From assembly GCA_001767435.1 (NCBI GenBank), contig MEKT01000147.1, forward strand, positions 25,281 through 89,280: 64,000 bases of DNA. The letters are read 5' to 3'. The notes below the pieces were generated by a model. It did not search any database. It was given only the letters and a program-made list of their open reading frames with translations, and was not told where the DNA came from. This document shows, one piece after another, positions 1-64,000 of the stretch. The number at the start of each line of letters is the position of its first letter. Position 1 is the stretch's first letter. Origin of the DNA: Acidobacteria bacterium RIFCSPLOWO2_02_FULL_65_29 (lineage in GTDB: Bacteria > Acidobacteriota > Vicinamibacteria > Vicinamibacterales > CAVVIG01). Both the position numbers and the translations under genes were made by a program.

Positions 1-2
1 TC

Positions 3-164
3 GACCCCGAATTGCTTGAGATTCTGGCTTGTCCCAACTGCAAGACGCCGGTCACGCTCGTCAAGAACAACACGGCGCTCAAGTGTGCCACCTGCAAGCG
101 CGTCTACCCCATCAAGGACGACATCCCCGTCATGCTCATCGACGAGGCGACGATCGAGGACTGA
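3..164 (+). CDS. Trm112/YcaR-like small zinc-ribbon protein (UPF0434), 5' end outside window
   Basis: Frame-3 reading frame is open at the window edge and ends at TGA 162-164. Translation DPELLEILACPNCKTPVTLVKNNTALKCATCKRVYPIKDDIPVMLIDEATIED has the CPxC...CxxC pair and DDIPVML tail typical of this family. The family commonly sits next to LPS genes. Confidence 0.75.
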   Translation, partial: DPELLEILACPNCKTPVTLVKNNTALKCATCKRVYPIKDDIPVMLIDEATIED

Positions 165-180
165 GACGGCGAGACGGTGG

Positions 181-236
181 AATTTGAGGATTTGAAGATT
201 TGAGGATCTGAGGATCTTGCGAATCTGAGGATCTTG
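181..236 (+). repeat. Tandem octamer array, GAGGAT(T/C)T family, forward orientation
   Basis: Direct reading: aatttgagga tttgaaga tttgagga tctgagga tcttgcga atctgagga tcttg. Lower GC than surrounding sequence. Lies between the Trm112-like stop and the GT9 start. Confidence 0.85.
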
Positions 237-247
237 CGTCAGGGTTC

Positions 248-1441
248 ATGAGTCCCATCTCTACAAACCTATCTGCGGATGCTCAAATCGCTCCAATTCC
301 TCAAGTCGGTCCAAATTCTCAAGTCGCTCCAAATCCTCAAATCCTCACATTCTCAAATCCTCACATTCGGCTGCTCCTCATTCGTCTCCGCGAGATCGGC
401 GACGTCGTGTTCACCACACCGGCGGTTCGCGCGCTCGGACAACGGTTTCCCGACGCCCACATCAGCTACCTGGTCGAGCCAGCAGCCGCGCCGGTTGTGA
501 CGGGCCATCCGCACATCCATGACGTGATTGTCGCCCCGCGCGCGAAAGGCCTGCGCGCGCTGTGGACCGACATGACACTGGGACGGCGCCTGCACGCGAT
601 GGCCTACGACGTGGCCATTGATTTTCACGGCGGTCCGCGCGCGTCGCTCCTCACGTGGCTCAGCGGAGCCCCGGTGCGGATCGGTTATGACATCGCGGGA
701 CGGGCGTGGATGTACACGACACGCGTCGCGCGGCCGCGCGAGCTCAGGGCGCGACACTCGGTGGTGAACCAGTGGGATCTCCTCGCGCCGCTCGGCATCG
801 GCCCGCCCGATCCGGACACGTGCCCAGTCGAGATGCCGATCGACCCTGACACCGCGCGTCTGGTGGCCGATCGGCTGGCGCGGGCCGGGGCCGGTCCCGG
901 CGACGCGATCGTCGTCGTGCACGTCAGCGCCGGCAATCCCTTCCGGCGGTGGCCGATCGCCTCGTTCGCCGCGGTTGCCGCCGCGCTCGCGGCGAGCGAT
1001 GCCCGCCGCCGCGTCGTCATCACGTCGGGGCCTTCCGATCGCGACGCGGCCGCACGCGTGATGGCCGACGCCCGGACCCGGCTCGCAGCCGCTGAACAGG
1101 CACGCGTGCTCCAGTGCGGCGAATTCTCGTTGCCCGAGCTTCGAGCGCTGGTCGATCGCGCGGCGCTCTACATCGGCGGCGACAGCGGCCCCCTGCACAT
1201 TGCCGCGACGAGCCAGGTCGCCATCGTCGGGTTGTACGGCCCGACGCTGCCCGCGCGATCGGCGCCGTGGCGTGCGGCGCGCTGGCCTGCCGAGGCCGTC
1301 GAAACCTCCGGCCTCAGCTGCCGGCCGTGCAACCAGCGCACGTGCGAGCCCGGCGATTTCCGGTGCCTGACGCGCATCGAGCCGGCGCGCGTGGTCGAGG
1401 CGGCCAACCGCGCCCTGTCCCGATCCTCGCGACAGCACTGA
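248..1441 (+). CDS. Glycosyltransferase family 9 (ADP-heptose:LPS heptosyltransferase-like)
   Basis: ORF track 397 aa. Has the LLIRLREIGDVVFTTPAVRAL N-terminal core and the GGDSGPLHIAA C-terminal motif of GT9. The first ~40 codons translate the octamer repeat (QIAPIPQVGPNSQVAPNPQILTFSNPH). No other canonical in-frame start precedes the conserved core, so the true start is uncertain. Confidence 0.85.
   Translation: MSPISTNLSADAQIAPIPQVGPNSQVAPNPQILTFSNPHIRLLLIRLREIGDVVFTTPAVRALGQRFPDAHISYLVEPAAAPVVTGHPHIHDVIVAPRAKGLRALWTDMTLGRRLHAMAYDVAIDFHGGPRASLLTWLSGAPVRIGYDIAGRAWMYTTRVARPRELRARHSVVNQWDLLAPLGIGPPDPDTCPVEMPIDPDTARLVADRLARAGAGPGDAIVVVHVSAGNPFRRWPIASFAAVAAALAASDARRRVVITSGPSDRDAAARVMADARTRLAAAEQARVLQCGEFSLPELRALVDRAALYIGGDSGPLHIAATSQVAIVGLYGPTLPARSAPWRAARWPAEAVETSGLSCRPCNQRTCEPGDFRCLTRIEPARVVEAANRALSRSSRQH
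281..368 (+). repeat. Tandem 8-9 bp array, A(A/T)ATCCTC family (reverse complement of the 181-236 array)
   Basis: Reading: ctcaaatcg ctccaattc ctcaagtcg gtccaaatt ctcaagtcg ctccaaatc ctcaaatc ctcacatt ctcaaatc ctcacatt. Inverted relative to 181-236, so the two arms flank the ATG at 248. Confidence 0.85.
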
Positions 1442-1552
1442 ACCTCGCGACGGTACTGAACCTCGTTGTGGCACCGAACCTCGCGACGGCACCGAACCTC
1501 GTAATGGCACAGAACCTCGTGGTAGCACCGAACCTCGCGAGCCCAGAACCTG
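1440..1552 (+). repeat. 18-bp tandem repeat, about 6.5 copies (GAACCTCG core)
   Basis: GAACCTCG begins at 1440, 1458, 1476, 1494, 1512 and 1530 (exact 18-nt period), with a truncated copy at 1546. It fills the whole spacer between the GT9 stop (1441) and the next start (1568). Confidence 0.9.
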
Positions 1553-1567
1553 TAATAATGTCCTGAC

Positions 1568-2764
1568 ATGTCGAACGCCCAAGCCGCCGTCTCCGAGGCA
1601 TTGCCCGAGGTCGGCTCGTCTCCGCGGCTCGAGCAGGCGGGCCTGCTGGCGGTGTTTGGCGTGGCGGCGGCGCTTCAGTTTTCGATTGCGATTGCGCAGT
1701 CGCTGCTGGCGGTGGCCATCGCGTGCTGGATCGCGCTCCTCGTCGTGCGCCGCGAACGGATCGAAGTGCCGCGGTTTTTCTGGCCGCTGGCGCTATACGC
1801 GGCCGCCACGCTCGTCTCGGCCGCCTTTTCGCCGCAGCCCTGGGTGAGCGTGATCGACAGCCGGCAGCTCCTGTTGTTTCTGATCGTGCCGCTGGTTTTC
1901 CGGTTCATCCGAGGCGAGCGCGCGTCGACCGCCATCACCGTGATCGTCACGGCGGGTGCGATTAGCGCCGCCTACGGCATTTTTCAGTACGGCATTCTTC
2001 ATTACGACATCAATCATCGTGCCCGCGGCACGCTCGGCCACTACATGACGTTTTCCGGGCTGGTGATGATCGTGCTCGGTCTGGCGCTCGCGCGCCTCCT
2101 GTTTGGCCGGCGCGATCGGCTGTGGGCAGCGCTGGTGATGCCGGCGCTTGCCGTGGCCGTCTCGGTCACCTTCACGCGCAACACCGTCGTCGGCGCGTGC
2201 GTGGCGGCTGCCCTCCTGTTTTCGCTGAAGGATTTTCGCCTCTTCGCCGTTCTGCCCATCGCGGCGGCCGTGTTTGTGGCGGTGGCGCCCGCCGAGCTCA
2301 CGGCGCGCTTCACCTCGATCGCGAATCTGCAGGACCCGACCAACCGCGACCGTGTGGCGATGCTGCGCGAGGGCGCGCGGATGGTCCAGGCGCACCCCCT
2401 GGTCGGCGTGGGGCCGAACATGGTCGAACCGTTGTACGCGGATTATCGCGGCCCGGACGCCGTCGAGCCGATCAACCCCCACCTGCACAACGTGCCCATG
2501 CAGATTGCGGCCGAACGTGGGCTGCCTGCGCTGGCGATCTGGCTCGGATTCGTCGCGATCGTCCTCATCGACCTCGTGCGTGTCTTCCGTCGGGGCGGCG
2601 ACCAGATGCTCGCAGCCGCCGCACTCGCCGCCATGGCGTCGGCGCTGGCGGCGGGCCTCTTTGAATACAACTTCGGCGACTCTGAATTCCTGATGATGCT
2701 GCTGCTCGTGATCACGCTGCCGTTCGGGGCGGCGCGTCCGTCCACGGCGGCACTGCGTTCATGA
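1568..2764 (+). CDS. O-antigen ligase / O-antigen polymerase family membrane protein (Wzy_C-like)
   Basis: ORF track 398 aa, polytopic hydrophobic profile. The loop ...INPHLHNVPMQIAAERGLPALAIW... resembles the WaaL/Wzy_C signature. Sits in an LPS-core gene context. Confidence 0.7.
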   Translation: MSNAQAAVSEALPEVGSSPRLEQAGLLAVFGVAAALQFSIAIAQSLLAVAIACWIALLVVRRERIEVPRFFWPLALYAAATLVSAAFSPQPWVSVIDSRQLLLFLIVPLVFRFIRGERASTAITVIVTAGAISAAYGIFQYGILHYDINHRARGTLGHYMTFSGLVMIVLGLALARLLFGRRDRLWAALVMPALAVAVSVTFTRNTVVGACVAAALLFSLKDFRLFAVLPIAAAVFVAVAPAELTARFTSIANLQDPTNRDRVAMLREGARMVQAHPLVGVGPNMVEPLYADYRGPDAVEPINPHLHNVPMQIAAERGLPALAIWLGFVAIVLIDLVRVFRRGGDQMLAAAALAAMASALAAGLFEYNFGDSEFLMMLLLVITLPFGAARPSTAALRS

Positions 2765-3756
2765 CCCTCCCGCCGCTGGACATGCAGCGGGCCCGCGAGC
2801 TCGCCGGGCGCATGACAGGCGTGCCGGTGCTCGTGGTCGGCGACGTGATGGTCGATCGCTTCATCGTCGGCAGGGTCTCGCGCATCTCGCCAGAAGCGCC
2901 AGTGCCCGTCGTCCGCTTCGCGCACGAGTACTCGCGCCTCGGCGGAGCGGCCAATGTCGCACACAACTTGGCGACGCTCGGCGCCCGCGTCTCGCTCGTC
3001 GGCCTCGTGGGGGTGGACGAGGCGGCGAAACGATTCGGCGCCTCTCTCGCACTGTCGAAAATCCCGAGCCTGGGACTCGTCGAAGACGCGAGCCGGCCGA
3101 CCGTCGAGAAGGTCCGCGTCGTCACCGAGCGCAACCAGCAGGTCGCGCGTATCGATTACGAGGAAGACGTCGACGTCTCGCCCGATGTCGAGCTGAAGCT
3201 CGTCGATCGCATCGAGAACCTCGGCGCCCAGGCCAAAGTGGTCCTCGTGTCGGACTACCTGAAGGGCGTCGTCACGGGCGGCGTCATGCGCGCGCTGCTC
3301 GCGCTGAAATCCGCGTTTGGCGCCCCTCTCCTCATCGATCCGAAAATTCCCCATCTCGAGTGTTACGCCGGCGCCACGCTCGTCACGCCAAACAATCACG
3401 AGACCGAGACGGCCACCGGCCGGCGGATCCGCACCGACGAGGAGGCGCGAACGGCGGCGCTCGACTTCAGAACGCGCGCGCAGTGCGAGGCGGTGCTCAT
3501 CACCCGCGGCGAGCATGGCATGTGGCTGTCGAGCCGCGAGGCCGAAGGCGCGATCCCTGCCGTCGCCCGCGAGGTCTCCGACGTCACCGGGGCCGGCGAT
3601 ACCGTGGTGGCGACGCTGGCGCTGGCGCTGGCGGCCGGCGGCACCCTGGTCGAAGCCGCCGTGCTCGCCAACCATGCCGCCGGCATCGTCGTCGGCAAGT
3701 TTGGGCCGTCGGCGACGACGGCTGAAGAGATCCTCGCATCGCTGCCCTCTCGGTGA
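2761..3756 (+). CDS. hldA: D-glycero-beta-D-manno-heptose-7-phosphate kinase (RfaE/HldE domain I type, kinase only)
   Basis: 331 aa PfkB-type sugar kinase. Motifs GGAANVAHNLATLG, VTPNNHE and DVTGAGDTVVATLALALAAG. Overlaps the upstream stop by 4 nt. Neighbours are a heptosyltransferase, and gmhA occurs elsewhere in the window. Confidence 0.8.
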   Translation: MTLPPLDMQRARELAGRMTGVPVLVVGDVMVDRFIVGRVSRISPEAPVPVVRFAHEYSRLGGAANVAHNLATLGARVSLVGLVGVDEAAKRFGASLALSKIPSLGLVEDASRPTVEKVRVVTERNQQVARIDYEEDVDVSPDVELKLVDRIENLGAQAKVVLVSDYLKGVVTGGVMRALLALKSAFGAPLLIDPKIPHLECYAGATLVTPNNHETETATGRRIRTDEEARTAALDFRTRAQCEAVLITRGEHGMWLSSREAEGAIPAVAREVSDVTGAGDTVVATLALALAAGGTLVEAAVLANHAAGIVVGKFGPSATTAEEILASLPSR

Positions 3757-4169
3757 TCCGGGCGCTCATCTTCCTCGGGCTGTTCTCGGCCGCGATGGTG
3801 GGCGCGATGGTCCGGTTCAACGAGGCGCTCGTCCTCGACGATTCCAAGCGAGCCGAGCATCGAACGCTCTGGGGCGTTCTCTACGTTGGCCTCTGGATCG
3901 GTGTGAGCTACGCCCTCTGGGACGTGATTCGCCACGAGCGAGCGCTGACGACCGCCGATTGGGCGGCCCTGGCTCTGGCGCCGGTAGGCTGGCTGACCTT
4001 CAACGCGTTCTGGCTGGCCGCATGGGGCGCAATCGAAGAGCGAAACGCCCAGCGCAGGGGCGCCGAACCGCCCCCCCGCGCCGTGCTGATCAAGCGCCGT
4101 GGATGGCGGCTCACGATCGCCGGTCTCGCCATCGTGCTGGTGCTGGTCATCATCCTGGGCGCGACCTAG
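3753..4169 (+). CDS. Hypothetical membrane protein
   Basis: 138 aa with 3-4 hydrophobic helices. Start overlaps the hldA stop (GTGA), suggesting translational coupling. No recognisable family. Confidence 0.45.
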   Translation: MIRALIFLGLFSAAMVGAMVRFNEALVLDDSKRAEHRTLWGVLYVGLWIGVSYALWDVIRHERALTTADWAALALAPVGWLTFNAFWLAAWGAIEERNAQRRGAEPPPRAVLIKRRGWRLTIAGLAIVLVLVIILGAT

Positions 4170-4184
4170 CCAGTCAGTGGCCCA

Positions 4185-5807
4185 CTAGTGTCTGAAATGC
4201 CGCCGCCCGGTGAAGACCATCGCGAGGCCGTGCTCGTCGGCGGCGGCGATCACCTCGGCGTCCCGCACCGATCCACCCGGCTGCACGACGGCTGTGGCGC
4301 CAGCGGCGGCCACCGCGTCGAGGCCGTCGCGAAACGGGAAGAACGCGTCCGACGCCGCGACCGATCCGTCGAGCGATCGCCCGGCGGCTTTCGCCTTCAT
4401 GACGGCCACGTTCACCGCGTCCACACGACTCATCTGACCGGCGCCGATCGCGAGCGTACGCGTCGCGTCCGCGAAGATCACCGTGTTGGATTTCACGTGC
4501 GCCGAGATCCGCCAGGCAAAGCGCAGCGCCTCCCATTCCTCGAGCGTGGGCTGTCGCTCGGTGACCACCCGCACACCCGCTGGCCGTGAACCCTCGGTCC
4601 ACGCACTCCGAGCCTCGACCACCCGGTCGCGCTCCTGGACGAGCATTCCGGCCAGTGTCGAACGCAGCTCCTGGCCGGCGCGGCCACGCGCATCGGTCGC
4701 GAGCGTCGCGAAATCGGCCGTCACCACGCGCATGTTCGCCTTCCGAGCCAGCACGGGCTTGGCCGCCTCGTCGACCGATGGCGCGAGGATCGCCTCGATG
4801 AACGTGGAGGTCACCGCCTCGGCGGTCGCGACGTCGACGGCCCGGTTGACGGCCACGACGCCGCCAAACGCCGCGAGGCTGTCGGCCTCGCGTGCGCGCA
4901 CGTAGGCGTCAGCGGCGGACCGACCGGTGGCGGCACCGCACGGGTTCGTGTGCTTGACGACGACAGCAGCCGGCTCGGAGAACTCGAGCGTGATTCGCGC
5001 GGCCGCGTCGAGGTCGATCAGGTTCGTGTACGACAGCTCCTTGCCTTGCACCACCTCCCATGGCCTGAACGTCTCGAGAAACCCCTCGTAGAGTGCCGCC
5101 TTCTGGTGCGGGTTCTCGCCGTAGCGGAGGTCGCGCTGCTTCGTCAGGCGGAATGACAGGCCCGACGGCAGCGGCGCCTCGCCCTCCTTGGGGCTCGGCG
5201 CGATCTGACCGTTCTCGACGACACAATCCCTGAGCTTCGAGGCAATGTCCACGTCGTACTTCCCGGTGTGCTCGATGGCCTCCAGGGCCAGAGAGAAGCG
5301 AAAGTCGAGCGTCGCGCCCCCCTCGCGATCGAGCTCGATCAGCAGATCGGCGTAGCGACGCGGATCGACGACGACGAGCACATCGCGAAAGTTCTTGGCC
5401 GCCGCGCGGACCATGCTCGGACCGCCGATGTCGATCTGCTCGACCAGGTCGTCGAACGTCACGCCGGGCTTCCTCGCCGTCTCCGCGAACGGATACAGGT
5501 TGACGATGACGACGTCGATGAGGCCGATGCCGTGCGCCGCGGCCGCCGCGAGGTCGTCGGGATGGTCGCGCCGCGCCAGAATCCCGCCGTGGATCCTCGG
5601 GTGGAGGGTCTTCACCCGGCCGTCCATCATTTCCGGGAAACCGGTGACGCTCGACACAGTGGTCACGGCCAGGCCGGCCTCGGCCAGCGCGCGCGCCGTG
5701 CCCCCGGTCGACACCAGCTCGAAGCCACGGGCGGCGAGGTCGCGACCGAGGGCGGCGAGACCGGTCTTGTCGGAGACGCTCAGAAGGGCTCTTGGCATAA
5801 GGGACAA
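4185..5807 (-). CDS. purH: Bifunctional AICAR transformylase / IMP cyclohydrolase
   Basis: Translation ...[38 protein letters not shown]... through ...[10 protein letters not shown] is a full-length PurH signature. The ORF-track start at 5807 is TTG. The ATG at 5798 (MPRALL) is an equally plausible start. Confidence 0.95.
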
Positions 5808-5859
5808 AGTTCAGTATTATGACTGATGACGCCGGGCGGGCCTGGCGCCGTAAGGGAAA

Positions 5860-5887
5860 GGCCGCACAGTCTGCGGCCTTTTTTTTT
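5860..5887 (+). terminator. Intrinsic-terminator-like hairpin with a T9 tract (orphan)
   Basis: ggccgca-cagtc-tgcggcc stem-loop followed by nine T (5879-5887). It lies in the divergent purH/cspA spacer with no upstream plus-strand gene to terminate. Confidence 0.5.
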
Positions 5888-5888
5888 G

Positions 5889-5919
5889 CCCCGGCGGATG
5901 GACCGCCCGGGGTTGGTTT
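5889..5919. other. Second GC hairpin in the purH-cspA spacer
   Basis: ccccggcgg-atgga-ccgcccgggg followed by ttggttt. On the minus strand it reads ccccgggcggtccatCCGCCGGGGCA. Confidence 0.4.
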
Positions 5920-5965
5920 ACTGACGCGAGCGAGACGCCCGCGTCACAGCAAGTAGGGAAGAACG

Positions 5966-6169
5966 ATGCGCATCACAGGCAAGGTCAAGTGGTTCAACAA
6001 CGCGAAGGGGTACGGGTTCATCGAGCGTGACGGAGGCAGTGACGTCTTCGTGCACTACTCGGCGATTCAGGGCGACGGATTCCGGTCGCTCGAGGAAGGA
6101 CAGGCGGTCGAGTTCGAAATCGTTGACGGCCCGAAAGGCCCGCAGGCCGGCAACGTCACCAAAATCTAA
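5966..6169 (+). CDS. cspA: Cold-shock protein, CspA family
   Basis: 67 aa, [64 protein letters not shown], with RNP1 (KGYGFI) and RNP2 (VFVHY) motifs. Confidence 0.95.
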
Positions 6170-6186
6170 CTCAGCATCCTACCGAG

Positions 6187-6211
6187 CCGGGCGCCCTCAA
6201 TGGGTGCCCGG
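6187..6211. terminator. Shared hairpin between convergent cspA and the 6270-6860 gene
   Basis: ccgggcgccc-tcaat-gggtgcccgg, a 10-bp stem with one mismatch. It is flanked by ttcaaaaac on plus and gttttt on minus, so it is not a classic U-tract terminator. Confidence 0.4.
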
Positions 6212-6229
6212 TTCAAAAACAGCCGTCAG

Positions 6230-6256
6230 CCCTTTGCCCTTTGCCCTTTGCCTTTC
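6230..6256 (+). repeat. Heptamer array CCCTTTG x3 (+1 degenerate)
   Basis: Direct reading: ccctttg ccctttg ccctttg cctttc. Confidence 0.7.
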
Positions 6257-6269
6257 TTCCTTCGACCCT

Positions 6270-6860
6270 CTAGCCCTCTTCCCCGCCGCCCTTGGTGGCC
6301 CGCGCCGTGAAATTGATTTTTCCGTCCTTCACCGCGACCCGGAACGCCACCTCGCTGTGGCCCTCTGAGGTCAACTTCTTCACTTGCGTCTTCACGAGGT
6401 CGGCGAACTTGTGGAAGGGCACGGCCTCCTCGCCAATCTCGCGCCGGGCTTCGACGAGCGAGTTGTACAAGTCGTGCAGCTTGCCCATTTCCTTCAGCGG
6501 ATCCTTGAACGCGGCCACGTGCATGACCTTGTCGTCGGGCCGCTTCGCGGCGGCCTGATCCTTCGGTTTCTGGGCAAACGGGCCGGTCGCCCGCCCTTCC
6601 TCGCGCGCGCGCAGGCCCTTGTCCCACAAGTCGATGAACGCCTGGTACCGCGACTGCAGCGAGCTGAAGCGGAAACGATCGCCGTAGTTCTGGATGTAGG
6701 CGCGGTCGTACTGCTTGACCATGGCCTCGACGCGGCTGCGGGTTTCCCACGGCGGCTTGGGCAGCCGGCCGGCGAAAAACATGTTGTACTCGGCCTCGAG
6801 CTGCTTGATCGCCGCCTCGAGCCGCTGCATGTCCCGTTCGGTTTCTCTGATAGGAGGCAC
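6270..6860 (-). CDS. Conserved hypothetical protein
   Basis: 196 aa, MPPIRETERDMQRLEAAIKQLEAEYNMFFAGRLPKPPWETRSRVEAMVKQYDRAY... Protein-like composition and co-directional with the nuo operon tail. I cannot place the family with confidence. Confidence 0.6.
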   Translation of the reverse strand: MPPIRETERDMQRLEAAIKQLEAEYNMFFAGRLPKPPWETRSRVEAMVKQYDRAYIQNYGDRFRFSSLQSRYQAFIDLWDKGLRAREEGRATGPFAQKPKDQAAAKRPDDKVMHVAAFKDPLKEMGKLHDLYNSLVEARREIGEEAVPFHKFADLVKTQVKKLTSEGHSEVAFRVAVKDGKINFTARATKGGGEEG

Positions 6861-6875
6861 GGTAGGGCCCTTAGC

Positions 6876-7289
6876 TCACCGCGGAAGCAGAAACCACACC
6901 AGCGGGAGCCACAACTCCCGGGCGTACGGCACTGGACGATCGTCGATCAGCACTTCAGTCTCGTCCGACGGCCCGACAATCTGAAACAGATCCCGTAGTG
7001 TCGCCGCCTCGCTCGACCAGAACCTGGCGCGGTACCGGCGGTTCACGCCCGATCCCGTCTCACGGAATTCCGCCGACCCGCGGGCCAGCGCCAGCGCGCG
7101 ATCGAACTCGGGCACCTCGAGCGCTGGAAACACCAGCGTAATCGAGAAGGGCCGCGGCCGCGCCCCGAACAGCGCCTCGTGCAGGTCCGGATCGATCGCC
7201 GCCAACTCCTCGTCGGTCGGCTGCTCGGGCAAATCCGCGTACGGCCAGAACCGCTCCAACGGCCGATATTTTGGAGGATCCTGGGCCAT
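6876..7289 (-). CDS. Hypothetical protein
   Basis: The ORF track 6876..7601 is trimmed to the internal ATG (MAQDPPKYRPLERFWPYADL...). The upstream 104 codons are translated octamer repeat (SSNPQILKSSNPQILK) plus the nuoN 3' region. Confidence 0.55.
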   Translation of the reverse strand: MAQDPPKYRPLERFWPYADLPEQPTDEELAAIDPDLHEALFGARPRPFSITLVFPALEVPEFDRALALARGSAEFRETGSGVNRRYRARFWSSEAATLRDLFQIVGPSDETEVLIDDRPVPYARELWLPLVWFLLPR

Positions 7290-7310
7290 CAAGGCCCCAA
7301 TGATATTGCA

Positions 7311-7406
7311 GAATTTGAGGATTTGAGGATTTGAGGATTTGAGGATTTGAGGATTTGAGGAATGGAGGATTTGAGGAATGGAGGAATGGAGGATTTGAGG
7401 AATGGA
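7311..7406 (+). repeat. Tandem octamer array GAGGATTT / GAGGAATG, about 12 units
   Basis: Direct reading: gaatttgagg atttgagg atttgagg atttgagg atttgagg aatggagg atttgagg aatggagg aatggagg atttgagg aatggagg atttgg. Spacer between the nuoN stop and the next gene. Confidence 0.95.
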
Positions 7407-7494
7407 GGATTTGGCGAGGCGAGAAGTTCCACAAGCGGCCTGAGCACCCGTGGGCTGGCCTCGGACAGGACCCGCGCCGGTTGTGAAACCGGCT

Positions 7495-8914
7495 CTAGAA
7501 AATCGTGCTGATCGACGCGGCGGCCCAGTCGAGGACGCGAGCGGGCAGTAGGCCAAGATAGAGCACGGCGAGCGCCGACGCCACCAGTGCCGCGCCCGCA
7601 ATCGCCGGCACCGCCGGGGCGTCTGATGACCGACCCGCCGGCGTCATGTACATCATCACCACGACCCGGAGATAGAAGAAGACCGCGACCACGCTCGTCA
7701 GCACGCCCACGATGGCTAGAGTGGTCTCGCCCGCCTTCACGGCGGCGCTGAACACGTACCATTTGGCGACGAAGCCGCCGAACGGCGGGAACCCACCGAG
7801 CGACAGGAGGAACATCGTCATCAACGCAGCCAGGGCGGGACGCGCGGTCCACAGTCCGGCGTAGTCGGACATCTGATCGAAGGGCCGCTCGGCCGTCTCG
7901 AGCAGCGCGATCACGCCGAAGGCGCCGAGGTTGGTCACCGCGTACGTGAGCAGGTAGAAGAGCATCGCGCCCTTGCCGAGGTCGTTGGCGGACACGAGCG
8001 CGACGAGCAGGTACCCGGCATGGGCGATGCTCGAGTACGCGAGCATGCGCTTGACGTTCGTCTGCGCGATGCCCACGACGGCTCCGCCCACCATCGTCGC
8101 CAACGCAATGGTCCACACGAGCGGACGCCAGTAGGGATGGAGCGGCTCGAATGTCGACAGAAACACGCGCGCGAACGCGGCAAACGCGGCGGCCTTCACG
8201 CCGGTCGACATGAACGCGGTGACCGCGGTCGGCGCACCCTCGTACGCATCGGGCGTCCACATATGAAACGGAATGGCCGACACCTTGAACGCGAAGCCGA
8301 CCAGCAGCAGTCCCACCGCGACGAGCTGCAGCGGCGCGGGCGACATCGCCTGGCCGGCCATGAGCGTGCCGATCCGGTCAAGCCGCGTGGTGCCGGTCAG
8401 ACCGTACGTGAAGGCGATCCCGTACAGAAAGAAGGCGCTGGAGAACGCACCGAGAATGAAGTACTTGAGCGCGCCTTCGACCGCGGCCGGCGAGTCGCGC
8501 CGAATGCCGGTCAACACGTACACGGCCAGCGACAGGACCTCGAGCGCCAGGAAGATCAGCAGCAGGTCGGTGGCCGTCGCCATCAGCATCATGCCGGCCA
8601 GGGCAAAGAGCATGAGCGCGTAGTACTCGCCACGCGGCAGGCCCAGGCGTTCGATGCCCGGCGCCGAAAGGGCCAGCGAGAGGATACCGACGACCACGAG
8701 GACGAGTGTGATGAACAGACCGAAGTTGTCGGCAACGACCAGGCTGAAGCTCGTCGCGTTGTGGTTCCACAGTCCCAGCGACGCCGCGGCGGCGCCCGCC
8801 AGACCAATCGCGCCGAGCGGACCGATGGGCATTCGCTCGCCAGGCGCGCGAAGCGCTTCGGCCACCATCGCCGCGACGCCCGCGGCGGCCACGCAGGCCA
8901 TGGGGACGATGGCA

Positions 8915-8931
<17 letters not shown>
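7495..8931 (-). CDS. nuoN: NADH-quinone oxidoreductase subunit N
   Basis: 478 aa polytopic antiporter-like subunit, last in the nuo gene order. Overlaps the nuoM stop by 17 nt. Confidence 0.9.
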
Positions 8932-10447
<1,516 letters not shown>

Positions 10448-10457
10448 CGAAGCCTCA

Positions 10458-12506
10458 TCACCACAGGTAATACCCCACGATCAACACGACGCCCAGGAAG
10501 AACGACGCCGCGTAGGCTCGGACCGATCCGGTCTGCGCTCGCCGCAGAATCGCGCTCGATCCCCAGACGCTGTCGCCAACGCCGTTGACGGCGCCGTCGA
10601 TGCCGCGTGCGTCCACCACTCGCCAGAGGCCGTGCTCGGAGACGAGACGAATCGGTTGGACGATCGCCGCGTCGTATATCTCGTCCACGTAGTACTTGTT
10701 GAGGAGCATGGCGCGAACGCCGGGGAACCGCTCCGCGACGGCGCGTGCCAGGTCGCGGCGCTTCAGAAAGCACACCGCGGCGACGGCGATGCCGGTGAAT
10801 GCCACGACCGAGGACACGGCCATCAGCGCGAGCTCCCCGCGCTCCGATCCGCCCGCCGCCTCGCCTGTTCCGGCGTCCGGCTGAAGCTGGGCCTCTTCGA
10901 AGCTCGGGGCGAGGAAACGCTCCCACGGATTGGAGCCGCCGAGCGCGTGCGGAAGGCCCGCGTAGCCGGCCACGACCGATCCGAACGCCAGCACGATCAG
11001 CGCCAGCGCCATCGCCGGCGGAGCATCGTGCACGTGTCGGTGGACGGTCGCCGGGGACTCGGGACTCGCCGCCTCCGCGGCCTCGCCGCTTTGGCGTGCC
11101 ACGCCATCGCTCGTCGCCAATTCCGGCGAGCGAAGGCCGGAGGCTCGGGAGTCGGGTTCTGCCTGAGCGCGCTCGCCGTGAAAGGCCAGAAACACGAGCC
11201 GGAACATGTAGATCGCCGTCAGAAGCGACGTCGCCAACCCGAGTGCCCACAGAAACGTGTGGCCCCCGGCATACGTGCGGTACAGAATTTCGTCCTTGCT
11301 GAAAAACCCCGCGAGCCCAGGCACGCCGGCAATCGCGACGGCGCCGATCACAAACGTCCAATACGTGACGGGCAGCTCCTTGCGAAGGCCGCCCATCCGC
11401 CGGAGATCCTGCTCGCCCGCCAGCGCGTGGATGACCGCGCCCGATCCCAGAAACAGAAGCGCCTTGAAGAACGCGTGGGTGTACAGATGAAGGATGCCCG
11501 CCGCGTACGCGCCGACGCCCATCGCCAGGAACATGAACCCGAGTTGCGACACCGTCGAGTACGCGAGCACGCGCTTGATGTCGTTCTGCACGAGCCCGAC
11601 GGTTCCGGCCAGAAACGCTGTCACCGCTCCGACGCCGGCGACCAGCGACAGCGTCTCGGGCGCGTGGCTGAACAGCACCGCGTTTCGGCCAATCATGTAG
11701 ACACCGGCCGTCACCATCGTCGCCGCATGAATGAGCGCCGACACCGGAGTCGGGCCTTCCATGGCGTCCGGCAGCCAGACGTGCAGAGGAATCTGCGCTG
11801 ATTTGCCGGTGGCGCCCACAAACAGCAGCAGCGTCATGACCGAGAGCGTGCCGAACGCCGTCTCGGGCGCGACCTGCGAGGCAGCGCGCGCGACCGCCTG
11901 GAAATCGACCGTTCCGAAGCGGCCGTAGACGAGCAGCACGCCGAGAATGAATCCGAAGTCGCCAACGCGGTTGACGATGAAGGCTTTCTTGCCGGCGTCG
12001 GAGGCCGAACGCTTGACGTACCAGAAGCCGATGAGCAGGTACGAGCAGAGACCCACACCCTCCCACCCGACGAACATCACCAGGAAGTTCGAGCCGAGCA
12101 CCAGCACGAGCATGAAACTGGCGAACAGGTTGAGGTACGAGAAATAGCGCGCGTACTCCGCGTCGCGCTCGCCGTGCATGTACGCGGTCGAGTAGATGTG
12201 GATGAGCGACCCGATGCCCGTGACCACGAGAATCATGACCGCCGAGAGGGGATCGAGTCGGAGCGAGAAGCTCGCATGGAACTCGCCCGAGCTGATCCAG
12301 TCGAACACGTGCTGGTCGACGACACGGGCCCCTGGGGGAAGCGCTGGAAGCGCTGTCAGGCGCCACACCGAAACAGCCGACACCGCAAACGACGCGAGCA
12401 TCGCCAGGCAGGCGACGCCGCCAGAGACGGACTTCGCCACGCGCCGGCCGAAACCGGCGTTGGCCAGGAAGCCGAGGAACGGCAGCAGAGGAATCAGCAG
12501 CAGCAT
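10458..12506 (-). CDS. nuoL: NADH-quinone oxidoreductase subunit L
   Basis: Antiporter-like subunit with a long C-terminal extension (…WLPDAMEGPTPVSALIHAATMVTAGVYM…). The ORF-track start at 12524 is GTG. The ATG at 12506 (MLLLIPLLPFLGFL) matches canonical NuoL N-termini better. Confidence 0.92.
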   Translation of the reverse strand: MLLLIPLLPFLGFLANAGFGRRVAKSVSGGVACLAMLASFAVSAVSVWRLTALPALPPGARVVDQHVFDWISSGEFHASFSLRLDPLSAVMILVVTGIGSLIHIYSTAYMHGERDAEYARYFSYLNLFASFMLVLVLGSNFLVMFVGWEGVGLCSYLLIGFWYVKRSASDAGKKAFIVNRVGDFGFILGVLLVYGRFGTVDFQAVARAASQVAPETAFGTLSVMTLLLFVGATGKSAQIPLHVWLPDAMEGPTPVSALIHAATMVTAGVYMIGRNAVLFSHAPETLSLVAGVGAVTAFLAGTVGLVQNDIKRVLAYSTVSQLGFMFLAMGVGAYAAGILHLYTHAFFKALLFLGSGAVIHALAGEQDLRRMGGLRKELPVTYWTFVIGAVAIAGVPGLAGFFSKDEILYRTYAGGHTFLWALGLATSLLTAIYMFRLVFLAFHGERAQAEPDSRASGLRSPELATSDGVARQSGEAAEAASPESPATVHRHVHDAPPAMALALIVLAFGSVVAGYAGLPHALGGSNPWERFLAPSFEEAQLQPDAGTGEAAGGSERGELALMAVSSVVAFTGIAVAAVCFLKRRDLARAVAERFPGVRAMLLNKYYVDEIYDAAIVQPIRLVSEHGLWRVVDARGIDGAVNGVGDSVWGSSAILRRAQTGSVRAYAASFFLGVVLIVGYYLW

Positions 12507-12552
12507 CTGACCACAGGCAACCACGAAGGCACGAAGACACGATGTGGTGTGA
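12507..12552 (-). repeat. nuoK-nuoL spacer with CACGAAG repeats
   Basis: Plus strand reads ccacgaaggcacgaagacacgatg. Same word family as the other nuo intercistronic spacers. Confidence 0.6.
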
Positions 12553-12855
12553 TCACCATTTCAGCATCGTGAACGAATCCGGGTTGAGCGACTCTCGATG
12601 GCGGAAGAGGGCGATGACGATCGCCAGGCCGACCGCCGCTTCGGCGGCAGCCACGGTGATCACGAAGAACACGATGATCTGGCCGTCGACCTCTCCGAGC
12701 GCGCGGCCGAACGCCACAAAGGTCAGGTTCACGGCGTTCAGCATGATCTCGATCGACAGGAGGATCGTGATGAGGTTTCGGCGAACGAACACACCCGTGG
12801 CGCCGATCGAAAAGAGCAGCGCCGACAGCACGAGGTAGTCGGTGAGCGTCGGCAT
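12553..12855 (-). CDS. nuoK: NADH-quinone oxidoreductase subunit K
   Basis: 100 aa, three TM helices, …[16 protein letters not shown]… signature. Confidence 0.92.
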
Positions 12856-12856
12856 G

Positions 12857-13375
12857 TTACTTCCGCGCCCTTTCGTCGCGGCGCGCGAGCACCACGGCGC
12901 CCACCATGGCCACGAGAATCAGGATGGACGTGACTTCGAACGGAAACGCGTACTCGGTGAAGAGCGCGCGTCCGATCGCGGCGATCGAGCTCAGGCCTGC
13001 TTCGGGAAACGGCGACGGGGCCTCGCCGGCGCGCGTGAGCGCCCACACGAGCTCCACCACCAGCGCCACGGCCAGCAGCGACCCGGCCCGCGTGGGTCCT
13101 GGCCGCGCGAGAGGATGCGTGCGCTCGTCGTACTCAGTGTCTTCGTGCGGCGCGTTGAGCAGCATCACGACGAAGAGGAACAGCACCATGATGGCGCCGG
13201 CGTAGATGATGATCTGGATGGCCGCCACAAACGGCGCGTCGAGCAGGACGTACAGACCCGACAGCGCGCCGAAAGACGCGACCAGCAACAGCACGCTGTA
13301 GATGGGATTCCGCTGCGCGATGACCAGCAGCGACGTCACGACCGCCACGCCGGCAAACACGTAGAACAGCGTCAT
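12857..13375 (-). CDS. nuoJ: NADH-quinone oxidoreductase subunit J
   Basis: 172 aa membrane subunit. Position between nuoH and nuoK. N-terminus [32 protein letters not shown] is typical. Confidence 0.88.
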
Positions 13376-13380
13376 ACAGC

Positions 13381-13408
13381 CACGAAATCACGAAAGCGCG
13401 AACACGAC
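13381..13408 (+). repeat. CACGAAA-family octamers in the nuoH-nuoJ spacer
   Basis: Reading: cacgaaat cacgaaag cgcgaaca cgac. The 49-nt spacer occupies the position where nuoI normally sits. Confidence 0.7.
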
Positions 13409-13424
13409 GTCTCCAGGAAAGGCG

Positions 13425-14450
13425 TCATAGCCCGAAATACAGCACGGCCGCCCCAGTCGCGAGGAGGTTGACCACGGCAACCGGCAGCAGCACCTTCCAG
13501 CCGAATGCCATCAGCTGGTCGTAGCGGTACCGCGGCAGCGTCCAGCGCATCCAGACGTAGAAGAAGAGAATCGCGCCGACTTTGGCGAGGAACCAGATCC
13601 AGCCAAGCGACTCAGGCAGAAATGGACCGTGCCAGCCCCCCAGAAACAAGTCCGCCGCGACCGCCGACACCGTGACCATGTTCACGTACTCGGCGAGAAA
13701 GAACATCGCGAAGCGCATGCTGCTGTATTCGGTGTGGTACCCGGCGACCAGCTCCTGCTCGGCCTCTGGAAAATCGAACGGCGCGCGGTTGGTTTCCGCG
13801 ATGCCGGCGGTCATGAAGATCAGGAAGCCGAGGGGCTGCAGAAACACGAACCACCGCGGGACGACACCAAGCCACGTGCCCGACTGCTGGTTGACGATCT
13901 CGGTCAGCGACAGGGAGTTGCCCAGCAGCAACACACCAGCCAGGGCGAGCCCGTACGACAGCTCGTAGCTGATCATCTGCGCCGACGCGCGCAGACCGCC
14001 GAGCAGCGAGTACTTGTTGTTGGAGCTCCACCCAGCCAGCACGATGCCGTAGACGCCCATCGATGAAATCGCGAACACGATCAGAATCGCCACGTTGACG
14101 TCGGCGACCTGAAGGCTGACCGGCTCGTCCAGCAGCCCGAAGAACGTCGTCGCGGCGCCGAAGGGCACGACGGCAAACGCGGCAAAGGCGGCGGTGGCCG
14201 AGATGACGGGCGCGAGCGTGAAGAGAATGGCGTCGGCCGCGGCCGGCCGCAGCTCCTCCTTGAACATCAGCTTGAGGACGTCCGCAAACGGCTGCAGAAG
14301 CCCCTGCCATCCGACGCGAATCGGGCCGAGCCGCTGCTGCAGCAGCGCCGCCAGGCGCCGCTCCACCCACACCATCGCGGCCGCCGACAGGAGCAGCCCC
14401 TGGAAGACGGCGAGCGTGAGCACGATCTGCGCGACCAGCAGCGGTGTCAT
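13425..14450 (-). CDS. nuoH: NADH-quinone oxidoreductase subunit H
   Basis: ORF trimmed to the internal ATG (MTPLLVAQIVLTLAVF...). Conserved …AETNRAPFDFPEAEQELVAGYHTEYS… motif. Confidence 0.93.
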   Translation of the reverse strand: MTPLLVAQIVLTLAVFQGLLLSAAAMVWVERRLAALLQQRLGPIRVGWQGLLQPFADVLKLMFKEELRPAAADAILFTLAPVISATAAFAAFAVVPFGAATTFFGLLDEPVSLQVADVNVAILIVFAISSMGVYGIVLAGWSSNNKYSLLGGLRASAQMISYELSYGLALAGVLLLGNSLSLTEIVNQQSGTWLGVVPRWFVFLQPLGFLIFMTAGIAETNRAPFDFPEAEQELVAGYHTEYSSMRFAMFFLAEYVNMVTVSAVAADLFLGGWHGPFLPESLGWIWFLAKVGAILFFYVWMRWTLPRYRYDQLMAFGWKVLLPVAVVNLLATGAAVLYFGL

Positions 14451-14466
14451 GCGAAACAGGCGTTGA

Positions 14467-14530
14467 CACGAAATCGCGACAGTGCCAAATCGAAGGCCCT
14501 GAGAACTTTCGTGTTTTCGTGTTTTCGTGG
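14467..14530. repeat. Inverted CACGAAA / TTTCGTG arrays in the nuoF-nuoH spacer
   Basis: cacgaaatcg at 14467 is opposed to tttcgtg ttttcgtg ttttcgtgg at 14507-14530. The 91-nt spacer occupies the position where nuoG normally sits. Confidence 0.8.
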
Positions 14531-14541
14531 CTCCATCTGAC

Positions 14542-15843
14542 TCAGCGCGCTCCCGCCGCATGGCGCGCCCGCCAGGACGCCGGCAGCGTGCAGCGGCCCT
14601 CCCTGATGTGCGCTTCGTATTCGTGCCGGAAGTGCTTCAGCGTCGTCAGCACCGGCGTAATCGCCGCGTCGCCGAACGCGCAGAGCGTCTTGCCGCCGAT
14701 GCTGCCCGAGATGCTCGACAACAGATCGAGATCGCGCATGTGGCCCTCGCCGCGCTCGATTCGACGCAGAATCTTGTGCAACCAGTCGGTGCCCTCGCGG
14801 CACGGGGTGCACTTGCCGCACGACTCGTGGCGGTAGAAGTGCAGGAGGTTCTCGGCCAGCCACACCATGCACGCCGTGTCGTCGAGCACGATGAGACCGG
14901 CCGAGCCCAGCAGCGACCCGGCCTTCTGCACGCCGTCGAAGCTCGCCTGCGCGTCGAGTTGATCCGGCATCAGCATCGGCACCGACGAGCCGCCGGGAAT
15001 GACCGCCTTGAGCGTCCGGCCCTCGCGCACGCCCCCCGCGCAGCCCTCGATGAGCTCGCGGAGCGTCATCGTCATCGATGCTTCGTAGACTCCCGGCCGT
15101 TTCACGTGGCCCGAAATGCAGAAGAGCTTCGGTCCGCCGTTCTTCTCTGGACCGAGCGCGGCGAACCACTCCGCGCCGTTCCTGAGAATCAGAGGCACGT
15201 TGGCGAGCGTCTCGACGTTGTTCACGGCCGTCGGGCAGTTGTACAGCCCGATCACGGCCGGAAACGGCGGCTTGTTCCGCGGCTGCGCGCGCTTGCCTTC
15301 GAGCGACTCGAGAAGCGCCGTCTCCTCGCCGGCCTCGTACGCGCCGGCCCCGCGATGGATGTACACGTCGCAGTCGAACCCCGACCCGAAGACATTCCGG
15401 CCGAGAAAGCCGGCTCGATACGCCTCGTCTATGGCCCGCTCGAGCACGCGCTGCACGTGGAAGAACTCGCCGCGGATGTACACGTAGGCCACCCTGGCGC
15501 CGATGGCATGGCAGGCAATCGCGCAGCCTTCGATCAGCAGGTGCGGATTGCGCTCCATGAGGAGGTGGTCTTTGAACGTTCCCGGCTCGCTCTCGTCGGC
15601 GTTGCACGCGATGTACCTGGGATTGGGCGACCGCTTGTCGACGAATTGCCATTTCATGCCCGTCGGAAAGCCGGCGCCGCCGCGGCCGCGCAGCCCCGAG
15701 GCCTTGACCATCTCGACGACCTGGTCGGGCGTCAGGGCCAGCGCCTTCTTCAGTCCTTCATAGCCCTCGTGCTTCAAGTAGAAATCGAGCGTGAAACAGT
15801 TCGGCTCGCGGACATATTTGGTGAGCAGCGGTTCCATGATCAT
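14542..15843 (-). CDS. nuoF: NADH-quinone oxidoreductase subunit F (NADH/FMN-binding)
   Basis: Trimmed to MIMEPLLTKY... Motifs GLRGRGGAGFPTG (FMN/NADH site) and ESCGKCTPCREG (N3 4Fe-4S). Confidence 0.95.
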   Translation of the reverse strand: MIMEPLLTKYVREPNCFTLDFYLKHEGYEGLKKALALTPDQVVEMVKASGLRGRGGAGFPTGMKWQFVDKRSPNPRYIACNADESEPGTFKDHLLMERNPHLLIEGCAIACHAIGARVAYVYIRGEFFHVQRVLERAIDEAYRAGFLGRNVFGSGFDCDVYIHRGAGAYEAGEETALLESLEGKRAQPRNKPPFPAVIGLYNCPTAVNNVETLANVPLILRNGAEWFAALGPEKNGGPKLFCISGHVKRPGVYEASMTMTLRELIEGCAGGVREGRTLKAVIPGGSSVPMLMPDQLDAQASFDGVQKAGSLLGSAGLIVLDDTACMVWLAENLLHFYRHESCGKCTPCREGTDWLHKILRRIERGEGHMRDLDLLSSISGSIGGKTLCAFGDAAITPVLTTLKHFRHEYEAHIREGRCTLPASWRARHAAGAR

Positions 15844-15850
15844 CACGGGG

Positions 15851-15948
15851 CCACGAAAACACGAAGACACGAAGAAGACCACATGGATCCCTTTCGTGCA
15901 CACGAAGAACACCCTTCGGATCTTTTTCGTGCTTTCGTGATTTCGTGG
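15851..15948. repeat. Inverted heptamer arrays (CACGAAR / YTTCGTG) in the nuoE-nuoF spacer
   Basis: Arm 1 is ccacgaaaacacgaagacacgaagaag (15851-15877). A central mini-palindrome ttcgtgcacacgaa follows. Arm 2 is tctttttcgtgctttcgtgatttcgtgg (15921-15948). The arms are imperfect reverse complements. Confidence 0.85.
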
Positions 15949-15955
15949 CTACCTT

Positions 15956-16564
15956 TCACAAACGTCTCGATTCAACCACATGATGGCAGCCGCTCAGCGC
16001 GGCCTCGCCCCGCGCCCGCAAGTCGTCCAGGAGCTTCGACGCATCCTCGGGCGAGAGGCACTCGTGCCACGCGTCATTCACCATCACGACCGGCGCGCGG
16101 TCGCACGCGCCCAGGCATTCGACTTCGACGACCGTGAAGGTGCCGCTGGGATCGGTCTCGCCCGGCTTGATGCCCAGCTTGCCGCAGATCTCCTCGGTCA
16201 CCCGTTCGGCGCCGTTCAGCGCGCACGGCAGCGTGCGGCACACGTTGATCACGAACGTCCCGACTGGCTTGGTGTGGAACATCGTGTAGTACGACACGAC
16301 GTCCTCGACGTCCGCCGCCGTGATGCCGAGGAGATCGGCCACGTACCGCATCGCGTTGGCCGTCACGTGGCCCTGCTGGTACTGCACGAGATAGAGCGCC
16401 GGCAGAACCGCCGAACGCCGGCGATCGGCCGGATAGCGCACGACGATCGATTCGAAGCGCGCTGTGTTCTCTGGCGTGTACGCGAAGGGTTCTCCGGCTT
16501 CGGTGAGGGTCCGCCCCGATTTGTGAAAGCTGGCGTCGTACGCCATCTTTGGGTGAAAGCTCAT
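15956..16564 (-). CDS. nuoE: NADH-quinone oxidoreductase subunit E (2Fe-2S)
   Basis: 202 aa. Cys pattern …NVCRTLPCALNG…VECLGACDRAP… of the N1a cluster. Overlaps the nuoD stop by 4 nt. Confidence 0.93.
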   Translation of the reverse strand: MSFHPKMAYDASFHKSGRTLTEAGEPFAYTPENTARFESIVVRYPADRRRSAVLPALYLVQYQQGHVTANAMRYVADLLGITAADVEDVVSYYTMFHTKPVGTFVINVCRTLPCALNGAERVTEEICGKLGIKPGETDPSGTFTVVEVECLGACDRAPVVMVNDAWHECLSPEDASKLLDDLRARGEAALSGCHHVVESRRL

Positions 16565-17742
16565 CGGTCCACGTCTCCCATCACGACGTCAACCGATCCG
16601 ATCACGGCGATGAGGTCGGCGATGAGACCGCCGACCGTCATCTTCGCCAGCGCCTGACACGCCAGAAGCGACGGCGCACGCGACTTCACCCGCCACGGAC
16701 GGTTGGTGCCGTCCGACGTGATCGAGAAGCCGTGCTCGCCGCGTGGGCCTTCGACCGGCACGTAGGCTTCGCCGGCTGGCACGGTAAAGCCCTGCGAATA
16801 GATCAGGAAGTGCTGGATGAGCGCCTCCATCTCGGTGTACACGCGGTCCTTGGGGGGCGGCGTGATGCGTGGATCGGCGACCGCCCACGCACCCATCGGC
16901 GTAATGCGCTCGAGCACCTGGCGGCAGATCTTCAGGCTCTCCCGCATCTCCGCGACCCGCACCAGATACCGCGCGTAGACGTCGCCCTCGGTCCGAGTCG
17001 GCACGGCGAAGTCGATCGCGTCGTACCCGAGGTACGGAAACACTTTCCGGACGTCGTAGTCCACGCCCGCCGCGCGCGCAATCGGCCCGACCAGGCTGAA
17101 CGCGATCGCGTCCTCTTTCGAGATCCGCCCGACGCCGCGCGTGCGATCGATGTAGATCCGATTCCGGGTCAGCAGGTCCTCGTATTCGTCGAGCTTCTGA
17201 GGGAAGCGATCGAGAAACGCGCGCACCGCGTCGTGAAAACCGCGCGGCAGATCCTCGCGGAGGCCGCCGACGCGCATGAAGCTCGGGAACATCCGAAAGC
17301 CGGCGATGAGCTCGTTGATGTTGAGCAGGAGCTCGCGCTCGCGGAAGCAGTACAGCATCACCGACACCGCGCCGAGCTCCATCCCGTGCGTGCCGAGCCA
17401 GACCAGATGGCTGTTGATGCGCTGGAGCTCGGCGAGCAGGATGCGGATCCACCGCACGCGCTCCGGCACCTCCAGGCCGAGCAGCTTCTCCACCGACAGG
17501 CAGAACGCCATGCTGTTGGACTGGGCGCTCAGGTAGTCCATCCGCTCGACCAGCGGGATCACCTGCTGCCATTTCTTCTGCTCGGCGGTCTTCTCGATGC
17601 CGGTGTGGAGATAGCCGATCGTCGGCGCCACCGAGCGCACCGTCTCGCCGTCGAGCTCGAGGACCAGCCGCAGCACGCCGTGCGTGCTGGGGTGCTGCGG
17701 CCCCATGTTGACGGTCATCGTCTCGGTGCGAATGTCGGGCAT
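16561..17742 (-). CDS. nuoD: NADH-quinone oxidoreductase subunit D
   Basis: MPDIRTETMTVNMGPQHPSTHGVLRLVLELDGE... The ATG at 17742 is preceded by GGGAGG 8 nt upstream. The ORF-track GTG at 17778 is less likely. Confidence 0.94.
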   Translation of the reverse strand: MPDIRTETMTVNMGPQHPSTHGVLRLVLELDGETVRSVAPTIGYLHTGIEKTAEQKKWQQVIPLVERMDYLSAQSNSMAFCLSVEKLLGLEVPERVRWIRILLAELQRINSHLVWLGTHGMELGAVSVMLYCFRERELLLNINELIAGFRMFPSFMRVGGLREDLPRGFHDAVRAFLDRFPQKLDEYEDLLTRNRIYIDRTRGVGRISKEDAIAFSLVGPIARAAGVDYDVRKVFPYLGYDAIDFAVPTRTEGDVYARYLVRVAEMRESLKICRQVLERITPMGAWAVADPRITPPPKDRVYTEMEALIQHFLIYSQGFTVPAGEAYVPVEGPRGEHGFSITSDGTNRPWRVKSRAPSLLACQALAKMTVGGLIADLIAVIGSVDVVMGDVDR

Positions 17743-17756
17743 GTCCAAACTACCTC

Positions 17757-17837
17757 CCACGGAGGACACAGGGGACACAGAGGTGCCAACCTGCGTGCAA
17801 TCTGGTCCGGCCCTCCCGTCCTCCGCGTCCTCCGTGG
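17757..17837 (-). other. Long-range stem spanning the gmhA-nuoD spacer
   Basis: ccacggaggac (17757-17767) is the exact reverse complement of gtcctccgtgg (17827-17837). GGAGGAC and GTGTCC words repeat in between. The 3' arm of the mRNA abuts the nuoD Shine-Dalgarno sequence. Confidence 0.55.
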
Positions 17838-17847
17838 TGGCGAGCTG

Positions 17848-18426
17848 TCACGACGCAAACGCTCGCTCGACCACATCGCAGATCACATGCAACAGCGTCC
17901 GGTGCACTTCCTGCACGCGCGGGGTCGACTCGGACGGCACGTTGACGTGAATCTCCGCCGCCCGGCCCACCGCTCCGCCGTCGCGGCCCGTCATGGCGAT
18001 CGTGCGAAGTCCGCGCGCACGCGCGGCGTCGAGCGCCGCGACCACATTTGCCGACGCTCCGCTGGTGCTGATGCCAAGGGCCACGTCGCCTTCACGCCCC
18101 AACGCTTCGATCTGACGCGCAAACACGCGATCGTACGCGTAGTCGTTGGCCAGGCTTGTCAGCACGCTCGTGTCTGTCGTGAGCGCGACGGCGGCGAGCG
18201 CCACCCGCTCACGATTGAACCGGCCCACGAGCTCGGCCGCCACATGCTGCGCGTCCGCGGCGCTGCCGCCGTTGCCACACGCCAGGAGCTTCCCGCCGCC
18301 TCGGAGCGCCGCAACGATCGCCGCGGCCGCGTCCAGCACGGGCCGCGGATCCGCCTGACGGACACGCTCGTGGAGCGCCATCGTCTCGGCCAGCGTCGCG
18401 GCAAGCAGATCGGCATTGGCAGTCAC
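17848..18426 (-). CDS. gmhA: Phosphoheptose isomerase (SIS domain, D-sedoheptulose-7-phosphate isomerase)
   Basis: 192 aa. …GGKLLACGNGGSAADAQHVAAELVGRF…ALGISTSGASANV…MTGRDGG… is the GmhA signature. Located between nuoC and nuoD. Confidence 0.88.
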   Translation of the reverse strand: MTANADLLAATLAETMALHERVRQADPRPVLDAAAAIVAALRGGGKLLACGNGGSAADAQHVAAELVGRFNRERVALAAVALTTDTSVLTSLANDYAYDRVFARQIEALGREGDVALGISTSGASANVVAALDAARARGLRTIAMTGRDGGAVGRAAEIHVNVPSESTPRVQEVHRTLLHVICDVVERAFAS

Positions 18427-18464
18427 AACGACGTCACCACCGTGGACACGACCACTTTCACACC

Positions 18465-19010
18465 CTACCGGCGCGACAGCCGGTCTTTCTCGACATTCGC
18501 GCGGAACTCTTCCGCCGTCATCTGGAGCGCTTCGGTTGTCCGCGGCGTCATACGGATCTGCACGGGATAATCCTTCCGGAGCGGAAATCCTTCCCAGTCT
18601 TCCGGCATCAGCAGCCGCCGGGGATCCGGGTGGCCGTCGAAGACGATGCCGAACAGGTCCCAGACCTCGCGCTCGAGCCAGTTGGCAGCCGGCCAGACGT
18701 CGCTGACGGTGTGCACCATGGCGTCGCCTGCATGGAGCGCCACCTTCAGGCGCAAGCGCACGCGGTGCTCGAGCGACACGAGCAGGTACACGACCTCGAA
18801 GCGCGGCTCGCGCGGGTAGAGGTCGACCGCCGTCAACTCGGCCAGGAATGCGAACCGAAGCTCGGGACGATCGCGGAGCGCGCGCGCCAGCGCCGGCACG
18901 TCGTCGCGCGACGCGTACAGGGTCGTCTGCAGATCAACGGTCGGCGCGCGGTCGAGCCGCGCGCCGGGAACGGCGGCCTGCAAGGCCTGGATGAGCGCGG
19001 TCGGGTCCAT
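18465..19010 (-). CDS. nuoC: NADH-quinone oxidoreductase subunit C
   Basis: Trimmed to MDPTALIQALQAAVPG... Motif …NWLEREVWDLFGIVFDGHPDPRRLLMPEDWEGFPLRKDYP…. Confidence 0.92.
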   Translation of the reverse strand: MDPTALIQALQAAVPGARLDRAPTVDLQTTLYASRDDVPALARALRDRPELRFAFLAELTAVDLYPREPRFEVVYLLVSLEHRVRLRLKVALHAGDAMVHTVSDVWPAANWLEREVWDLFGIVFDGHPDPRRLLMPEDWEGFPLRKDYPVQIRMTPRTTEALQMTAEEFRANVEKDRLSRR

Positions 19011-19029
19011 GACCAGCTGTACCCCAGCC

Positions 19030-19494
19030 TTAGGCCAGCTTCTGCTGCGCGATCTTGCGCTGGAGCTGGACGATGCCGTAAATGAGCGATTCGGGGCGGG
19101 GCGGACAACCGGGCACGTAGACGTCAACCGGCACGACTTGATCCACGCCCTGCACGAGCGCGTAGTTGTCGAAGACGCCGCCAATCGACGCGCAGGCGCC
19201 CATGGAGATCACCCATTTGGGCTCGGGCATCTGGTCGTAGATGCGGCGCAGGGCAGGCGCCATCTTGCGCGACAACCGGCCGGCGACGATCATCAAGTCC
19301 GACTGGCGCGGGCTCCCGCGAAAGACTTCCGCACCAAACCGAGCGATGTCGTAACGCGAGCAGCTCATCGACATCATCTCGATGGCACAGCAGGCAAGCC
19401 CAAAGGTGACGGGCCAGATGGACGAGCGACGCGCCCACTGCACCATCTTCTCCACGCTGGTCGTCAGAACCGGGATCTCGAGTTCAGGGCTCAT
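19030..19494 (-). CDS. nuoB: NADH-quinone oxidoreductase subunit B
   Basis: Trimmed to [41 protein letters not shown]... N2-cluster Cys motifs (…GACASIGG…[10 protein letters not shown]…). Confidence 0.94.
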
Positions 19495-19521
19495 CGCAGC
19501 CTGGCTCCTGAAGTTGACCGT

Positions 19522-19562
19522 CCACAGTCGACAGTTGACGGCGCTGTGGACTGTCGACTGTG
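19522..19562. repeat. Palindromic hairpin of the ACAGTCGAC/TTGAC word family (nuoA-nuoB spacer)
   Basis: ccacagtcgacagt (19522-19535) is the reverse complement of actgtcgactgtg (19550-19562). Same word family as the 22064-22145 hairpin. Confidence 0.8.
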
Positions 19563-19571
19563 AACTGTTGA

Positions 19572-19937
19572 CTATGCATGGTCGCTGCCCCAGTCCAGCA
19601 CGCCCTTGCGCCAGACGTAGGCGTAGCCGGCCGCGAGCAGCAGCATGAACAGCACCACCTGCGCGAAGCCGTTCCAGCCGAGATCGCGCAGCGCCATCGC
19701 CCAGGGATAGAGAAACGCCACCTCGATGTCGAAGAGGAGAAAGATCATCGCGACCAGATAGAACTTCACCGACTGGCGCTCGCGGGCGTTGCCGACCGGG
19801 GGCATGCCGCATTCGTAGGGCGCGGCTTTCTCAGGCGTCGGCTTGTGCGGCCCGAGGACGCTCGACAGCACGATCGACACGAGCGCGAAACCCGCGCCGA
19901 GGGCGATCATGATGAGGATGGAAAACCAGCCTTGCAT
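19572..19937 (-). CDS. nuoA: NADH-quinone oxidoreductase subunit A
   Basis: 121 aa. …[40 protein letters not shown]… signature. First gene of the operon. Confidence 0.93.
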
Positions 19938-20015
19938 GGTGGTGTTCTAACGGGCGCGGGCGTGCTTGTGAACGATTTCGCAAGCGCCCCTCATGCTATC
20001 ACGAGGACCAAACGA

Positions 20016-21746
20016 TCAAATGACCAGATGATCCATTTCCCATGGGTAGCCGGGCAACGTGGTGAGGCGCGTGTCCTCGACGGGAGCGCCCACGCTGAAG
20101 TGGTACAGGCTCTGAAACGCGTGGCCGTGAAGACCCAGCACGTCGTGGACCGGATCGTCGTAGAAACAGCCGATCCCGGTCGCGCGCGCGCCCGCGGCCT
20201 CGGCTTCGAGATACAGGAGCTGGCCGATGAAGCCGGTCTCCCAGAACAGCTGACGATAGAAAGACGGCCCGTGCTCGTCCAGGCTCGCGTCGAACTCCGC
20301 GACCATGCCGAGACTGAAGAAGCCGTCGGCCGCAATCGCCTGGTCGCAGCTCAGTCGCGAGGCCAGCGCCCGGGAGTCGCCCTTCGCCAGGCACACGAGC
20401 GGCGGCTCGTCACTCGCCGGCTCCCACAGGAACTCGCGACCCATTGCGGCGCGAAGCGGCGCAAGCGCCGCTGGATCGCGCGGCAGCAGATACAACCCGG
20501 GCGCGACCGCGTCGACGCGATGGACGAACAGCGCCAGGTGCACGCGCGGGCGCCACCAGAGCGCGTCCCACGGCGGACGATCGTCGGGCATCACGGCCGC
20601 GAGCATCGCGAAGAACGCGTCCCGATCGATTGACGATTGGCCGTCGAAGGCGACGGCGCTGCGACGCTGAAGAAAGAGAGCGCGTGCGGAGCCCCACCCC
20701 CGGCGCGAGCTTTCGCTGATGCCTCGACCTTCGACCGGCTCAGGTCGACCCTGAGCGGCGTCGAAGGGTCGCCTTCCGGCTCGGCATGGCCGCAGGCGCT
20801 CCCCGGTCTGCGCGGCTGCGGTTCCAGGGTCTTCAGTGGCCCGCGCAATCTCGTCGATGAACGTCCACTGGACATGGTCCTGGCTCAACTGGCTCGCGCG
20901 GCCGGACCAGACCCCTGCCTTCGCCATGGTCGCGAATCGGTCGGCGGCGTACTCGATCGGCCCGGCGGCGTTCGGCCCAATCGCCAGCACGCATTCGGGC
21001 TCCTCACGCTCGACGTCGGCGAAATCCTCGTCGCGATCGATACCGGTCAGCGCCGCGATGGCGCGGTGGGACCACGCGGGCAGCAGGCGCGCGCGCCAGC
21101 CAATGGCGGCCGCCGATGCCACGAGCGCCGCCACGGCGTGGCCGAGATCGTGCTGACAGTACCGGAACGCGCGCTCGCCGTACTTCCACGACTCACGCCA
21201 ATGGATTGACGTCAGCGCCACGAGCAGGAGATCGTCGAGGCCGCTCGAGGCATCGGCCCAGGAGATCTGATCGATGGCGCACCGCAATTCGAGCGCGTGA
21301 CGGTCGGCGGCGTAGTGATAGACCGCAGGCACTCCTGCAAGCGCGGCCACCGCCCTCGTCGCCACGTAGGCTTCGGTTGGATGCAGGTTGCCGCTCGACG
21401 GATTGCAACGCAGCGACCAGCGTGACCCGACGGGCTCGCGACGAATCTGTTTCCACGCCGATAGGCCGAGGGCGTGTCGCAGCAGGTCGCCAATGGCCTC
21501 CGCGCCGATGGGCTCGACGCGATCCGATGGCTCGAACAGCCGGTCGTAGAGGATCGCGCGCGGCGCATAGAGGGAGCCGTCGGCCGCGGCGGCCGGAAAC
21601 AACGGAAAGACCGGCGCGCCGTCGAACGACCGAAACGGATTGGGCTGGGATGCCCAGTCGAGATAGCCGAGCGACCGGGCGAACTGCCGGAAATTGTGCT
21701 TCGTGCCGTCGTGGTACCGGCGAACGGCGTCAGGCGACGAGGGCAC
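20016..21746 (-). CDS. Nitroreductase-superfamily protein with two SagB/ThcOx-type dehydrogenase-like domains
   Basis: 576 aa. N-terminal RRYHDGTKHNFRQFARSLGYLDWASQPNPF is the SagB-type entry motif. A second nitroreductase-like half follows (…LFLQRRSAVAFDGQS…). The inter-domain linker carries a palindromic repeat insertion. Confidence 0.75.
   Translation of the reverse strand: MPSSPDAVRRYHDGTKHNFRQFARSLGYLDWASQPNPFRSFDGAPVFPLFPAAAADGSLYAPRAILYDRLFEPSDRVEPIGAEAIGDLLRHALGLSAWKQIRREPVGSRWSLRCNPSSGNLHPTEAYVATRAVAALAGVPAVYHYAADRHALELRCAIDQISWADASSGLDDLLLVALTSIHWRESWKYGERAFRYCQHDLGHAVAALVASAAAIGWRARLLPAWSHRAIAALTGIDRDEDFADVEREEPECVLAIGPNAAGPIEYAADRFATMAKAGVWSGRASQLSQDHVQWTFIDEIARATEDPGTAAAQTGERLRPCRAGRRPFDAAQGRPEPVEGRGISESSRRGWGSARALFLQRRSAVAFDGQSSIDRDAFFAMLAAVMPDDRPPWDALWWRPRVHLALFVHRVDAVAPGLYLLPRDPAALAPLRAAMGREFLWEPASDEPPLVCLAKGDSRALASRLSCDQAIAADGFFSLGMVAEFDASLDEHGPSFYRQLFWETGFIGQLLYLEAEAAGARATGIGCFYDDPVHDVLGLHGHAFQSLYHFSVGAPVEDTRLTTLPGYPWEMDHLVI
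20715..20790. repeat. GC-rich palindromic insert inside the nitroreductase CDS (in frame)
   Basis: cctcgaccttcgaccggctcag-GTCGAC-cctgagcggcgtcgaagggtcg is an imperfect palindrome. It translates as …RRPFDAAQGRPEPVEGRGIS… in the inter-domain linker. Confidence 0.65.
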
Positions 21747-22037
21747 TCACCGCTTCTTGGGTGACGGCGTCGCCGGCCCGGGGCCCATCGCGGCGCTGAT
21801 GCGACGATCGACCTCTTCGAGGGCCTGTCCGATCTGCGCGCGGCGCCGTTCGTGGCTGGTCGCCGTCAGCTGCCCCTCGAGCTCCGTGCGGGCCAGCCTC
21901 AGCGACTCGAGCGCGCGGACCTCTTCCGGATTCTTGATCCTGGCCGCACGCCCTTGCAGCCGCTCGCGCGACAGGTCTTCCATTCGTTCCTGAATTCTGG
22001 ACTCTGCGTCGATCAATCCCTCGCCGGCGTCACCCAT
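21747..22037 (-). CDS. Small charged coiled-coil protein (hypothetical)
   Basis: 96 aa, E/R-rich heptad-like sequence. Its stop abuts the start of the nitroreductase gene (21746/21747), indicating an operon. Confidence 0.55.
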   Translation of the reverse strand: MGDAGEGLIDAESRIQERMEDLSRERLQGRAARIKNPEEVRALESLRLARTELEGQLTATSHERRRAQIGQALEEVDRRISAAMGPGPATPSPKKR

Positions 22038-22063
22038 TCGGTACTCTCCAAGAAGAAGTCAGC

Positions 22064-22145
22064 GTTCACAGTCGACAGTTGACAGTCCGATGCGGATGCC
22101 CAGACCGTCGAGGCGGGACGGGACTGTCAACTGTGAACTGTCAAC
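22064..22145. repeat. Large hairpin, ACAGTCGAC/TTGACAG word family
   Basis: acagttgacagtc (22075-22087) pairs perfectly with gactgtcaactgt (22122-22134), with a 34-nt loop. The flanking arms gttcacagtcgac / gaactgtcaac extend it imperfectly. Lies in a divergent spacer. A TATAAT on the minus strand is at 22161-22166. Confidence 0.8.
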
Positions 22146-22168
22146 CAACAGTCCGCTCACATTATAAG

Positions 22169-25100
22169 ATGCCCGCGATGAGCCGACGGGGACGATTTGA
22201 CCCGCTTGCGCTGTTTCACGCGCCGGTGCGCGAGTGGTTTGCGACGGCCTTCGGACAGCCGACCCGCTCGCAGGCACTCGGCTGGCCGGTTATCGCACGC
22301 GGTCGGTCGTCGCTCATCCTCGCGCCCACCGGCAGCGGCAAGACCCTGGCGGCGTTTCTCTGGTGCCTGGACCGGTTGATGTTCTCGCCGCCGCCCGTCA
22401 GGGAGCGGCGCTGCCGCGTGCTGTACGTCTCCCCGCTCAAAGCGCTGGCCGTTGACGTCGAGCGTAACCTGCGCGTCCCGCTCGAGGGCATCGCCCGGAC
22501 TGCCGGGTCGCTGGGGAGGCCGTATACCACACCGGAAGTCGCCATCCGAACGGGCGACACACCCGCCGCCGCACGCGCGCGGTTTCAACGGGAGCCGGCC
22601 GACATCCTCATTACCACGCCGGAATCGCTGTACTTGCTGCTGACCTCGAACGCCCGCGACGCGCTCCGCGGCGTGGACACGGTCATCATCGACGAGATTC
22701 ACGCGCTCGTGCCTACCAAGCGCGGCGCGCATCTCGCGGTCTCGCTCGAGCGCCTGGCGGCCAGGTGCGATCAGCCGCCGCAGCGAATCGGACTCTCCGC
22801 GACTCAGCGTCCGCTCGACGAGGTGGCCAGGTTTCTCGGTGGGGCGATGGCGGCGAACGGTCGTCGCACGTCGCACGTCGTCGGTCGCCAGTCGGTCACA
22901 AGCCGAAGGCCACAAGTTGAGATCGAGAGCGAATTTTCCGGGCGCCAGGGCGCCGTCCGCTATCGTCCGGTGTCGATCGTCGACTCAGGACAGACGAAAG
23001 CGCTCAGCCTGCGGATCGAGGTGCCTGTCGAGGACATGGCAAGACCCGAAGCGGGAGGTGCCGCTCAGCCGTCCATTTGGGCGGCGATTCATCCGCGGCT
23101 CGTGGAGCTCATCCGCGCGCACCGCTCCACGCTCCTCTTCGTCAACAGCCGGCGCCTCGCCGAACGGCTGGCTGGCGCAATCAACGAGCTGGCGGGCGAG
23201 ACGCTCGCCCGGTCGCACCACGGATCGATCGCGCGCGAGCAGCGCGTGGAGATCGAAGAGCTCCTCAAGGCGGGCGGGCTGCGGGCGCTCGTGGCCACCT
23301 CGTCGCTCGAGCTCGGGATCGACATGGGCGCCATCGACCTCGTCATCCAGATCGAAGCGCCTCCTTCGGTCGCGAGCGGCCTGCAGCGCATCGGCCGCGG
23401 CGGCCACCGGATCGACGCGGTCAGCGAGGGGATCATTTTCCCCAAGTACCGCGGCGATCTCCTGGCCTCGGCCGCGGTGGCGAAGGCCATGCACGACGGC
23501 GCCGTCGAGGCGACGCGCTATCCTCGCAACCCGCTCGACATCGTCGCCCAACAGATCGTGGCCATGGCCGCGATGGATCGCTGGGACGAAGACGAGCTCT
23601 TCGCGACGCTTCGGTCGGCGGCGCCGTTTGCCGAGCTCGGCCGCGAGGCATTCGAGGGCGTCCTCGACATGCTGTCGGGCCGCTACCCGTCGGACGAGTT
23701 CGCCGAGCTTCGACCGCGCATCACCTGGGATCGCCGCGGGCGCACGGTGACCGCACGTGAGGGCGCGAAGCGCGTCGCGATCGTGAACGGCGGCACGATT
23801 CCCGATCGTGGTCTCTACGGCGTCTACCTCCTCGGCGCGCCGCCGGGTGCCGCCCGCGTCGGCGAGCTCGACGAGGAGATGGTCTTCGAAACGCCCGTCG
23901 GCCAGACGTTCGTGCTCGGCGCCTCGGCGTGGCGCGTGGCCGAGATCACGCACGATCGCGTGCTCGTGACGCCGGCGCCGGGCGAGCCGGCCAAGATGCC
24001 GTTCTGGAAAGGCGACCGCTCCGGGCGACCGCTCGAGCTCGGCCTCGCCATCGGACGGCTGACCTACGACCTGCTGCACATGCCGCACGCGGCGGCCATG
24101 CACCTGTTGACCCGTGAACACGATCTCGACGAAGGCGCCGCCCACAACCTCCTTCAGTACCTGAACGATCAGCGCGCAGCCGCCGGTCACGTTCCCGATG
24201 CGTCCACCATCGTCATCGAACGGGTGCGCGACGAGCTCGGCGACTGGCGGGTGTGCGTGCTCTCGCCTCGCGGCGGGCGCGTTCACGCGCCGTGGGCCAT
24301 GGCAGCCTCCGCCAGGATTCGCGAAGCCACCGGCGTCGACGTCGACACCATCTGGGGCGATGAAGGGTTCGTGGTGAGATTTCCGGACGTGGACCGGCCG
24401 CCGGATCCATCGCTGATGCTGCCGGATCCCGATGACGTTCAGGCGCTCGTCGTCCGCCAGCTAGGCGCGACGGCGCTCTTTGCCGGCAAGTTCCGCGAGA
24501 ACGCGGCGCGGTCGCTGCTGCTGCCCAAGCGGCGGCCGGGCATGCGAGCGCCGCTCTGGCAGCAGCGCAAGCGCGCGGCGGATCTGCTCGCCGTGGCGTC
24601 GCGCTTCGGATCGTTTCCGGTCCTGCTCGAAACGTATCGTGAATGCCTGCGCGACTTCTTCGACATGCCGGCGCTCGTCGCGACGCTGGCCGACATTCGC
24701 AGCCGGAAGGTGCGTGTCGCGACGGTCGACTCGGAGCATCCGTCCCCCTTTGCCGCGTCGCTGCTCTTCAGCTGGGTCGCAAGCTTCCTGTACGACGGCG
24801 ACGCGCCGCTGGCCGAGCGGCGCGCCCAGGCGCTGGCCGTCGACCAGGCGCAGCTGAAAGATCTGATCGGGGATGCCGAGCTTCGAGAACTGCTCGACGC
24901 CGAGGCGATCGACGCCGTCGGGCGGGAGCTGCAGCGGGTGGACGAGCGGTACCGTGCTCGAAGCGCGGACGGCGTCCACGACATGCTGCTGGCGATCGGC
25001 GATCTGACCCAGGACGAGGCGCTCGCGAGAATCCTTACGATAGAAGCGGCCGAAAGCCTCCCGTCCCTGGTTTCCGCGGGCCGGATCGCGCTGCTCCGCA

Positions 25101-27019
25101 TCGCGGGCGAGCTCAGGTACGTGGCGACGGAAGATGCCGCGCGCTATCGTGACGCGCTCGGGGCGGCCGTGCCGCCTGGGCTTCCCGCTTCTCTTCTCGA
25201 GCCGGTGCGCGATCCGCTGGGCGATCTGGCTCTGCGCTACGCGCGCACGCACGCGCCCTTCTCGGCTCATGAGCTTGCGTCACGCTACGAGCTGCCGACG
25301 GAGCGCGCCCACGACGTGCTCGCGCGCCTGACCGCCGAGAACCGGCTCCTCGAAGGCGAATTCCGGCCCGGTGGCGCCGGCCGCGAATGGACCGATGCAG
25401 GCGTGCTCCGGATGATCCGGCGGCGTTCGCTGGCGCGCGTGCGCAAGGAAATAGAACCGGTCGAGCACGCCGTGCTGGGCCGCTTCGCGACAACGTGGCA
25501 GGGCGTGGCCACGCGCCGCCGCGGCGCCGACGCGCTCCTCGATGCCGTCCAGCAGCTGCAGGGCGCCGCGCTGCCGGCGTCGATCCTCGAAACCGAGATC
25601 CTGCCGGCGCGCATCGACCAGTACGACGCCGCGGATCTCGACGCGCTCGTCGCGGCTGGCGAGATCGTGTGGGTCGGCGTCGAGCGTCTCGGCGAGGGCG
25701 ACGGGCGCGTCGCGCTCTACCTCGCGGACGATCTTGTGCGCTTGATGCCGCCGCAGCCCCGTAGGGCGGGTCCTGCGGATCCAACAACGCGTAGGGCGGG
25801 TCCTTCCACCTTCGCCCGAGGCTTCGGCGGACCGCCGAAGCTCGCCTCGGCGAGCGGAGGCCGGTTGGACCCGCCGGTTCGCGGGGAGGACCTCTCGTCC
25901 AACGACCGCGAGGGGCCGATTCTCGAATACCTCGACGTCCACGGCGCGTCGTTCTTCGCGCCGCTTCACGAGGCTGTGGGCGGCGGCTATCCGGCCGAAA
26001 CCGTCAACGCTCTCTGGAGTCTGGTCTGGCAGGGCCGTGTGACCAACGACACGCTGCAGGCGCTTCGCGCGTTCACCCGAATCGCCGCAGGGCGCCGCCG
26101 TGCGAAGCCAGCCCGAAGGCCGGCGTTTCGATCGCGCCGGCTCGTGCCGCCGGCCGGTGAAGGCCGGTGGTCGCTCGTTGGACGGGCGCTCTCGAGTCCT
26201 CCGCTCGATGCCCCGCCCAAGAAGGTCGCTGCCGCGTCTGGATCCCGCGGCACCACGGAATGGGCGGCGGCCATCTCGAAGCAGCTGCTCGCGCGGCACG
26301 GTGTACTGACACGCGAGGCGGTGGCGGCCGAATCCATTCCCGGAGGATTCGGTCTGGTGTATCCAGTATTGAAAGCGATGGAAGAGGCCGGCCGGATTCG
26401 GCGCGGCTACTTTGTCGCGGGACTCGGCGCGACGCAGTTCGCGCTGCCGGGAGCGCTCGACCTGCTGCGATCGCTTCGGGTGCCATCGGGCGACGAGCGC
26501 GCGGTGATGCTCGCGGCCGCCGATCCGGCCAACCCCTACGGCGCCACGTTGCCCTGGCCGGCCTTCGCCGCTCCCGCGGCTTCGGCCTGGCAGGCCCGCA
26601 CGTCAGGCACCGCTGCCGCTTCGGCGGGGCACGCCCGCCCATCAAGCGCCAGCGCGGCTTCGGCCGGAAGAGGACCGACGCGGACCGTCGGCGCGACGGT
26701 GATTCTCGTCGACGGCGCGCTGTGCGCGTATCTCGCGCGCGGCGACCGGTCGCTCCTGACGTGGCTCCCCGACGCCGAACCGGCGCGATCGAACGCCGCG
26801 CGCGAGGTGGCGCGGGTGCTCGTCGACCGAGCGCGAAGCCGCATCGCGGAGCCTGGCGGTGAGACGTCGGGCGATGACACACCTGAGGGATCGCCGCGTG
26901 GCATGCTGATCGAGGAGATTGACGGCGCACCCCCCGCGCTGCATCCCCTCGCGCCCGCGCTCGTCGCCGCGGGCTTCCTTCCGGGCGCCCTGGGATTCCG
27001 TGCCAACCTCGAGTCCTAA
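22169..27019 (+). CDS. lhr: ATP-dependent helicase Lhr (large helicase-related, DEAD/DEAH superfamily 2)
   Basis: Trimmed to MPAMSRRGRFDPLALFHAPVREWF... Motifs LILAPTGSGKTLAAFL (motif I), VIIDEIHALV (motif II) and a helicase C domain. About 1600 aa with the Lhr-type C-terminal extension. Confidence 0.9.
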   Translation: MPAMSRRGRFDPLALFHAPVREWFATAFGQPTRSQALGWPVIARGRSSLILAPTGSGKTLAAFLWCLDRLMFSPPPVRERRCRVLYVSPLKALAVDVERNLRVPLEGIARTAGSLGRPYTTPEVAIRTGDTPAAARARFQREPADILITTPESLYLLLTSNARDALRGVDTVIIDEIHALVPTKRGAHLAVSLERLAARCDQPPQRIGLSATQRPLDEVARFLGGAMAANGRRTSHVVGRQSVTSRRPQVEIESEFSGRQGAVRYRPVSIVDSGQTKALSLRIEVPVEDMARPEAGGAAQPSIWAAIHPRLVELIRAHRSTLLFVNSRRLAERLAGAINELAGETLARSHHGSIAREQRVEIEELLKAGGLRALVATSSLELGIDMGAIDLVIQIEAPPSVASGLQRIGRGGHRIDAVSEGIIFPKYRGDLLASAAVAKAMHDGAVEATRYPRNPLDIVAQQIVAMAAMDRWDEDELFATLRSAAPFAELGREAFEGVLDMLSGRYPSDEFAELRPRITWDRRGRTVTAREGAKRVAIVNGGTIPDRGLYGVYLLGAPPGAARVGELDEEMVFETPVGQTFVLGASAWRVAEITHDRVLVTPAPGEPAKMPFWKGDRSGRPLELGLAIGRLTYDLLHMPHAAAMHLLTREHDLDEGAAHNLLQYLNDQRAAAGHVPDASTIVIERVRDELGDWRVCVLSPRGGRVHAPWAMAASARIREATGVDVDTIWGDEGFVVRFPDVDRPPDPSLMLPDPDDVQALVVRQLGATALFAGKFRENAARSLLLPKRRPGMRAPLWQQRKRAADLLAVASRFGSFPVLLETYRECLRDFFDMPALVATLADIRSRKVRVATVDSEHPSPFAASLLFSWVASFLYDGDAPLAERRAQALAVDQAQLKDLIGDAELRELLDAEAIDAVGRELQRVDERYRARSADGVHDMLLAIGDLTQDEALARILTIEAAESLPSLVSAGRIALLRIAGELRYVATEDAARYRDALGAAVPPGLPASLLEPVRDPLGDLALRYARTHAPFSAHELASRYELPTERAHDVLARLTAENRLLEGEFRPGGAGREWTDAGVLRMIRRRSLARVRKEIEPVEHAVLGRFATTWQGVATRRRGADALLDAVQQLQGAALPASILETEILPARIDQYDAADLDALVAAGEIVWVGVERLGEGDGRVALYLADDLVRLMPPQPRRAGPADPTTRRAGPSTFARGFGGPPKLASASGGRLDPPVRGEDLSSNDREGPILEYLDVHGASFFAPLHEAVGGGYPAETVNALWSLVWQGRVTNDTLQALRAFTRIAAGRRRAKPARRPAFRSRRLVPPAGEGRWSLVGRALSSPPLDAPPKKVAAASGSRGTTEWAAAISKQLLARHGVLTREAVAAESIPGGFGLVYPVLKAMEEAGRIRRGYFVAGLGATQFALPGALDLLRSLRVPSGDERAVMLAAADPANPYGATLPWPAFAAPAASAWQARTSGTAAASAGHARPSSASAASAGRGPTRTVGATVILVDGALCAYLARGDRSLLTWLPDAEPARSNAAREVARVLVDRARSRIAEPGGETSGDDTPEGSPRGMLIEEIDGAPPALHPLAPALVAAGFLPGALGFRANLES
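25758..25885. repeat. Hairpin-repeat element inserted in frame in lhr (family B variant)
   Basis: cgtagggcgggtcc occurs twice (25760, 25790), with its complement ggacccgcc at 25867. There is a perfect 10-bp stem gcttcggcgg-a-ccgccgaagc (25821-25841). The cctccgctcgcc word is shared with the copies at 27046 and 34517. It encodes PRRAGPADPTTRRAGPSTFARGFGGPPKLASASGGRLDPPVRG. Confidence 0.75.
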
Positions 27020-27020
27020 T

Positions 27021-27170
27021 AACGTGGGGCTCCGCCCCACACCCCCCGCCTCCGCTCTTCGAGCTCCGGCGAGGCTCGCCGAAGCCTTCGGCGCAGGCGG
27101 CGGCTCGGTCGCTTGCGGGGACCCTTACGCCCCGCGCCGCTCCCTCGCAGGCGCGCCGTCCGCGCCTAGC
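27021..27170 (+). repeat. GC-rich structured dispersed repeat (family A) with a nested family B insert
   Basis: acgtggggctccgccccacacccc...ctcggtcgcttgcggggacccttacgccccgcgccgctccctcgcaggcgcgcc matches the reverse complement of 47191-47285. The copy here carries an extra ~58 bp (27046-27103) containing the cggcgag-g-ctcgccg / cgccgaag-c-cttcggcg hairpins. Confidence 0.85.
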
Positions 27171-27227
27171 TGCGGAACGAGTACACAATTCTCGTCTCGA
27201 CCAGCATAATGGGATAATGGCTCGAGA

Positions 27228-27256
27228 TTGAACAAGGACGTCGTCCTTGATAGAGT
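27228..27256 (+). promoter_or_regulatory. Candidate sigma-70-type promoter with embedded palindromic operator for vapBC
   Basis: TTGAAC (27228-33), a 17-nt spacer containing the palindrome AAGGACGTCGTCCTT (27234-48), then TAGAGT (27251-56). The GTG start is 6 nt downstream, which suggests a leaderless mRNA. Confidence 0.4.
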
Positions 27257-27262
27257 AAGGAC

Positions 27263-27550
27263 GTGTCCAAGGTGACCAGCAAGCTGCAGGTGACGGTGCC
27301 CAAAGCCATCGCCCAGCAGTTCGGCATCCGTCCGGGCACGAACCTCGACTGGCTGGCCGCCGGGGAATCCATCCGCCTCGTCCCCCCTCGCGGGCGGCCG
27401 CGCGGCCTGAGCCGCGACGCGCGCCTCGCGCTCTACGATCGGGCCACCGAACGGCAGCGCGCGCGCGACACACAACGCGCCGAAAGGGTGTCGCCGTCCG
27501 ATCGCGGCTGGACCAGGGACGACTTGTACAACCGTGGCCGCACTCGTTGA
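27263..27550 (+). CDS. vapB: AbrB/MazE/SpoVT-family antitoxin (VapB-like)
   Basis: 95 aa, MSKVTSKLQVTVPKAIAQQFGIRPGTNLDW is a swapped-hairpin AbrB-type N-terminus. Overlaps the downstream PIN gene by 17 nt. Confidence 0.8.
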   Translation: MSKVTSKLQVTVPKAIAQQFGIRPGTNLDWLAAGESIRLVPPRGRPRGLSRDARLALYDRATERQRARDTQRAERVSPSDRGWTRDDLYNRGRTR

Positions 27551-27965
27551 TACCAACATCCTCGTGTACCGGTTCGACAGCCGCTTTCCGGACAAACAGG
27601 CCGTCGCGATCGAGCTGCTTCGACGAGGAATCGCCGACGACTCAGTGCGGGTGCCGCACCAGGCCGTCGTCGAGTTCGTCGCGGCGGTGACGCGGCCGAC
27701 GGACAAGGGTCAGCCGATCTTGCCGCTCGATGCGGCGTATCGTGAAGCGGAAGAGTTCCTCAGTCAGTTCCCGGTGGTGTATCCGAACGAGGCCATGGTG
27801 CGACTGGCGCTGCGCGGCGCCGCGGCGTATCAGTTGTCGTGGTTCGACGCTCACATGTGGGCGTACGCCGAGCACTATGGATTGGACGAATTGATTTCCG
27901 AGGACTTTCAGCACGACCGACTCTACGGGACCGTGCGCGCGCTCAACCCGTTTCTCGCCGGGTAA
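27534..27965 (+). CDS. vapC: PIN-domain ribonuclease toxin (VapC-like)
   Basis: 143 aa. MAALVDTNILVYRFD (first acidic PIN residue) and …SWFDAHMWAYAEHYGLDELISEDFQH… (C-terminal acidic residues). Confidence 0.85.
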   Translation: MAALVDTNILVYRFDSRFPDKQAVAIELLRRGIADDSVRVPHQAVVEFVAAVTRPTDKGQPILPLDAAYREAEEFLSQFPVVYPNEAMVRLALRGAAAYQLSWFDAHMWAYAEHYGLDELISEDFQHDRLYGTVRALNPFLAG

Positions 27966-27986
27966 TCATCCGCACCAAGAAAGCCA

Positions 27987-28014
27987 CCGCCCACCCACGT
28001 CATCGGGCGGTTTT
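27987..28014 (+). terminator. Intrinsic terminator after vapC
   Basis: ccgccc-acccacgtcatc-gggcgg followed by TTTT. Confidence 0.5.
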
Positions 28015-28172
28015 GGGAATCCTGGATAGGAGGCGAACACCGGATCCGAGGTCAGGATGAGCAGATCTTCGATCGGTGCGCAATCAATAGACGGTCGAAA
28101 GGATCGCGGTGGTGGCGCGGCAACGCGCGACCTGTCGAACGGCGGGACCACTTTCCCGTCCAGATCTTCCGC

Positions 28173-30929
28173 TCAACGGTTCATGGCGCCGCCCGCCATT
28201 CGACGCTTCAGCTCGTCGACCCACTTCACCACGAGCTGAATGCCACGAATAGGCGGGGCCGGGTCGTTCTGGATCATCACGAACCGTTGGCTACCGCGAG
28301 CGACATCGTACGAGGCGTGCAACCGGGTTGCCGTGAACGATCCCTCGAACAACACCCGCGGCCTGCCGGCGCGGAATGTTGGCTGCATCGAGACGTCGAC
28401 CACCATCATCCGGCGGCCGCTGCGATAGAACAGCTCCGTGCCGCTCGACCCCCAAACCGGTTCGGCTCCCCCCTCCGAGGACACTTGCCACCGCTCCCCA
28501 GGGCCGGGAAACGGCTGCACGTACACTTCGGTGCGTCCCGTCGCATTCGAGACATATGCGAGCCAGCGGCCGTCCGGAGAAAACACCGCGTCGAGCTCCT
28601 CGTACGGCGTGACGAGGAAGGGCCGGGCTTTTCGATCGGCGAGCGACAGCACCCAGATATCCTGGCTGGTGGCGGGATCGAGCTGGGAGAAGGCCAGCCA
28701 GCGCCCGTCTGGTGACCAGGAAGACGGCAGCTTGTCGTGCTCACTGGTCACGAGCAGCTCGGGGGGTTGAGAACTGTCAACCGGCACCCAAAACAGATTC
28801 TGCGGGCTACCCGACCGGAAAACGACGCGCCGACCGTTGGGCGTCCAGATCGGATAGTGGCTGTCGCCGTTGAACGTCAGACGGCTGATCGTTGCGCGCG
28901 GCACGTCATAGATCCAGACGTCGTGGTTGGCGTCGTCCCTTTCCGTGGCCAGGCGGCTGCCATCCGGCGACAACCGCTGGAATAAAGGACGGAACTCGGT
29001 CAGGGGAAACTCGTCGACTGTCCCGCTCCGGTCGACCCACACCAGCCGGGAACTCGCGATAGCAGCCCCGGTCGCGTACGTCAGGGTCCCACGATCCGAC
29101 ACGCTGAACTCCGCGACGCCGTTCAACACGTTCGTCGTCAGCTCATCGAGGATTCGTGCAGAAGGCCCTGTTGCCTCCAAGGTCCGAACATCGAACGGCA
29201 GCGCGAACAACCCGCCCGAACGCGCATAGACCACGTACCCGGAGTCGCGGTCGATCGCCACGAATCGGGCGTGGGTCCCACCTTGGATGACGGTCTTCTG
29301 CTCGCCTGTCTCGAGCGACCGCGCGGCAATGATCGCATCGTCGAACGACCGCATGTCCGCGGTCTTGATCGTGAAGATCAGCCCTTTTCCGCCAGGCAGG
29401 ACCTCAGGAAAAGAATGGCTCCGCTCGCCTTTCTCCACATCCGGCGACGTGACCGCCTCAGGCTGCCCGCCGCTTGCGGGCACGCGCGAGATGCCGCCAG
29501 CAAACGAACCAGCAAAGAAGATCGTGTCGTCGGCGCCCCATGTCGCACCGAAGTACTGGCCGAACGTATCGAAGTCGGTCAAAGGGACGGCGGATCCTCC
29601 CCGGATGGCAACTTTTCGAAGCCTCCCGCCTGCATAGAATCCGATCCACTGGCCGTCGGGCGAGAAGAAGGGGCCGGTCGCTCCCTCCGTGCCGGCGATC
29701 GCTGTCGCGTCGGGCTGGTCGAGTTCGCGCACGAACAGACGTCTCGGTCCGTCCGAACTGGCCGCGTACACGACACGCCCACCATCAGGAGCGATGGCCA
29801 CGGCGGTCACCGCCGTCGATGCCAGACGGGTGTTGTCGGGCAGGGGCAACGTGGAGCGTATCGCGAGCGTCGACGCAACGTCTGTCGAGCGCCAGACTCG
29901 CGCACCGGCGAGCCATCCGAGCAAGCCCGCGGCGAGGCATGCTAGAAGAAAGCCAGCCACGTGCGTCCGATTGAGCGGGCGCAAAGGACTTCGGAGCACC
30001 GAATCCTTCGGGGGCTCTGAAGCTTCCAAATCGAGGCGCGCGTCGGCGATGTCACGCAGACGGCGGCGCGAATCTTTTTCCAGGCATCGTTCGAGCAGCC
30101 GGCGAACGGCGACAGGTGTCGTCTCGCGAAGGGGTGTCCAGTCGGGTTCGCGCTCGAGGATGGCGGCGATGGTGTCCGAGGTCGTCTCGCGCCGGAACGC
30201 CGCGCGGCCTGTTAACATCTCAAAGAGTACGCAACCGAACGCCCAAATGTCGGTCCGCTTGTCGACGGGTTTGCCGCGTGCCTGCTCCGGGCTCATGTAC
30301 GCGGCGGTCCCGAGAATCACCCCGTCGCGGGTCCCGGCCACCGTCGCCGTCGGCAATTGTGAAAGGTCAGGTGATCCGTCCGCCTCGGTTGTCAGTTTCG
30401 CCAGCCCGAAATCCAGCACTTTCACCGCGCCCGTCGGCGTGATCTTGATGTTCGCCGGCTTCAGGTCCCGGTGGACGATGCCTTTCTCGTGCGCCGCATC
30501 CAGTGCGTCGGCGATCTGCCGCGCGATCCGCAGCGCCTCGACGATGTGCAGGCCGGGTCCTGTGGACCCGGCATCCCCGGACCCGCCGATCCGTTCGGTG
30601 GACCCCGCGATCCGCTCGGCGAGCGTCTCGCCTTCCACTAGTTCCATGACCAGCGCGCGCATCCCTGCGCCGCCAATCGACGACTCCGTTTCCTCGACGC
30701 CGTACAGCGTGCCGATGTTGGGATGATTGAGCGACGCCAGCACTTGCGCTTCCCGATCGAACCGCGCGAGTCGCTCCGGGTCGCTCGTGAACGCGCGCGG
30801 CAGAATCTTGATCGCCACCTCGCGCCCGAGCTTCGTGTCGCGCGCGCGGTAGACTTCGCCCATGCCGCCCGCGCCGAGCGCGCCGACGATCTCATACGAC
30901 CCGAGACGCGCTCCCGAGGTTAGCAGCAT
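28173..30929 (-). CDS. Ser/Thr protein kinase with TM segment and C-terminal PD40/TolB-like beta-propeller
   Basis: Trimmed to MLLTSGARLGSYEIVGALGAGGMGEVYRARDTKLGREVAIKILP. Kinase motifs HRDLKPANI, DFGLAK and SPEQ. The C-terminus has many SPDG(R/Q)W(L/I)A(Y/F) PD40 repeats. Confidence 0.9.
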   Translation of the reverse strand: MLLTSGARLGSYEIVGALGAGGMGEVYRARDTKLGREVAIKILPRAFTSDPERLARFDREAQVLASLNHPNIGTLYGVEETESSIGGAGMRALVMELVEGETLAERIAGSTERIGGSGDAGSTGPGLHIVEALRIARQIADALDAAHEKGIVHRDLKPANIKITPTGAVKVLDFGLAKLTTEADGSPDLSQLPTATVAGTRDGVILGTAAYMSPEQARGKPVDKRTDIWAFGCVLFEMLTGRAAFRRETTSDTIAAILEREPDWTPLRETTPVAVRRLLERCLEKDSRRRLRDIADARLDLEASEPPKDSVLRSPLRPLNRTHVAGFLLACLAAGLLGWLAGARVWRSTDVASTLAIRSTLPLPDNTRLASTAVTAVAIAPDGGRVVYAASSDGPRRLFVRELDQPDATAIAGTEGATGPFFSPDGQWIGFYAGGRLRKVAIRGGSAVPLTDFDTFGQYFGATWGADDTIFFAGSFAGGISRVPASGGQPEAVTSPDVEKGERSHSFPEVLPGGKGLIFTIKTADMRSFDDAIIAARSLETGEQKTVIQGGTHARFVAIDRDSGYVVYARSGGLFALPFDVRTLEATGPSARILDELTTNVLNGVAEFSVSDRGTLTYATGAAIASSRLVWVDRSGTVDEFPLTEFRPLFQRLSPDGSRLATERDDANHDVWIYDVPRATISRLTFNGDSHYPIWTPNGRRVVFRSGSPQNLFWVPVDSSQPPELLVTSEHDKLPSSWSPDGRWLAFSQLDPATSQDIWVLSLADRKARPFLVTPYEELDAVFSPDGRWLAYVSNATGRTEVYVQPFPGPGERWQVSSEGGAEPVWGSSGTELFYRSGRRMMVVDVSMQPTFRAGRPRVLFEGSFTATRLHASYDVARGSQRFVMIQNDPAPPIRGIQLVVKWVDELKRRMAGGAMNR

Positions 30930-31009
30930 GGGCTCAGGGCCAACTTTCTTGCACTTGGAGTCAACCTCTCTGGTTTCTCGCGGCCCCGCCTCCGTTCGCG
31001 CGTCATACG

Positions 31010-31408
31010 CTACCAAACGGAGCGAACATGAGGATAGTCGCGCATTCTTCGATCCCTGGTGACCAACGTCGCGCCGTGATGCCTGGCAGTCGCCACGATA
31101 ATCTGGTCGGCCGGATCGCCGCGAAACGGCTGCGGCAGCCGGCAGCTGTCCACGAGAATTGGCGGGGTGAGCTCGGCCACGAGCAGTCCCGGCATCGCCG
31201 TGGCCTGATCGAGCCATTGATCCAGCGGCCGGTCCAGCACGAGCTGTCGCTTTTCGATCTTTTTCGCGACCTCCCACGCCGACATCAGAGACACCGCGAG
31301 CTGGCCGGCCCGCTGGCCACGCGCAATCGCCGCGCGGGCCTTGGGTGACAGCCGCCGATCCTCCGTCACCCACCAGATCCACGCATGAGTATCAAGAAGC
31401 GTCTGCAT
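31010..31408 (-). CDS. PIN-domain toxin (VapC-like)
   Basis: Trimmed to MQTLLDTHAWIWWVTEDRRLSPKA... C-terminus …DPADQIIVATARHHGATLVTRDRRM…. Overlaps the upstream antitoxin gene by 17 nt. Confidence 0.82.
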   Translation of the reverse strand: MQTLLDTHAWIWWVTEDRRLSPKARAAIARGQRAGQLAVSLMSAWEVAKKIEKRQLVLDRPLDQWLDQATAMPGLLVAELTPPILVDSCRLPQPFRGDPADQIIVATARHHGATLVTRDRRMRDYPHVRSVW

Positions 31409-31616
31409 CCCAGCCTTCGCCAGTGCCAAACGGGTCGCCGTGCTCCTCGAGGACACTGCCTTTCAGCCCCCGGCGCGGCGGCGGCGCGCCGCACGGCACC
31501 AGCTTGGCGACCGGGCGTCCGCGCTTCGTGATCACGACCTCTGTTTTCGTCTTCGCCACCTCGTCGAGGGTCTTCAGGCAGACATCCTTGAATTTTCCGG
31601 CGGCCATGATCTTCAT
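31392..31616 (-). CDS. Phd/YefM-type antitoxin
   Basis: MKIMAAGKFKDVCLKTLDEVAKTKTEVVITKRGRPVAKLVP is the classic Phd/YefM N-terminal fold pattern. The start was chosen at ATG 31616 because of promoter geometry. The ORF-track GTG at 31634 and the ATG at 31607 are alternatives. Confidence 0.75.
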   Translation of the reverse strand: MKIMAAGKFKDVCLKTLDEVAKTKTEVVITKRGRPVAKLVPCGAPPPRRGLKGSVLEEHGDPFGTGEGWDADAS

Positions 31617-31623
31617 GATCGGA

Positions 31624-31653
31624 AATATAGCCACGACGATATGGCCATGTCAA
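31624..31653 (-). promoter_or_regulatory. Candidate sigma-70-type promoter for the phd-vapC pair (leaderless geometry)
   Basis: Minus strand reads TTGACA (31653-31648), an 18-nt spacer, TATATT (31629-31624), then 7 nt to ATG 31616. Confidence 0.4.
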
Positions 31654-31735
31654 CGAATTAGAGCCGCCAAGACCAGAAGCATTCAGGGTCTCACGTTCCA
31701 ATTCGACCCGCTGCTGGCGATCGATCAGACATCAG

Positions 31736-34477
31736 CTACCGCCCTCGCGCTTCGAGGTGCGCGGCCCAGTGAACGAACACGTTCACAACCGACGGAGCGT
31801 CCCTCGGCGTCGGACACAGCCACAGGCTGCGCGTGCCGTCCGCTGACACGGCGTATCGATATTCGTACGGCGCCGTGTTGGTGCCGCAGGCACTGAACAG
31901 GGCGATGGGCGGGGAGCCCCCGAACACGTCGCCTGCCCCCACCGCAACAGCCATCAGCCTGTTGGCGGCATCGATGAAAAACAGCTCGCGGCCGTCGCGG
32001 CGCCATCTCGGCTGCGTGCCTCCGGACGTCGACACCCGCTGTTTGCCAGCCTTCCCGAGCGTCTGCACGTAGATTTCATTCGCGCCGGACTCGTCCGACA
32101 CGTAGGCGATCCAACGTCCATCGGAAGAGAAAGAGGCGGTCTGCTCCTGAAATTCCGTCTGAGCCAACGCATAGGGTTTGCGACCATCGGTCGGCACAAG
32201 CCACACGTCTAACGATGTCGGGGGCCTGTTGACGTCAACCGCGAGCAGCCGGCCACCCTGAGACCAGTCGGTCGGAAAAGAGTTTCCACCGGCGTCGGTC
32301 GGAATCATTTCCTCGAGTCCGGAACCGTCGGCCGCCTTGCGATAGACGCTCGACAGGCCGTTGCGGTCGGATGCGAACGCCATCTGCGCTCCGTCGGGCG
32401 ACCAGGTGGGATACCAGTCATTTGCCGGATGGGCCGTGAACCGCGTGAGCGCGCCGCTGCCGACATCGACGTGCCAGATGTCGCGATTGCCCGTCCCGGT
32501 GTCAGTCGTTACCACAGCAGCGCGCTTCCCGTCGGGCGCCAGCCGTAACTGGCCGAAGGCGCCTTCCACGATCGTCGGTCCCACTTTCGCGCCGCTGCGA
32601 TCGAACCACCCGAGTTGGCTCGGTCTGTCGACATCCGTCCGATACGCCACAACGCGACCGTCGGCGGAGACCGAAAAGGAGGCCTTCGCGCTGGCAGAGT
32701 TCTGGGCAACGTTGCCAGCCAGCGCAAACGGCTCGCCGATCAATCGCAGCGCGACCGCATCGAACCGCTGCGCCAGCAAGGTGCCTTCGCGCGCGAACAG
32801 GAGATAGCCGGGATCGGCGTACACCGCATCAGACTGAGCCTCGACCAGCCAGGTTCGGTCCTTCGAGTCGAGCGCGCCGACGTAGATCCCGGTGTTCTCT
32901 TTGACATCGCTCCGCGCGGTGAACAAGAAGTGGCGTCCGTCTGGAAGAAAGTGCGGCCATCTGTGGGAATTTTCGCGCCGCGCGGGATCGAGCGATGTCA
33001 CCTGTTCGGCCGGGCCGCCTGAGGCCGACACGCGATAGAGCGGCACCCGGTTGTTGGGCGAGAACAAGACGACGCCGTCCTGGTTCCATGTCGCACCGAG
33101 GAACCCGTCTGTGATGCTGCTGATGTTCTGCACGAGTCCCCCGGAGAGGTCGACCTTTTTCAACCTTCTCTCTTCGGGCGCTCCAAACCCCACGAACCGG
33201 GAATCCGGCGACCAGAACGGGTTCTCCGCACCATCGGTGCCACCGATCTGACGAGGGGTCGGTGAGTCGATCGATCGGATCCACAGCCCTCTTTTCCCAG
33301 CGACGTCCTCCGCGACAAAGGCAATCTGCCGTCCATCCGGTGAGGGGACCGGCGAGCCAGGAATCTGTGGCGCCTGGTCCGGTGCCGCGAAAGTGAAGCG
33401 CATCGGGTCTTCGACTGCGGTGGCAGGTCGAGAGGGCATGCCCATAAAGACCGCCATCGCGCCGAGCACGACCCCGATCGCGAGCGCGCTCCAGATCGGA
33501 ATCCGATTCGACGGGCGCGGGACTTCCTCCCCGGGAGACGATGCGCTGTCGTTCATCTCGACGCGCGCGTCGCCGATATCGCGAAGGCGGTGGTGAGGAT
33601 CCTTGTCGAGGCAGCGCCGCAACAGGTGTGTGACGGATGGCGGCGTGGCGGCAGGCAGCGCGGTCCAATCGGGTTCGCGTTCGAGGATGGCGGCGATCGT
33701 GTCCGACACCGTCTCGCGCGCAAATGCTGCGCGCCCCGTCAACATCTCGTAAACCACACACCCGAACGCCCAGATATCCGTTCGCTTGTCGACGGCCTTG
33801 CCGCGCGCCTGCTCGGGACTCATGTACGCCGCCGTCCCGAGAATCACGCCATCGCGCGTCCCGGCCACCGTCATCGTCGGCGACTGCGACAGATCCGGCC
33901 CGTCCATGCCTGCTTCGCCTGCCGTGCCTGCCCCAAGCTTCGCCAGCCCGAAATCCAGTACCTTCACCAACCCGCTGGGCGTGATCTTGATGTTCGCCGG
34001 CTTCAGATCCCGATGGACAATTCCCTTCTCGTGCGCCGCGTCCAGTGCGTCGGCGATTTGGCGGGCAATGGTCAGCGCCTCACCGACCGGAAGCCCACCG
34101 GCTTTGGGCTGTTCGCTTTGGGCTCCAGGCCCTGCGCGCTCGCGTCCGACAGCCCGAAGCCCAGAGCCTGACGCCAATTTCTCCGCGAGCGTCTCGCCCT
34201 CGATGAGCTCCATGACCAGGCCGCGAATGCCGTCTGCTTCTTCGACTCCGTGAATCGTCGCAATGTTGGGGTGATTGAGGGACGCCAGCATGCGCGCTTC
34301 CCGCTCGAACCGCGCGAGCCGCTCCGGGTCGCTCGTGAACGCGCGCGGCAGAATCTTGATCGCCACGTCGCGCCCGAGCTTCGTGTCGCGCGCGCGGTAG
34401 ACTTCGCCCATGCCACCGGCACCGATGGCGCTGACGACTTCGTGCGGTCCGAGACGCGTTCCGATGACAAGCGGCAT
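31736..34477 (-). CDS. Ser/Thr protein kinase with TM segment and C-terminal PD40/TolB-like beta-propeller (paralog of 28173-30929)
   Basis: Trimmed to MPLVIGTRLGPHEVVSAIGAGGMGEVYRARDTKLGRDVAIKILP. Same motifs and architecture as the first kinase. The 5' leader …agtgcaag…ccctgagcccATG is shared with the paralog. Confidence 0.9.
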   Translation of the reverse strand: MPLVIGTRLGPHEVVSAIGAGGMGEVYRARDTKLGRDVAIKILPRAFTSDPERLARFEREARMLASLNHPNIATIHGVEEADGIRGLVMELIEGETLAEKLASGSGLRAVGRERAGPGAQSEQPKAGGLPVGEALTIARQIADALDAAHEKGIVHRDLKPANIKITPSGLVKVLDFGLAKLGAGTAGEAGMDGPDLSQSPTMTVAGTRDGVILGTAAYMSPEQARGKAVDKRTDIWAFGCVVYEMLTGRAAFARETVSDTIAAILEREPDWTALPAATPPSVTHLLRRCLDKDPHHRLRDIGDARVEMNDSASSPGEEVPRPSNRIPIWSALAIGVVLGAMAVFMGMPSRPATAVEDPMRFTFAAPDQAPQIPGSPVPSPDGRQIAFVAEDVAGKRGLWIRSIDSPTPRQIGGTDGAENPFWSPDSRFVGFGAPEERRLKKVDLSGGLVQNISSITDGFLGATWNQDGVVLFSPNNRVPLYRVSASGGPAEQVTSLDPARRENSHRWPHFLPDGRHFLFTARSDVKENTGIYVGALDSKDRTWLVEAQSDAVYADPGYLLFAREGTLLAQRFDAVALRLIGEPFALAGNVAQNSASAKASFSVSADGRVVAYRTDVDRPSQLGWFDRSGAKVGPTIVEGAFGQLRLAPDGKRAAVVTTDTGTGNRDIWHVDVGSGALTRFTAHPANDWYPTWSPDGAQMAFASDRNGLSSVYRKAADGSGLEEMIPTDAGGNSFPTDWSQGGRLLAVDVNRPPTSLDVWLVPTDGRKPYALAQTEFQEQTASFSSDGRWIAYVSDESGANEIYVQTLGKAGKQRVSTSGGTQPRWRRDGRELFFIDAANRLMAVAVGAGDVFGGSPPIALFSACGTNTAPYEYRYAVSADGTRSLWLCPTPRDAPSVVNVFVHWAAHLEARGR

Positions 34478-34507
34478 GGGCTCAGGGTCCACATGCTTGC
34501 ACTGCCG

Positions 34508-34600
34508 GCTGGGCCCCCCGCCTCCGCTCGCCGATAACGCACGCGAGCTTCGGCGAGGCTCGCCGAAGCGCCGGAGGCGCGAAGGCGGCACCCCCGCCGG
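34508..34600. repeat. Family B hairpin repeat upstream of kinase 2
   Basis: cccccgcctccgctcgcc… followed by a perfect 10-bp stem cttcggcgag-g-ctcgccgaag (34548-34568). Shares words with 27046-27103 and 25805-25860. Confidence 0.75.
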
Positions 34601-34649
34601 GTGTTGACGCTGATGCCTCGGCTCCCGCCTCGGCATAGCCGCCGCCGCT

Positions 34650-34709
34650 CATGCCGAGCGCGCCGGTGATCTCAAACGCGCCGAAACGCGCGCCGGTGGT
34701 TAGCCGCAT
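34650..34709 (-). pseudogene. Remnant of a kinase N-terminus (about 20 codons)
   Basis: ATG 34709 lies 14 nt after the protease stop and encodes MRLTTGARFGAFEITGALG. This aligns with MLLTSGARLGSYEIVGALG of kinase 1, then diverges into repeat-derived sequence before the glycine loop is complete. Confidence 0.5.
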
Positions 34710-34722
34710 GGCGACACGAGAT

Positions 34723-35127
34723 TCACCTTTCGCGTCCGGGTGCCCTCGGGCTTGGTAACGGCGCCGCCGGCACAGGACCGGCCGCCACCAGCTTCTTCCG
34801 TTGAGCGTCCACGAGCAGGTTCAAGCCTTCGAGCGTGCGGGCGCCGAGAAGGGCCAGGTCGCCTAACTCACCGAACACGACTTCATCAATGGTAAAAAAC
34901 TCGCTCAGTCGGATAATGGCAAACCCAACGCTGCGCGTAATCTGCTGGCCATTCGCCATCACAAAGCGCACGTCTTTCTTCTCGCGGGCGATGCCAAGGC
35001 GTTCGAGCACCTTCGCCGGAACCCACGTGTACTCGCTGCCCGTGTCCACGAGGATCTTGGGAATGGTTGCGCCCTTGGCGCGGCGGCTCGGGTTCTCGAT
35101 CCTGCATCGAGTGTGAAGCGTGCCCAT
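34723..35127 (-). CDS. Retropepsin-like (clan AA) aspartyl protease
   Basis: 134 aa. ILVDTGSEYTWVP contains the D-T-G catalytic triad motif. Size and …LLGARTLEGLNLLVD… tail are typical of bacterial retropepsin-like proteins. Confidence 0.75.
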   Translation of the reverse strand: MGTLHTRCRIENPSRRAKGATIPKILVDTGSEYTWVPAKVLERLGIAREKKDVRFVMANGQQITRSVGFAIIRLSEFFTIDEVVFGELGDLALLGARTLEGLNLLVDAQRKKLVAAGPVPAAPLPSPRAPGRER

Positions 35128-35159
35128 GGAGTCTGACGTGCCCGAATTATACTGGCATC

Positions 35160-35559
35160 GTGGATGCGAAGCCGCTGCTCGTGGAAATCGGACGCCGGCT
35201 CCGGCAGGTCAACCTCGAAGCGGTCTTGATCGGCAATGCGGCCGCAGCCTTGCAGGGCGCTCCGGTCACGACGCGACTTCGACTTCCTGTTTCGGAAAAC
35301 GACCTGCAACCTCGGCAAGCTCAAGGCGCTGGCGCGCCAACTGCAAGAAAGCCAACGGCCCACGTGATCGGGCCGTTTTGGAGATCCTGGAGATAGCGCT
35401 CGAGGAAAGTGGTCAGTCGAAAGAAGAAGCTCGCCGCGGTCGCAAGAGAAAGTGAACGCGGTCTTCGCGAGATGATCCGCCGCTGGCAGGCGCGGCCTGT
35501 CGAACGACGGACCACGTTCCTGCGTAAGCGGGTCGCGCCAGGACGGACGGCCCTTTAGG
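35160..35559 (+). pseudogene. Decayed gene with about three frameshifts (conserved hypothetical)
   Basis: Protein-like segments switch frame. Frame 0: (V)DAKPLLVEIGRRLRQVNLEAVLIGNAAAALQGAPVTT. Frame +1: DFDFLFRKTTCNLGKLKALARQLQ. Frame +2: RAVLEILEIALEESG. Frame 0 again: KKKLAAVARESERGLREMIRRWQARPVERRTTFLRKRV ending at TAG 35556-35558. Confidence 0.4.
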
Positions 35560-35612
35560 CGACCGGATTCAGACGGCGTTGAACGTCAGGAATTGGAAAA
35601 CGGCGATCGCTG

Positions 35613-37088
35613 TCAGGCCTCGAACTTCGCGATCGGCCGGATCCGATCGTGCACATTTCTCAGCTCTTGTTCCATCGCATCGAACGCATCAACGGCCTCG
35701 GGGGCAAACTGCTTGCCGACGTCCTTGCGGACGCGGCGCGCCGCTTCCTCGAGCGGCAGCGCGTTCCGATAGGGGCGCGCGGAGGTCATGGCGTCGTAGC
35801 TGTCGGCGACCGACATGAGGCGCGCGTGCGGGTGGATGTTGCTGCCCGCCACGCGATCGGGGTAACCGGCGCCGTCCCATCGCTCGTGGTGGCCGCGGAT
35901 GCCGGGCAATGAATCCTGCATGAAGGCCAGCCCCAGCAGCATCTCGAAGCCGATCGTCACGTGCGCTTCCATCTTGGCGCGCTCGGCCGGATCGAGGGGC
36001 CCCGCTTTGAGGAGCACGTTGTCGGGCACGCCCACTTTCCCGATATCGTGCAGCATGCACGCGCGGCGGAGAATCTCGAGCTCGCTGCTCGGAATGCCGG
36101 CCGCGCGCGCGAGCACGAGCGTGTAGGCGGTGACGCGCTCGGAGTGGCCGGCCGTGTATGTGTCGCGGGCGTCGATGGCTTTCGCAAAGGATTCGAGCGT
36201 GGCGCGCACCTGGCGCTCGCGATCCTCGTATAGCTTCGCCGTTTCGAGCGCGGCGGCGGCGTGCGCGGCGAACGCCGCGGCGTACTGCACCTGCTCGGGG
36301 CTGAACCGTCCCGCGTACCACATCTGGTCCGCGTAGAGGGCGCCAATCGGGCCCGTCCGCCCGAGCAGCGGCACGCACAGCGCCGAGCGCACGCCGGCGC
36401 GCGCGATGCTCAGCGCCTCCTGCAGCTGGCTGTCGAGCGAGGCGTCGCACACCTCGAGCACTTCGCGCGCGCGAATCGCCTGCCGCACGACGGTGCTGCT
36501 CGCGAAATCCGACACGGACGTGTACGCCCCGTCCGGCCTGACCGCGCGCGTCGTCAGCTCGCCGCTGGCCGCATCGAAGAGCAGAATGGCCGACCGGTCC
36601 GGTTTGAGCACGGGCTGCAGCCGATCGAGCACGCGGTCGAGCAGCCCCGCCAGGTCCGTGCACGCCATGAGCTCGCGGCTCGTCGCGAGCAGAGCGGCGA
36701 TTGCCGAAGCGTCCACGTGCTTCTGCGGCTCCTCGACCTTGACCGAGCGGTACACCGTCGAATCGAAGCTGTCGAGCACGGGAGCCGCGGGCGCCTCCTC
36801 GACCAGGTACTCGAGCACGCCGAAGACCACGTGATCGCCCGGCGCGAGCGGTCCCGTTTTCTGCCGGGCGCGGTTGATGAAGACGCCGTTCGTGCTGCCG
36901 AGGTCCTCGACCGAGAGCGTGCCTTCGCCCGTCATGTTCACGGACGCGTGCAGCCTCGACAAGCTCGGCTCGTCGATGACGACGTCGGCCTGCGGCGATC
37001 GGCCGATCGTCTTCTTCTCGCCTTTGTCGAGAAAAATCGACGGCAGATGCGGCACGTCGGGCGCCGGTCTCAAACACGCTCTGGTCAA
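35613..37088 (-). CDS. FHA - GAF - HD-GYP domain protein (putative phosphothreonine-responsive c-di-GMP phosphodiesterase)
   Basis: 491 aa, TTG start. FHA: KKTIGRSPQADVVIDEPSLSRLHASV…GSTNGVFIN. A central GAF-like region follows. HD-GYP: HSERV…MLHDIGKVGVP…GHHERWDGAGYPD. Confidence 0.85.
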   Translation of the reverse strand: MTRACLRPAPDVPHLPSIFLDKGEKKTIGRSPQADVVIDEPSLSRLHASVNMTGEGTLSVEDLGSTNGVFINRARQKTGPLAPGDHVVFGVLEYLVEEAPAAPVLDSFDSTVYRSVKVEEPQKHVDASAIAALLATSRELMACTDLAGLLDRVLDRLQPVLKPDRSAILLFDAASGELTTRAVRPDGAYTSVSDFASSTVVRQAIRAREVLEVCDASLDSQLQEALSIARAGVRSALCVPLLGRTGPIGALYADQMWYAGRFSPEQVQYAAAFAAHAAAALETAKLYEDRERQVRATLESFAKAIDARDTYTAGHSERVTAYTLVLARAAGIPSSELEILRRACMLHDIGKVGVPDNVLLKAGPLDPAERAKMEAHVTIGFEMLLGLAFMQDSLPGIRGHHERWDGAGYPDRVAGSNIHPHARLMSVADSYDAMTSARPYRNALPLEEAARRVRKDVGKQFAPEAVDAFDAMEQELRNVHDRIRPIAKFEA

Positions 37089-37096
37089 GTCATCAC

Positions 37097-37146
37097 CAGC
37101 TATCAGCTATCGGCGCTCAGCCCCGAGTCCCTAGTCCCTAGTCCCT
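37097..37146 (+). repeat. Two short heptamer arrays (CAGCTAT x2, AGTCCCT x3)
   Basis: cagctatcagctat at 37097-37110 and agtccct agtccct agtccct at 37126-37146, in the 56-nt spacer between two co-directional genes. Confidence 0.75.
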
Positions 37147-38734
37147 ACTCCAGTCGCACGTGAATCTCTGCCGCGTAGAGCATGGTGCGGTCGTTGTCGA
37201 TCGCGGCCCATTTCATGAGCGTCGCGACGCTCTTCTCCGTGCGTGCGCTGAACACCTGCCGGCCGTCGGCCACGATCGTGATCGGCTGTGCGAGATCGAA
37301 GGCATCGGGCGACACGAGCAGCGTGAACGAGGCGACGCCGCGCGTGGTCGCCCGCACCATGTTCCCCTCGCGGACCACGTCGACGCGGCCGGTTGGCCGG
37401 TCGCGCGCGAAAAGCGGCACGAGCCGCGTCAGGATCTCCGGCTTGTAGACGCCGGCCACGTCGAGCGGCTTGTTGTCGCGCGAGATCGAAAACGTGAGCC
37501 GCTCACCCGAATCGTAGATGCCGAGGAATTGCAAGAGATCGAGCTCGCCCGGCAGGCTTCGACCATTGATGGCCAGCACCCGGTCGCCGGGCTCGAGGCC
37601 GAGGACGTCGGCGTTGCTGCCTGGGATCACGGAGGTTAGGCGCATCCCGTTCGATCGAACGCCGAAGTTCAGCTCCGCGCCGGCCGCGAAATCGTTCAGA
37701 TCCGGGAGCGGCGCCGCGATGCGCCTCGGACCGAGCGCGTCGATGACCAGCCAATGCGCCCGCGTGCCAACGCCCTCTTCCGCCGACCACGTGAGAGTCG
37801 CCGGGTGGGAATCGCGCGGGTGGCCGGTGACAAACGCCTCGACGGTATCTTTCATCTGGGGCCACCAGGCCGTGTTGTGCCCGGCGTCGGGCTGCGGACG
37901 AAAGTCGACCGACACGCCGTTCTTCTCGAGATGCCGGACGTAGGGCTCGACGATCGACGCCGGATACAGCGGATCCTGGCCGCCGTTGATCACGAAGAAG
38001 GGCTTGTTGCGCAGGTTGTTCGGCAAGAGCGCCTCGCGCAGGCCGAGCGAGGGATTCTGCAGGATCATCATGAAGCCGTTCATCGGCAGGAAGCTCGCGT
38101 ACGGCGTCGTGTCGCGCATCGCAATGAAGTACGCGCCGGTGCCCCCGTCGGACACACCCGCCAGCACGACGCGGTTCTCATCGACGTTATAGGTCCGTCT
38201 CACCGTATCGAGAATCGCGCGCAGATTGCCGACCTGCACGTCGCCCCACCACGGGGCGTCGGCCCACGACTGCGGCAGCACGTAGATCTGGTCAACGTTC
38301 CCTGGGCCTGCCAGCGATCCGATCGATCCGTCTCCGCGGACGGCCGCGTTCGGACGGCCGATTCCGCCGTGCAGCTGCACGCGCACCTGGAACCTTTTCG
38401 CCGGGTCGTAGGTCGGCGGCACGTCCAGGGTGTATGGGAACTCGGCGTCACCCGTTTTTCGGCTGAGCCGGACGACACCTTTCGGCGCGTCAGGCGAGTA
38501 CGCACGGCCCTGCTTCAGACGCGCCAGCGCGGCGTCGAACGACACACCGGACGCGACGATCGCAGGAACGAGGTTCGCGGCCTCCTGCGGGCTCTTCGCA
38601 TCCCAGAACTGTTTGAACGCGGCGTCGACCGAGGGCCGCTGCGCCGACAGCAACGGCATCGACGCCAGAAGCGCGATAACGAGGACTAGCAACGCCACAC
38701 GTTCGCCACGGGCCGCTAGGAATCGTCGTGTCAT
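37145..38734 (-). CDS. Secreted alpha/beta-hydrolase-fold esterase/peptidase with C-terminal PDZ domain
   Basis: 529 aa. Signal-peptide-like N-terminus, nucleophile-elbow-like VLAGVSDGGTGAY, and PDZ-like …GLEPGDRVLAINGRSLPG…. Confidence 0.65.
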   Translation of the reverse strand: MTRRFLAARGERVALLVLVIALLASMPLLSAQRPSVDAAFKQFWDAKSPQEAANLVPAIVASGVSFDAALARLKQGRAYSPDAPKGVVRLSRKTGDAEFPYTLDVPPTYDPAKRFQVRVQLHGGIGRPNAAVRGDGSIGSLAGPGNVDQIYVLPQSWADAPWWGDVQVGNLRAILDTVRRTYNVDENRVVLAGVSDGGTGAYFIAMRDTTPYASFLPMNGFMMILQNPSLGLREALLPNNLRNKPFFVINGGQDPLYPASIVEPYVRHLEKNGVSVDFRPQPDAGHNTAWWPQMKDTVEAFVTGHPRDSHPATLTWSAEEGVGTRAHWLVIDALGPRRIAAPLPDLNDFAAGAELNFGVRSNGMRLTSVIPGSNADVLGLEPGDRVLAINGRSLPGELDLLQFLGIYDSGERLTFSISRDNKPLDVAGVYKPEILTRLVPLFARDRPTGRVDVVREGNMVRATTRGVASFTLLVSPDAFDLAQPITIVADGRQVFSARTEKSVATLMKWAAIDNDRTMLYAAEIHVRLE

Positions 38735-38952
38735 GTGTGTCAGCAGGATATGGCCTTCCGGCCAGGGGAATTCAAGATTGTAGCCTTCTCAGGACTTCTC
38801 CGCGCGGCGAGGCGTGCCCCCTTCCGTCGGTACGACCCAGCTGGACCCACCGTCCTGCTTATCGGCCGATCGCGGTTCCAGCCCCTCGGCCACCGGGCAA
38901 ATGCGCCTTCACATCCGATGTCGCGAGGCCTCCGTCGGCGAAGAGGGGCTCT

Positions 38953-39816
38953 TCAAACAATCCGTTCCGGATGCGCGTAGATGTTGAACGAGTCGCCGCG
39001 CACGAACCCCACCAGCGTGACGCCCGCCTCGCGGGCCAGATCGATCGCCAGGCTCGACGGCGCCGACACCGACGCGACCACTGGGATGCCGGCGATGAGC
39101 GCCTTCTGGACGATCTCGAACGACGTGCGGCCGCTGACGAAAAGCGCATGGCCAGAGAGCGGCAACGCGTCGCGCATCAGCATGCGGCCGATCACCTTGT
39201 CCACGGCGTTATGGCGGCCGACGTCTTCGGCCATCGTGACGAGTGCACCGTCCTCTGTAAACAAGCCCGCCGCGTGCAGCCCGCCCGTGGCCTCGAAGAC
39301 GGCCTGCGCGACACGAAGCCGGGCGGGCAAGGTCGAGACCGCCGCGGCTGTCACACAGCCACCGGGCGCGAGGGGCGCCGTATCGCTCCTCAGCGATTCG
39401 ATCGTGAGTCGGCCGCACAGCCCGCACGACGCATTCGCAACCGTCTCGCGACGTTCGGCGAGGATCCGATCGAGATCAGCCCGTGAGCAGCCCGCGAGCG
39501 TCACGTTGACGATGTTGTCGGCAACGTCCGGCTGACGGTCCGCCGAAGCTTCACGCGAAGGGGGAAGCCGGACGTGATCCCGGCAGTGCTCGATTGTCCC
39601 AAGGTCGTCCGCGCACCGGATCACGCGCTCCGCGAGCAGAAAACCCGCCGCAAGCTCGCGATCGGCGCCCGGCGTGCGCATGACGACCGCAAACGGCCGC
39701 CCGTGCAGGCGTACTTCGAGCGGTTCCTCCGCGGCCGCGCGATCGGTGTCGGACCGACGAGCACGTCCCCGCACGCGCACGACGTCGACCTCCTTCAGGA
39801 CGCTCACCGGCCTCAT
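38953..39816 (-). CDS. fdhD: Formate dehydrogenase accessory sulfurtransferase FdhD
   Basis: Trimmed to MRPVSVLKEVDVVRV... Motifs …ASCGLCGRLTIESL… and …AEDVGRHNAVDKVIG…VSGRTSFEIVQKA…. Confidence 0.88.
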   Translation of the reverse strand: MRPVSVLKEVDVVRVRGRARRSDTDRAAAEEPLEVRLHGRPFAVVMRTPGADRELAAGFLLAERVIRCADDLGTIEHCRDHVRLPPSREASADRQPDVADNIVNVTLAGCSRADLDRILAERRETVANASCGLCGRLTIESLRSDTAPLAPGGCVTAAAVSTLPARLRVAQAVFEATGGLHAAGLFTEDGALVTMAEDVGRHNAVDKVIGRMLMRDALPLSGHALFVSGRTSFEIVQKALIAGIPVVASVSAPSSLAIDLAREAGVTLVGFVRGDSFNIYAHPERIV

Positions 39817-39985
39817 CTTACTTCGGGTACTTGGACAACAGCGCGTTGCGAAATGGACCGACGACGAGAACGGCGGCGCACGCATCCCTCGACGTCGCTC
39901 GGGATGCCCTGAGCGAGAGTCGAAGGGCAGAGGACCGGATCTCGAAGGCCTACGTGACTCTGGGACTTCATGGTCAAATAGAGTC

Positions 39986-40486
39986 ATGCCGGCCGCCGTC
40001 TCGTTCGATGTCACCTCGCCCGTCGACTTTCAGGAAGTCGACAATGCGCTCAACCAGGCGCGAAAGGAAGTCGGCCAGCGGTACGACTTCAAGGGCGCCA
40101 AGGCCGAGATGACACTTGTCTCGGCCGACAAGACGCTGACACTCGTCGCCGACGACGAGTTCAAGATGAAGCAATTGTGGGAGATCGTCGAGACGCGCCT
40201 CGTACGCCGTGGTGTGCCCATCAAGAACTTCAAGACCGGAGAATCGGAAGCGGCGGCAGGCGGCACCGTGCGGCGCGTCTACACGATTCAGGAAGGCATT
40301 CCGATCGACGCGGCGCGCGAGATCGTCAAGTTCATCAAGGACCAGAAGCTGAAGAAGGTCCAGGCCGCCATTCAGGGCGACCAGGTGCGGGTGAGCTCGC
40401 CGTCGAAAGACGAGCTGCAGCTCGTGATTCAGGCGCTGCGCGGAAAGGACTTCGGCGTGGCGTTGCACTTTGGGAACTACCGATGA
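39986..40486 (+). CDS. yajQ: YajQ-family nucleotide-binding protein (UPF0234)
   Basis: Trimmed to MPAAVSFDVTSPVDFQEVDNALNQARKEVGQRYDFKG…, ending …DFGVALHFGNYR. Full-length YajQ pattern. Confidence 0.88.
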   Translation: MPAAVSFDVTSPVDFQEVDNALNQARKEVGQRYDFKGAKAEMTLVSADKTLTLVADDEFKMKQLWEIVETRLVRRGVPIKNFKTGESEAAAGGTVRRVYTIQEGIPIDAAREIVKFIKDQKLKKVQAAIQGDQVRVSSPSKDELQLVIQALRGKDFGVALHFGNYR

Positions 40487-40565
40487 ACGACTCTCACCGC
40501 GGAGGAGGCCGAGGACGCCGAGAGCTTTTCTCACCCGCAACTGGAGTAATGTAGACAACAAGACG

Positions 40566-41408
40566 ATGCCTCGCGTCCCCCGGACGGTTGCGGCGATTCT
40601 GATGCTGCTCGCGCTGGCGGGCGCGGCGGCCGCGCAGCGCCGCTTCGGCGGCTTCGGCCGGCTGCCGGAAGGCCCGGGCGTCCCGCCGCGCTTTCCCCCT
40701 CGCGACTTCCCGAACGGCGATTTTTACGTCTGCAAGATGATGTACCGCAGCGTGTGGCGTGAGGAAATGGGGGCCGGGTGGGCCACCGACTACCCGTACG
40801 CCGGCATCAACCTGATGACGCGGATCGGGGAGCTCACGAAAACACCGGTCAGCAGAGATGCCAACGGCGATCCGAACTACTGGGTCGTGCAGCTCACCGA
40901 CGCGGCGTTGTTCCGCTGCCCTTTCCTCATCGGCTCCGACGTCGGCACGGCCGAGTTGTCGCCGGCCGAAGCGACGCGGCTGCGGGAGTACCTGCTCAAG
41001 GGCGGCTTCCTCTGGGTCGACGACTTCTGGGGCACGCATGCCTGGCAGGTGTGGACGACCGAGATCCACAAGGCCCTGCCGGAATACCGGATCGAGGAGA
41101 TTCCAGCCGATCATCCGATTCGGCACCAGATGTTCGAGGTCGAGACGCTGCCGCAGGTCACCAACATCCAGTTTTGGCGCAGGATGGGCGGCGGCCTCAC
41201 GACGCAGGAGCGCGGCGAGGATAGCCCCTTTGCGGACTTTCGAATGATCGCGGACGAGAAAGGCCGCATCATGGTGCTGATGACGCACAACACCGACATC
41301 GGCGACTCGTGGGAACGCGAAGCAGAGGACCACGAGTTCTTTCTCCAGTTTTCACCGAGCGGCTACGCCGTCGGGATCAACGCAGTACTTTACGCGCTGA
41401 CGCACTGA
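40566..41408 (+). CDS. DUF4159 domain-containing secreted protein
   Basis: Trimmed to MPRVPRTVAAILMLLALAG... Motifs …GWATDYPYAGINLMTRIGELT…CPFLIGSDVGTAELSPAEATRLREYLLKGGFLWVDDFWG… are characteristic of DUF4159. Confidence 0.75.
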   Translation: MPRVPRTVAAILMLLALAGAAAAQRRFGGFGRLPEGPGVPPRFPPRDFPNGDFYVCKMMYRSVWREEMGAGWATDYPYAGINLMTRIGELTKTPVSRDANGDPNYWVVQLTDAALFRCPFLIGSDVGTAELSPAEATRLREYLLKGGFLWVDDFWGTHAWQVWTTEIHKALPEYRIEEIPADHPIRHQMFEVETLPQVTNIQFWRRMGGGLTTQERGEDSPFADFRMIADEKGRIMVLMTHNTDIGDSWEREAEDHEFFLQFSPSGYAVGINAVLYALTH

Positions 41409-41433
41409 GCGCGCGCCTCGAACGGAGGACGGC

Positions 41434-43101
41434 ATGAAACCTGGAACACCGGCCGTGATTGCGTTGGTATGTGCCGCCGTTGTCGGCGCGACCGCCCAGG
41501 GCGCGGTGTACGACATCGTGATTCGCGGCGGCCATATCGTCGATGGGACGGGTAACCCCTGGTTCGCAGGCGACGTCGCGATCGCCGGCGGCCGCATCGC
41601 CGGCGTGGGCCGGCTGCCGAACGCAACCGCGCGGCGCATCATCGACGCCACCGGTCTCATCGTCGCTCCGGGATTCATCGATCTGCACACGCACTCGGAG
41701 ATGCCGCTCCTCGAGGACGGCACCGCGCAGAGCAAAGTACGCCAGGGCGTCACGATTGACGTGCTCGGCGAATCCACGTCGGCCGCGCCGCGCGATGGCT
41801 TGAAGGAGGAAGGGCCTCCTGGGATCATTCCGCAAGACTGGACGACCTTCACGGGATACTTCGATCGCCTGAAGCGCCGCGGGATCTCGATGAACGCGAT
41901 CTCGCACGTGGCGTCCGAGCAGGTGCGGCGGGTCGTGATGGGGTACGACGCGCGCCCGGCCGACGCGGCCCAGCTGGCGAAAATGAGGGCGCTGGTCGCG
42001 CGCTCGATGGAGGAAGGCGCGTGGGGGCTCGTGACCAGGTTCGAGAGCGGCGGCCCGGCGCATCCCGACGAGATTGTCGAGTTGGCGAAGGTCGCGGCGT
42101 CGTACGGCGGCAACTACACGTCACACATCGGCAGCGAAGGCTTCGAGCAGGAGAAGGAGCTGCGCTTCGCGATTCGAGTGGCCGAAGAGGCGAAGATCCC
42201 GGTGCACATCTTCCACTTGAAGATTCGGGCGAAAGACAACTGGGGCACGGTCGGCCAGTACCTCGACACGATCGAGGCGGCGCGCGCCAGGGGACTGGAC
42301 GTCACCGCCAACCAGTACCCGTACACGGCCATGAACCACGGCTGGAGCGCGTTTTTTCCCGTGTGGGCGCGCGAAGGCGGGCCCGCGGCGTTCGCCGCGC
42401 GCTTGAAGGATCCGGCCGTGCGCGCGAGGATCAAAACCGACAGGGACTTCATCACGTGGGCCAAGGAGCACGGCTGGTGGGAAGGCATCGTGATGGGCCG
42501 CGCCGGCAGCCCCGCGAACCGGAAGTACGAGGGGATGCGGCTGACCGAGATCGCGAAGGTGCGGGGCGACGCCGATCCCGCCGATACGTGCCTGACGCTC
42601 ATGGCCGAGGACGGCGGCCGCATCTCGGGCATGTTTCACGCGATGTCGGAGGAGGACGTGCGCGCCGTGATGCGGAAGCCGTGGGTGGCGATCGCCAGCG
42701 ATGGCTCGGCCATCAACCTCGAGGCGCAGGGCGTACCGCATCCCCGTAACTACTCGACCAACGTGCGCGCGCTGGGCTACTACGCGCGCGACCAGCGCGT
42801 GCTGACGCTCGAGGACGCCGTGCGGAAGATGTCGTCCCTGCCAGCGCAGATCCTGAACCTGCGCGACCGCGGTCAGGTGCGCGAGGGTTTCGCCGGCGAC
42901 CTGGCCGTGTTCGATGACCGAACGGTCGGTGAGACCAACTCGTTCGAGAAGACGAAGTCGTACGCCACCGGCATGAAGTACGTCCTGGTGAATGGCGTGC
43001 TCGTCGTCGACAAGGGCGAGCATACGGGCGCACGGCCCGGCAAGCCAATCCTCGGCCCCGGGTACAAGGCGCCGGCGGGGACGGGGGCGGTTAGTCGATA
43101 G
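41434..43101 (+). CDS. N-acyl-D-amino-acid deacylase (D-aminoacylase) family amidohydrolase
   Basis: 555 aa. Signal peptide, then YDIVIRGGHIVDGTGNPWFAGDVAIAGGRIAGVG and APGFIDLHTHSE metal-binding motifs. Confidence 0.85.
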   Translation: MKPGTPAVIALVCAAVVGATAQGAVYDIVIRGGHIVDGTGNPWFAGDVAIAGGRIAGVGRLPNATARRIIDATGLIVAPGFIDLHTHSEMPLLEDGTAQSKVRQGVTIDVLGESTSAAPRDGLKEEGPPGIIPQDWTTFTGYFDRLKRRGISMNAISHVASEQVRRVVMGYDARPADAAQLAKMRALVARSMEEGAWGLVTRFESGGPAHPDEIVELAKVAASYGGNYTSHIGSEGFEQEKELRFAIRVAEEAKIPVHIFHLKIRAKDNWGTVGQYLDTIEAARARGLDVTANQYPYTAMNHGWSAFFPVWAREGGPAAFAARLKDPAVRARIKTDRDFITWAKEHGWWEGIVMGRAGSPANRKYEGMRLTEIAKVRGDADPADTCLTLMAEDGGRISGMFHAMSEEDVRAVMRKPWVAIASDGSAINLEAQGVPHPRNYSTNVRALGYYARDQRVLTLEDAVRKMSSLPAQILNLRDRGQVREGFAGDLAVFDDRTVGETNSFEKTKSYATGMKYVLVNGVLVVDKGEHTGARPGKPILGPGYKAPAGTGAVSR

Positions 43102-43140
43102 TCGTTAGTCGATAGTCGTTAGTCGAGAGTCGCTAGTCGA
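43092..43140 (+). repeat. Tandem heptamer array TAGTCG(A/T) x7
   Basis: Reading: tagtcga tagtcgt tagtcga tagtcgt tagtcga gagtcgc tagtcga. Begins within the last codons of the D-aminoacylase gene and fills the gap to the convergent MFS gene. Confidence 0.95.
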
Positions 43141-43149
43141 AGGGCATGT

Positions 43150-44454
43150 TCAGACGCGATCGAGCGTCCCGGCCTTGTCTTGCAGAAACCGCAGCGTGGC
43201 GAGACTCACGAGCGTCGTGCCCAGCGCAAACATCGAGATGGCGGTCGACGTCTGATACGTCCGGAACAGCCACGCAGCAATGACCGGCGCAGGGCCGCCG
43301 GCGGTGATCGCCGCGAGGTGATACCCGAGACCCGATCCGGTGTAGCGGCGCGACGCCGGGAAACTCTCCGAGATGATGGCCGCCTGCGGCCCGTACTGCA
43401 GATCCTGCAGCATCCCATCGACGAGCAGCGCAACGATGATGAGCGGGATGGATTTCGTGTCGAGAAACGCGAAGAGGACGAAGACCCAGAGACCGGTGCC
43501 GACGCAGCCGGCTCCAATGATGCGTTTTCGTCCGAACCTGTCGGAGAGATGCCCCGCCAGTGGAAGCACCACGAGTGAGCCAATCGAACGGACAATCACG
43601 CAGTTGAGCAGCACGGCGCGGCTCATCCCGAGCTGCTGTGTGCCGTAGGTGAGGATGTAGGTCGTCGTGATGTAGTACGGCGCGAGCTGGCCCGTTCGAA
43701 GCAGCGTCGTGAGCACGACCTCGCGCCAGTTGGTCTTGAGCGTCTCGACAATCGGCGCCCGCACGATCTTCCGCTCGGCCTTGATGTTGGCGAACACGGG
43801 CGACTCGAGAATGCCGATGCGGATCCACAAGCCGATCGCGATCAGCACGATGCTCGCGAGAAACGGCACGCGCCATCCCCAAGAGAGAAACGCCGCCTCA
43901 TCCAGCGTGGAGGTCATGAACGACAGCGCGCTGTTGGCCATCATCATGCCGAGTGGCGCGCCCATCTGGGGAAAGCTCGTCGTGAACCCGCGGCGTCCGG
44001 GCGGCGCCCATTCGCCGGCCATCAGCACCGAGCCGCTCCACTCGCCGCCGACGGCGATGCCCTGCATCGCGCGAAGAATGGTCAAGAGCACCGCGCCCCA
44101 CACGCCGATCGACTGATCGGTCGGCACGAGGCCAATGGCCGTCGTCGACACGCCCATCACCAGCATCGTCGTCACGAGCAGCGCCTTGCGCCCGATCCGA
44201 TCGCCCCAGTGGCCGAAGATCGCGGCGCCAACGGGACGCGCCGCGAAGCCGGCGAAGAACGTGATGTACGAGAGGATGCTTCCGAGATCAGGATCGACGT
44301 TGGAAAAGAACAGCTTCGGAAAGATCAGCGCGGCCGCGGACCCGTAGAGAAAGAAGTCGTACCACTCGACGGTCGTACCGACGGTCGAGGCCACGACGGC
44401 CCGCACCAGCTGCCTGTGTCGCGTTTCCTCATCGAGCGTGGACACGGCCGGCAT
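43150..44454 (-). CDS. MFS transporter, metabolite:H+ symporter (MHS) family
   Basis: Trimmed to MPAVSTLDEETRHRQLVRAVV... Has the …VEWYDFFLYGSAAALIFPKLFF… MHS signature and a 12-TM profile. Confidence 0.85.
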   Translation of the reverse strand: MPAVSTLDEETRHRQLVRAVVASTVGTTVEWYDFFLYGSAAALIFPKLFFSNVDPDLGSILSYITFFAGFAARPVGAAIFGHWGDRIGRKALLVTTMLVMGVSTTAIGLVPTDQSIGVWGAVLLTILRAMQGIAVGGEWSGSVLMAGEWAPPGRRGFTTSFPQMGAPLGMMMANSALSFMTSTLDEAAFLSWGWRVPFLASIVLIAIGLWIRIGILESPVFANIKAERKIVRAPIVETLKTNWREVVLTTLLRTGQLAPYYITTTYILTYGTQQLGMSRAVLLNCVIVRSIGSLVVLPLAGHLSDRFGRKRIIGAGCVGTGLWVFVLFAFLDTKSIPLIIVALLVDGMLQDLQYGPQAAIISESFPASRRYTGSGLGYHLAAITAGGPAPVIAAWLFRTYQTSTAISMFALGTTLVSLATLRFLQDKAGTLDRV

Positions 44455-44530
44455 TGTAGCCTCCGCCGTACACGAAACGCGGGGCATCGGCCAGAATCTC
44501 ACGGGCCAACGCCCCGCCCCCTGAACTCTC

Positions 44531-44575
44531 GAATCCTCAGATCCTCAGATTCTCAAATCCTCAAATCCTCACATT
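44531..44575 (+). repeat. Tandem octamer array (A/G)ATCCTCA family
   Basis: Reading: gaatcctca gatcctca gattctca aatcctca aatcctca cattc. Same family as 281-368, 7311-7406 (reverse complement) and 52637-52690. Confidence 0.9.
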
Positions 44576-44582
44576 CGCGTTT

Positions 44583-45713
44583 TCACTTTCTTACGTACTT
44601 CTTCACCGCCCGTGGCCCCACTTCGGCTCCGTAGACGTTGCCGGCCGCGTCGACGGCCACGCCCTCAGCCGCGCTCGTGCCGGTGGCGTTGACGACGGGA
44701 TCGGGGATGAAGTAGAGGGGCCTCAGGTCCTTCGCGCTTCCGATGCGCATCCCCTTCCGCCAGCCTTTGTTCGACGTGTCGCTCGATTCCGAGTCTGCGC
44801 CGTACAACACGTCGTTCTTGTCGATGAAGATGCCGCTCAGACGGCTGAATGCCTTCGTCTCGTCGAGGAACGTGCCGTCTTGATCGAAGATCTGTAGGCG
44901 CACGTTGCCGCGATCGGCGACAAACAGGCGGCCTCGCGAGTCGAACGCGAGACTGTGCGGGGTGCGGAACTCGGCCGGACCCGATCCGAGCTTGCCCCAC
45001 GATCGGATGAATTTGCCGTCTCTCGAAAACACCGAGATGCGCGCCACGGCATCAGGCGGCGCGTTCGCGTTCTGGCCACCGTGGCCTTCCGCAACCAGGA
45101 TGTTGCCGTTGGGAGCGACGATGACGTCGTTTGGCTCAGTGAGCGCCTCGGGTGGATTGCCGCGCACGCCGGCCTTGCCAAGCGTCAACAGGAGCTTCCC
45201 GTCGGGGCTGAACTTGAACACCTGGTGCCCGACCGGTGTTGCGGCCGGCGGCGGGGGCGGAGCGTCGGCGGCGGCGCCGCGTCCCCGGCCAGCCGGCAGC
45301 GGCCGATTGTCGTTGCCGTCGGTCACCCAGATGTTGCCGTCGCGATCCACGAAAATGCCGTGCGGAAACACGAGCATGCCGGCGCCAAAGCTCTTCACGA
45401 GCTTGCCAGACTGGTCGAATTTCAGCATCGGGTCGAACGGCGACATCTTGCCCGTCGGCCGATCGAAGCAGCTGTTGGCGCCGCAGCGTTCCGCGACCCA
45501 GATCGATCGCCCGTCTTTGTCGATCTCGATCGCGCTCGTCGATCCCCAGACCCGCCCGGCCGGCAGTTTGAAGTAGTCGGCGATCGTGGTGTACGGATTC
45601 GGCAGGTCGTTGACCGGCTGCATCGGCGACTGGGCGTACGCCGTCCAGCCGAGCGCCGCGACACCCGCCATGAACGCGACGGAGGTGAGGACTCTCAATG
45701 GTGTTTGCGACAT
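44583..45713 (-). CDS. NHL-repeat six-bladed beta-propeller protein (PAL-like), secreted
   Basis: Trimmed to MSQTPLRVLTSVAFMAGVAAL... Repeated …DRDGNIWVTD…, …GNILVAEGHG… and …RGRLFVADRGNVRLQIFDQDG… NHL blades. Confidence 0.75.
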   Translation of the reverse strand: MSQTPLRVLTSVAFMAGVAALGWTAYAQSPMQPVNDLPNPYTTIADYFKLPAGRVWGSTSAIEIDKDGRSIWVAERCGANSCFDRPTGKMSPFDPMLKFDQSGKLVKSFGAGMLVFPHGIFVDRDGNIWVTDGNDNRPLPAGRGRGAAADAPPPPPAATPVGHQVFKFSPDGKLLLTLGKAGVRGNPPEALTEPNDVIVAPNGNILVAEGHGGQNANAPPDAVARISVFSRDGKFIRSWGKLGSGPAEFRTPHSLAFDSRGRLFVADRGNVRLQIFDQDGTFLDETKAFSRLSGIFIDKNDVLYGADSESSDTSNKGWRKGMRIGSAKDLRPLYFIPDPVVNATGTSAAEGVAVDAAGNVYGAEVGPRAVKKYVRK

Positions 45714-45760
45714 TAGCTCTTCCTCCTTGCCCGACTTGCCCGAATCGAAGCCCACCGATT

Positions 45761-45800
45761 CCAACTTCTAACTCTTACTTCTTACTTCTCACTTCTTGAC
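45761..45800 (+). repeat. CTTACTT / CTTCT short-word array
   Basis: Reading: ccaacttctaactcttacttcttacttctcacttcttgac. Spans the spacer and the last codons of the downstream paralog. Confidence 0.6.
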
Positions 45801-47054
45801 GTACTTCTGAACCTTCCGCGGCCCGACTTCGGCGCCGTAGATGTTTCCCTGCTGATCGACTGCGACGCCCTCCGCCGCAAGCGTGCCGCCTGGACCGGGT
45901 TTGCCGTCGGGGCCGGTCAGGACCGGCTTGCCGTCCTGCATCGCGAAGGTCACGCCTTGTCCGGACGGATCGGGAATGAACGTGGTGACCTTGCCGTCCT
46001 TCACGCTGCCGATGCGGATGCCGCGCTTCCACGCGCCGTGCGCCGGATTGACGGACCCGGATTCCGAGTCGGCCGAGTACAGCATGTCGTTGCGATCGAT
46101 GAACAGACCGCTCGGCCGGCTGAACTGCGGCCAGTCGGCGATGAAGGTGCCTTCCTGATCGAAGATCTGCGTGCGGTTGTTGCTGCGGTCGCCCACAAAC
46201 AGGCGTCCCCGCGAGTCGAACGCGAGCGCGTGCGGCCCGTTGAATTCCCCCGGCCCGCTGCCGCGCTTGCCGAAGGTCTTGATCAGCTTCCCATCGGGCG
46301 AGTACTTCAGGATTCGATCGTTCGGATTGGCGCCGTGACCCTCGGCGATGAAAATCTCGCCCTTCTCATTCGTGATCACGTCGTTCGGCTGCCAGCAGCA
46401 CTCGGTCGGTCCCGTCGCGCCACCGGCCCTGCCAATCGTCATCAACACCTTGCCCTCGGGGCTGAACTTGAACACCTGATGGCCCATCGTCGCTGCGGCT
46501 GGAGGCGCCGTCGGCGCCGGGCCGCGACCACCGCCCTGACCACGCGCTGCGGCCCCCGCCGCAGGGGCGGCGCCACCCGGCGCGCCCGCGCCGCGCCCGC
46601 CGCCTGCCGCGCCAGCCCCCGCTCCGGCGCCGCGCGCCGGCGTCGGCGCATTGTCCTGGCCGTCGGTCACCCACACGTTGCCCTGGCGATCGACGTGAAT
46701 CCCGTGGGGGAAAATCAACAGGCCGGCGCCGAAGCCCGCCACGAGAGTGCCCGCCTGGTCGAACTTCAGGACCGACGGCAGCTGCGACATCTGGTTCGTC
46801 GCCCGGTCGAGGCACGAGTTCGTGCCGCAACGCTCGCCCACCCAGATGAACCGGCCGTCTGGCGAAATGTCCACCGCGCTCGTCGACCCCCACGTGCGCC
46901 CGGCGGGCAGCTTGAAGTGGTTTTCGATGGTTTGATACGTGTTTGGCGCGTCGTTGGTCGGCGTCGCCGGCGCCTGCGCCTGGGCGCGCCACCCGAGCAG
47001 CGCGACGATGCCTACGATCGGCGCGAGATATACGACTTTCATGCGAACAGACAT
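45789..47054 (-). CDS. NHL-repeat beta-propeller protein, tandem paralog with Gly/Ala-rich insertion
   Basis: Trimmed to MSVRMKVVYLAPIVGIVALLG... Collinear with 44583-45713, except for a low-complexity insert PTPARGAGAGAGAAGGGRGAGAPGGAAPAAGAAARGQGGGRGPAPTAPPAAA. Confidence 0.75.
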   Translation of the reverse strand: MSVRMKVVYLAPIVGIVALLGWRAQAQAPATPTNDAPNTYQTIENHFKLPAGRTWGSTSAVDISPDGRFIWVGERCGTNSCLDRATNQMSQLPSVLKFDQAGTLVAGFGAGLLIFPHGIHVDRQGNVWVTDGQDNAPTPARGAGAGAGAAGGGRGAGAPGGAAPAAGAAARGQGGGRGPAPTAPPAAATMGHQVFKFSPEGKVLMTIGRAGGATGPTECCWQPNDVITNEKGEIFIAEGHGANPNDRILKYSPDGKLIKTFGKRGSGPGEFNGPHALAFDSRGRLFVGDRSNNRTQIFDQEGTFIADWPQFSRPSGLFIDRNDMLYSADSESGSVNPAHGAWKRGIRIGSVKDGKVTTFIPDPSGQGVTFAMQDGKPVLTGPDGKPGPGGTLAAEGVAVDQQGNIYGAEVGPRKVQKYVKK

Positions 47055-47190
47055 CCCAACCTTCTCCCTCCGGGGGTCCCTGCCCCCCGGCGCCGTAATG
47101 AACAAAGGACCTAAAAAAGCGGCATCAGATTATATAGTCGATAGTCTAGTCGGGCGTCGACTTCCCTCCCTGAGTCCTGAATGAAGGACT

Positions 47191-47285
47191 GCCATAGGCG
47201 CGCACGGCGCGCCTGCGAGGGAGCGGCGCGGGGCGTAGGGGTCCCCGCGAGCGACCGAGCCGGGGTGTGGGGCGGAGCCCCACGT
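47191..47285 (-). repeat. Family A GC-rich structured repeat, second copy (reverse orientation, no nested insert)
   Basis: The reverse complement reads acgtggggctccgccccacaccccggctcggtcgctcgcggggacccctacgccccgcgccgctccctcgcaggcgcgcc. It is collinear with 27022-27157 minus the 58-bp insert. Confidence 0.85.
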
Positions 47286-48243
47286 GAGTTGTCGTAGGAT
47301 AGATCCCGTGGGCGTCTGGCGCCTGGGGTGCCTCGTCGTTGTACCGGTGGCGGCGGCGTGCGCGGTCCTGGCCGCCGCGCCGCAATCCCCGTCGAAAGAC
47401 GGAACCTTTCGCTCCGCCATCGACCTGACCACGGTCAACGCGACGGTCATCAGCCGGGACGGGGGTCTCATCACGGGCCTCCCACGCGACGCGTTCGACG
47501 TGTACGAGGACGGCCAGCTGCAGACGATCACGCAGTTCACCAACGAGCGCGTGCCGGTCAGTCTCGGTGTCCTCTTGGACGTCAGCGACAGCATGTTCGG
47601 CCGCCGCCTGCTCGAAGCGCGCGAGGCCATCGAACGATTCGTCGTCGACCTGCTCGATCCCGGGGACGAGTTCGCGATGCTGGCCTTCAACCACCAGCCC
47701 CGTCCGCTGTCGGGCTGGACGAGCGAGCGGGCCGCAGCGGCCAGGGTCATGGCCCCGCTCCAGCCGTCGGGCTCCACGGCCATTTACGACGCCATCGTGG
47801 CCGCGCTGCCGCTCGTCGACATCCGCAATCGCCAGCGGGCCGCGCTGCTCGTGTTGTCCGACGGCGCCGACACGGCGAGCGACGCGACGATTCGCGACGT
47901 CCGATCGGCGCTCCTTCGGAGCGACGGCTTCGTGTATGCGATCGCCGTCGACGCCTCGGAACGCCGGCCGATCAACACGGCCGTGAACCCGTCGGCGCTG
48001 CGCGAGATCACGGACCAGAGCGGTGGACGCACGCTCGTCGTGCACAGCACCGCCGACGCGATCACCGCGCTCGCCGAGATCGCCGGAGAGTTGAACAGCC
48101 AGTACTTGATCGGGTACTCGTCGCCGCACGTCCGTGACGGTCAGTTTCACAGCATCCGCGTGCGCGTGCGCGGCACCGATCACCTGGTCCGAGCGCGCAA
48201 CGGATACGTCGCCCTCCCGCGGCCTCCGATGTCAGCCCGCTGA
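47284..48243 (+). CDS. VWA domain protein (VWFA-related acidobacterial-type)
   Basis: 319 aa, GTG start. …FRSAIDLTTVNATVISRDGGLITGLPRDAFDVYEDGQLQTITQF…VSLGVLLDVSDSM… (MIDAS DxSxS). The exact start is uncertain. Confidence 0.8.
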   Translation: MSCRRIDPVGVWRLGCLVVVPVAAACAVLAAAPQSPSKDGTFRSAIDLTTVNATVISRDGGLITGLPRDAFDVYEDGQLQTITQFTNERVPVSLGVLLDVSDSMFGRRLLEAREAIERFVVDLLDPGDEFAMLAFNHQPRPLSGWTSERAAAARVMAPLQPSGSTAIYDAIVAALPLVDIRNRQRAALLVLSDGADTASDATIRDVRSALLRSDGFVYAIAVDASERRPINTAVNPSALREITDQSGGRTLVVHSTADAITALAEIAGELNSQYLIGYSSPHVRDGQFHSIRVRVRGTDHLVRARNGYVALPRPPMSAR

Positions 48244-48504
48244 CCGCGCTTCACCTGCTACGCTTTTCTCACCGCTCGTGGAGCCTGGCCTCCGGTGGCC
48301 GAGCTTTCGGCCAGCTTGGCTCACCGAGACGCCAACAATGGACCGCCGGACCTTGGCGCGTGTCCTCCGATTCAGGCGGGCGCTGTCCGGAACGAGCGAC
48401 ACCGATTGGCCCTGTGCCATCGATTCTTCACGTCCGTGCCGTGATTGTTTCTCGCCGCGCCGCTCCCACGAGACAGGAAGGTCGTTTATGTCACACAACG
48501 AGCG

Positions 48505-48520
48505 TGGTATCGCCTTTGCT
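48505..48520 (+). promoter_or_regulatory. Candidate sigma-54 (-24/-12) promoter
   Basis: TGGTATcgcctTTGCT compared with the consensus TGGCAC-N5-TTGCW. GG-N10-GC spacing is exact. The -12 C is 15 nt before ATG 48534, giving a near-leaderless geometry. Confidence 0.45.
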
Positions 48521-48533
48521 ATTCGTGCCGGCG

Positions 48534-49199
48534 ATGATTTCTCAAGACGACCGCGATGGGCTCGACATGCACCCCAGCCAGGTTCAACCGATGGACGGAC
48601 CGACCTCAATCCGCAAAGTCAAGAAAACGGCGAAGCTTCGCGGCGTGTGGATTTCGTTCATCGGCCGGATCGTCGCGCAGATCCTCGGCGCCGTCGCCAG
48701 CATCGTGCTCGGTGTGATCGTGCTGCACGAGTACCAGAGGACCGCGCAGCCCGTCGCGGCCAAAGCGCGGATCGTGCGCGCCGTTCACGACACGGCCGCC
48801 GGCGGCAGTTCTATCGCCGTGTTGCCGCTTGCTGATTTTTCGGCCGACGACCGCGACAGCTCCCTGGCGGACGCGATCACGGAGGCGGTCATCACCGATC
48901 TCGCGCAGGCTGAGGGTCTCCGAGTGATCTCACGCACATCGACCATGCCCTACAAAGCCACGCAGAAAACCGTGCCCGAGATCGGCCGTGAGCTGGATGT
49001 CGATCTGATCCTCGAGGGCTCGATTGTGCAATCCGGCGGACGCGTGCGCGTGACGGCCCAGCTCATCGATGCCGCCACCGACGAGCACGTCTGGGCGCGA
49101 AGCTACGAGCGCACGCTCGACAACGTGCTGGCCATGCAGGCCGACATCGCCAAGGCGATCAGCCGAGACGTCAGCGTCGCGGGCGCCGCGGCGCGATAG
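48534..49199 (+). CDS. Single-pass membrane protein with TolB-N-terminal-like periplasmic domain
   Basis: Chosen start is MISQDDRDG…. A TM helix (VWISFIGRIVAQILGAVASIVLGVIVL) is followed by …SIAVLPLADFSADDRDSSLADAITEAVITDLAQAEGLRVISRTS…RVRVTAQLIDAATDEHVWARSYER…. The ATGs at 48567 and 48591 are alternative starts. Confidence 0.65.
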   Translation: MISQDDRDGLDMHPSQVQPMDGPTSIRKVKKTAKLRGVWISFIGRIVAQILGAVASIVLGVIVLHEYQRTAQPVAAKARIVRAVHDTAAGGSSIAVLPLADFSADDRDSSLADAITEAVITDLAQAEGLRVISRTSTMPYKATQKTVPEIGRELDVDLILEGSIVQSGGRVRVTAQLIDAATDEHVWARSYERTLDNVLAMQADIAKAISRDVSVAGAAAR

Positions 49200-49283
49200 A
49201 TTCTCAGAGTGCCTTGCGGAATCGACCCACGAAACCCACACCACGATGGACACGGAGGACAGGAGGGCCAATCCAGTAGATTC

Positions 49284-50219
49284 TTAGATTCGAGAATCCG
49301 CCCGCAGCGTGAGCACCGGACACCGCGCTTGTCGTACCACCTGATTGGTCGTCGATCCGAAGAGGGCCAGATCGACCTGGCCCCGGCCCCGTACTCCGAT
49401 GACGATGAGGTCGGCGTGCTCCTCGTCGGCCGCTCGAAGGATTTCGACGTGCGACTTTCCGTCAGTGACCCTCAGTGTCGGCATGCTCTTCGCGCGGGCC
49501 TCGTCCGGGATGAGCGAGTCGAGGCGCGCCAGCGCGCTGGCGTACTGATACCGCCGGAAGTCGGCGAGCGCGGCCGCCTGCGCCGGCGGCAGCCCCTCGA
49601 AGGTCGGACGCGGCGGCTCCTGCCATGGCCACTCGAGCGCGTGGACGACGACGAGCGCGGCGCTCGACTGCGCGGCGAGCGAAAACGCCGCCGCCAGGGC
49701 CGCCAGCGAGGACTCCGAAAAATCGACGGCGCAAAGGATCCGCGTGAACGGCAGCCGCGACGCCCCGTGCACGCGGGGAGGCACGGTCAGCACCGGGCAC
49801 GACGCCTTGCGCAGCACCTTCTCGGTGACCGATCCAATCAGCAAGCGCTCGAACCCGCTCGTGCCGTGCGTGCCCATCACGATCAGATCGGCGGGCAGCG
49901 TGGACGCGCGCTCGAGGATTCTGGCGGCCGGCGCTCCGGCATCGACCAGAACGTCCACGCCGATGCCCACGCCGGCCGCCGCGCCGAAGCAGGCGGAGGT
50001 CTGCTCCCGCAGGCGCGGGACGTCGGCATCGGGCCCCTGATCCTCTGGCACCGGCAAATCGTGTATCGGCGCCAGCCGCGGGTACACGTGCAGCGCGGTA
50101 ATGGCGGCGCGGTACCATCTGGACAGCACCAACGCGTGTTCGATCGCGTGACGCGAAGTATCCGAGAAATCGATCGGACAGAGAATGCGCGAGATCACGA
50201 ACTCACGCATGCTCGTCAT
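49284..50219 (-). CDS. Universal stress protein, tandem UspA domains
   Basis: 311 aa. Two USP units, each ending in the G-x2-G-x9-G(S/T) ATP motif region (…VMGTHGTSGFERLLIGSVTEKVLRKASCPVLTV… and …VIGVRGRGQVDLALFGSTTNQVVRQARCPVLTL…). Confidence 0.88.
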   Translation of the reverse strand: MTSMREFVISRILCPIDFSDTSRHAIEHALVLSRWYRAAITALHVYPRLAPIHDLPVPEDQGPDADVPRLREQTSACFGAAAGVGIGVDVLVDAGAPAARILERASTLPADLIVMGTHGTSGFERLLIGSVTEKVLRKASCPVLTVPPRVHGASRLPFTRILCAVDFSESSLAALAAAFSLAAQSSAALVVVHALEWPWQEPPRPTFEGLPPAQAAALADFRRYQYASALARLDSLIPDEARAKSMPTLRVTDGKSHVEILRAADEEHADLIVIGVRGRGQVDLALFGSTTNQVVRQARCPVLTLRADSRI

Positions 50220-50415
50220 GATCGGTCCGGCGGAACACGAGCAGCCGTGAGCCGCGCGACAGTTCCTCCGTCAAGCGGCCGGGATCCGGTCGCTGCACTT
50301 CCTCCCACTCGTCGTGCAACCCCATGATGGCGTTGGCGGCCGCCGCGACTTGGCCGAGGTCTGAACCTGGAAACCGGCGCCGCAGGATGGTTTCGATCTT
50401 CTGTCTGTCCACCAT
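50203..50415 (-). CDS. Small hypothetical protein (70 aa) upstream of the tandem USP
   Basis: Trimmed to MVDRQKIETILRRRFPGSDLGQVAAAANAIMGLHDEWEEV…. Preceded by gggggtggga. Overlaps the USP start by 17 nt. Confidence 0.45.
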   Translation of the reverse strand: MVDRQKIETILRRRFPGSDLGQVAAAANAIMGLHDEWEEVQRPDPGRLTEELSRGSRLLVFRRTDHDEHA

Positions 50416-50449
50416 GCTTCCCACCCCCGTTCCGAACGAAACCGTGACA

Positions 50450-50465
50450 TGCAAACGACCGGCCG
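50450..50465 (-). promoter_or_regulatory. Candidate sigma-54 (-24/-12) promoter for the sORF-USP operon
   Basis: Minus strand reads CGGCCGgtcgtTTGCA with exact GG-N10-GC spacing. About 24-nt leader to ATG 50415. Confidence 0.4.
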
Positions 50466-50509
50466 TGGGGTCCCGGATCGACTGAGATCGACCGGTTGCG
50501 GTGGACTGC

Positions 50510-50525
50510 TGCCGAGTTCCCGGCA
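50510..50525. promoter_or_regulatory. 16-bp dyad TGCCG-N6-CGGCA (candidate regulator-binding site / UAS)
   Basis: TGCCGAGTTCCCGGCA, in the divergent spacer between the sORF-USP operon and the pentaheme cytochrome gene. One mismatch to the copy at 54933. Confidence 0.6.
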
Positions 50526-50553
50526 GGAGATCGCCTTTCAAATTCGAGCTTCG

Positions 50554-50569
50554 TGGTATATCGTTTGGT
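50554..50569 (+). promoter_or_regulatory. Weak sigma-54-like element upstream of the cytochrome gene
   Basis: TGGTATatcgtTTGGT. The -24 half is identical to the 48505 site, but the -12 half has GG instead of GC. Confidence 0.2.
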
Positions 50570-50623
50570 GACGCGATGGACGGCCGCGGCCCGAACGCCG
50601 CGCCGCAGAGGAGACACCGCACG

Positions 50624-51373
50624 ATGAATCGTCGAATAGGCGTGATCCTGTTTTGGGCGGCAACGGCGGTGGCGGCGCCGGCGTTTGCCCAACTCAATCA
50701 GAGCCGGTGCGCGGACTGCCATTACGCGAACCCCAGCTCGCCGCGCCAGGATCACCTCCAGGAATGGGACCGTTCACCGCATTCGCGCAACAACGTCGGG
50801 TGCGAGAAGTGCCACGGGGGCGACCCGGCCCAGTTCGAGCCGTTCCTCGCGCACCGCGGCATCCTGAATTCGTCGAACAAAGCCAGCCCGGTCAATCGTC
50901 GCAATCTTCCCACGACGTGCGGGGCGTGCCACGTCGGACCGTTCGTGGCGTTTCAAGACAGCCGCCACTATCAGCTGCTGCAATCGGGCGACGAGAAGGG
51001 CCCCAGCTGCTCCACCTGCCACGGCGACACCGACGGCCGGCTGCTCTCGCCAAAGGCGCTGGCTTCAGAGTGCAACCAATGCCATGGACCCGGCGAGCAG
51101 GTGCCACGGGCCGAACGCGCGCGCCTGGTGCGCGACCAGTACGATGGCCTCACCGTCGTGCGCGCGCAGATGAAACTCGCGCAGTCGCTCATCAGACGCG
51201 TGTCCGACAAGGGCCGGCGGGCCGAGTACGACGAGGCGCTGAACCAGGCTCAGGTGCCGCTGACGCGCGCGGTGAACGCCGGCCACAAGTTCGTCTACGA
51301 CGAACTGAGGGAATATCTCGGCGTCGCGCAGCAGCGCGTCGAGGCGCTGCTGAACAGACTCGCCAATCGCTGA
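50624..51373 (+). CDS. Pentaheme c-type cytochrome, secreted
   Basis: Trimmed to MNRRIGVILFWAATAVAAPAFA… Five CxxCH motifs: CADCH, CEKCH, CGACH, CSTCH and CNQCH. Confidence 0.85.
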   Translation: MNRRIGVILFWAATAVAAPAFAQLNQSRCADCHYANPSSPRQDHLQEWDRSPHSRNNVGCEKCHGGDPAQFEPFLAHRGILNSSNKASPVNRRNLPTTCGACHVGPFVAFQDSRHYQLLQSGDEKGPSCSTCHGDTDGRLLSPKALASECNQCHGPGEQVPRAERARLVRDQYDGLTVVRAQMKLAQSLIRRVSDKGRRAEYDEALNQAQVPLTRAVNAGHKFVYDELREYLGVAQQRVEALLNRLANR

Positions 51374-51386
51374 CGAAAACCCGGCA
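51371..51386. promoter_or_regulatory. 16-bp dyad, variant copy (TGACGAAAACCCGGCA)
   Basis: Overlaps the cytochrome stop codon. About 114 nt upstream of the predicted start site of the 51467 promoter. A weaker half-conserved copy, TCGCGGAGTTTCGGCA, lies at 51403-51418. Confidence 0.45.
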
Positions 51387-51466
51387 TCGACCCGAGCGCC
51401 CGTCGCGGAGTTTCGGCAGCAAGCGCCTCGGATGCTCAGCCTGGCAGTGGAGCCGAGTCTCACGCC

Positions 51467-51482
51467 TGGCATGCGCCATGCT
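51467..51482 (+). promoter_or_regulatory. Candidate sigma-54 (-24/-12) promoter for the USP-Yip1 operon
   Basis: TGGCATgcgccATGCT. Best -24 match in the window, with exact GG-N10-GC spacing. About 40-nt leader to ATG 51533. Confidence 0.5.
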
Positions 51483-51532
51483 GCAAGAGATGTCGGCCGT
51501 CGATAGCGTTCTCTTTTCGAGAGGGCTGTCTC

Positions 51533-52042
51533 ATGATCACGCTCAAGAACGTCCTCGTGGCGACCGACTTCGGCCGGGCATCGGAGACCGCGCTCGCGTA
51601 CGGCCGACAGTTCGCTCGGGCCTACGGCGCGAAACTCCACGTGCTCCACGTGGTGGAGAACGTGTTCACGGCGACCTTCGGAGTGGAGGGATACGTGACG
51701 AATGTCGCGGCCCTGCAGCGCGAGGTCGAGGAAGCCGCGCGCAAGCAGCTCGACGCCGTGGTCACCGAGGACGATCGGCGCGAGCTCGGCGCCACGGGGG
51801 TGACGCTCACGTCGGCCTCGCCCGCACTCGCGATCGTCTCGTACGCGAAGGACATCAAAGCCGATCTGATGATCGTCGGCACACACGGCCGCGGCGCGAT
51901 GGCGCATCTCATCATGGGCAGCGTCGCCGAGCGGGTCGTGCGGACGGCGCCGTGTCCGGTGCTCACCGTGCGGCACCCGGAGCACGAGTTCGTGCTGCCC
52001 GACGCGCTGCAGGTCGTGGAGCGGTCCGCCCAACAGCCGTAA
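51533..52042 (+). CDS. Universal stress protein (single UspA domain)
   Basis: 169 aa. MITLKNVLVATDFGRASETAL… and …LMIVGTHGRGAMAHLIMGSVAERVVRTAPCPVLTV…. Confidence 0.9.
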   Translation: MITLKNVLVATDFGRASETALAYGRQFARAYGAKLHVLHVVENVFTATFGVEGYVTNVAALQREVEEAARKQLDAVVTEDDRRELGATGVTLTSASPALAIVSYAKDIKADLMIVGTHGRGAMAHLIMGSVAERVVRTAPCPVLTVRHPEHEFVLPDALQVVERSAQQP

Positions 52043-52098
52043 GGACTCGTCCGCGACGAATACTGAGAACCAAGTCCGCTAGACGGAGGTGGCGCGTG

Positions 52099-52629
52099 AT
52101 GGTCTTCGCGTACCGCATCATGGGCGCCGCGATGCTCGACCAGGCGACCTTCGAGGAAATCGAGGGCGACCGAACGGCGACCGCTCAGGCGATGGGCGTC
52201 GTGCTGCTCGCGAGTCTCTCTGCGGGCATCGGGCTGGGCGGACTCGACGCCGGCCATCCCGTCTCGTTCGTGTTTGTGAGCGGTGCCGCCCTGCTCACGT
52301 GGGCCGTGTGGGCCCTCGTGACTTTCCAGGTGGGCGCGCGGCTCCTGCCCGAACCGCAGACCCGCGTCGATGTCGGCGAGCTGCTTCGCACGCTCGGCTT
52401 CTCGGCAGCGCCGGGTCTCCTGCAGGTCTTCGGCGTCGTACCCGGGTTGAGGGGACCGCTGTTCGCGTTCACGGCTGTCTGGATGCTGGCGTCGATGGTT
52501 GTCGCCGTGCGCCAGGCGCTCGACTACTCGACGATCGCCCGAGCATTCGCCGTGTGCGTCATCGGCTGGCTTCTGGCGTTCACAATCGCGGTGATTCTCG
52601 GACTCGTCTACGGCCCAACTCTTTCGTGA
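52099..52629 (+). CDS. Yip1-domain family membrane protein
   Basis: Extracted from the tail of ORF 50653..52629. ATG 52099 is preceded by GGAGGT. 176 aa, MVFAYRIMGAAMLDQATFEEIEGDRTATAQAMGVVLL… with 5 TM helices. Confidence 0.7.
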   Translation: MVFAYRIMGAAMLDQATFEEIEGDRTATAQAMGVVLLASLSAGIGLGGLDAGHPVSFVFVSGAALLTWAVWALVTFQVGARLLPEPQTRVDVGELLRTLGFSAAPGLLQVFGVVPGLRGPLFAFTAVWMLASMVVAVRQALDYSTIARAFAVCVIGWLLAFTIAVILGLVYGPTLS

Positions 52630-52636
52630 ACGGTCC

Positions 52637-52690
52637 CAAATCCTCAAGTCCTCACATCCTCAAATCCTCAAATCCTCAAATCCTCAAATC
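52637..52690 (+). repeat. Tandem octamer array AATCCTCA, about 7 units
   Basis: Reading: caaatcctca agtcctca catcctca aatcctca aatcctca aatcctca aatcc. Lies between convergent genes. Confidence 0.95.
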
Positions 52691-52700
52691 CGCGATCTAC

Positions 52701-53177
52701 CTAGGGCACTTGCATCGACGCGACGTGCTTCACGACGTTGCTGATGCGCACCTTCGCCAGTGTGTCCGAGGGATCGAGACCTCGGAAGATCGGCCCCCAC
52801 ACGGGCATCTCCCTCGTGCCGTGCGCCGGACTGGGCTCGCCTCCGTTGGTCACGAACGCCTCGATGCGCGCGGCCGGAAATGTGCCGGCGCTCTTGCGGG
52901 CGATGAGTGTCAGGTCGGCGGGAGGGACCTTCAGTGCAGCCGCCACCGGCCCGTGGCCCCTGCCGTCGCGGCCGTGGCAGGAGGCGCAGTAGAAATCGAA
53001 CAGATCCCGGCCCGTGATCGAATCGATGACGAGTGGCGGATTCCGCTGGCCTATGGTCTGGCCGGCAGAGCCGATGGCCGAGGCCCCTGTCAAGAATGTC
53101 AAGAATGTCAAGCATGTCAAGACTGTCAAGAATGCCGATGCTGTCAGCAACAGCGCGCCTTGCGCACGCAGGCCCAT
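52701..53177 (-). CDS. Monoheme class I c-type cytochrome, secreted
   Basis: 158 aa. One CASCH heme motif and a distal …REMPVWGP… Met ligand region. The hydrophobic core of the signal peptide (LTVLTCLTFLTFLT) is encoded by a 9-bp tandem repeat. Confidence 0.8.
   Translation of the reverse strand: MGLRAQGALLLTASAFLTVLTCLTFLTFLTGASAIGSAGQTIGQRNPPLVIDSITGRDLFDFYCASCHGRDGRGHGPVAAALKVPPADLTLIARKSAGTFPAARIEAFVTNGGEPSPAHGTREMPVWGPIFRGLDPSDTLAKVRISNVVKHVASMQVP
53089..53133 (-). repeat. In-frame 9-bp tandem repeat x5 (TTCTTGACA on the coding strand)
   Basis: Plus strand reads gtcaagaat gtcaagaat gtcaagcat gtcaagact gtcaagaat. The coding strand carries five TTGACA hexamers at a 9-nt period. Confidence 0.95.
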
Positions 53178-53225
53178 GATGTCTCTCCGTTCTCGTGTTG
53201 CGTCACCAGCTGAGGACCGTCCCTA

Positions 53226-54845
53226 TCAACCCATCTCCGCCGGCATCGCGGGCTCCCTCCTGGGCTCGGGTACCTCGGTCAACGTCGCCTCGGTGAGGAG
53301 GAGAACGCCGGCGACCGAGACGGCATTCTCGAGCGCGATTCGCACGACCTTGGTCGGGTCGATGATTCCGGCCTCGATGAGATCGACGTAGACGCCGCGG
53401 CTGGCGTCGAAGCCGTAGCCGCCGCTGCCGCCCATCATGCGATCGACGACGACGCCGCCGTCGGCGCCAGAGTTGGCGGCGATCTGCCGCGTCGGTATTT
53501 CGAGCGCGCGCCTGAGCATCAACGCACCCGTCCGCTCGTCGCCGGCCGACGCCGACGCCACGCGATCGACCGCCGCGATCGACCGAAGCAGCGCGAGGCC
53601 GCCGCCTGGCACGATGCCCTCGGCCATCGCCGCCCGGGTCGCGCTGATCGCGTCGTCAAACGCCTCGCGCCGGTTCTTCATCTCGGCTTCCGAGGGTGCG
53701 CCCACCCGAATCACGGCGACGCCGCCGGTCAGCTTCGCCAGCCGTTCCTGCAGCTTTTCGCGATCGTAATCGGACGTGGTCGTCTTCATCTGCTCGCGTA
53801 TCTCGTTGGCGCGCCCATCGATCGCCGCCTTGGTGCCGGCGCCGCCGACGATCGTCGTGGAATCCTTGTCGGCGATGACGCGTTTGGCCTGCCCAAGATC
53901 GGGCAGCGTCACGTTCGCCAGCTTGACGCCGATCTCCTCGGCGATCAATCGCCCGCCCGTCAGAATCGCGAGATCGTCCAGCATCGCCCGGCGACGATCG
54001 CCGAAACCGGGCGCCTTGACAGCCACACAGGGGAGCACGCCGCGGACCTTGTTCACCACGAGCGTGGCGAGTGCGTCGCCCTCGATGTCGTCGGCGACAA
54101 TCAGCAGCGCCTTGCCGCTCTTCGCGATTTGCTCGAGGAGAGGCAGCAAGTCCGTCATCGTGCCGATCTTCTTCTCGTAGATGAGGATGACCGGATCGTC
54201 GAGCACCGCCCGCATCTTCTCGGGCTCGGTGATGAAGTAGGGGGACAGGAAACCGCGGTCGATCCGCATGCCCTCGACGACCTCGACGGTCGTCTCGATG
54301 CCCTTGGCCTCCTCGACCGACGTCGTGCCCTCCGCACCGATCCGTTCCATGGCGTCGGCGACGATTTCGCCGATTGCCGTGTCGTTGTGCGCCGACACCG
54401 TGGCCACCTGCACGCGCTGCTTGTGATCGGCAACCGGGCGCGACAGCTCCCGGAGGCCCGCCACCACGGCCGCGAGCGCGCGATCGAGCCCGCGCTTGAG
54501 CTCGATGGCGCTCGCGCCCGCGGCGATGTTGCGCACGCCCTCGCCGAAGATCGACGTGGCGAGCAGCGTGGCGGTGGTCGTGCCGTCTCCGACGTTGTCG
54601 CCCGTGCGCTCGGCCGCCTCGCGAATCACCTGGGCGCCCAGGTTCTCCTCATGGTCGGCGAGCTCGAACTCTTTCGCGATCGTCACGCCGTCGTTGCAGA
54701 CGAGCGGCTTGCCCCACTTCTTCTCGATGAGGACGCATTTCGATTTCGGCCCGAGGGTGACGCGAACCGCGTCGGCCAGCGCGTTGGCGCCCTTCAGGAT
54801 CTTCTCGCGCGCGGCGGATTGAACGAGGAGTTGTTTGTGCGACAT
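53226..54845 (-). CDS. groEL: Chaperonin GroEL (Cpn60), no adjacent groES
   Basis: 539 aa. …[20 protein letters not shown]… and …[11 protein letters not shown]… signatures. The C-terminus lacks a GGM repeat tail. The upstream neighbour is a CBS gene rather than groES. Confidence 0.93.
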
Positions 54846-54857
54846 GATCCGCGCCTG

Positions 54858-54873
54858 TGCAAAGAGCTCGCCG
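54858..54873 (-). promoter_or_regulatory. Candidate sigma-54 (-24/-12) promoter for groEL
   Basis: Minus strand reads CGGCGAgctctTTGCA with exact GG-N10-GC spacing. The -12 C is 14 nt before the groEL ATG, there is no Shine-Dalgarno sequence, and the geometry is near-leaderless. Confidence 0.4.
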
Positions 54874-54932
54874 CCATCGCGTCAGCGCCACAGCGCCACC
54901 GCCGGAATCGCCGCGCCTCGAGCTGGATCCAC

Positions 54933-54948
54933 TGCCGAATTCCCGGCA
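54933..54948. promoter_or_regulatory. 16-bp dyad TGCCG-N6-CGGCA (candidate regulator-binding site / UAS)
   Basis: TGCCGAATTCCCGGCA. Centred about 93 nt upstream of the predicted groEL start site. Confidence 0.6.
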
Positions 54949-55042
54949 CCCGCTGGAGTGACTAAGGCCTTGGCCTTGGATTTCGGCCTCTTTTCGCGGG
55001 TCGCCCCGGGCACGACCCATGCGATAGCGAGGCGCGTGCGAC

Positions 55043-55495
55043 TCACCACGCCCGCTTGCCGGTGCGCTGCTTGCGGTGCGGCACACGATAATGAATGTCC
55101 GCCCGTATGGCCCGTTCCGGACGTCCGACGCCTCCCCCGACCAGTTCGAGCAGGTCCGAAATCGTCACGATACCCACGAGGCGCCGGCCATCGACGACCG
55201 GCAGGCAGCCGATCGTCCGGCCGCGCATGAGGTTGGCAGCCTTGCGAACCGTGGCGTCCGATTCGATCGTCGCGACGCGGGTCGTCATCAACTCGGCGAC
55301 GATGGCGCCGGCGCGAACTCGGGCGCCGCTCCGGCCGCCAGCGTCGCGGTCCGAGAGCACTCCGAGAATCTCCGTCCCGGCGGTGACGATAAGATGATGG
55401 ATGCGCTTGCGCCGCATCAGGTCCCATGCTTGGTCGGCCGGCATGGTGGCCGGCACGGTCTGCACACCCTCGGTCATGACTTCGGCAACTCTCAT
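55043..55495 (-). CDS. CBS-pair domain protein
   Basis: Trimmed to MRVAEVMTEGVQTVPATMPADQAWDLMRRKRIHHLIVT… with GGAGG 5 nt upstream. Second CBS motif …VAELMTTRVATIESDATVRKAANLMRGRTIGCLPVV…. Confidence 0.85.
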   Translation of the reverse strand: MRVAEVMTEGVQTVPATMPADQAWDLMRRKRIHHLIVTAGTEILGVLSDRDAGGRSGARVRAGAIVAELMTTRVATIESDATVRKAANLMRGRTIGCLPVVDGRRLVGIVTISDLLELVGGGVGRPERAIRADIHYRVPHRKQRTGKRAW

Positions 55496-55528
55496 AATGT
55501 CCTCCGGCGCGCGCAAGACCAGGTTTCA

Positions 55529-55544
55529 TACCGGAATCCCGGCG
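55529..55544. promoter_or_regulatory. Degenerate copy of the 16-bp dyad in the CBS/fdhA divergent spacer
   Basis: TACCGGAATCCCGGCG, 12 of 16 identical to the 54933 copy. Confidence 0.25.
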
Positions 55545-55597
55545 CCTTTCGATCGCTGTGCAAGGACGATACCCGCCGGCGGGTGGAAGGCGGCAGC

Positions 55598-58297
55598 ATG
55601 ATCGCCGCGCCCGTCGCCGGCGCCGCGCCCACGCTGTCGGTCGAGGTCAACGGTGCGCCCGACACACTTCCCGCCGGCGCAACGATTCTCGACGCGCTGC
55701 GCGCGGCGGGCGTGCACCTTCCGACCCTCTGCCACGACGAGCGGCTGACGCCGATCGGCGTGTGCCGGCTGTGCCTCGTACGCGTTCAGGGATGGGCGCG
55801 GGCAGTGCCCGCCTGCTCCACGCCGCTTCTCGACGGCATGCGCATCGAGACGAATGCTCGTGACCTGGAGGACGCGAGGCGTACGGCTCTGACGCTCCTC
55901 GCGCGGCGCTATCCGGCCGACGGCGTCGAGCGCGATCCGCACAAGGAGTTTCACCGCGCGATTCTCGAGCACGGCCTCGAACGCGAGTTGCTCCAAGCAT
56001 CTGCCCCGGGCCCGATCGATCGCTCGCACCCCTACATCGCCGTGGACATGTCGCGCTGCATCGACTGCTATCGCTGCGTCCGGATCTGCGACGAGGTGCA
56101 AGGGCAGTTCGTCTGGCACGTCCGCGATCGCGGGCTGGACACGCAAATCGTGCCCGACGGTCCGAGCCTGTTCGAGAGCTCGTGCGTCGGCTGTGGCGCG
56201 TGCGTGGACACGTGTCCGACCGGAGCGCTCGACGACGCCGCTCGGAGCCGCCTGGGCGCGGCGTCGGCCTGGACGAACACGACCTGTCCGTACTGCGGCG
56301 TCGGATGCGAAATGTCAGTCGGCGCGCGGGACGGCCGGATAGTCGCCGTCAAGCCGGTGCTGGATGCACCGGTGAACAAGGGCCATCTCTGCGTGAAAGG
56401 CCGGTACGCGTTCGAGTTCGTTGGCGCCGACGATCGCGTTCTGGATCCGATGATTCGCACCGGCGGCCAGTGGCGGTGCACCTCGTGGGACGAGGCCCTG
56501 ACGTTCGCAGCGGCGCGGCTTGGCGATCTGGTGGCCCGCCACGGACCCGACAGCGTCGGCGTGCTGGGATCGGCGCGCGCGACCAACGAGGAGAACTACC
56601 TCGCGCAGAAGTTCGCGCGCGTCGTGCTGGGCACCAACAACGTCGATTGCTGCGCGCGCGTCTGTCATGCGCCAAGCGCCGCGGCGCTGAAGCACTCGCT
56701 CGGCACAGGCCTCGGCACGAACTCGTTCGACGACATCGAAATCGCCAGGACGATCCTCGTCTGCGGCGCGAACCCGACGGAGAACCATCCGGTCGTCGGC
56801 GCCCGCATCAAGCAGGCGGTCCGGCGGGGCGCGGCGCTGATTGTCGTCGACCCGCGGCGAATCGAGCTGGCGTCCCTGGCAACCTGTCATCTCGCCGTGC
56901 GCCCCGGCACCAACGTCCCGCTCCTGAACGCGATGGCGCACGCGATCCTCGCCAAGGATCTGGTGGACCGGAGGTTCCTCGAAGCCCGCGTCGACGGTGT
57001 CGAGACGTTCGCCCGGAGCGTCGAGGCCTGGACGCCCGAGCGGGCCGCGGTCGTCTGCGGCGTCGACGCCGAACTGATTCGCCGCGCGGCCAGACTCTAC
57101 GCCACGAGGGCGCCCGCCATGAGCATCCACGGCCTGGGGCTCACCGAACACGTCCAGGGCACCGACGGCGTCACGCTGCTCATCAACCTCGCGCTCCTCA
57201 CGGGCAATATCGGCAAACCCGGCACCGGCATCAACCCGCTGCGCGGCCAGAACAACGTGCAGGGCGCGGCGCACATGGGCTGCGAACCGAACACGCTGCC
57301 AGGCGCCGCGTCGCCGAAGGACGGACGCGCCGTGTTCGAGCAGGCGTGGAAGCGCGAGATCCCCTCCACGCACGGACTCCACCTGCTGCACATGATGGAT
57401 GCGGCGCTCGACGGCCGCTTCAACGCGTTGTGGACGATCGGCTACGACGTGCTGCTCACCAACGCGAACGCCTCGGAGACCGTTCGCGCGATGCGCGCGC
57501 TCGATCTGGTCATCGTTCAGGACCTCTTCCTGACCGAGACCGCGCGCGAGGTGGGGTCGGTGTTCTTCCCCGCGTGCTCGTCGCTCGAAAAGGACGGCAC
57601 GTTCATGAATGCCGAACGGCGGATCCAGCGCGTGCGGCAGGTCGTCCGACCGCTCGGGCAATCGAGACCAGACTGGCGGATCATCTGCGACCTGGCGCGC
57701 GCCATGGGCCACGGTGAACTGTTCGATTTCCGCGAGCCGGAAGCGATCTGGAACGAGGTGCGCGCGCTCTGCGAGGGCGCGCGCGGCATGAGCTACGCGC
57801 GTCTCGATCGCGGGGGGCTGCAGTGGCCCTGCCCCTCCGAGGATCACCCCGGCACGAGCATCCTGCACCGAGACAGCTTCGCCGCCGGACCGCGCGCGGT
57901 GCTCCACGGCGTGGCCTACCAGCCGAGCCGGGAATCCACGGGGCCGGAGTACCCCTTCGTGCTCAACACCGGACGCTCGCTTTACCAGTTCAACGCGGGC
58001 ACGATGACCGGACGGACGCCGAACAACGCCCTCCGCCCCTCAGACCTGCTCGACATGTGTCCAGACGACGCGGATCGGCTCGGGCTGAGCGAGGGCGACA
58101 CCGCGCGCGTCATCAGCCGGTATGGCTCCGCGGTGCTGCCGGTCCGGCTGAACGCCGGCGTCCAGCCGGGACAGCTGTTCGCCACGTTTCACACGCCCAG
58201 CATCTTTCTGAACTCCACCACCGGATCCCACCGGGACGGCGCCACGGGCACGCCGGAGTACAAGGTGGCGGCGGTGCGCGTCGAACGGACCGCGTGA
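55598..58297 (+). CDS. fdhA: Formate dehydrogenase alpha subunit, Mo-bisPGD enzyme with NuoG-like N-terminal Fe-S domains (Cys type)
   Basis: Trimmed to MIAAPVAGAAPTLSVEVNG… with GGAAGG upstream. 2Fe-2S (…CHDERLTPIGVCRLCLV…), 4Fe-4S motifs (CIDCYRCVRIC, CVGCGACVDTCP), TTCPYCGVGCEM…KGHLCVKG, and active-site ARVCHAPS (Cys-His, no in-frame TGA). Confidence 0.88.
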   Translation: MIAAPVAGAAPTLSVEVNGAPDTLPAGATILDALRAAGVHLPTLCHDERLTPIGVCRLCLVRVQGWARAVPACSTPLLDGMRIETNARDLEDARRTALTLLARRYPADGVERDPHKEFHRAILEHGLERELLQASAPGPIDRSHPYIAVDMSRCIDCYRCVRICDEVQGQFVWHVRDRGLDTQIVPDGPSLFESSCVGCGACVDTCPTGALDDAARSRLGAASAWTNTTCPYCGVGCEMSVGARDGRIVAVKPVLDAPVNKGHLCVKGRYAFEFVGADDRVLDPMIRTGGQWRCTSWDEALTFAAARLGDLVARHGPDSVGVLGSARATNEENYLAQKFARVVLGTNNVDCCARVCHAPSAAALKHSLGTGLGTNSFDDIEIARTILVCGANPTENHPVVGARIKQAVRRGAALIVVDPRRIELASLATCHLAVRPGTNVPLLNAMAHAILAKDLVDRRFLEARVDGVETFARSVEAWTPERAAVVCGVDAELIRRAARLYATRAPAMSIHGLGLTEHVQGTDGVTLLINLALLTGNIGKPGTGINPLRGQNNVQGAAHMGCEPNTLPGAASPKDGRAVFEQAWKREIPSTHGLHLLHMMDAALDGRFNALWTIGYDVLLTNANASETVRAMRALDLVIVQDLFLTETAREVGSVFFPACSSLEKDGTFMNAERRIQRVRQVVRPLGQSRPDWRIICDLARAMGHGELFDFREPEAIWNEVRALCEGARGMSYARLDRGGLQWPCPSEDHPGTSILHRDSFAAGPRAVLHGVAYQPSRESTGPEYPFVLNTGRSLYQFNAGTMTGRTPNNALRPSDLLDMCPDDADRLGLSEGDTARVISRYGSAVLPVRLNAGVQPGQLFATFHTPSIFLNSTTGSHRDGATGTPEYKVAAVRVERTA

Positions 58298-60048
58298 AAT
58301 TCACCGCGCTCGCGCTCGACTACGACGGCACCATCGCCGTCGACGGCCGGTTCCATCCGGCCGTCCGTCAGGCGATCGGTGACGTGCGGCGGCAGGGCAT
58401 CGCGGTGGTGCTCGTCACGGGCCGCCGTCTGGCCGACCTGCATCAGGTGGCCGGCGATCTGACCTGTTTCGACGTCGTGGTCGGCGAGAACGGCGCCGTG
58501 CTCGAATTTCCGTCGAGCGGCCGGCACGTGACGATCGGGCACCGGCCGCACCCCGGCGTCGTCCGCGAGCTCCAACGGCGAGGCGTCGCGGTCGCAGCCG
58601 GAGAATCGATCATCGAGGCGGAGGCCGCGGCGGCGCCGATTGTCCTCGACGTGATTCGCACGCTCGAGCAGCCGCTCGTCCTTCTGTTCAACAGGAACCG
58701 GTTGATGATCCTGCCGCAGGCCATCGCGAAGTCCAGGGGACTGCGCGAAGCGCTGTTTGCGCTCCGGCTGTCCATTCACAACACCGTCGGCGTGGGTGAC
58801 GCCGAGAACGACCACGACCTGCTCGACGCGTGCGAAGTGGGCGTGGCGGTCGGCTGGGGCAGCCCAGCGCTTCGCGCCGTCGCGGACGAAGTCATCGATG
58901 GCGCCGGCCCCGAGGCCGTGGCCGAGTACATCAGGCGCGTCTCGAGGCAGACGCGGCTGTCGGCGGCGCAAATGGGCAGGCGCCGGCTGCTTGTCGGGCA
59001 CCAGCACAACGGCGACCCGGTGGAGCTGACCGTGCGAGGGAGGACGATTCTCATCGCCGGGGAGCCGGGCACGGGGAAATCGTGGCTCGCGGGACTCCTC
59101 TGCGAACAGTTGATTCTGCAGGGCTACTGCCTCTGCATCATCGATCCCGAGGGCGATTACCGCTCGCTCGAGGAGCTGCCGAGCGTGATCACGCTCGGGG
59201 GCGACGATCCGCCGCCGAGCGCGCGCGAGATTGCGCGCGCGCTGCGTCATCCCGACGTGAGCGTGATCGTGGACCTCTCAAGAGTCTCGCACCGCCAAAA
59301 GTTCCAGTACCTCACCACGCTGCTGCCGCTGCTCGTGAGCCTCAGACGCCGAACCGGCCTGCCCCACAAGATCCTCCTCGACGAGGCCCACTATTTCCTT
59401 GGAGGAGGCGACAGCGCGCAGCTCATCGATCCCGAGCTCGCCGGCTACATTCTCGTGACCTACAGGATCTCGGGACTCGATCCGTCGATCCGGACGACCA
59501 GCGACGCCGTCGTCATGGTGACCCACGAGACCGACCCGCTCGAGGCCGAGACGATTCGGAGCCTCTGCCGGCTCCCGGCGGGCGTGATCGTGCCGACCGA
59601 CGTGTTCCACAGTCTCGCGTTGAACGAGGTGGCGTTGCTGCCGGGGGTCGAAGAATCTCAGGGCCGGGTTCGGCGTTTTCAGCTCGCGCCCCGCCTCACC
59701 GCGCACGTTCGCCACCAATCCAAGTACCTCGACATGCCGGTGACCGAGGACCGGGCGTTCGTCTTCAGCGTTGGTGGACATTCCGGACCCCGCGTGAGGA
59801 CGCTCAAGGCGTTCATCGGGCTGCTCGCCGCTTTGCCCGCCGAAGAGATTGCGGCCCACCTTGGCCGCCACGATTTCTCGCGGTGGATCTTGGAGGTCTT
59901 CCGAGACGGTCCGCTGGCGGCGCACCTGCGGGGCATCGAGGACCGGGCCGACGGAGAGGAAACGCGCGACACCATCGAGGCGATCGCGCAGGCGATCCGG
60001 GCCCGGTACGAAGCCGTTGCCGAACCCGGAGCGCCGCTGCAGGATTGA
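58294..60048 (+). CDS. Fusion protein: HAD-IIB (Cof-type) phosphatase domain + HerA/DUF87-like P-loop ATPase + unassigned C-terminal domain
   Basis: GTG start overlaps the fdhA stop (GTGA). HAD motifs LDYDGT, VLVTGR and GVGDAENDHDLL. ATPase motifs IAGEPGTGKSW (Walker A), IIDPEGDY and ILLDEAHYF (Walker B). C-terminus …LGRHDFSRWILEVFRDGPLAAHL…. Confidence 0.75.
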   Translation: MKFTALALDYDGTIAVDGRFHPAVRQAIGDVRRQGIAVVLVTGRRLADLHQVAGDLTCFDVVVGENGAVLEFPSSGRHVTIGHRPHPGVVRELQRRGVAVAAGESIIEAEAAAAPIVLDVIRTLEQPLVLLFNRNRLMILPQAIAKSRGLREALFALRLSIHNTVGVGDAENDHDLLDACEVGVAVGWGSPALRAVADEVIDGAGPEAVAEYIRRVSRQTRLSAAQMGRRRLLVGHQHNGDPVELTVRGRTILIAGEPGTGKSWLAGLLCEQLILQGYCLCIIDPEGDYRSLEELPSVITLGGDDPPPSAREIARALRHPDVSVIVDLSRVSHRQKFQYLTTLLPLLVSLRRRTGLPHKILLDEAHYFLGGGDSAQLIDPELAGYILVTYRISGLDPSIRTTSDAVVMVTHETDPLEAETIRSLCRLPAGVIVPTDVFHSLALNEVALLPGVEESQGRVRRFQLAPRLTAHVRHQSKYLDMPVTEDRAFVFSVGGHSGPRVRTLKAFIGLLAALPAEEIAAHLGRHDFSRWILEVFRDGPLAAHLRGIEDRADGEETRDTIEAIAQAIRARYEAVAEPGAPLQD

Positions 60049-60071
60049 GAGATGGGGCTAGTGTCCCGTCA

Positions 60072-60752
60072 CTAGGCGCTCTTCGCGGCTGGACCGCTCT
60101 TGGGCGTTCCTTCAGTTCGCCCCGCGCGGGCCAGAAGCTGCCGCACCTCTTCGTCGGTCGTCTGGGCGAATTGCTGATACCAGAGGCCGACCGCCTGAAA
60201 CGGCTCGGGCCTCTGCAAACAGACGACCTCGTCGGCCATGCGGCCGAGCCGGTCGCAGGTGTCTCGAGCGCCCACGGGGACCGCCACGACGATCCGAGAT
60301 GGCTGCAGCCGCCGCAGCGCGATCACCGCCGCCTCCATGGTCGAACCGGTCGCCAGACCGTCATCGATCAGGATGACGAGGTGGCCGCGAACGGGAACGA
60401 GCGGGCGGCCCCCGCGAAAGAGCTGGTCGCGCCGATCCAACTCGAGGCGTTCGCGCACGGCAGTCTGCTGGACGAGCGTGCGCGGGATGCCCAAGTCCCG
60501 AATCAAATCCTCGCTCAGCACCTCGACGCCGCCCTCCGAGATCGCGCCCATCGCCAGCTCCTGGTGCCCCGGCACGCCGAGCTTGCGGACCAGAAACACG
60601 TCGAGCGGGACGCGGAGCTGTTCGGCCACTTCATACGCCACGGGCACGCCGCCGCGCGGCAAGGCGAGCACGACGACGTCGGCGCGCCCCGCGTAGGTCG
60701 CCAGGCGAACGGCCAGCTGGCGCCCGGCGTCGATTCGATCGTTGAAACGCAT
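60072..60752 (-). CDS. Phosphoribosyltransferase-family protein
   Basis: Trimmed to MRFNDRIDAGRQLAVRLATYAGRADVVVLALPRGGVPVAYEVA… PRPP-binding loop VILIDDGLATGSTM. Confidence 0.82.
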   Translation of the reverse strand: MRFNDRIDAGRQLAVRLATYAGRADVVVLALPRGGVPVAYEVAEQLRVPLDVFLVRKLGVPGHQELAMGAISEGGVEVLSEDLIRDLGIPRTLVQQTAVRERLELDRRDQLFRGGRPLVPVRGHLVILIDDGLATGSTMEAAVIALRRLQPSRIVVAVPVGARDTCDRLGRMADEVVCLQRPEPFQAVGLWYQQFAQTTDEEVRQLLARAGRTEGTPKSGPAAKSA

Positions 60753-60754
60753 CG

Positions 60755-61201
60755 TCAATCCGCTCCCGCGCGAGACGCAGCCCTCACAACACGGCGGCCC
60801 GGCCGCGGGTGTGTTTTCACCGCCCCGCGGCGCCGACGTGCGTAGTCCTGCAGTTCCCGCCGCGCCTTGTCGAAGACCTCGCGAAGGACGACGCGCGCAT
60901 CCTTGCGCGTCGCGTCGACCTCCGTGCGCTTGGTCGCTGCCAGCGCCTCGAGGCGCCGCTCGGTCGCGCGCAGCCGGGGCGCGTGGCTGACGACGATGTC
61001 CTCGCCGGGTACGCCCAAGTCGACACGCACCTGAAACCGGTTGCCGTGGAGCCGGTGGCGGTGCGGGATCTCCACGATCACCCGACAGGATATGATGTCG
61101 CGGCAATACGTAGCGAGCTTGGCCACGCGCCGGCGAATGTCGGCGTCGATCCACTCGGTAGACTTCAGATTGTGAAACTTGATCTCCAGGGGTGCCTGCA
61201 T
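60755..61201 (-). CDS. HPF/RaiA (S30AE)-like ribosome-associated protein
   Basis: Trimmed to MQAPLEIKFHNLKSTEWIDADIRRRVAKLATYCRDIISCRVIVEIPHRHRLHGNRFQVRVDLGVPGEDIVV…, the beta-alpha-beta-beta-beta-alpha YfiA-like pattern. Its stop lies 2 nt from the PRTase start. Confidence 0.65.
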   Translation of the reverse strand: MQAPLEIKFHNLKSTEWIDADIRRRVAKLATYCRDIISCRVIVEIPHRHRLHGNRFQVRVDLGVPGEDIVVSHAPRLRATERRLEALAATKRTEVDATRKDARVVLREVFDKARRELQDYARRRRGAVKTHPRPGRRVVRAASRAGAD

Positions 61202-61226
61202 CGATCGAACCTCGACGGTAGACAGA

Positions 61227-61242
61227 AGCACAAACGACGCCA
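61227..61242 (-). promoter_or_regulatory. Candidate sigma-54 (-24/-12) promoter for the HPF-PRTase operon
   Basis: Minus strand reads TGGCGTcgtttGTGCT with exact GG-N10-GC spacing. About 15-nt leader containing GAGG. Confidence 0.4.
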
Positions 61243-61282
61243 TCTCGAGCTCGGAACAGTGACCGGATCTGCGAGCAGGCTC

Positions 61283-61298
61283 TGCCGAATACCCGGCA
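61283..61298. promoter_or_regulatory. 16-bp dyad TGCCG-N6-CGGCA (candidate regulator-binding site / UAS)
   Basis: TGCCGAATACCCGGCA, in the divergent HPF / acs spacer. Centred about 75 nt upstream of the predicted HPF start site. Confidence 0.6.
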
Positions 61299-61379
61299 AA
61301 GTCTCCGGCGACTCGGCGGTCGATGTCACAATGGCCCACCGCGGACTGAGCAAGACCTTTGCAGGCAAGAGGATGGCTC

Positions 61380-63164
61380 ATGGCGTCTGACGCTTCTCTT
61401 CCAGCCTCGGGTACGCGCTGGCCCGCCATCACCAAACCGCGGAGCGATTGGAACGTCGTCCCCAACCTGGTGGACTACGACCGGACGCGCGCCGCGTTCT
61501 CGTGGGAGAACGCCCGCCGCGACCTCGATGGCCTGCCCGGCGGCCGTGGGTTGAATATCGCCCACGAGGCGGTGGACCGCCACGCCGCTGGCCGCCTCGC
61601 CACGCGCGTCGCCATCAGATGGCTGTCGAAAGACGGCCAGCGCAGGGAGCTCACCTACGCCGACCTGCGCGAGGGGACCAGCCGCTTCGCCAACGTGCTC
61701 CAGGCGCTCGGCATCGGCAACGGCGACATCGTGGCGGCGCTTGCCGGGCGCATTCCGGAGCTCTACATCGCGGCGCTCGGCACGATCAAGAACGGCAGCG
61801 TGTTCACGCCTCTCTTCTCCGCATTCGGCCCCGAGCCGATTCAGACTCGGATCAACATCGCCAAGGCCAGAGTGCTCGTGACCACCCCTGCCTTGTACCA
61901 GAAGAAAGTCGAAGCCCTGCGCGGATCCTTGCCAAGTCTCGAACACGTGTTGCTGGTCGGCGCTGGCGCATCGTTCGCTGGGACGCGCGACCTCGCCGCG
62001 CTCATGGCCGGAGCCGACAGCCAGTTCGTCATCCCGCCCACCGATCCGAACGACGTCGCGCTTCTGCACTTCACCAGCGGCACGACTGGCAAGCCCAAGG
62101 GGGCGGTCCACGTTCACGAGGCCGTCGTCGCGCACCACGCGACCGCCCGTTTCGCGCTCGATTTTCATGACGACGACATCTTCTGGTGCACGGCCGATCC
62201 GGGCTGGATCACCGGCACGTCCTACGGCATTATCGCGCCGCTGACGCACGGCCTGACGAGCATTGTCGATGAAGCGGACTTCGACGCCGAACGGTGGTAC
62301 ACGATTCTCGAGAAAGAGCGCGTCACGGTCTGGTACACCGCGCCGACGGCGATCCGCATGCTGATCAGGACGGGAGCGGCGGCGGCGCGAGCGCGTGATT
62401 TCCGATCGTTGCGCTTTCTGTCGAGCGTCGGCGAGCCCCTCAATCCCGAGGCCGTGCGCTGGGGCGTCGAGGCGTTTGGTCGTCCGTTCCACGACAACTG
62501 GTGGCAGACCGAGACAGGCGGCATCATGATCGCCAACTTCGCGGCCTCCGAGGTCAGGCCCGGTTCGATGGGGCGGCCGCTTCCGGGTATCGACGCCGCC
62601 ATCGTGCGGCGCGTCGACAATCGGATCGAGGTCATCGACGAGCCTGGCATCCAGGGCGAGCTCGCGCTCAAGCCGGGCTGGCCGTCGATGTTCCGCGCGT
62701 ATCTGTCCGACGACGTACGCTATCGCCGGTGCTTCGCGGACGGGTACTACCTGACCGGCGATCTGGCGCGGCGCGATTCGGACGGCTATTACTGGTTCGT
62801 CGGACGCGCCGACGACGTCATCAAGTCGTCTGGCCACCTCATCGGACCGTTCGAGGTCGAGAGCGTCCTTGTCGAACATCCGGCCGTGGCCGAAGCCGGC
62901 GTCATCGGCAAGCCGGATCCGATTGCGCTCGAAATCGTCAAGGCCTTCGTCGCGCTCAAGCCCGGGTTCGAACCGAGCGAGACCCTGCGCCGCGAGCTGC
63001 TGGCCTTCACGCGCGTCAGGCTGGGTGCAGCGGTCGCGCCGAAAGAACTGGACTTCCGTCCGAGCATTCCGAAAAACCGCGCGGGCAAGATCATGCGCCG
63101 GTTGCTCAAGGCGCGCGAGCTCGGGCTGCCCGAAGGCGACACGTCCACGCTGGAGGCGTCATGA
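61380..63164 (+). CDS. AMP-forming acyl-CoA synthetase, acetate--CoA ligase (AcsA-type)
   Basis: Trimmed to [11 protein letters not shown]… AMP-binding motifs [13 protein letters not shown], …WWQTETGG… and …[40 protein letters not shown]…. Confidence 0.85.
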
Positions 63165-64000
63165 CGCCTGACGCGGCGGGCATCTCGCCGAATGTAACCC
63201 GCGAGCACGGCCTCACGCTCCTTCGCGAGATGCTGCGCATCCGGCGGTTCGAGGAGAAATGCGCCGAGCTCTACAGCGCGGGAAAGATTCGCGGTTTCTT
63301 GCACTTGTACATCGGCGAGGAGGCCGTGGCCGTCGGCGCCATGCAGGCCCTGGCGCCCGAAGACGCCGTGGTTGCCACGTATCGAGAACACGGGCACGCG
63401 CTCGCGCGCGGCATTTCCGCCGATCGCCTCATGGCCGAAATGTACGGAAAACACGAGGGCTGCAGCCGCGGCCGCGGTGGATCGATGCACGTGTTCGACG
63501 CCGATACCAGGTTCTATGGGGGCAACGCCATCGTGGGGGGCGGCCTGCCGGTCGCGGTCGGGCTCGCGCTTGCCGACCGCATGCAGAATCGGCGGCGCGT
63601 GACCGCGTGTTTCTTTGGCGACGGCGCGGTCGCCGAGGGCGAGTTCCACGAATCGCTCAACCTGGCCGTGCTCTGGAAGCTGCCGGTGCTCTTCCTCTGC
63701 GAGAACAACCTCTACGCGATGGGCACGCGCATCGAGCGCGCGCAGTCGCAAGTCGATCTGTGCGAGAAGGCGCGGAGCTACCGGATGCCGGCCGAACCGG
63801 TGGACGGCATGGACGTCGTGGCGTGCGAAGCGGCGGCTCGACGCATCGCCGAGCGCGTCCGCGGCGGCGAAGGCCCGGCGTTCATCGAATTTCAGACCTA
63901 TCGGTTTCGCGCGCATTCGATGTTCGACGCCGAGCTGTACCGAGACAAATCCGAAGTCGACGCGTGGAAGCCTCGCGACCCGATTCTGACCTTCACCACC
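63161..64000 (+). CDS. Thiamine-diphosphate-dependent 2-oxo acid dehydrogenase E1 alpha subunit (PDH / acetoin dehydrogenase type), 3' end outside window
   Basis: The ATG overlaps the acs stop (ATGA) and the frame is open to the window end. …[32 protein letters not shown]…[40 protein letters not shown]… is the E1-alpha TPP motif. Confidence 0.85.

Follow-up and report, generated by a model that had tools for sequence, protein, structure and literature searches.

A repeated 16-bp palindrome in a Vicinamibacteria stress-gene island as a probable upstream activating sequence for a sigma-54-dependent bEBP

The stress-gene island and its palindrome

The window, by which we mean the whole 64-kb stretch of DNA analysed, comes from an uncultured soil Acidobacterium of the class Vicinamibacteria and contains an island of stress and dormancy genes in which a 16-bp dyad of 5-N6-5 architecture, with half-site TGCCG(A/G), recurs. 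The genes of this island were as follows.

49284..50415, minus strand: target operon of sORF70 (50203-50415) and a tandem USP gene, USP311 (49284-50219; Pfam Usp, 1.5e-61), with gene calls on L001
50624..52629, plus strand: target genes for a multihaem cytochrome c (50624-51373), USP169 (51533-52042) and the 176-aa hypothetical protein hyp176 (52099-52629), from Pfam and gene calls
52701..54845, minus strand: target operon of a GroEL paralogue (53226-54845; NCBIfam GroEL, 803 bits) and a small c-type cytochrome (52701-53177), from Pfam
55043..60048, strands mixed: island genes without a supported dyad in the window, namely CBS (55043-55495, minus), an FdhA-like gene (55598-58297, plus) and a HAD+DUF87 ATPase (58294-60048, plus), from Pfam
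60072..61201, minus strand: target operon of an HPF-like gene (60755-61201; PF02482, weak) and a PRTase gene (60072-60752; PF00156, Pfam Pribosyltran), from gene calls with the translation checked
61380..63164, plus strand: acs, AMP-forming acyl-CoA synthetase, a possible target of dyad D3, from Pfam

Six copies of the dyad had been proposed by a sequence-only reading of this DNA, and on re-checking the coordinates and sequences of all six were correct. No strand is assigned to them.

50510..50525: dyad D1, TGCCGAGTTCCCGGCA, exact TGCCG-N6-CGGCA match
54933..54948: dyad D2, TGCCGAATTCCCGGCA, the consensus copy, exact TGCCG-N6-CGGCA match
61283..61298: dyad D3, TGCCGAATACCCGGCA, exact TGCCG-N6-CGGCA match
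51371..51386: dyad D4, TGACGAAAACCCGGCA, 3 mismatches, distal site of the USP169 promoter
51403..51418: dyad D4b, TCGCGGAGTTTCGGCA, weak second site, 32 bp from D4
55529..55544: doubtful copy, TACCGGAATCCCGGCG, between CBS (minus) and the FdhA-like gene (plus)

Exact matches to TGCCG-N6-CGGCA numbered three in 64 kb (50510, 54933 and 61283) against 0.39 expected, a count reached in 0 of 100 shuffles of the window, and all three sit in promoter spacers belonging to one gene island. The full 16-mer TGCCGAATTCCCGGCA at up to 1 mismatch was observed three times, compared with 0 across 100 Markov shuffles. No copy at up to 3 mismatches was found in the 64-kb window beyond 50-62 kb, bearing out the earlier observation that the rest of the window lacks the site. 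The conserved core of the strong copies spans 17 bp, C-TG(C/A)CGA...CCCGGCA, where similarity ends and unrelated flanking DNA begins; the description of a discrete site rather than part of a longer repeat was therefore accurate. Judged from its sequence statistics and conservation, the repeated palindrome is a real regulatory DNA site. It could otherwise be explained as a small RNA hairpin, a mobile repeat of REP type or a recurrence by chance in G+C-rich DNA: a G+C-rich stem of 5 bp closed by a loop of 6 nt could fold, and the genome is 67% G+C. However, the shuffles described above argue against chance, the sharp 17-bp limit and the location of copies in promoter spacers rather than at gene ends argue against a REP-like repeat, and an RNA hairpin is disfavoured by the lack of T-tracts after the dyads and of any Rfam family in the island.

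D1 is placed in the spacer from which sORF70-USP311 (minus) and the multihaem cytochrome c gene (plus) diverge. D3 is placed, as originally described, in the divergent spacer between HPF-PRTase (minus) and acs (plus), but HPF and PRTase are two separate genes. The spacer holding D2 had been named groEL-cytochrome; it in fact separates groEL (start 54845, minus) from the 3' end of the CBS-domain gene, and the centre of D2 is 95.5 nt upstream of the start codon of the GroEL paralogue. D4 overlaps the stop codon of the cytochrome c gene and, with 3 mismatches, does not exceed chance on numbers alone (0.9 such matches expected per window); by sequence alone D4b is at background level. Orthologous USP169 promoters (L016 and L025-L027) have two sites each, 32-33 bp apart as for D4 and D4b. 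These paired sites lend support to both copies, and D4 is also supported by the strong sigma-54 box downstream of it. The copy at 55529 has 4 mismatches, a level at which 9 matches were observed in the window against ~6 expected. No sigma-54 box was found downstream of it on either side, and the copy itself is downstream of a weak box (GGGTATCGTCCTTGCA, 55559-55574, minus). Given this background frequency and the missing box, its membership of the motif is doubtful and finds no support. From the proposed list, the three strong copies were thus retained as non-random and those at 51371 and 51403 through their orthologous promoters, while that at 55529 is unsupported.

Sigma-54 boxes and conservation in relatives

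Boxes of the sigma-54 -24/-12 type were detected near the dyads at the following positions.

51467..51482, plus strand: TGGCATGCGCCATGCT, promoter of USP169 (and hyp176), 15.5 bits
61227..61242, minus strand: TGGCGTCGTTTGTGCT, promoter of HPF-PRTase, 9.2 bits, P = 0.022
54858..54873, minus strand: CGGCGAGCTCTTTGCA, upstream of groEL, 9.0 bits, P = 0.023
50554..50569, plus strand: TGGTATATCGTTTGGT, upstream of cytochrome c, 8.3 bits, P = 0.032
50450..50465, minus strand: CGGCCGGTCGTTTGCA, upstream of sORF70-USP311, 8.1 bits, P = 0.037

Every good dyad in the window has a top-5% sigma-54 box toward its gene (P = 0.001-0.037), and the combined P over the five gene-directed tests was 6e-6; apart from the USP169 box these are weak (8-9 bits), with ~50 crude matches in 64 kb. 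The USP169 box, the strongest of the island (P = 0.001 against random 120-nt stretches), lies 88.5 nt downstream of D4. D1 is flanked by boxes on both sides. Its cytochrome c box has GG, not GC, as the -12 element, and the cytochrome c orthologue in L023 has TGGTATAGGCTTTGCG. The box on the HPF side of D3 implies a 5' UTR of ~15 nt containing GAGG. The groEL box, 67.5 nt from D2, is uncertain, since the mRNA starting from it would have almost no leader and the box is not kept in orthologues of groEL. No credible sigma-54 box was found at acs, where the only variant was GAGCAAGACCTTTGCA at 61348-61363. The dyad centres in the window are 36-89 nt before the box, which puts them at roughly -62 to -115 relative to the start site deduced from it. 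bEBP sites are typically 60-150 bp from the start site at variable distance, usually in two or more copies; two sites were present only at the USP169 promoter, most promoters in the window having a single dyad.

Phylogenetic footprinting in related Acidobacteria, which the sequence-only reading had proposed, showed that the dyad is kept in homologous promoters of other Vicinamibacteria, where it takes the form of a 6-N4-6 palindrome, (T/C)GCCGG-N4-CCGGC(A/G). It was found upstream of homologues of the HAD-ATPase, USP, HPF, acs and hyp176 genes (loci L004, L006, L008, L016, L023-L027, L030, L049 and L068), and the HPF orthologue in L023 carries TGCCGGGTTTCCGGCA plus TGGCATTTTCATTGCG. The HAD-ATPase and CBS genes of relatives, unlike those of the window, carry the dyad together with sigma-54 promoters. 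This retention of the dyad upstream of homologous genes, in species whose HAD-ATPase is 60-74% identical to that of the window, also argues against a hairpin, mobile repeat or chance recurrence, which is strongly disfavoured and to which we give hardly any weight.

Strong sigma-54 boxes are also seen downstream of dyads in relatives, at a distance of about 35-90 nt as in the window. A box was present within 130 nt of 30 of the 129 relatives' dyads, where ~8 were expected (binomial p = 8e-10), and the dyad was present in 39/141 regions upstream of sigma-54 boxes compared with 40/702 controls (p = 9e-13). Unbiased enumeration of dyads upstream of sigma-54 boxes returned CCGG-N4-CCGG as the most enriched (p = 8e-12), with TGCCG-N6-CGGCA at p = 5e-5. 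The conservation of the dyad in relatives, its position upstream of sigma-54 boxes and this top enrichment point to an upstream activating sequence (UAS) for a bEBP, and not to a CRP/FNR site.

We propose that the dyad is probably a UAS which binds a dimer of a sigma-54-dependent bEBP and drives the stress/dormancy island. The dyad-bound activator would oligomerise and contact sigma-54 RNA polymerase, which waits 35-90 nt downstream in closed form on a -24/-12 promoter, and would spend ATP to open that promoter. The genes switched on would be those for the USPs, the hibernation factor and phosphoribosyltransferase, the GroEL paralogue, the c-type cytochromes and possibly acs. A bEBP UAS at a sigma-54 promoter is a well-known type of switch, of which this site is most likely a new example. 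The core of the sequence-only reading, a discrete dimeric transcription-factor site marking a stress regulon with its regulator encoded elsewhere, held up, the site being kept in relatives. Of the two site types to which that reading had compared the dyad, the bEBP UAS gained support from the downstream sigma-54 boxes and variable spacing, and the CRP/FNR type lost it, as no sigma-70-like promoter was found in the island. The CRP/FNR comparison keeps some value, since homologous genes in Terriglobia have genuine TGTGA-N6-TCACA sites together with an FNR-like gene.

We consider it improbable that the dyad is instead bound by a CRP/FNR-family protein, a cyclic-nucleotide- or oxygen-responsive dimer giving class I/II activation at sigma-70 promoters as in Terriglobia. 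The 5-N6-5 geometry is the same as that of TGTGA-N6-TCACA, but the half-site has only the initial TG in common with TGTGA, and TTGAT/ATCAA is also unmatched. Start-codon distances of 88-106 nt in the window are similar to those in Terriglobia, where the sites precede homologues of HAD-ATPase, GroEL and PRTase by ~40-180 nt (in many cases 80-90). However, CRP/FNR sites are centred near -41.5 or -61.5 of a sigma-70 promoter, and in the window no dyad is followed by a -10-like hexamer after 19-23 nt; the spacing between dyad and promoter varies instead of being fixed at -41.5. The Vicinamibacteria locus L068 does encode a protein of the CRP family, whose recognition helix (TRSRVNFFMNKF) is unusual, in an island rich in TGCCGG dyads; among ~113 loci of Vicinamibacteria type, however, it was the only one with such a gene, and in none did the gene adjoin the bEBP cluster. 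The significant association of the dyad with sigma-54 boxes also argues against this family, since CRP-type factors cannot open sigma-54 promoters.

Some relatives' dyads are only 16-27 nt from the box, which is too close for a classical UAS and suggests that the binder may also repress, or may not be a bEBP. The dyad could belong to another regulator, for example a repressor or a Fe-S protein of Rrf2 type, with the activating bEBP bound elsewhere or acting from solution. Repressor-like positions are occupied by the dyads of the nfu-bEBP(ii) promoters described below, which end 9-12 nt before the -24 box, and by the degenerate copy just downstream of the weak box at the CBS gene of the window; an Rrf2 gene is also found within the L120 regulator cluster. 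We regard this as unlikely, since the dyad is the sole conserved element at UAS distance at the target genes and the paired sites 32 bp apart resemble bEBP enhancers, while a linked Rrf2 gene was present in only 5 loci and the window has none.

Candidate regulators and a possible cascade

That the window encodes no candidate regulator had already been noted, and our searches agreed: there were no bEBP hallmarks in its six-frame translation, no CRP/FNR homologue, and no transcription factor in the Pfam annotation of the main ORFs. Nor was a sigma-54 gene (rpoN) seen in the window. bEBP genes with HTH_8 domains are, however, present in or beside related islands. The linked module in relatives comprises, by Pfam, a kinase, a REC-only protein, bEBP(i), a NifU-like protein, bEBP(ii) and a USP, in the order PAS kinase, NtrC-like bEBP, then a sigma-54-driven operon of the NifU-like protein and a short cysteine-rich bEBP; sORF70 homologues recur next to this regulator cluster. 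bEBP(ii) has no N-terminal sensor domain, and carries C-x7-C-x-C-x6-C between its AAA+ and HTH domains. Its best NCBIfam match is NifA (TIGR01817), but at 346 bits against a cut-off of 529 it falls outside the NifA equivalog. For the HTH of bEBP(i), the nearest structure is that of a NifA, 9qq6 (E = 5e-6).

At ~45 of the 56 bEBP(ii) loci we found a strong TGGCAC-N5-TTGCC box with a proximal window-type dyad and distal GGAA-type sites, the nfu-bEBP(ii) promoter having its window-type dyad adjoining the -24 box and two distal GGGGAATAATCCCC-type sites. In front of other genes on the module contigs, sigma-54 promoters had the CCGG type 11 times and the GGAA type once. All sites were of CCGG type in L023, where bEBP(ii) occurs alone, and all were of GGAA type in L007 and L020, where only bEBP(i) or REC is present. 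The metagenome that yielded the organism of the window also yielded L112, which carries the module with two HTH_8-containing bEBPs. The proximal site of L112 is identical to window site 3 at 13/16 positions, and L112 also has an exact TGCCGACGACTCGGCA; it is tied to the window solely by sample of origin, G+C content and half-site similarity.

With confidence a little above even, we suggest that the dyad is bound by the short, sensor-less NifA-like bEBP with the C-x7-C-x-C-x6-C cysteine motif, bEBP(ii) being preferred to bEBP(i) on promoter logic and a handful of co-occurrences. Its gene would be co-transcribed with the NifU-like Fe-S carrier from its own sigma-54 promoter, and the window-type dyad adjoining the -24 box there suggests feedback. 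We infer that the distal GGGGAATAATCCCC-type sites belong to the NtrC-like response-regulator bEBP encoded just upstream, beside the PAS histidine kinase.

In Terriglobia the homologous island has TGTGA-N6-TCACA sites and a gene for an FNR-type oxygen sensor. These sites serve the HAD-ATPase, GroEL paralogue, PRTase and USP families and occupy the class II position, with a TAnnnT -10 element following after ~21 nt. The FNR-like gene, which encodes N-terminal cysteines and an RE..R recognition helix, is common among Terriglobia loci. Together these features suggest a low-oxygen response, and replacement of the regulator between the classes. By analogy with this FNR-type control, and because of the cysteine/NifU features and the gene content, the signal in Vicinamibacteria is probably low oxygen or redox state.

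More tentatively, and with rather less than even confidence, a two-tier sigma-54 cascade may control a Vicinamibacteria dormancy/low-oxygen regulon, with the regulator replaced between classes of the phylum. In the first tier, the PAS histidine kinase would phosphorylate the NtrC-like bEBP, which has a NifA-type HTH and would bind the GGGGAATAATCCCC-type enhancers to switch on the operon of the NifU-like Fe-S carrier and the sensor-less cysteine-rich bEBP. In the second, the cysteine-rich bEBP, active only with an intact cluster or thiols, would bind TGCCGG-N4-CCGGCA before the USPs, HPF, GroEL paralogue, cytochromes and HAD-HerA-like ATPase, and feed back on its own promoter. If this is true, one regulon has had its regulator and sigma factor swapped wholesale, the Terriglobia counterparts being an FNR-type [4Fe-4S] regulator and sigma-70 promoters.

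Vicinamibacteria are Acidobacteriota that abound in soil and sediment; very few have been cultured, and we know of no description of gene regulation in this class. The 16-bp motif, its promoters and the candidate regulators offer a testable handle on their entry into stress or low-oxygen states, and predict that ribosome hibernation, USPs and a second chaperonin are under the control of sigma-54. With the motif, the regulon can already be predicted in many metagenome-assembled Vicinamibacteria genomes, and the sister-class island, suggested to be under an FNR-type regulator, provides a natural experiment in regulon rewiring.

Comparison with known systems

The DosR/DevR dormancy regulon of Mycobacterium tuberculosis contains several USPs, an HPF-like protein, a CBS protein, a PRTase-domain protein and a chaperone. 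It matches the island in this gene content and in having a palindromic box before many small operons clustered in islands. However, DosR, a response regulator of NarL type, works at sigma-70 promoters through a 20-bp palindrome with a GGGAC/GTCCC core, and no homology of site or regulator is known. The Terriglobia CRP/FNR-type sites share with the dyad the 5-N6-5 geometry, the same target families and a similar start-codon distance, but differ in half-site sequence and in having -10 elements and an FNR-like gene in place of the -24/-12 boxes seen here.

The NifA UAS has the consensus TGT-N10-ACA. The dyad has the same 16-bp outer geometry, TGN-N10-NCA, with C (or G) as the third half-site base where the NifA UAS has T. 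The cysteines of bEBP(ii), at or just after the end of the AAA+ domain, are placed as in the cysteine pairs of redox-sensitive NifA (PMC10590331). Unlike NifA, bEBP(ii) is without a GAF domain, no nif genes are involved, and the regulon consists of stress and dormancy genes.

The closest described analogue of the dyad regulon is the NmpR regulon of Myxococcus. Under hypoxia, the NtrC-like response regulator NmpR of Myxococcus xanthus binds the dyad enhancer GCGCA-N5-TGCGC, which precedes the sigma-54 promoters of CBS and USP genes (PMC11841059). The two systems differ in phylum, in site (15 bp, compared with the 16-bp TGCCG-N6-CGGCA) and in sensor, which for NmpR is a protoglobin kinase phosphorelay and here is inferred to be a PAS kinase with the NtrC-like bEBP and the cysteine-rich bEBP linked to NifU; the reported NmpR targets do not include HPF, GroEL or PRTase (PMC11841059). 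Both nevertheless have a dyad-symmetric bEBP site upstream of sigma-54 promoters. NmpR sites are often paired, as at USP169, and its regulon likewise has genes for a CBS-domain protein, a USP and respiratory cytochromes (PMC11841059). We also count as a likeness that low oxygen induces the NmpR system and that this system controls the genes for its own signalling (PMC11841059).

The dyad and its surrounding island

The 64-kb window has three copies of the exact dyad TGCCG-N6-CGGCA (50510, 54933 and 61283) where 0.39 would be expected; in 100 shuffles that preserved dinucleotide content, the count never rose to three. Three copies also lie within one mismatch of the full 16-mer TGCCGAATTCCCGGCA, versus none in 100 Markov shuffles. 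Permitting one mismatch in the arms only gave no enrichment in the window (10 matches versus 7.7 expected), and the signal therefore rests on the near-identical copies. Relaxing the pattern to YGCCGG-N4-CCGGCR brought in many coding matches of the form CGCCGG...CCGGCG; only copies with an A/T-rich centre were informative. Alignment of the copies with 40-nt flanks confined conservation to C-TG(C/A)CGA..CCCGGCA, which bears out the proposal of the sequence-only reading that the dyad stands alone as a discrete site instead of belonging to a longer repeat.

For gene context we drew on Pfam and NCBIfam matches and on genes called on three near-identical metagenome contigs. The island genes are:

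49284-50219, minus strand: tandem USP
50203-50415, minus strand: sORF70, a conserved 70-aa ORF preceding the tandem USP and overlapping its start
50624-51373, plus strand: multihaem cytochrome c
51533-52042, plus strand: USP169
52099-52629, plus strand: hyp176, a 176-aa hypothetical protein
52701-53177, minus strand: small c-type cytochrome
53226-54845, minus strand: GroEL
55043-55495, minus strand: CBS-pair protein
55598-58297, plus strand: FdhA-like, a formate-dehydrogenase-alpha-like molybdoenzyme
58294-60048, plus strand: HAD phosphatase fused to a DUF87/HerA-like ATPase (HAD-ATPase)
60072-60752, minus strand: PRTase, a phosphoribosyltransferase
60755-61201, minus strand: HPF-like protein
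61380-63164, plus strand: acs, an AMP-forming acyl-CoA synthetase

The three strong dyads lie in three spacers: between sORF70-USP311 and the cytochrome, 5' of groEL, and between HPF and acs. Upstream of USP169, the copy at 51371 shares bases with the stop codon of the cytochrome gene. The remaining window genes encode LPS functions, PurH, the nuo operon, a nitroreductase-like protein, an Lhr helicase, a PIN/Phd pair, two Ser/Thr kinases, an FHA-GAF-HD protein, FdhD and others. No bEBP or CRP/FNR regulator is among the window genes, and the earlier statement that no regulator is encoded there therefore holds. The 576-aa nitroreductase-domain protein beside the nuo operon (20016-21746, minus strand) has no dyad, nor has the group comprising the Phd/PIN toxin-antitoxin pair, the two large Ser/Thr kinases with PD40 beta-propeller repeats and the FHA-GAF-HD protein (27166-27965, 28173-34648, 35613-37106).

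Using the HAD-ATPase protein as query and one genome per species, we collected 80 loci, about 34 of them Vicinamibacteria-like (G+C above 62%) and 46 from Terriglobia, Acidiferrales or Bryobacterales. Gene order around HAD-ATPase is poorly kept; USPs, CBS, a GroEL paralogue, PRTase, FdhA and acs recur, and the island is therefore a recurring functional unit. The HAD-ATPase gene is usually the first after the regulator's site, so it would be a core regulon member. The fusion of HAD-IIB phosphatase and ATPase (584 aa; loci L004-L083) retains 49-74% identity across Acidobacteriota classes.

In the closest relatives the exact dyad takes the form TGCCGG-N4-CCGGCA. The footprinting that had been proposed found it upstream of homologous genes in related loci, for example L068 (TGCCGGAAATCCGGCA), L004 (TGCCGGAAAGCCGGCA), L023 (TGCCGGAAACCCGGCA) and L030 (TGCCGGATCCCCGGCA), in each case ahead of HAD-ATPase, USP, hyp176 or acs homologues. 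The window copy at 51371 has three mismatches, and its occurrence, taken as a count, does not exceed chance (0.9 expected per window); the copies with four to five mismatches that had been listed as degenerate sites occur at background frequency. USP169 orthologues in four loci (L016, L025-L027) carry two sites 32-33 bp apart, as do 51371 and 51403 in the window, and this shared layout rescues both weak copies. Two other patterns, TCGAG-N6-CTCGA and CTGCT-N5-AGCAG, were rejected: their apparent enrichment in Vicinamibacteria loci traced back to conservation of coding regions, the HAD-ATPase gene among them.

Sigma-54-type boxes near the dyads

A crude sigma-54 consensus scan was overly permissive (50 matches in 64 kb), and boxes were instead scored by a weighted matrix with empirical nulls. 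Downstream of Vicinamibacteria dyads we found sigma-54-type -24/-12 boxes, not -10 hexamers. In the window, all four good dyads have a top-5% box toward a flanking gene, as judged against random 120-nt stretches (combined P = 6e-6), and the copy at 55529 has none. A simple scan of the island found no sigma-70 promoter, and no Rfam family matched there.

Sigma-54-type boxes in the window and in related loci

USP169, window: TGGCATGCGCCATGCT, 15.5 bits, P = 0.001
HPF, window: TGGCGTCGTTTGTGCT, 9.2 bits, P = 0.022
groEL, window: CGGCGAGCTCTTTGCA, 9.0 bits, P = 0.023
sORF70-USP311, window: CGGCCGGTCGTTTGCA, 8.1 bits, P = 0.037
cytochrome c, window: TGGTATATCGTTTGGT, 8.3 bits, P = 0.032
HAD-ATPase, L008: TGGCACGTCGTTGGCT
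USP, L016: TGGCACGCCGTTGGCT
HAD-ATPase, L068: TGGCACACCATTCGCT
USP, L024: TGGCATTGCCCTTGCC
L030: TGGCGCAGCGTTTGCA
HPF, L023: TGGCATTTTCATTGCG

Across Vicinamibacteria-type loci, a box lies within 130 nt of 30 of 129 relaxed dyads (about 8 expected), and a dyad is present in 39 of 141 regions upstream of strong boxes versus 40 of 702 controls (p = 9e-13). When every 4- or 5-nt inverted repeat upstream of sigma-54 boxes was enumerated without bias, CCGG-N4-CCGG, the window type, ranked first (p = 8e-12). The enumeration also recovered GCCG-N6-CGGC, TGCC-N8-GGCA and TGCCG-N6-CGGCA (p = 5e-5), together with a second dyad family, GGGG-N6-CCCC / GGAA-N2-TTCC (GGAA type). The distance from dyad centre to box ranges over 36-89 nt in the window, a spread that fits an enhancer and not a site fixed at the class II position.

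Within the window, only USP169 has a strong box, and most promoters have a single dyad. The groEL box would make the mRNA leaderless; no sigma-54 box is conserved near the start codon of groEL orthologues, which lie mostly inside operons. The cytochrome box has GG, not GC, as its -12 element (the L023 orthologue has TGGTATAGGCTTTGCG), and acs has no credible box, only GAGCAAGACCTTTGCA. Sites very near the box in some relatives suggest that the dyad binder may also act negatively.

Several further elements were observed near the dyads. GAGCA-N6-(T/C)TTGCA occurs at three promoters, at window 61348-61363, 5' of acs in L004 and 5' of USP311 in L068; it has AG at the position of the sigma-54 GG, and is either a variant -24 element or a coincidence. 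The CBS gene has a weak sigma-54-like box, GGGTATCGTCCTTGCA (55559-55574, minus strand), upstream of the degenerate dyad at 55529-55544, which falls at about +5 to +20, as a repressor site might; the boxes of CBS orthologues in L024-L027 are strong (TGGCAGATGGTTTGCA). On the plus-strand side of the dyad at 54933, 67.5 nt away, lies a sigma-54-like box oriented antisense into the CBS 3' end (GGGCACGACCCATGCG, 55008-55023, plus strand, 8.4 bits, P = 0.03), and between them (54960-54995) are a GGCC-rich hairpin and then CTTTTCG. This arrangement could mark an unannotated small transcript or be due to chance.

Candidate regulators

In the lower-G+C group (L035-L083), the CRP-type site TGTGA-N6-TCACA is enriched (29 observed versus 0.4 expected) upstream of HAD-ATPase, GroEL, PRTase and USP homologues; its distance to the start codon is about 40-180 nt, frequently some 80-90 nt (examples: L048 5672-9196 and 9900-10000; L039 7377; L061 16004). 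The sites are often tandem, 22 bp apart, with the proximal one about 21 nt before a TAnnnT -10 hexamer, the spacing of a classical class II site. In these loci an FNR-like gene lies about 0.8 kb upstream of HAD-ATPase; its product has N-terminal cysteines (C-x2-C-x8-C), a cysteine aligned with FNR Cys122, and the recognition helix TRETVTR (RE..R), like RETVGR of E. coli CRP. Control of the homologous island by an FNR-type oxygen sensor in other classes makes a low-oxygen response the probable role of the island. A large PAS-bEBP gene likewise lies just upstream of HAD-ATPase in lower-G+C loci. Several Terriglobia loci (L048 19911-21140, L051, L054, L058, L060, L062, L073, L075, L081) also contain a 16-bp palindrome, ACAGGCTTCAGCCTGT, in pairs 45-60 bp apart with conserved flanks, which looks like a REP-like repeat unrelated to the dyad.

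Genes for bEBPs (GAFTGA motif) lie in or beside many related islands, and in Vicinamibacteria they are of two types. The NtrC-like bEBP(i) consists of REC, Sigma54_activat and HTH_8. The short, cysteine-rich bEBP(ii) (about 350 aa) has Sigma54_activat and HTH_8 only, with no N-terminal sensory domain, and carries NACERIAQTC-x-CGTV-x-VGC immediately C-terminal to the AAA+ domain; among NCBIfam models NifA fits it best, with a score under the cut-off. Alpha- and beta-proteobacterial NifA is reported to sense redox via two cysteine pairs within and just after the AAA+ domain (PMC10590331).

Searching metagenome contigs with the bEBP(ii)-specific C-terminus gave 80 loci, 56 of them analysable. In about 45 of the 56, a 92-aa NifU-like gene (nfu; Pfam NifU, 8.5e-24) precedes bEBP(ii), the pair is preceded by a strong box (TGGCAC-N5-TTGCC), and bEBP(i) lies immediately upstream, with a REC-only gene and a divergent PAS histidine kinase ahead of it. 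In many cases a tandem USP comes after bEBP(ii). The nfu promoter has two distal GGGGAATAATCCCC-type (GGAA) sites about 21 bp apart, the nearer centred about 70-80 nt before the box, and also a proximal window-type dyad ending 9-12 nt before it (L160 TGCCGGAAATCCGGCT, L084 CGCCGGAAATCCGGTG, L126 CTCCGGGAATCCGGCG). Among other sigma-54 promoters on bEBP(ii) contigs, 11 instances are of the CCGG type and one is of the GGAA type. L023 has bEBP(ii) with no bEBP(i) nearby and CCGG-type sites only; L007 and L020 have bEBP(i) or REC nearby and GGAA-type sites only. The HTH of bEBP(i) is closest to a NifA structure (E = 5e-6), and that of bEBP(ii) weakly matches FleQ and NtrC.

From these observations we infer a cascade in which the kinase would activate bEBP(i), bEBP(i) at GGAA-type enhancers would switch on nfu-bEBP(ii), and bEBP(ii) would act at CCGG-type enhancers ahead of the targets while also feeding back on the promoter of its own operon. 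The two bEBPs may instead pair with the dyad types the other way round. Apparent TGGAACGCGCCATGCT "promoters" are false positives because they lie inside bEBP(i) coding sequence. As binders of the dyad we rejected an Rrf2 regulator, linked in five loci only, and a CRP-like protein, which occurs in a single locus, L068.

This L068 gene (12104-12793, minus strand) is the sole CRP-family gene among Vicinamibacteria loci and has an unusual helix, TRSRVNFFMNKF. The adjoining divergent CBS promoter (12794-13028) has a GGAA-type site, TGCGGAATATTTCGCA, and a box, TGGCATCGTTGTTGCG, beside the CCGG-dyad island, and both dyad families therefore coexist in one genome. At L120 3110-11300, and generally in L084-L163, the conserved cluster runs from the divergent PAS histidine kinase through REC-only and REC-AAA+-HTH bEBP genes to the nfu operon; its N-terminally truncated bEBP has a C-x7-C-x-C-x6-C motif, and L120 further encodes an Rrf2 regulator and a homologue of sORF70. 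sORF70, a conserved small protein matching no Pfam or NCBIfam family and itself preceded by a dyad and sigma-54 box, is found again on metagenome contigs, at 2.5-3 kb upstream of the bEBP cluster (L090, L093, L110, L120, L124, L126-L128, L131, L138, L139, L146, L154).

One contig may link this module to the window's organism. L112, which carries kinase, bEBP(i), nfu and bEBP(ii), is from the same JGI metagenome (3300025311) as L002, which has the window's island at 100% protein identity. Its G+C is 66.5%, versus 66.7% for the window; its proximal site CGCCGAATATCCGCCA shares 13 of 16 positions with the window's third site, and the shared bases take in the CCGAAT half-site specific to the window; and an exact TGCCGACGACTCGGCA lies upstream of another sigma-54 box. 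Tetranucleotide comparison of L112 with the window's genome gave no discrimination at these sequence sizes. These matches suggest that the window's genome may encode the kinase-bEBP(i)-nfu-bEBP(ii) module.

Comparison with known systems

A literature search on sigma-54 in Acidobacteria or Vicinamibacteria found nothing relevant. The island shares gene content with the mycobacterial DosR regulon. As a CRP/FNR site the dyad fails tests of both sequence and position, and it has in common with the NifA UAS the frame TGN-N10-NCA. Of interest are the putative NifU-linked, cysteine-rich bEBP cascade and the apparent replacement, in the same island, of FNR/sigma-70 by bEBP/sigma-54 between Acidobacteriota classes.

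Among described systems, that of NmpR in Myxococcus xanthus comes closest. Under hypoxia this NtrC-like regulator binds paired GCGCA-N5-TGCGC sites upstream of sigma-54 promoters, and its targets are a CBS-domain gene, a USP, genes for the cbb3 oxidase and those for its own signalling (PMC11841059). The present dyad resembles the NmpR sites in arrangement, a predicted enhancer with sigma-54 promoters; its sequence and length are different, as are the phylum and the inferred sensor. We therefore class the dyad as a putative bEBP enhancer with sigma-54 promoters, an instance of an already known type of switch.

What the first reader, a model, noticed from the sequence alone, without database searches (positions are those of the whole stretch)
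58294..60048. HAD phosphatase fused to a HerA/DUF87-like ATPase, translationally coupled to fdhA
A single 584-aa ORF combines three parts:
- a complete Cof-type HAD domain (DYDGT, VTGR, GDAENDHD)
- a P-loop NTPase with HerA/VirB4-like motifs (GEPGTGKSW, IIDPEGDY, LLDEAHYF)
- an unassigned C-terminal domain (…HDFSRWILEVFRDGPLAAHL…)

Its GTG start overlaps the fdhA stop codon (GTGA). HerA-like ATPases normally partner with nucleases or other effector domains. A phosphatase fusion placed behind a formate dehydrogenase is not an arrangement I can assign to a known pathway.
Basis: partly seen in the sequence, partly recalled or inferred. Interest (0 to 1): 0.65.

Follow-up and report, generated by a model that had tools for sequence, protein, structure and literature searches.

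The report
Stress-island phosphatase fused to ATPase
This is a real, widely conserved but uncharacterised bacterial protein that joins a small-molecule phosphatase to a HerA/FtsK-type ATPase and a domain otherwise found next to trehalose synthase genes; it sits among dormancy and stress genes, and its position behind formate dehydrogenase is only a local arrangement.

Summary
ORF 58294..60048 (+) encodes 584 aa: a HAD-IIB/Cof phosphatase (residues 1-220), a minimal FtsK/HerA-superfamily P-loop ATPase (about 228-432) and a C-terminal domain. Its GTG start overlaps the fdhA stop (GTGA).

The fusion is not an artefact. Thousands of full-length homologues share the architecture, from 81% down to about 31% identity, in Acidobacteriota, Planctomycetota, Cyanobacteria, Nitrospirota, Actinomycetota and Proteobacteria. 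Catalytic residues of both enzymes are nearly invariant.

The "unassigned" C-terminus is DUF5752, homologous to OrfY of Thermoproteus tenax (PDB 4CSO). Stand-alone DUF5752 genes lay directly upstream of a TreT-type trehalose synthase gene in 5 of 5 genomes checked.

The FDH linkage is lineage-specific: it occurs here and in the 81% relative, and fdhA is nearby in 3 of 82 loci. The recurrent context is a dormancy/hypoxia-type island (USP, CBS, BON, Hsp20, hibernation factor, P-type ATPase). Some Proteobacteria add GT4, GT20 trehalose-6-phosphate synthase and glycoside-hydrolase genes.

Best reading (about 0.4): a nucleotide-gated sugar-phosphate phosphatase acting in stress-protectant (trehalose-type) carbohydrate metabolism. 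I found no paper on the family, and databases call it only "HAD-IIB family hydrolase". I class it as a new variant of known kinds, of moderate interest.

The parts
58294..60048 (+). Complete gene for the 584-aa HAD-IIB / FtsK-HerA-type ATPase / DUF5752 fusion protein
   Evidence: ORF and translation. A 100% identical protein, P0001, is called on an ENA contig. The full-length architecture is conserved in thousands of homologues.
58294..58297 (+). GTGA start/stop overlap with fdhA (possible translational coupling)
   Evidence: Read directly from the sequence. The same 4-nt overlap with a molybdopterin oxidoreductase gene occurs in the 81%-identical relative P0002. It is absent from P0003 and more distant relatives.
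58294..58953 (+). HAD-IIB (Cof/SPP-like) phosphatase domain, residues 1-220. Motif I is DYDGT (58318-58332), motif II VTGR (58414-58425), motif III K146 (58729) and motif IV GDAENDHD (58795-58818). It carries a small C2B cap.
   Evidence: Pfam Hydrolase_3 at E 8.5e-21. TIGR01484 passes its cut-off. AF2 pLDDT is about 85-95. Foldseek matches PH1421 (1wr8) with target-normalised TM 0.82. D9, D11, T13, K146 and D173 are invariant or nearly so in 110 divergent members.
58975..59589 (+). Minimal FtsK/HerA-superfamily P-loop ATPase core, residues about 228-432. Walker A is GEPGTGKS (59059-59082), followed by IIDPEGDY (59137-59160), Walker B LLDEAH (59374-59391) and TYRIS (59458-59472), which aligns with HerA's 'QRP' stretch.
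   Evidence: Pfam DUF87 at E 1.2e-7. The A5 profile matches HerA chains 9x1l (2e-8), 4d2i and 8j4u. Foldseek matches SIR2-HerA 8wj3 (1.6e-8), B204 4kfu (target TM 0.72-0.76), VirB4, FtsK and EssC. K262, D284 and E364 are nearly invariant, but R391 is present in only 54 of 110 members.
59590..59748 (+). Family-specific connector, residues 433-485, with the nearly invariant basic motif R-x-T-x-H-V-R-H-x-x-K-Y (RLTAHVRHQSKY, 59692-59727)
   Evidence: Conservation: R473 in 106, H474 in 109, K477 in 107 and Y478 in 107 of 110 members. The region lies outside the stretch that aligns with OrfY. Model confidence is low at residues 470-476. Its function is unknown.
59749..60018 (+). DUF5752 / OrfY-like domain, residues about 486-575: a beta-hairpin plus a helical bundle, including HDFSRW at 59869-59886
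   Evidence: The A3 profile matches both repeats of PDB 4CSO (OrfY, Thermoproteus tenax) at E 2.9e-16. Pfam PF19027 matches 26 of 29 family members; the window sequence alone is below threshold. F489, H522, D527 and W531 are nearly invariant.
55598..58297 (+). fdhA (formate dehydrogenase alpha subunit, 899 aa), the upstream gene overlapping the start
   Evidence: TIGR01591 at 728 bits against a cut-off of 666. Gene call on the identical ENA contig.
51533..52042 (+). Universal stress protein gene (island context)
   Evidence: Pfam Usp on L001. UspF-like NCBIfam match.
53226..54845 (-). GroEL/Cpn60 paralogue (island context)
   Evidence: Pfam Cpn60_TCP1 on L001. A GroEL gene recurs near the family in 5 loci.
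55043..55495 (-). CBS-pair protein gene, divergent from fdhA (island context)
   Evidence: Pfam CBS on L001. CBS genes lie near the family in 10-11 of 82 loci.
60072..60752 (-). Phosphoribosyltransferase-family gene, convergent, 24 nt after the stop (island context)
   Evidence: Pfam Pribosyltran on L001. It recurs in 7-10 loci.
60755..61201 (-). Ribosome hibernation factor-like gene (S30AE family; weak Pfam hit) (island context)
   Evidence: Pfam Ribosomal_S30AE (weak) on L001. Homologues lie next to the family in 5 loci.
61380..63164 (+). Acetate--CoA ligase gene (island context)
   Evidence: NF003313 at 888.6 bits against a cut-off of 729.

Best explanation
The gene encodes one polypeptide with two catalytically competent enzymes and a C-terminal module.

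- **Phosphatase.** A capped HAD-IIB domain of the kind that acts on small sugar or acid phosphates.
- **ATPase.** A minimal FtsK/HerA-type P-loop domain.
- **C-terminal module.** A DUF5752 (OrfY-like) domain, preceded by a conserved basic RHxxKY connector.

I propose that this is a nucleotide-gated sugar-phosphate phosphatase expressed with a dormancy, hypoxia or general-stress gene set.

- The HAD domain removes the phosphate from a glycoside phosphate or a related small metabolite. This would be the last step in making a protectant such as trehalose, or the step that releases it.
- The ATPase, probably as an oligomer, couples that activity to ATP binding or hydrolysis, and so to energy state.
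- DUF5752 supplies the link to trehalose-type carbohydrate metabolism, by binding a sugar ligand or a GT4/TreT-like glycosyltransferase partner.

**Shown:** the architecture, conservation of the catalytic residues, homology of each domain, and the gene neighbourhoods.

**Inferred:** the substrate class, the oligomeric state, the direction of regulation, and the role of DUF5752.
For: **1. The fusion is real and ancient.**
- 3773 homologues were found, and the best 120 are full length.
- 637 clusters at 50% identity match at E<=1e-30, with the three-part layout kept down to about 31% identity.
- The family spans many phyla.

**2. Both active sites are under selection.** In 110 divergent full-length members, these residues are invariant or nearly so:
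- HAD domain: D9, D11, T13, T/S42, K146, D169, D173.
- ATPase domain: G256, K262, S263, D284, D/E363, E364.

**3. The HAD domain is the small-molecule type.**
- It has a C2B cap.
- The best fold match is PH1421 (1wr8), with target-normalised TM 0.82. Sugar phosphatases, T6PP and SPP follow.
- Weaker family matches include S6PP, the SPP subfamily and Trehalose_PPase.

**4. DUF5752 is tied to trehalose synthesis.**
- The C-terminus is homologous to OrfY (4CSO), at E 2.9e-16.
- 609 stand-alone DUF5752 proteins were found.
- In 5 of 5 genomes inspected, the DUF5752 gene lies immediately upstream of, or overlaps, a TreT_GT1 glycosyltransferase gene. These were Pyrobaculum, Saccharolobus, an unnamed MAG, a Nitrospirota genome and a Syntrophales genome.
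- In 2 of those 5, TPS/TPP genes follow.

**5. Some family members sit next to carbohydrate genes.**
- Caballeronia: two GT4 genes directly upstream on the same strand, with a 15-nt gap.
- Aminobacter: a divergent GT4, a GDE_N_bis/MGH1-like hydrolase and a GT20 trehalose-6-phosphate synthase, with no separate phosphatase gene visible.
- Stellaceae L067: a GT4 gene. Obscuribacterales L065: a GDE-like hydrolase.
- Planctomycetes and Nitrospiraceae: TreZ-like GH13 genes, plus GlgC 29 nt upstream in L083.

**6. The recurrent context is a stress or dormancy island.** Counts over 82 loci:

| Neighbour | Loci |
|---|---|
| USP | 26 |
| BON | 15-17 |
| P-type ATPase | 17 |
| CBS | 10-11 |
| Zn-ADH | 10 |
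| ADP-forming acetyl-CoA synthetase | 10 |
| Hsp20 | 8 |
| Hibernation factor | 5 |
| Crp/Fnr | 5 |

- Sources.
- One variant carries a C-terminal hemerythrin domain.
- The gene content parallels the Burkholderia cenocepacia lxa locus (PMC3721108).
Against: - No partner gene is universal. TreT, TPS and TPP are absent from the window and from the 80 genome loci.
- In the acidobacterial clade to which this window's protein belongs, no sugar gene is adjacent.
- The adjacent proteobacterial GT4s are generic GT4 and do not match the TreT_GT1 model.
- The HAD domain falls far below every equivalog cut-off, for example archaeal phosphoglycolate phosphatase at 64.7 bits against 198. The substrate therefore cannot be read from sequence.
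- FtsK/HerA ATPases are normally translocases of DNA or protein, not allosteric modules.
- The residue at HerA's arginine-finger position (R391) is kept in only 54 of 110 members, so a classical hexameric motor cycle is uncertain.
- The depositors of 4CSO labelled OrfY a "transcription factor", which would favour a regulatory, DNA-binding role for DUF5752.
- Models have moderate confidence (pLDDT 74-79, pTM 0.59), so the domain arrangement is not established.
- No paper on this family or on DUF5752 was found in the searched library, so there is no published activity or expression result to support the reading.
Confidence: 0.4

Rival explanations
1. DNA or nucleic-acid end processing. A HerA/FtsK-type motor loads on DNA, and the HAD domain removes 3'-phosphates, in the manner of polynucleotide kinase/phosphatase, to repair genomes during dormancy.
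For: - The ATPase fold is closest to DNA translocases and packaging ATPases: HerA-NurA, SIR2-HerA, B204 and FtsK.
- A conserved basic RHxxKY motif could bind a phosphate backbone.
- From my own knowledge, pairing a P-loop domain with a DxDxT phosphatase recalls PNKP.
Against: - The HAD domain carries a C2B cap typical of small-molecule phosphatases. PNKP-type phosphatases are capless (established HAD classification; fold matches).
- There is no HAS-barrel, and no NurA or other nuclease neighbour in 82 loci.
- Neighbours are metabolic or stress genes.
- The arginine-finger position is not conserved.
Confidence: 0.1
2. Regulatory or sensor protein. DUF5752 is a sugar-sensing or DNA-binding regulatory domain, with OrfY standing in for TrmB in treT/ABC-transporter clusters. 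The fusion would then act mainly as a signal transducer, with metabolite sensing by the HAD domain and an ATP-dependent switch, and not as a flux-carrying enzyme.
For: - The PDB depositors named OrfY a "transcription factor".
- In Pyrobaculum and a Nitrospirota genome, the order orfY-treT-SBP-permease-permease-ABC ATPase puts OrfY where a cluster regulator would sit.
- The family often neighbours histidine kinases, response regulators and sigma-54 activators: 17-19 of 82 loci for each.
- One variant is fused to hemerythrin.
Against: - Every HAD catalytic residue is invariant, which is unusual for a pure sensor.
- orfY overlaps treT by 4-16 nt in 3 of 5 cases, which suggests stoichiometric co-production as for a subunit.
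- No recognisable helix-turn-helix domain matched.
Confidence: 0.15
3. Anti-phage defence. A HerA-like ATPase scaffolds and activates a fused effector, here a phosphatase that would deplete a nucleotide or metabolite, as in SIR2-HerA or DUF4297-HerA systems.
For: - Weak PADLOC matches to mad8 (E 1.3e-8, P-loop region only) and to HerA models.
- The structural neighbours are defence HerA proteins.
Against: - Sequence conservation is very high, with 70-81% identity across many metagenomic lineages and nearly constant length. From my own knowledge, defence genes are usually more variable and patchily distributed.
- The gene is single, with no variable partner.
- Neighbours are stress or metabolic genes, not defence islands.
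- There are no phage homologues.
- The PADLOC matches cover only the Walker A region.
Confidence: 0.05
4. A phosphoglycolate or other C1/C2-metabolite phosphatase working with formate dehydrogenase, as the GTGA coupling to fdhA suggests.
For: - The start/stop overlap with fdhA occurs here and in the 81% relative.
- The best NCBIfam equivalog-type matches and the best fold match are to the archaeal phosphoglycolate phosphatase family (PRK01158, TIGR01487, PH1421, TA0175).
Against: - Scores are far below the cut-offs: 64.7 against 198, and 63.1 against 122.75.
- fdhA lies within 10 kb in only 3 of 82 loci and is not adjacent in two of them.
- The 76% relative has no fdhA.
- This reading does not explain the ATPase or DUF5752.
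Confidence: 0.07

Closest known systems
HAD-IIB (Cof-type / SPP-like) phosphatases, e.g. PH1421 (1wr8), TA0175 (1kyt), YidA, BT4131, sucrose-phosphate phosphatase, trehalose-6-phosphate phosphatase
   Same: All four HAD motifs and a C2B cap are present. The fold match has target-normalised TM 0.82, and the TIGR01484 cut-off is passed.
   Different: Known members are about 220-290 aa stand-alone enzymes or are fused to glycosyltransferases. None characterised carries a P-loop ATPase and DUF5752. No equivalog model is met, so the substrate is unknown.
FtsK/HerA superfamily ATPases (HerA-NurA, SIR2-HerA, DUF4297-HerA, VirB4, FtsK, STIV2 B204)
   Same: It has the ASCE P-loop core with Walker A, the 'DPEGDY' strand and a Walker B DEAH box. 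Profile and fold similarity are significant.
   Different: - The core is only about 200 aa, closest in size to viral B204.
- It has no HAS-barrel and no helical insertion domain.
- It has no nuclease, Sir2 or membrane partner.
- The arginine-finger position is variable.
- It is fused to a metabolic phosphatase.
OrfY / DUF5752 (PDB 4CSO, Thermoproteus tenax), the gene upstream of treT
   Same: The C-terminal roughly 90 residues are homologous to each OrfY repeat (E 2.9e-16) and share the F-x-F ... H ... (N/G)DFSRW signature.
   Different: OrfY is a stand-alone two-repeat protein of about 220 aa, encoded directly before TreT. Here a single repeat ends a 584-aa enzyme, and no TreT gene is adjacent.
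Two-step compatible-solute pathways and the T. tenax trehalose synthase complex (TPSP activated by a GT4 partner; PMC3634074)
   Same: A HAD phosphatase works with a GT4 glycosyltransferase and accessory proteins in stress-related sugar synthesis. GT4 or GT20 genes flank some family members.
   Different: No ATPase is part of those systems. Any link here rests on gene neighbourhood in a minority of genomes.
Hypoxia/dormancy gene islands: the Burkholderia cenocepacia lxa locus (PMC3721108), and the Mycobacterium tuberculosis DosR regulon (from my own knowledge)
   Same: The neighbours have the same make-up: multiple USPs, alpha-crystallin/Hsp20, BON 'phospholipid-binding' proteins, cation P-type ATPase, Zn-ADH, acetate metabolism, nitroreductase and cytochrome c.
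   Different: Table 4 of the lxa paper, as far as I read it, lists no HAD-ATPase gene. I could not test whether DosR-regulon organisms carry a homologue. No expression data exist for this gene.

Membership tests
HAD superfamily, subfamily IIB | Motif I DxDx(T/V), motif II (S/T), motif III K, motif IV (G/S)DxxxD / GDxxND | tested here: met
   D9-Y-D11-G-T13, T42, K146 and G168-D169...N172-D173 are present. They are nearly invariant in 110 members.
HAD superfamily, subfamily IIB | C2B alpha/beta cap inserted between motifs II and III; passes the subfamily model | tested here: met
   The model shows a cap at about residues 80-140. The fold matches HAD-IIB structures, with target TM up to 0.82. 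TIGR01484 scores 51.8 against a cut-off of 41.8.
Specific HAD-IIB enzymes (phosphoglycolate phosphatase, SPP, T6PP, MPGP, Cof/HMP-PP phosphatase) | Score above the equivalog/subfamily cut-off | tested here: not met
   All are below cut-off: PRK01158 64.7/198, TIGR01487 63.1/122.75, TIGR00099 69.3/137, TIGR01482 48/107.
FtsK/HerA superfamily of P-loop ATPases | ASCE core with Walker A GxxGxGKS/T, Walker B hhhhDE, and fold similarity to superfamily members | tested here: met
   GEPGTGKS and ILLDEAH are present. Profile matches to HerA chains reach E 2e-8 to 5e-7. Foldseek probability is 1.00 to HerA, VirB4, FtsK, B204 and EssC.
HerA proper | N-terminal HAS-barrel domain | tested here: not met
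   Only about 30 residues (a beta-hairpin at 231-246) separate the HAD domain from the P-loop. Pfam DUF87 covers profile positions 24-68 of 220 only.
HerA proper | Conserved trans-acting arginine (the 'QRP' motif) for a ring ATPase | tested here: inconclusive
   TYRIS aligns with HerA VSQRPS, and R391 is present in this protein. Across the family it is R in only 54 of 110 members.
HerA proper | Operon partner nuclease or effector (NurA, Sir2, DUF4297) | tested here: not met
   No such neighbour appears in 82 loci or in 9 Pfam-annotated contexts.
HerA proper | Hexameric ring assembly | not testable with these tools
   Only monomer prediction was available.
DUF5752 (PF19027) / OrfY | Sequence homology to the OrfY repeat | tested here: met
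   The family profile against 4CSO gives E 2.9e-16, with both repeats aligned. 26 of 29 members hit PF19027, with a best E of 4.8e-9. The window sequence alone reaches phmmer E 0.0066 to 4CSO and gives no Pfam hit.
DUF5752 (PF19027) / OrfY | Gene immediately upstream of a TreT-type glycosyltransferase | tested here: not met
   This holds for 5 of 5 stand-alone DUF5752 genes. No TreT lies near the fused family. The adjacent proteobacterial GT4s lack a TreT_GT1 match.
Known anti-phage defence systems (PADLOC) | Full-length match to a defence protein model, and a defence-island context | tested here: not met
   Only P-loop-local matches were found: mad8 positions 8-85 of 314, and HerA models at E 1e-3 to 1e-2. 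The context is stress or metabolic. There are no phage homologues.

The most novel reading that the evidence does not exclude
A previously unrecognised class of metabolic switch. A ring-forming HerA/FtsK-type ATPase has been recruited from DNA or protein translocation to gate a fused sugar-phosphate phosphatase according to cellular energy state. DUF5752 would be the shared adaptor that links it, and TreT, to trehalose-type protectant metabolism. The result would be a core effector of dormancy entry or exit in Acidobacteriota and many other soil and water bacteria.
Probability: 0.25. Interest if true: 0.7.

Novelty: new variant of a known kind. Interest (0 to 1): 0.5.

Why it matters
**Scale and setting.**
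- The family is large: thousands of sequences, 637 clusters at 50% identity at E<=1e-30.
- It is strongly conserved.
- It is concentrated in abundant but poorly studied soil phyla.
- It is embedded in gene sets resembling known hypoxia and dormancy loci.
- I found no published function for it.

**If the proposed reading is right.**
- It would be a first example of an FtsK/HerA-type ATPase used as a regulatory or assembly module for a small-molecule enzyme.
- It would give a first functional handle on DUF5752/OrfY.
- It would add a testable component to how uncultured soil bacteria manage protectant sugars and energy during dormancy.

**If it turns out to be ordinary.**
- Tying DUF5752 to TreT, and showing that the FDH linkage is incidental, still correct what an annotator would otherwise infer.

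Tried and rejected
- **Frameshift or assembly artefact.** Rejected: homologues have the same length, and the architecture holds down to about 31% identity.
- **FDH as a conserved partner.** Rejected: 3 of 82 loci, with a start overlap only in the closest relative.
- **Sigma-54 (-24/-12) or FNR/CRP boxes in the 250 nt upstream across 83 loci.** No enrichment over shuffles: 0 and 6, against 0 and 4.2 expected.
- **Sigma-70 promoters and terminators around the gene.** Nothing above chance.
- **TreT, TPS, TPP or OrfY genes near the family or in the window.** None found by tblastn.
- **Adjacent proteobacterial GT4s as TreT-type.** Not supported by Pfam.
- **Stand-alone ATPase+DUF5752 proteins (P0137, P0140 and others) as evidence for a split gene.** Most start with non-Met residues and may be truncated metagenome calls, so I did not use them.
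- **Literature.** No paper was found for DUF5752, OrfY or this architecture. The CASP10 paper I recalled was not held. The lxa-locus paper lists no HAD-ATPase in the parts I read.
- **Phage collection.** No match.
- **Rfam and tRNA scans of the window.** Nothing.
- **Foldseek with the full-length model.** It returned only HAD hits, so a truncated model was needed to see the ATPase.
- **Fold-level confirmation of the DUF5752-4CSO match.** Not obtained, because ATPase hits filled the top-50 list.

Full report
**1.

The + strand ORF 58294..60048 encodes 584 residues. Its GTG start shares three bases with the TGA stop of the upstream gene (…ACC GCG TGA AAT…). That upstream gene (55598..58297) is a true formate dehydrogenase alpha subunit: TIGR01591 scores 728 bits against a cut-off of 666.

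Codon-position GC (0.73/0.46/0.86) is what a real gene in a 67% GC genome shows. The start is confirmed by homologues that begin MKF(A/T)ALALDYDGT at residue 1. The long antisense ORFs (58189..59250 and 59278..59925) recur in other loci only as shadows of the sense gene.

**2. The fusion is real and old.**

- A word-indexed search found 3773 homologues. The best 120 are 571-616 aa, cover 98-100% of the query at 69-81% identity, and carry the same Pfam pair.
- An exhaustive HMMER scan of 1.84 billion cluster representatives found 5528 hits, 637 of them at E<=1e-30. Most listed hits align end to end (residues about 1-575), down to 31-35% identity.
- A scan of one genome per species placed the family mostly in Acidobacteriota. 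It also occurs in Planctomycetota, Cyanobacteria (Calothrix, Scytonema, Pseudanabaena), Nitrospirota, Methylomirabilota, Chloroflexota, Actinomycetota and Proteobacteria.
- Annotated replicons add Sinorhizobium, Agrobacterium, Aminobacter, Paraburkholderia, Caballeronia and Synechococcus PCC 7502. There the protein is named only "HAD-IIB/HAD family hydrolase".
- A sequencing or assembly artefact is excluded.

**3. Anatomy.**

*Residues 1-220: phosphatase.*
- This is a HAD-IIB phosphatase: Pfam Hydrolase_3 at E 8.5e-21, and TIGR01484 above its cut-off.
- The AlphaFold model is confident here, with pLDDT about 85-95.
- It superposes best on PH1421 (1wr8), with target-normalised TM 0.82. Other capped sugar phosphatases follow, including trehalose-6-P and sucrose-P phosphatases.
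- No enzyme-specific model is met, so the substrate is not readable from sequence.

*Residues about 228-432: ATPase.*
- This is a P-loop ATPase of the FtsK/HerA superfamily.
- A family profile hits HerA chains: 9x1l at 2e-8, 4d2i at 2e-7 and 8j4u at 5e-7.
- A model of residues 222-584 matches SIR2-HerA, HerA-NurA, VirB4, FtsK and EssC. It superposes best, with target TM 0.72-0.76, on the minimal viral packaging ATPase B204.
- There is no HAS-barrel and no insertion domain.
- R391, which aligns with the R of HerA's "QRP" motif, is kept in only 54 of 110 divergent members.
- It is therefore a superfamily member with a minimal core, and not HerA proper.

*Residues 433-485: connector.*
- This stretch contains a nearly invariant basic motif, RxTxHVRHxxKY.

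*Residues about 486-575: DUF5752.*
It is DUF5752.
- A profile of this region hits both repeats of PDB 4CSO (OrfY of Thermoproteus tenax) at E 2.9e-16.
- 26 of 29 members match PF19027, although the window's own sequence is below threshold.

*Conservation.*
- Across 110 full-length representatives, the HAD nucleophile and motif residues and the Walker A/B residues are essentially invariant.
- Both enzymatic centres are therefore under purifying selection.

**4. What DUF5752 points to.**

- I rebuilt most of the OrfY sequence from the HMMER alignment and searched with it. This recovered stand-alone DUF5752 proteins in Crenarchaeota.
- A profile of those proteins found 609 more, including proteins from Nitrospirota, Thermodesulfovibrionales and Syntrophales.
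- In all five genomes inspected, the DUF5752 gene lies immediately upstream of a TreT-type GT4 trehalose synthase (PF21269). These were Pyrobaculum ferrireducens, Saccharolobus solfataricus, an unnamed MAG, a Nitrospirota genome and a Syntrophales genome.
- The genes overlap by 4-16 nt in three of the five. In two, trehalose-6-P synthase/phosphatase genes follow. In two, a sugar ABC transporter follows.
- DUF5752 is thus a conserved companion of trehalose synthesis. Whether it is a subunit, a ligand sensor or a DNA-binding regulator (the PDB entry calls it a "transcription factor") is not known.
- I found no paper on it.

**5. Neighbourhoods of the fused family.**

I called ORFs in 82 loci, clustered them, and used seed searches.

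*No universal partner exists.*

*fdhA is rare.*
- It lies within 10 kb in only 3 loci and is adjacent only here.
- The 81%-identical relative has the same 4-nt overlap with a molybdopterin oxidoreductase gene.
- The 76% relative does not.

*The recurrent neighbours are stress genes.*

| Neighbour | Loci (of 82) |
|---|---|
| Universal stress proteins | 26 |
| Histidine kinases | 19 |
| Response regulators | 19 |
| BON proteins | 15-17 |
| Cation P-type ATPases | 17 |
| Sigma-54 activators | 17 |
| CBS proteins | 10-11 |
| Zn-alcohol dehydrogenases | 10 |
| ADP-forming acetyl-CoA synthetases | 10 |
| Phosphoribosyltransferases | 7-10 |
| Hsp20 | 8 |
| Hibernation factors | 5 |
| Crp/Fnr regulators | 5 |
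| GroEL | 5 |

*Pfam-annotated contigs agree.*
- They also add nitroreductase, dienelactone hydrolase and erythromycin-esterase-like genes.
- Replicons from Agrobacterium, Paraburkholderia and Synechococcus show the same kind of island.
[quoted passage not shown] From my own knowledge, it also parallels the mycobacterial DosR regulon.
- One variant carries a C-terminal hemerythrin domain.

*This window.*
- The island spans about 51.5 kb to the window end.
- Gene order: USP, cytochrome c, GroEL, CBS, fdhA, the fusion gene, phosphoribosyltransferase, hibernation factor, acetate-CoA ligase.

*A second, minority association is with carbohydrate genes.*
- Caballeronia: two GT4 genes directly upstream on the same strand.
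- Aminobacter: a divergent GT4, a GDE_N_bis/MGH1-like hydrolase and a GT20 trehalose-6-P synthase, with no separate phosphatase gene.
- A Stellaceae genome: a GT4 gene. A melainabacterium: a GDE-like hydrolase.
- Planctomycetes and a Nitrospiraceae genome: TreZ-like genes, plus GlgC.

**6. Most likely mechanism.**

I propose a nucleotide-gated sugar-phosphate phosphatase of stress-protectant (trehalose-type) carbohydrate metabolism, expressed with a dormancy, hypoxia or general-stress gene set.

- The HAD domain performs the chemistry.
- The ATPase, probably oligomeric, couples it to ATP binding or hydrolysis.
- DUF5752 links it to a sugar ligand or a GT4 partner.

Shown: architecture, homology, catalytic-residue conservation and neighbourhoods. 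Inferred: substrate class, oligomer, regulation and the role of DUF5752.

Weaknesses:
- No sugar gene is adjacent in the acidobacterial clade to which this window's protein belongs.
- The adjacent GT4s are not TreT-type.
- FtsK/HerA ATPases are not known as allosteric modules.
- The arginine-finger position is variable.
- I found no published activity or expression data for the family.

Confidence is about 0.4.

**7. Rivals.**

- **DNA-end processing (0.10).** This is argued against by the capped HAD type, the absence of a HAS-barrel and nuclease, and the context.
- **Regulatory/sensor protein (0.15).** This is supported by the depositor's label for OrfY and by regulator-rich neighbourhoods. 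The invariant catalytic residues argue against it.
- **Anti-phage defence (0.05).** Only P-loop-local PADLOC hits were found. Conservation is high, the context is stress-related, and there are no phage homologues.
- **Phosphoglycolate or C1-linked phosphatase tied to FDH (0.07).** Scores are sub-threshold, and the linkage is not conserved.

**8. Comparison and novelty.**

Each domain belongs to a known superfamily. The combination is present in sequence databases but is named only "HAD-IIB family hydrolase". There is no dedicated NCBIfam model, and I found no literature on it. I class it as a new variant of known kinds. Interest is moderate (0.5): a large, conserved, uncharacterised family in dominant soil phyla, with a now-testable link to trehalose metabolism and dormancy, but without direct functional evidence.

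Noticed in passing
window 51533-63164, continuing beyond the window end on L001 to about locus position 21700: The 3' quarter of the window is a stress or dormancy-type island. It holds USP, cytochrome c, a GroEL paralogue, CBS, fdhA, the fusion gene, phosphoribosyltransferase, an S30AE-like hibernation factor and acetate-CoA ligase. On the identical ENA contig it continues with E1/E2 2-oxoacid dehydrogenase genes, an acyl-carrier-like protein, BON, a sigma-54 activator, NifU and a response regulator.
   Followed up: partly
L084 5001-6871; L085 5001-6895; L086 5001-10024; L100 6001-7880; L101 6001-10155: Stand-alone DUF5752 (OrfY) genes lie directly upstream of TreT-type trehalose synthase genes in Crenarchaeota, Nitrospirota, Syntrophales and an unnamed MAG (5 of 5). 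The genes often overlap by 4-16 nt. I found no paper describing this pairing.
   Followed up: yes
protein P0233 (855 aa), residues 618-736: One family member carries an extra C-terminal hemerythrin (O2/NO/iron-sensing) domain. P0155 (855 aa) has an unassigned 280-aa N-terminal extension.
   Followed up: no
window 59692-59727 (residues 467-478): The motif RxTxHVRHxxKY is nearly invariant between the ATPase core and DUF5752. It lies outside any known domain model and is poorly modelled (pLDDT <50 at residues 470-476). Its role is unknown.
   Followed up: partly
L090 1678-6821 (Aminobacter plasmid pANY103b); L091 4811-6985 (Caballeronia): A conserved GT4 with the N-terminus MKIAQVAPLYESVPP...YGGTERI recurs beside the family in Proteobacteria. 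In Aminobacter it comes with a GDE_N_bis/MGH1-like glycoside hydrolase and a 606-aa GT20 trehalose-6-P synthase. This may be a cassette for an unidentified glycoside.
   Followed up: partly
window 58189-59250 (-) and 59278-59925 (-): Long antisense ORFs (353 and 215 aa) lie inside the gene. Their counterparts cluster across loci only because the sense gene is conserved, which is typical of high-GC DNA. They are not genes.
   Followed up: yes
window 22079-27019 (+); 28173-31382 (-); 31736-34636 (-): Outside the island are an Lhr-type large helicase (1646 aa) and two tandem Ser/Thr protein kinases fused to PD40 beta-propeller repeats. Elsewhere there are PurH (4185-5807) and a NuoM-like antiporter subunit (8915-10447). 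No tRNA or Rfam family was found in the 64 kb.
   Followed up: no
window 10444-12540 (-) and 16549-18570 (+): Two long ORFs (about 697 and 673 aa) have no Pfam match at E<=1e-5. Each overlaps other long ORFs, so they may be spurious or may be uncharacterised genes.
   Followed up: no
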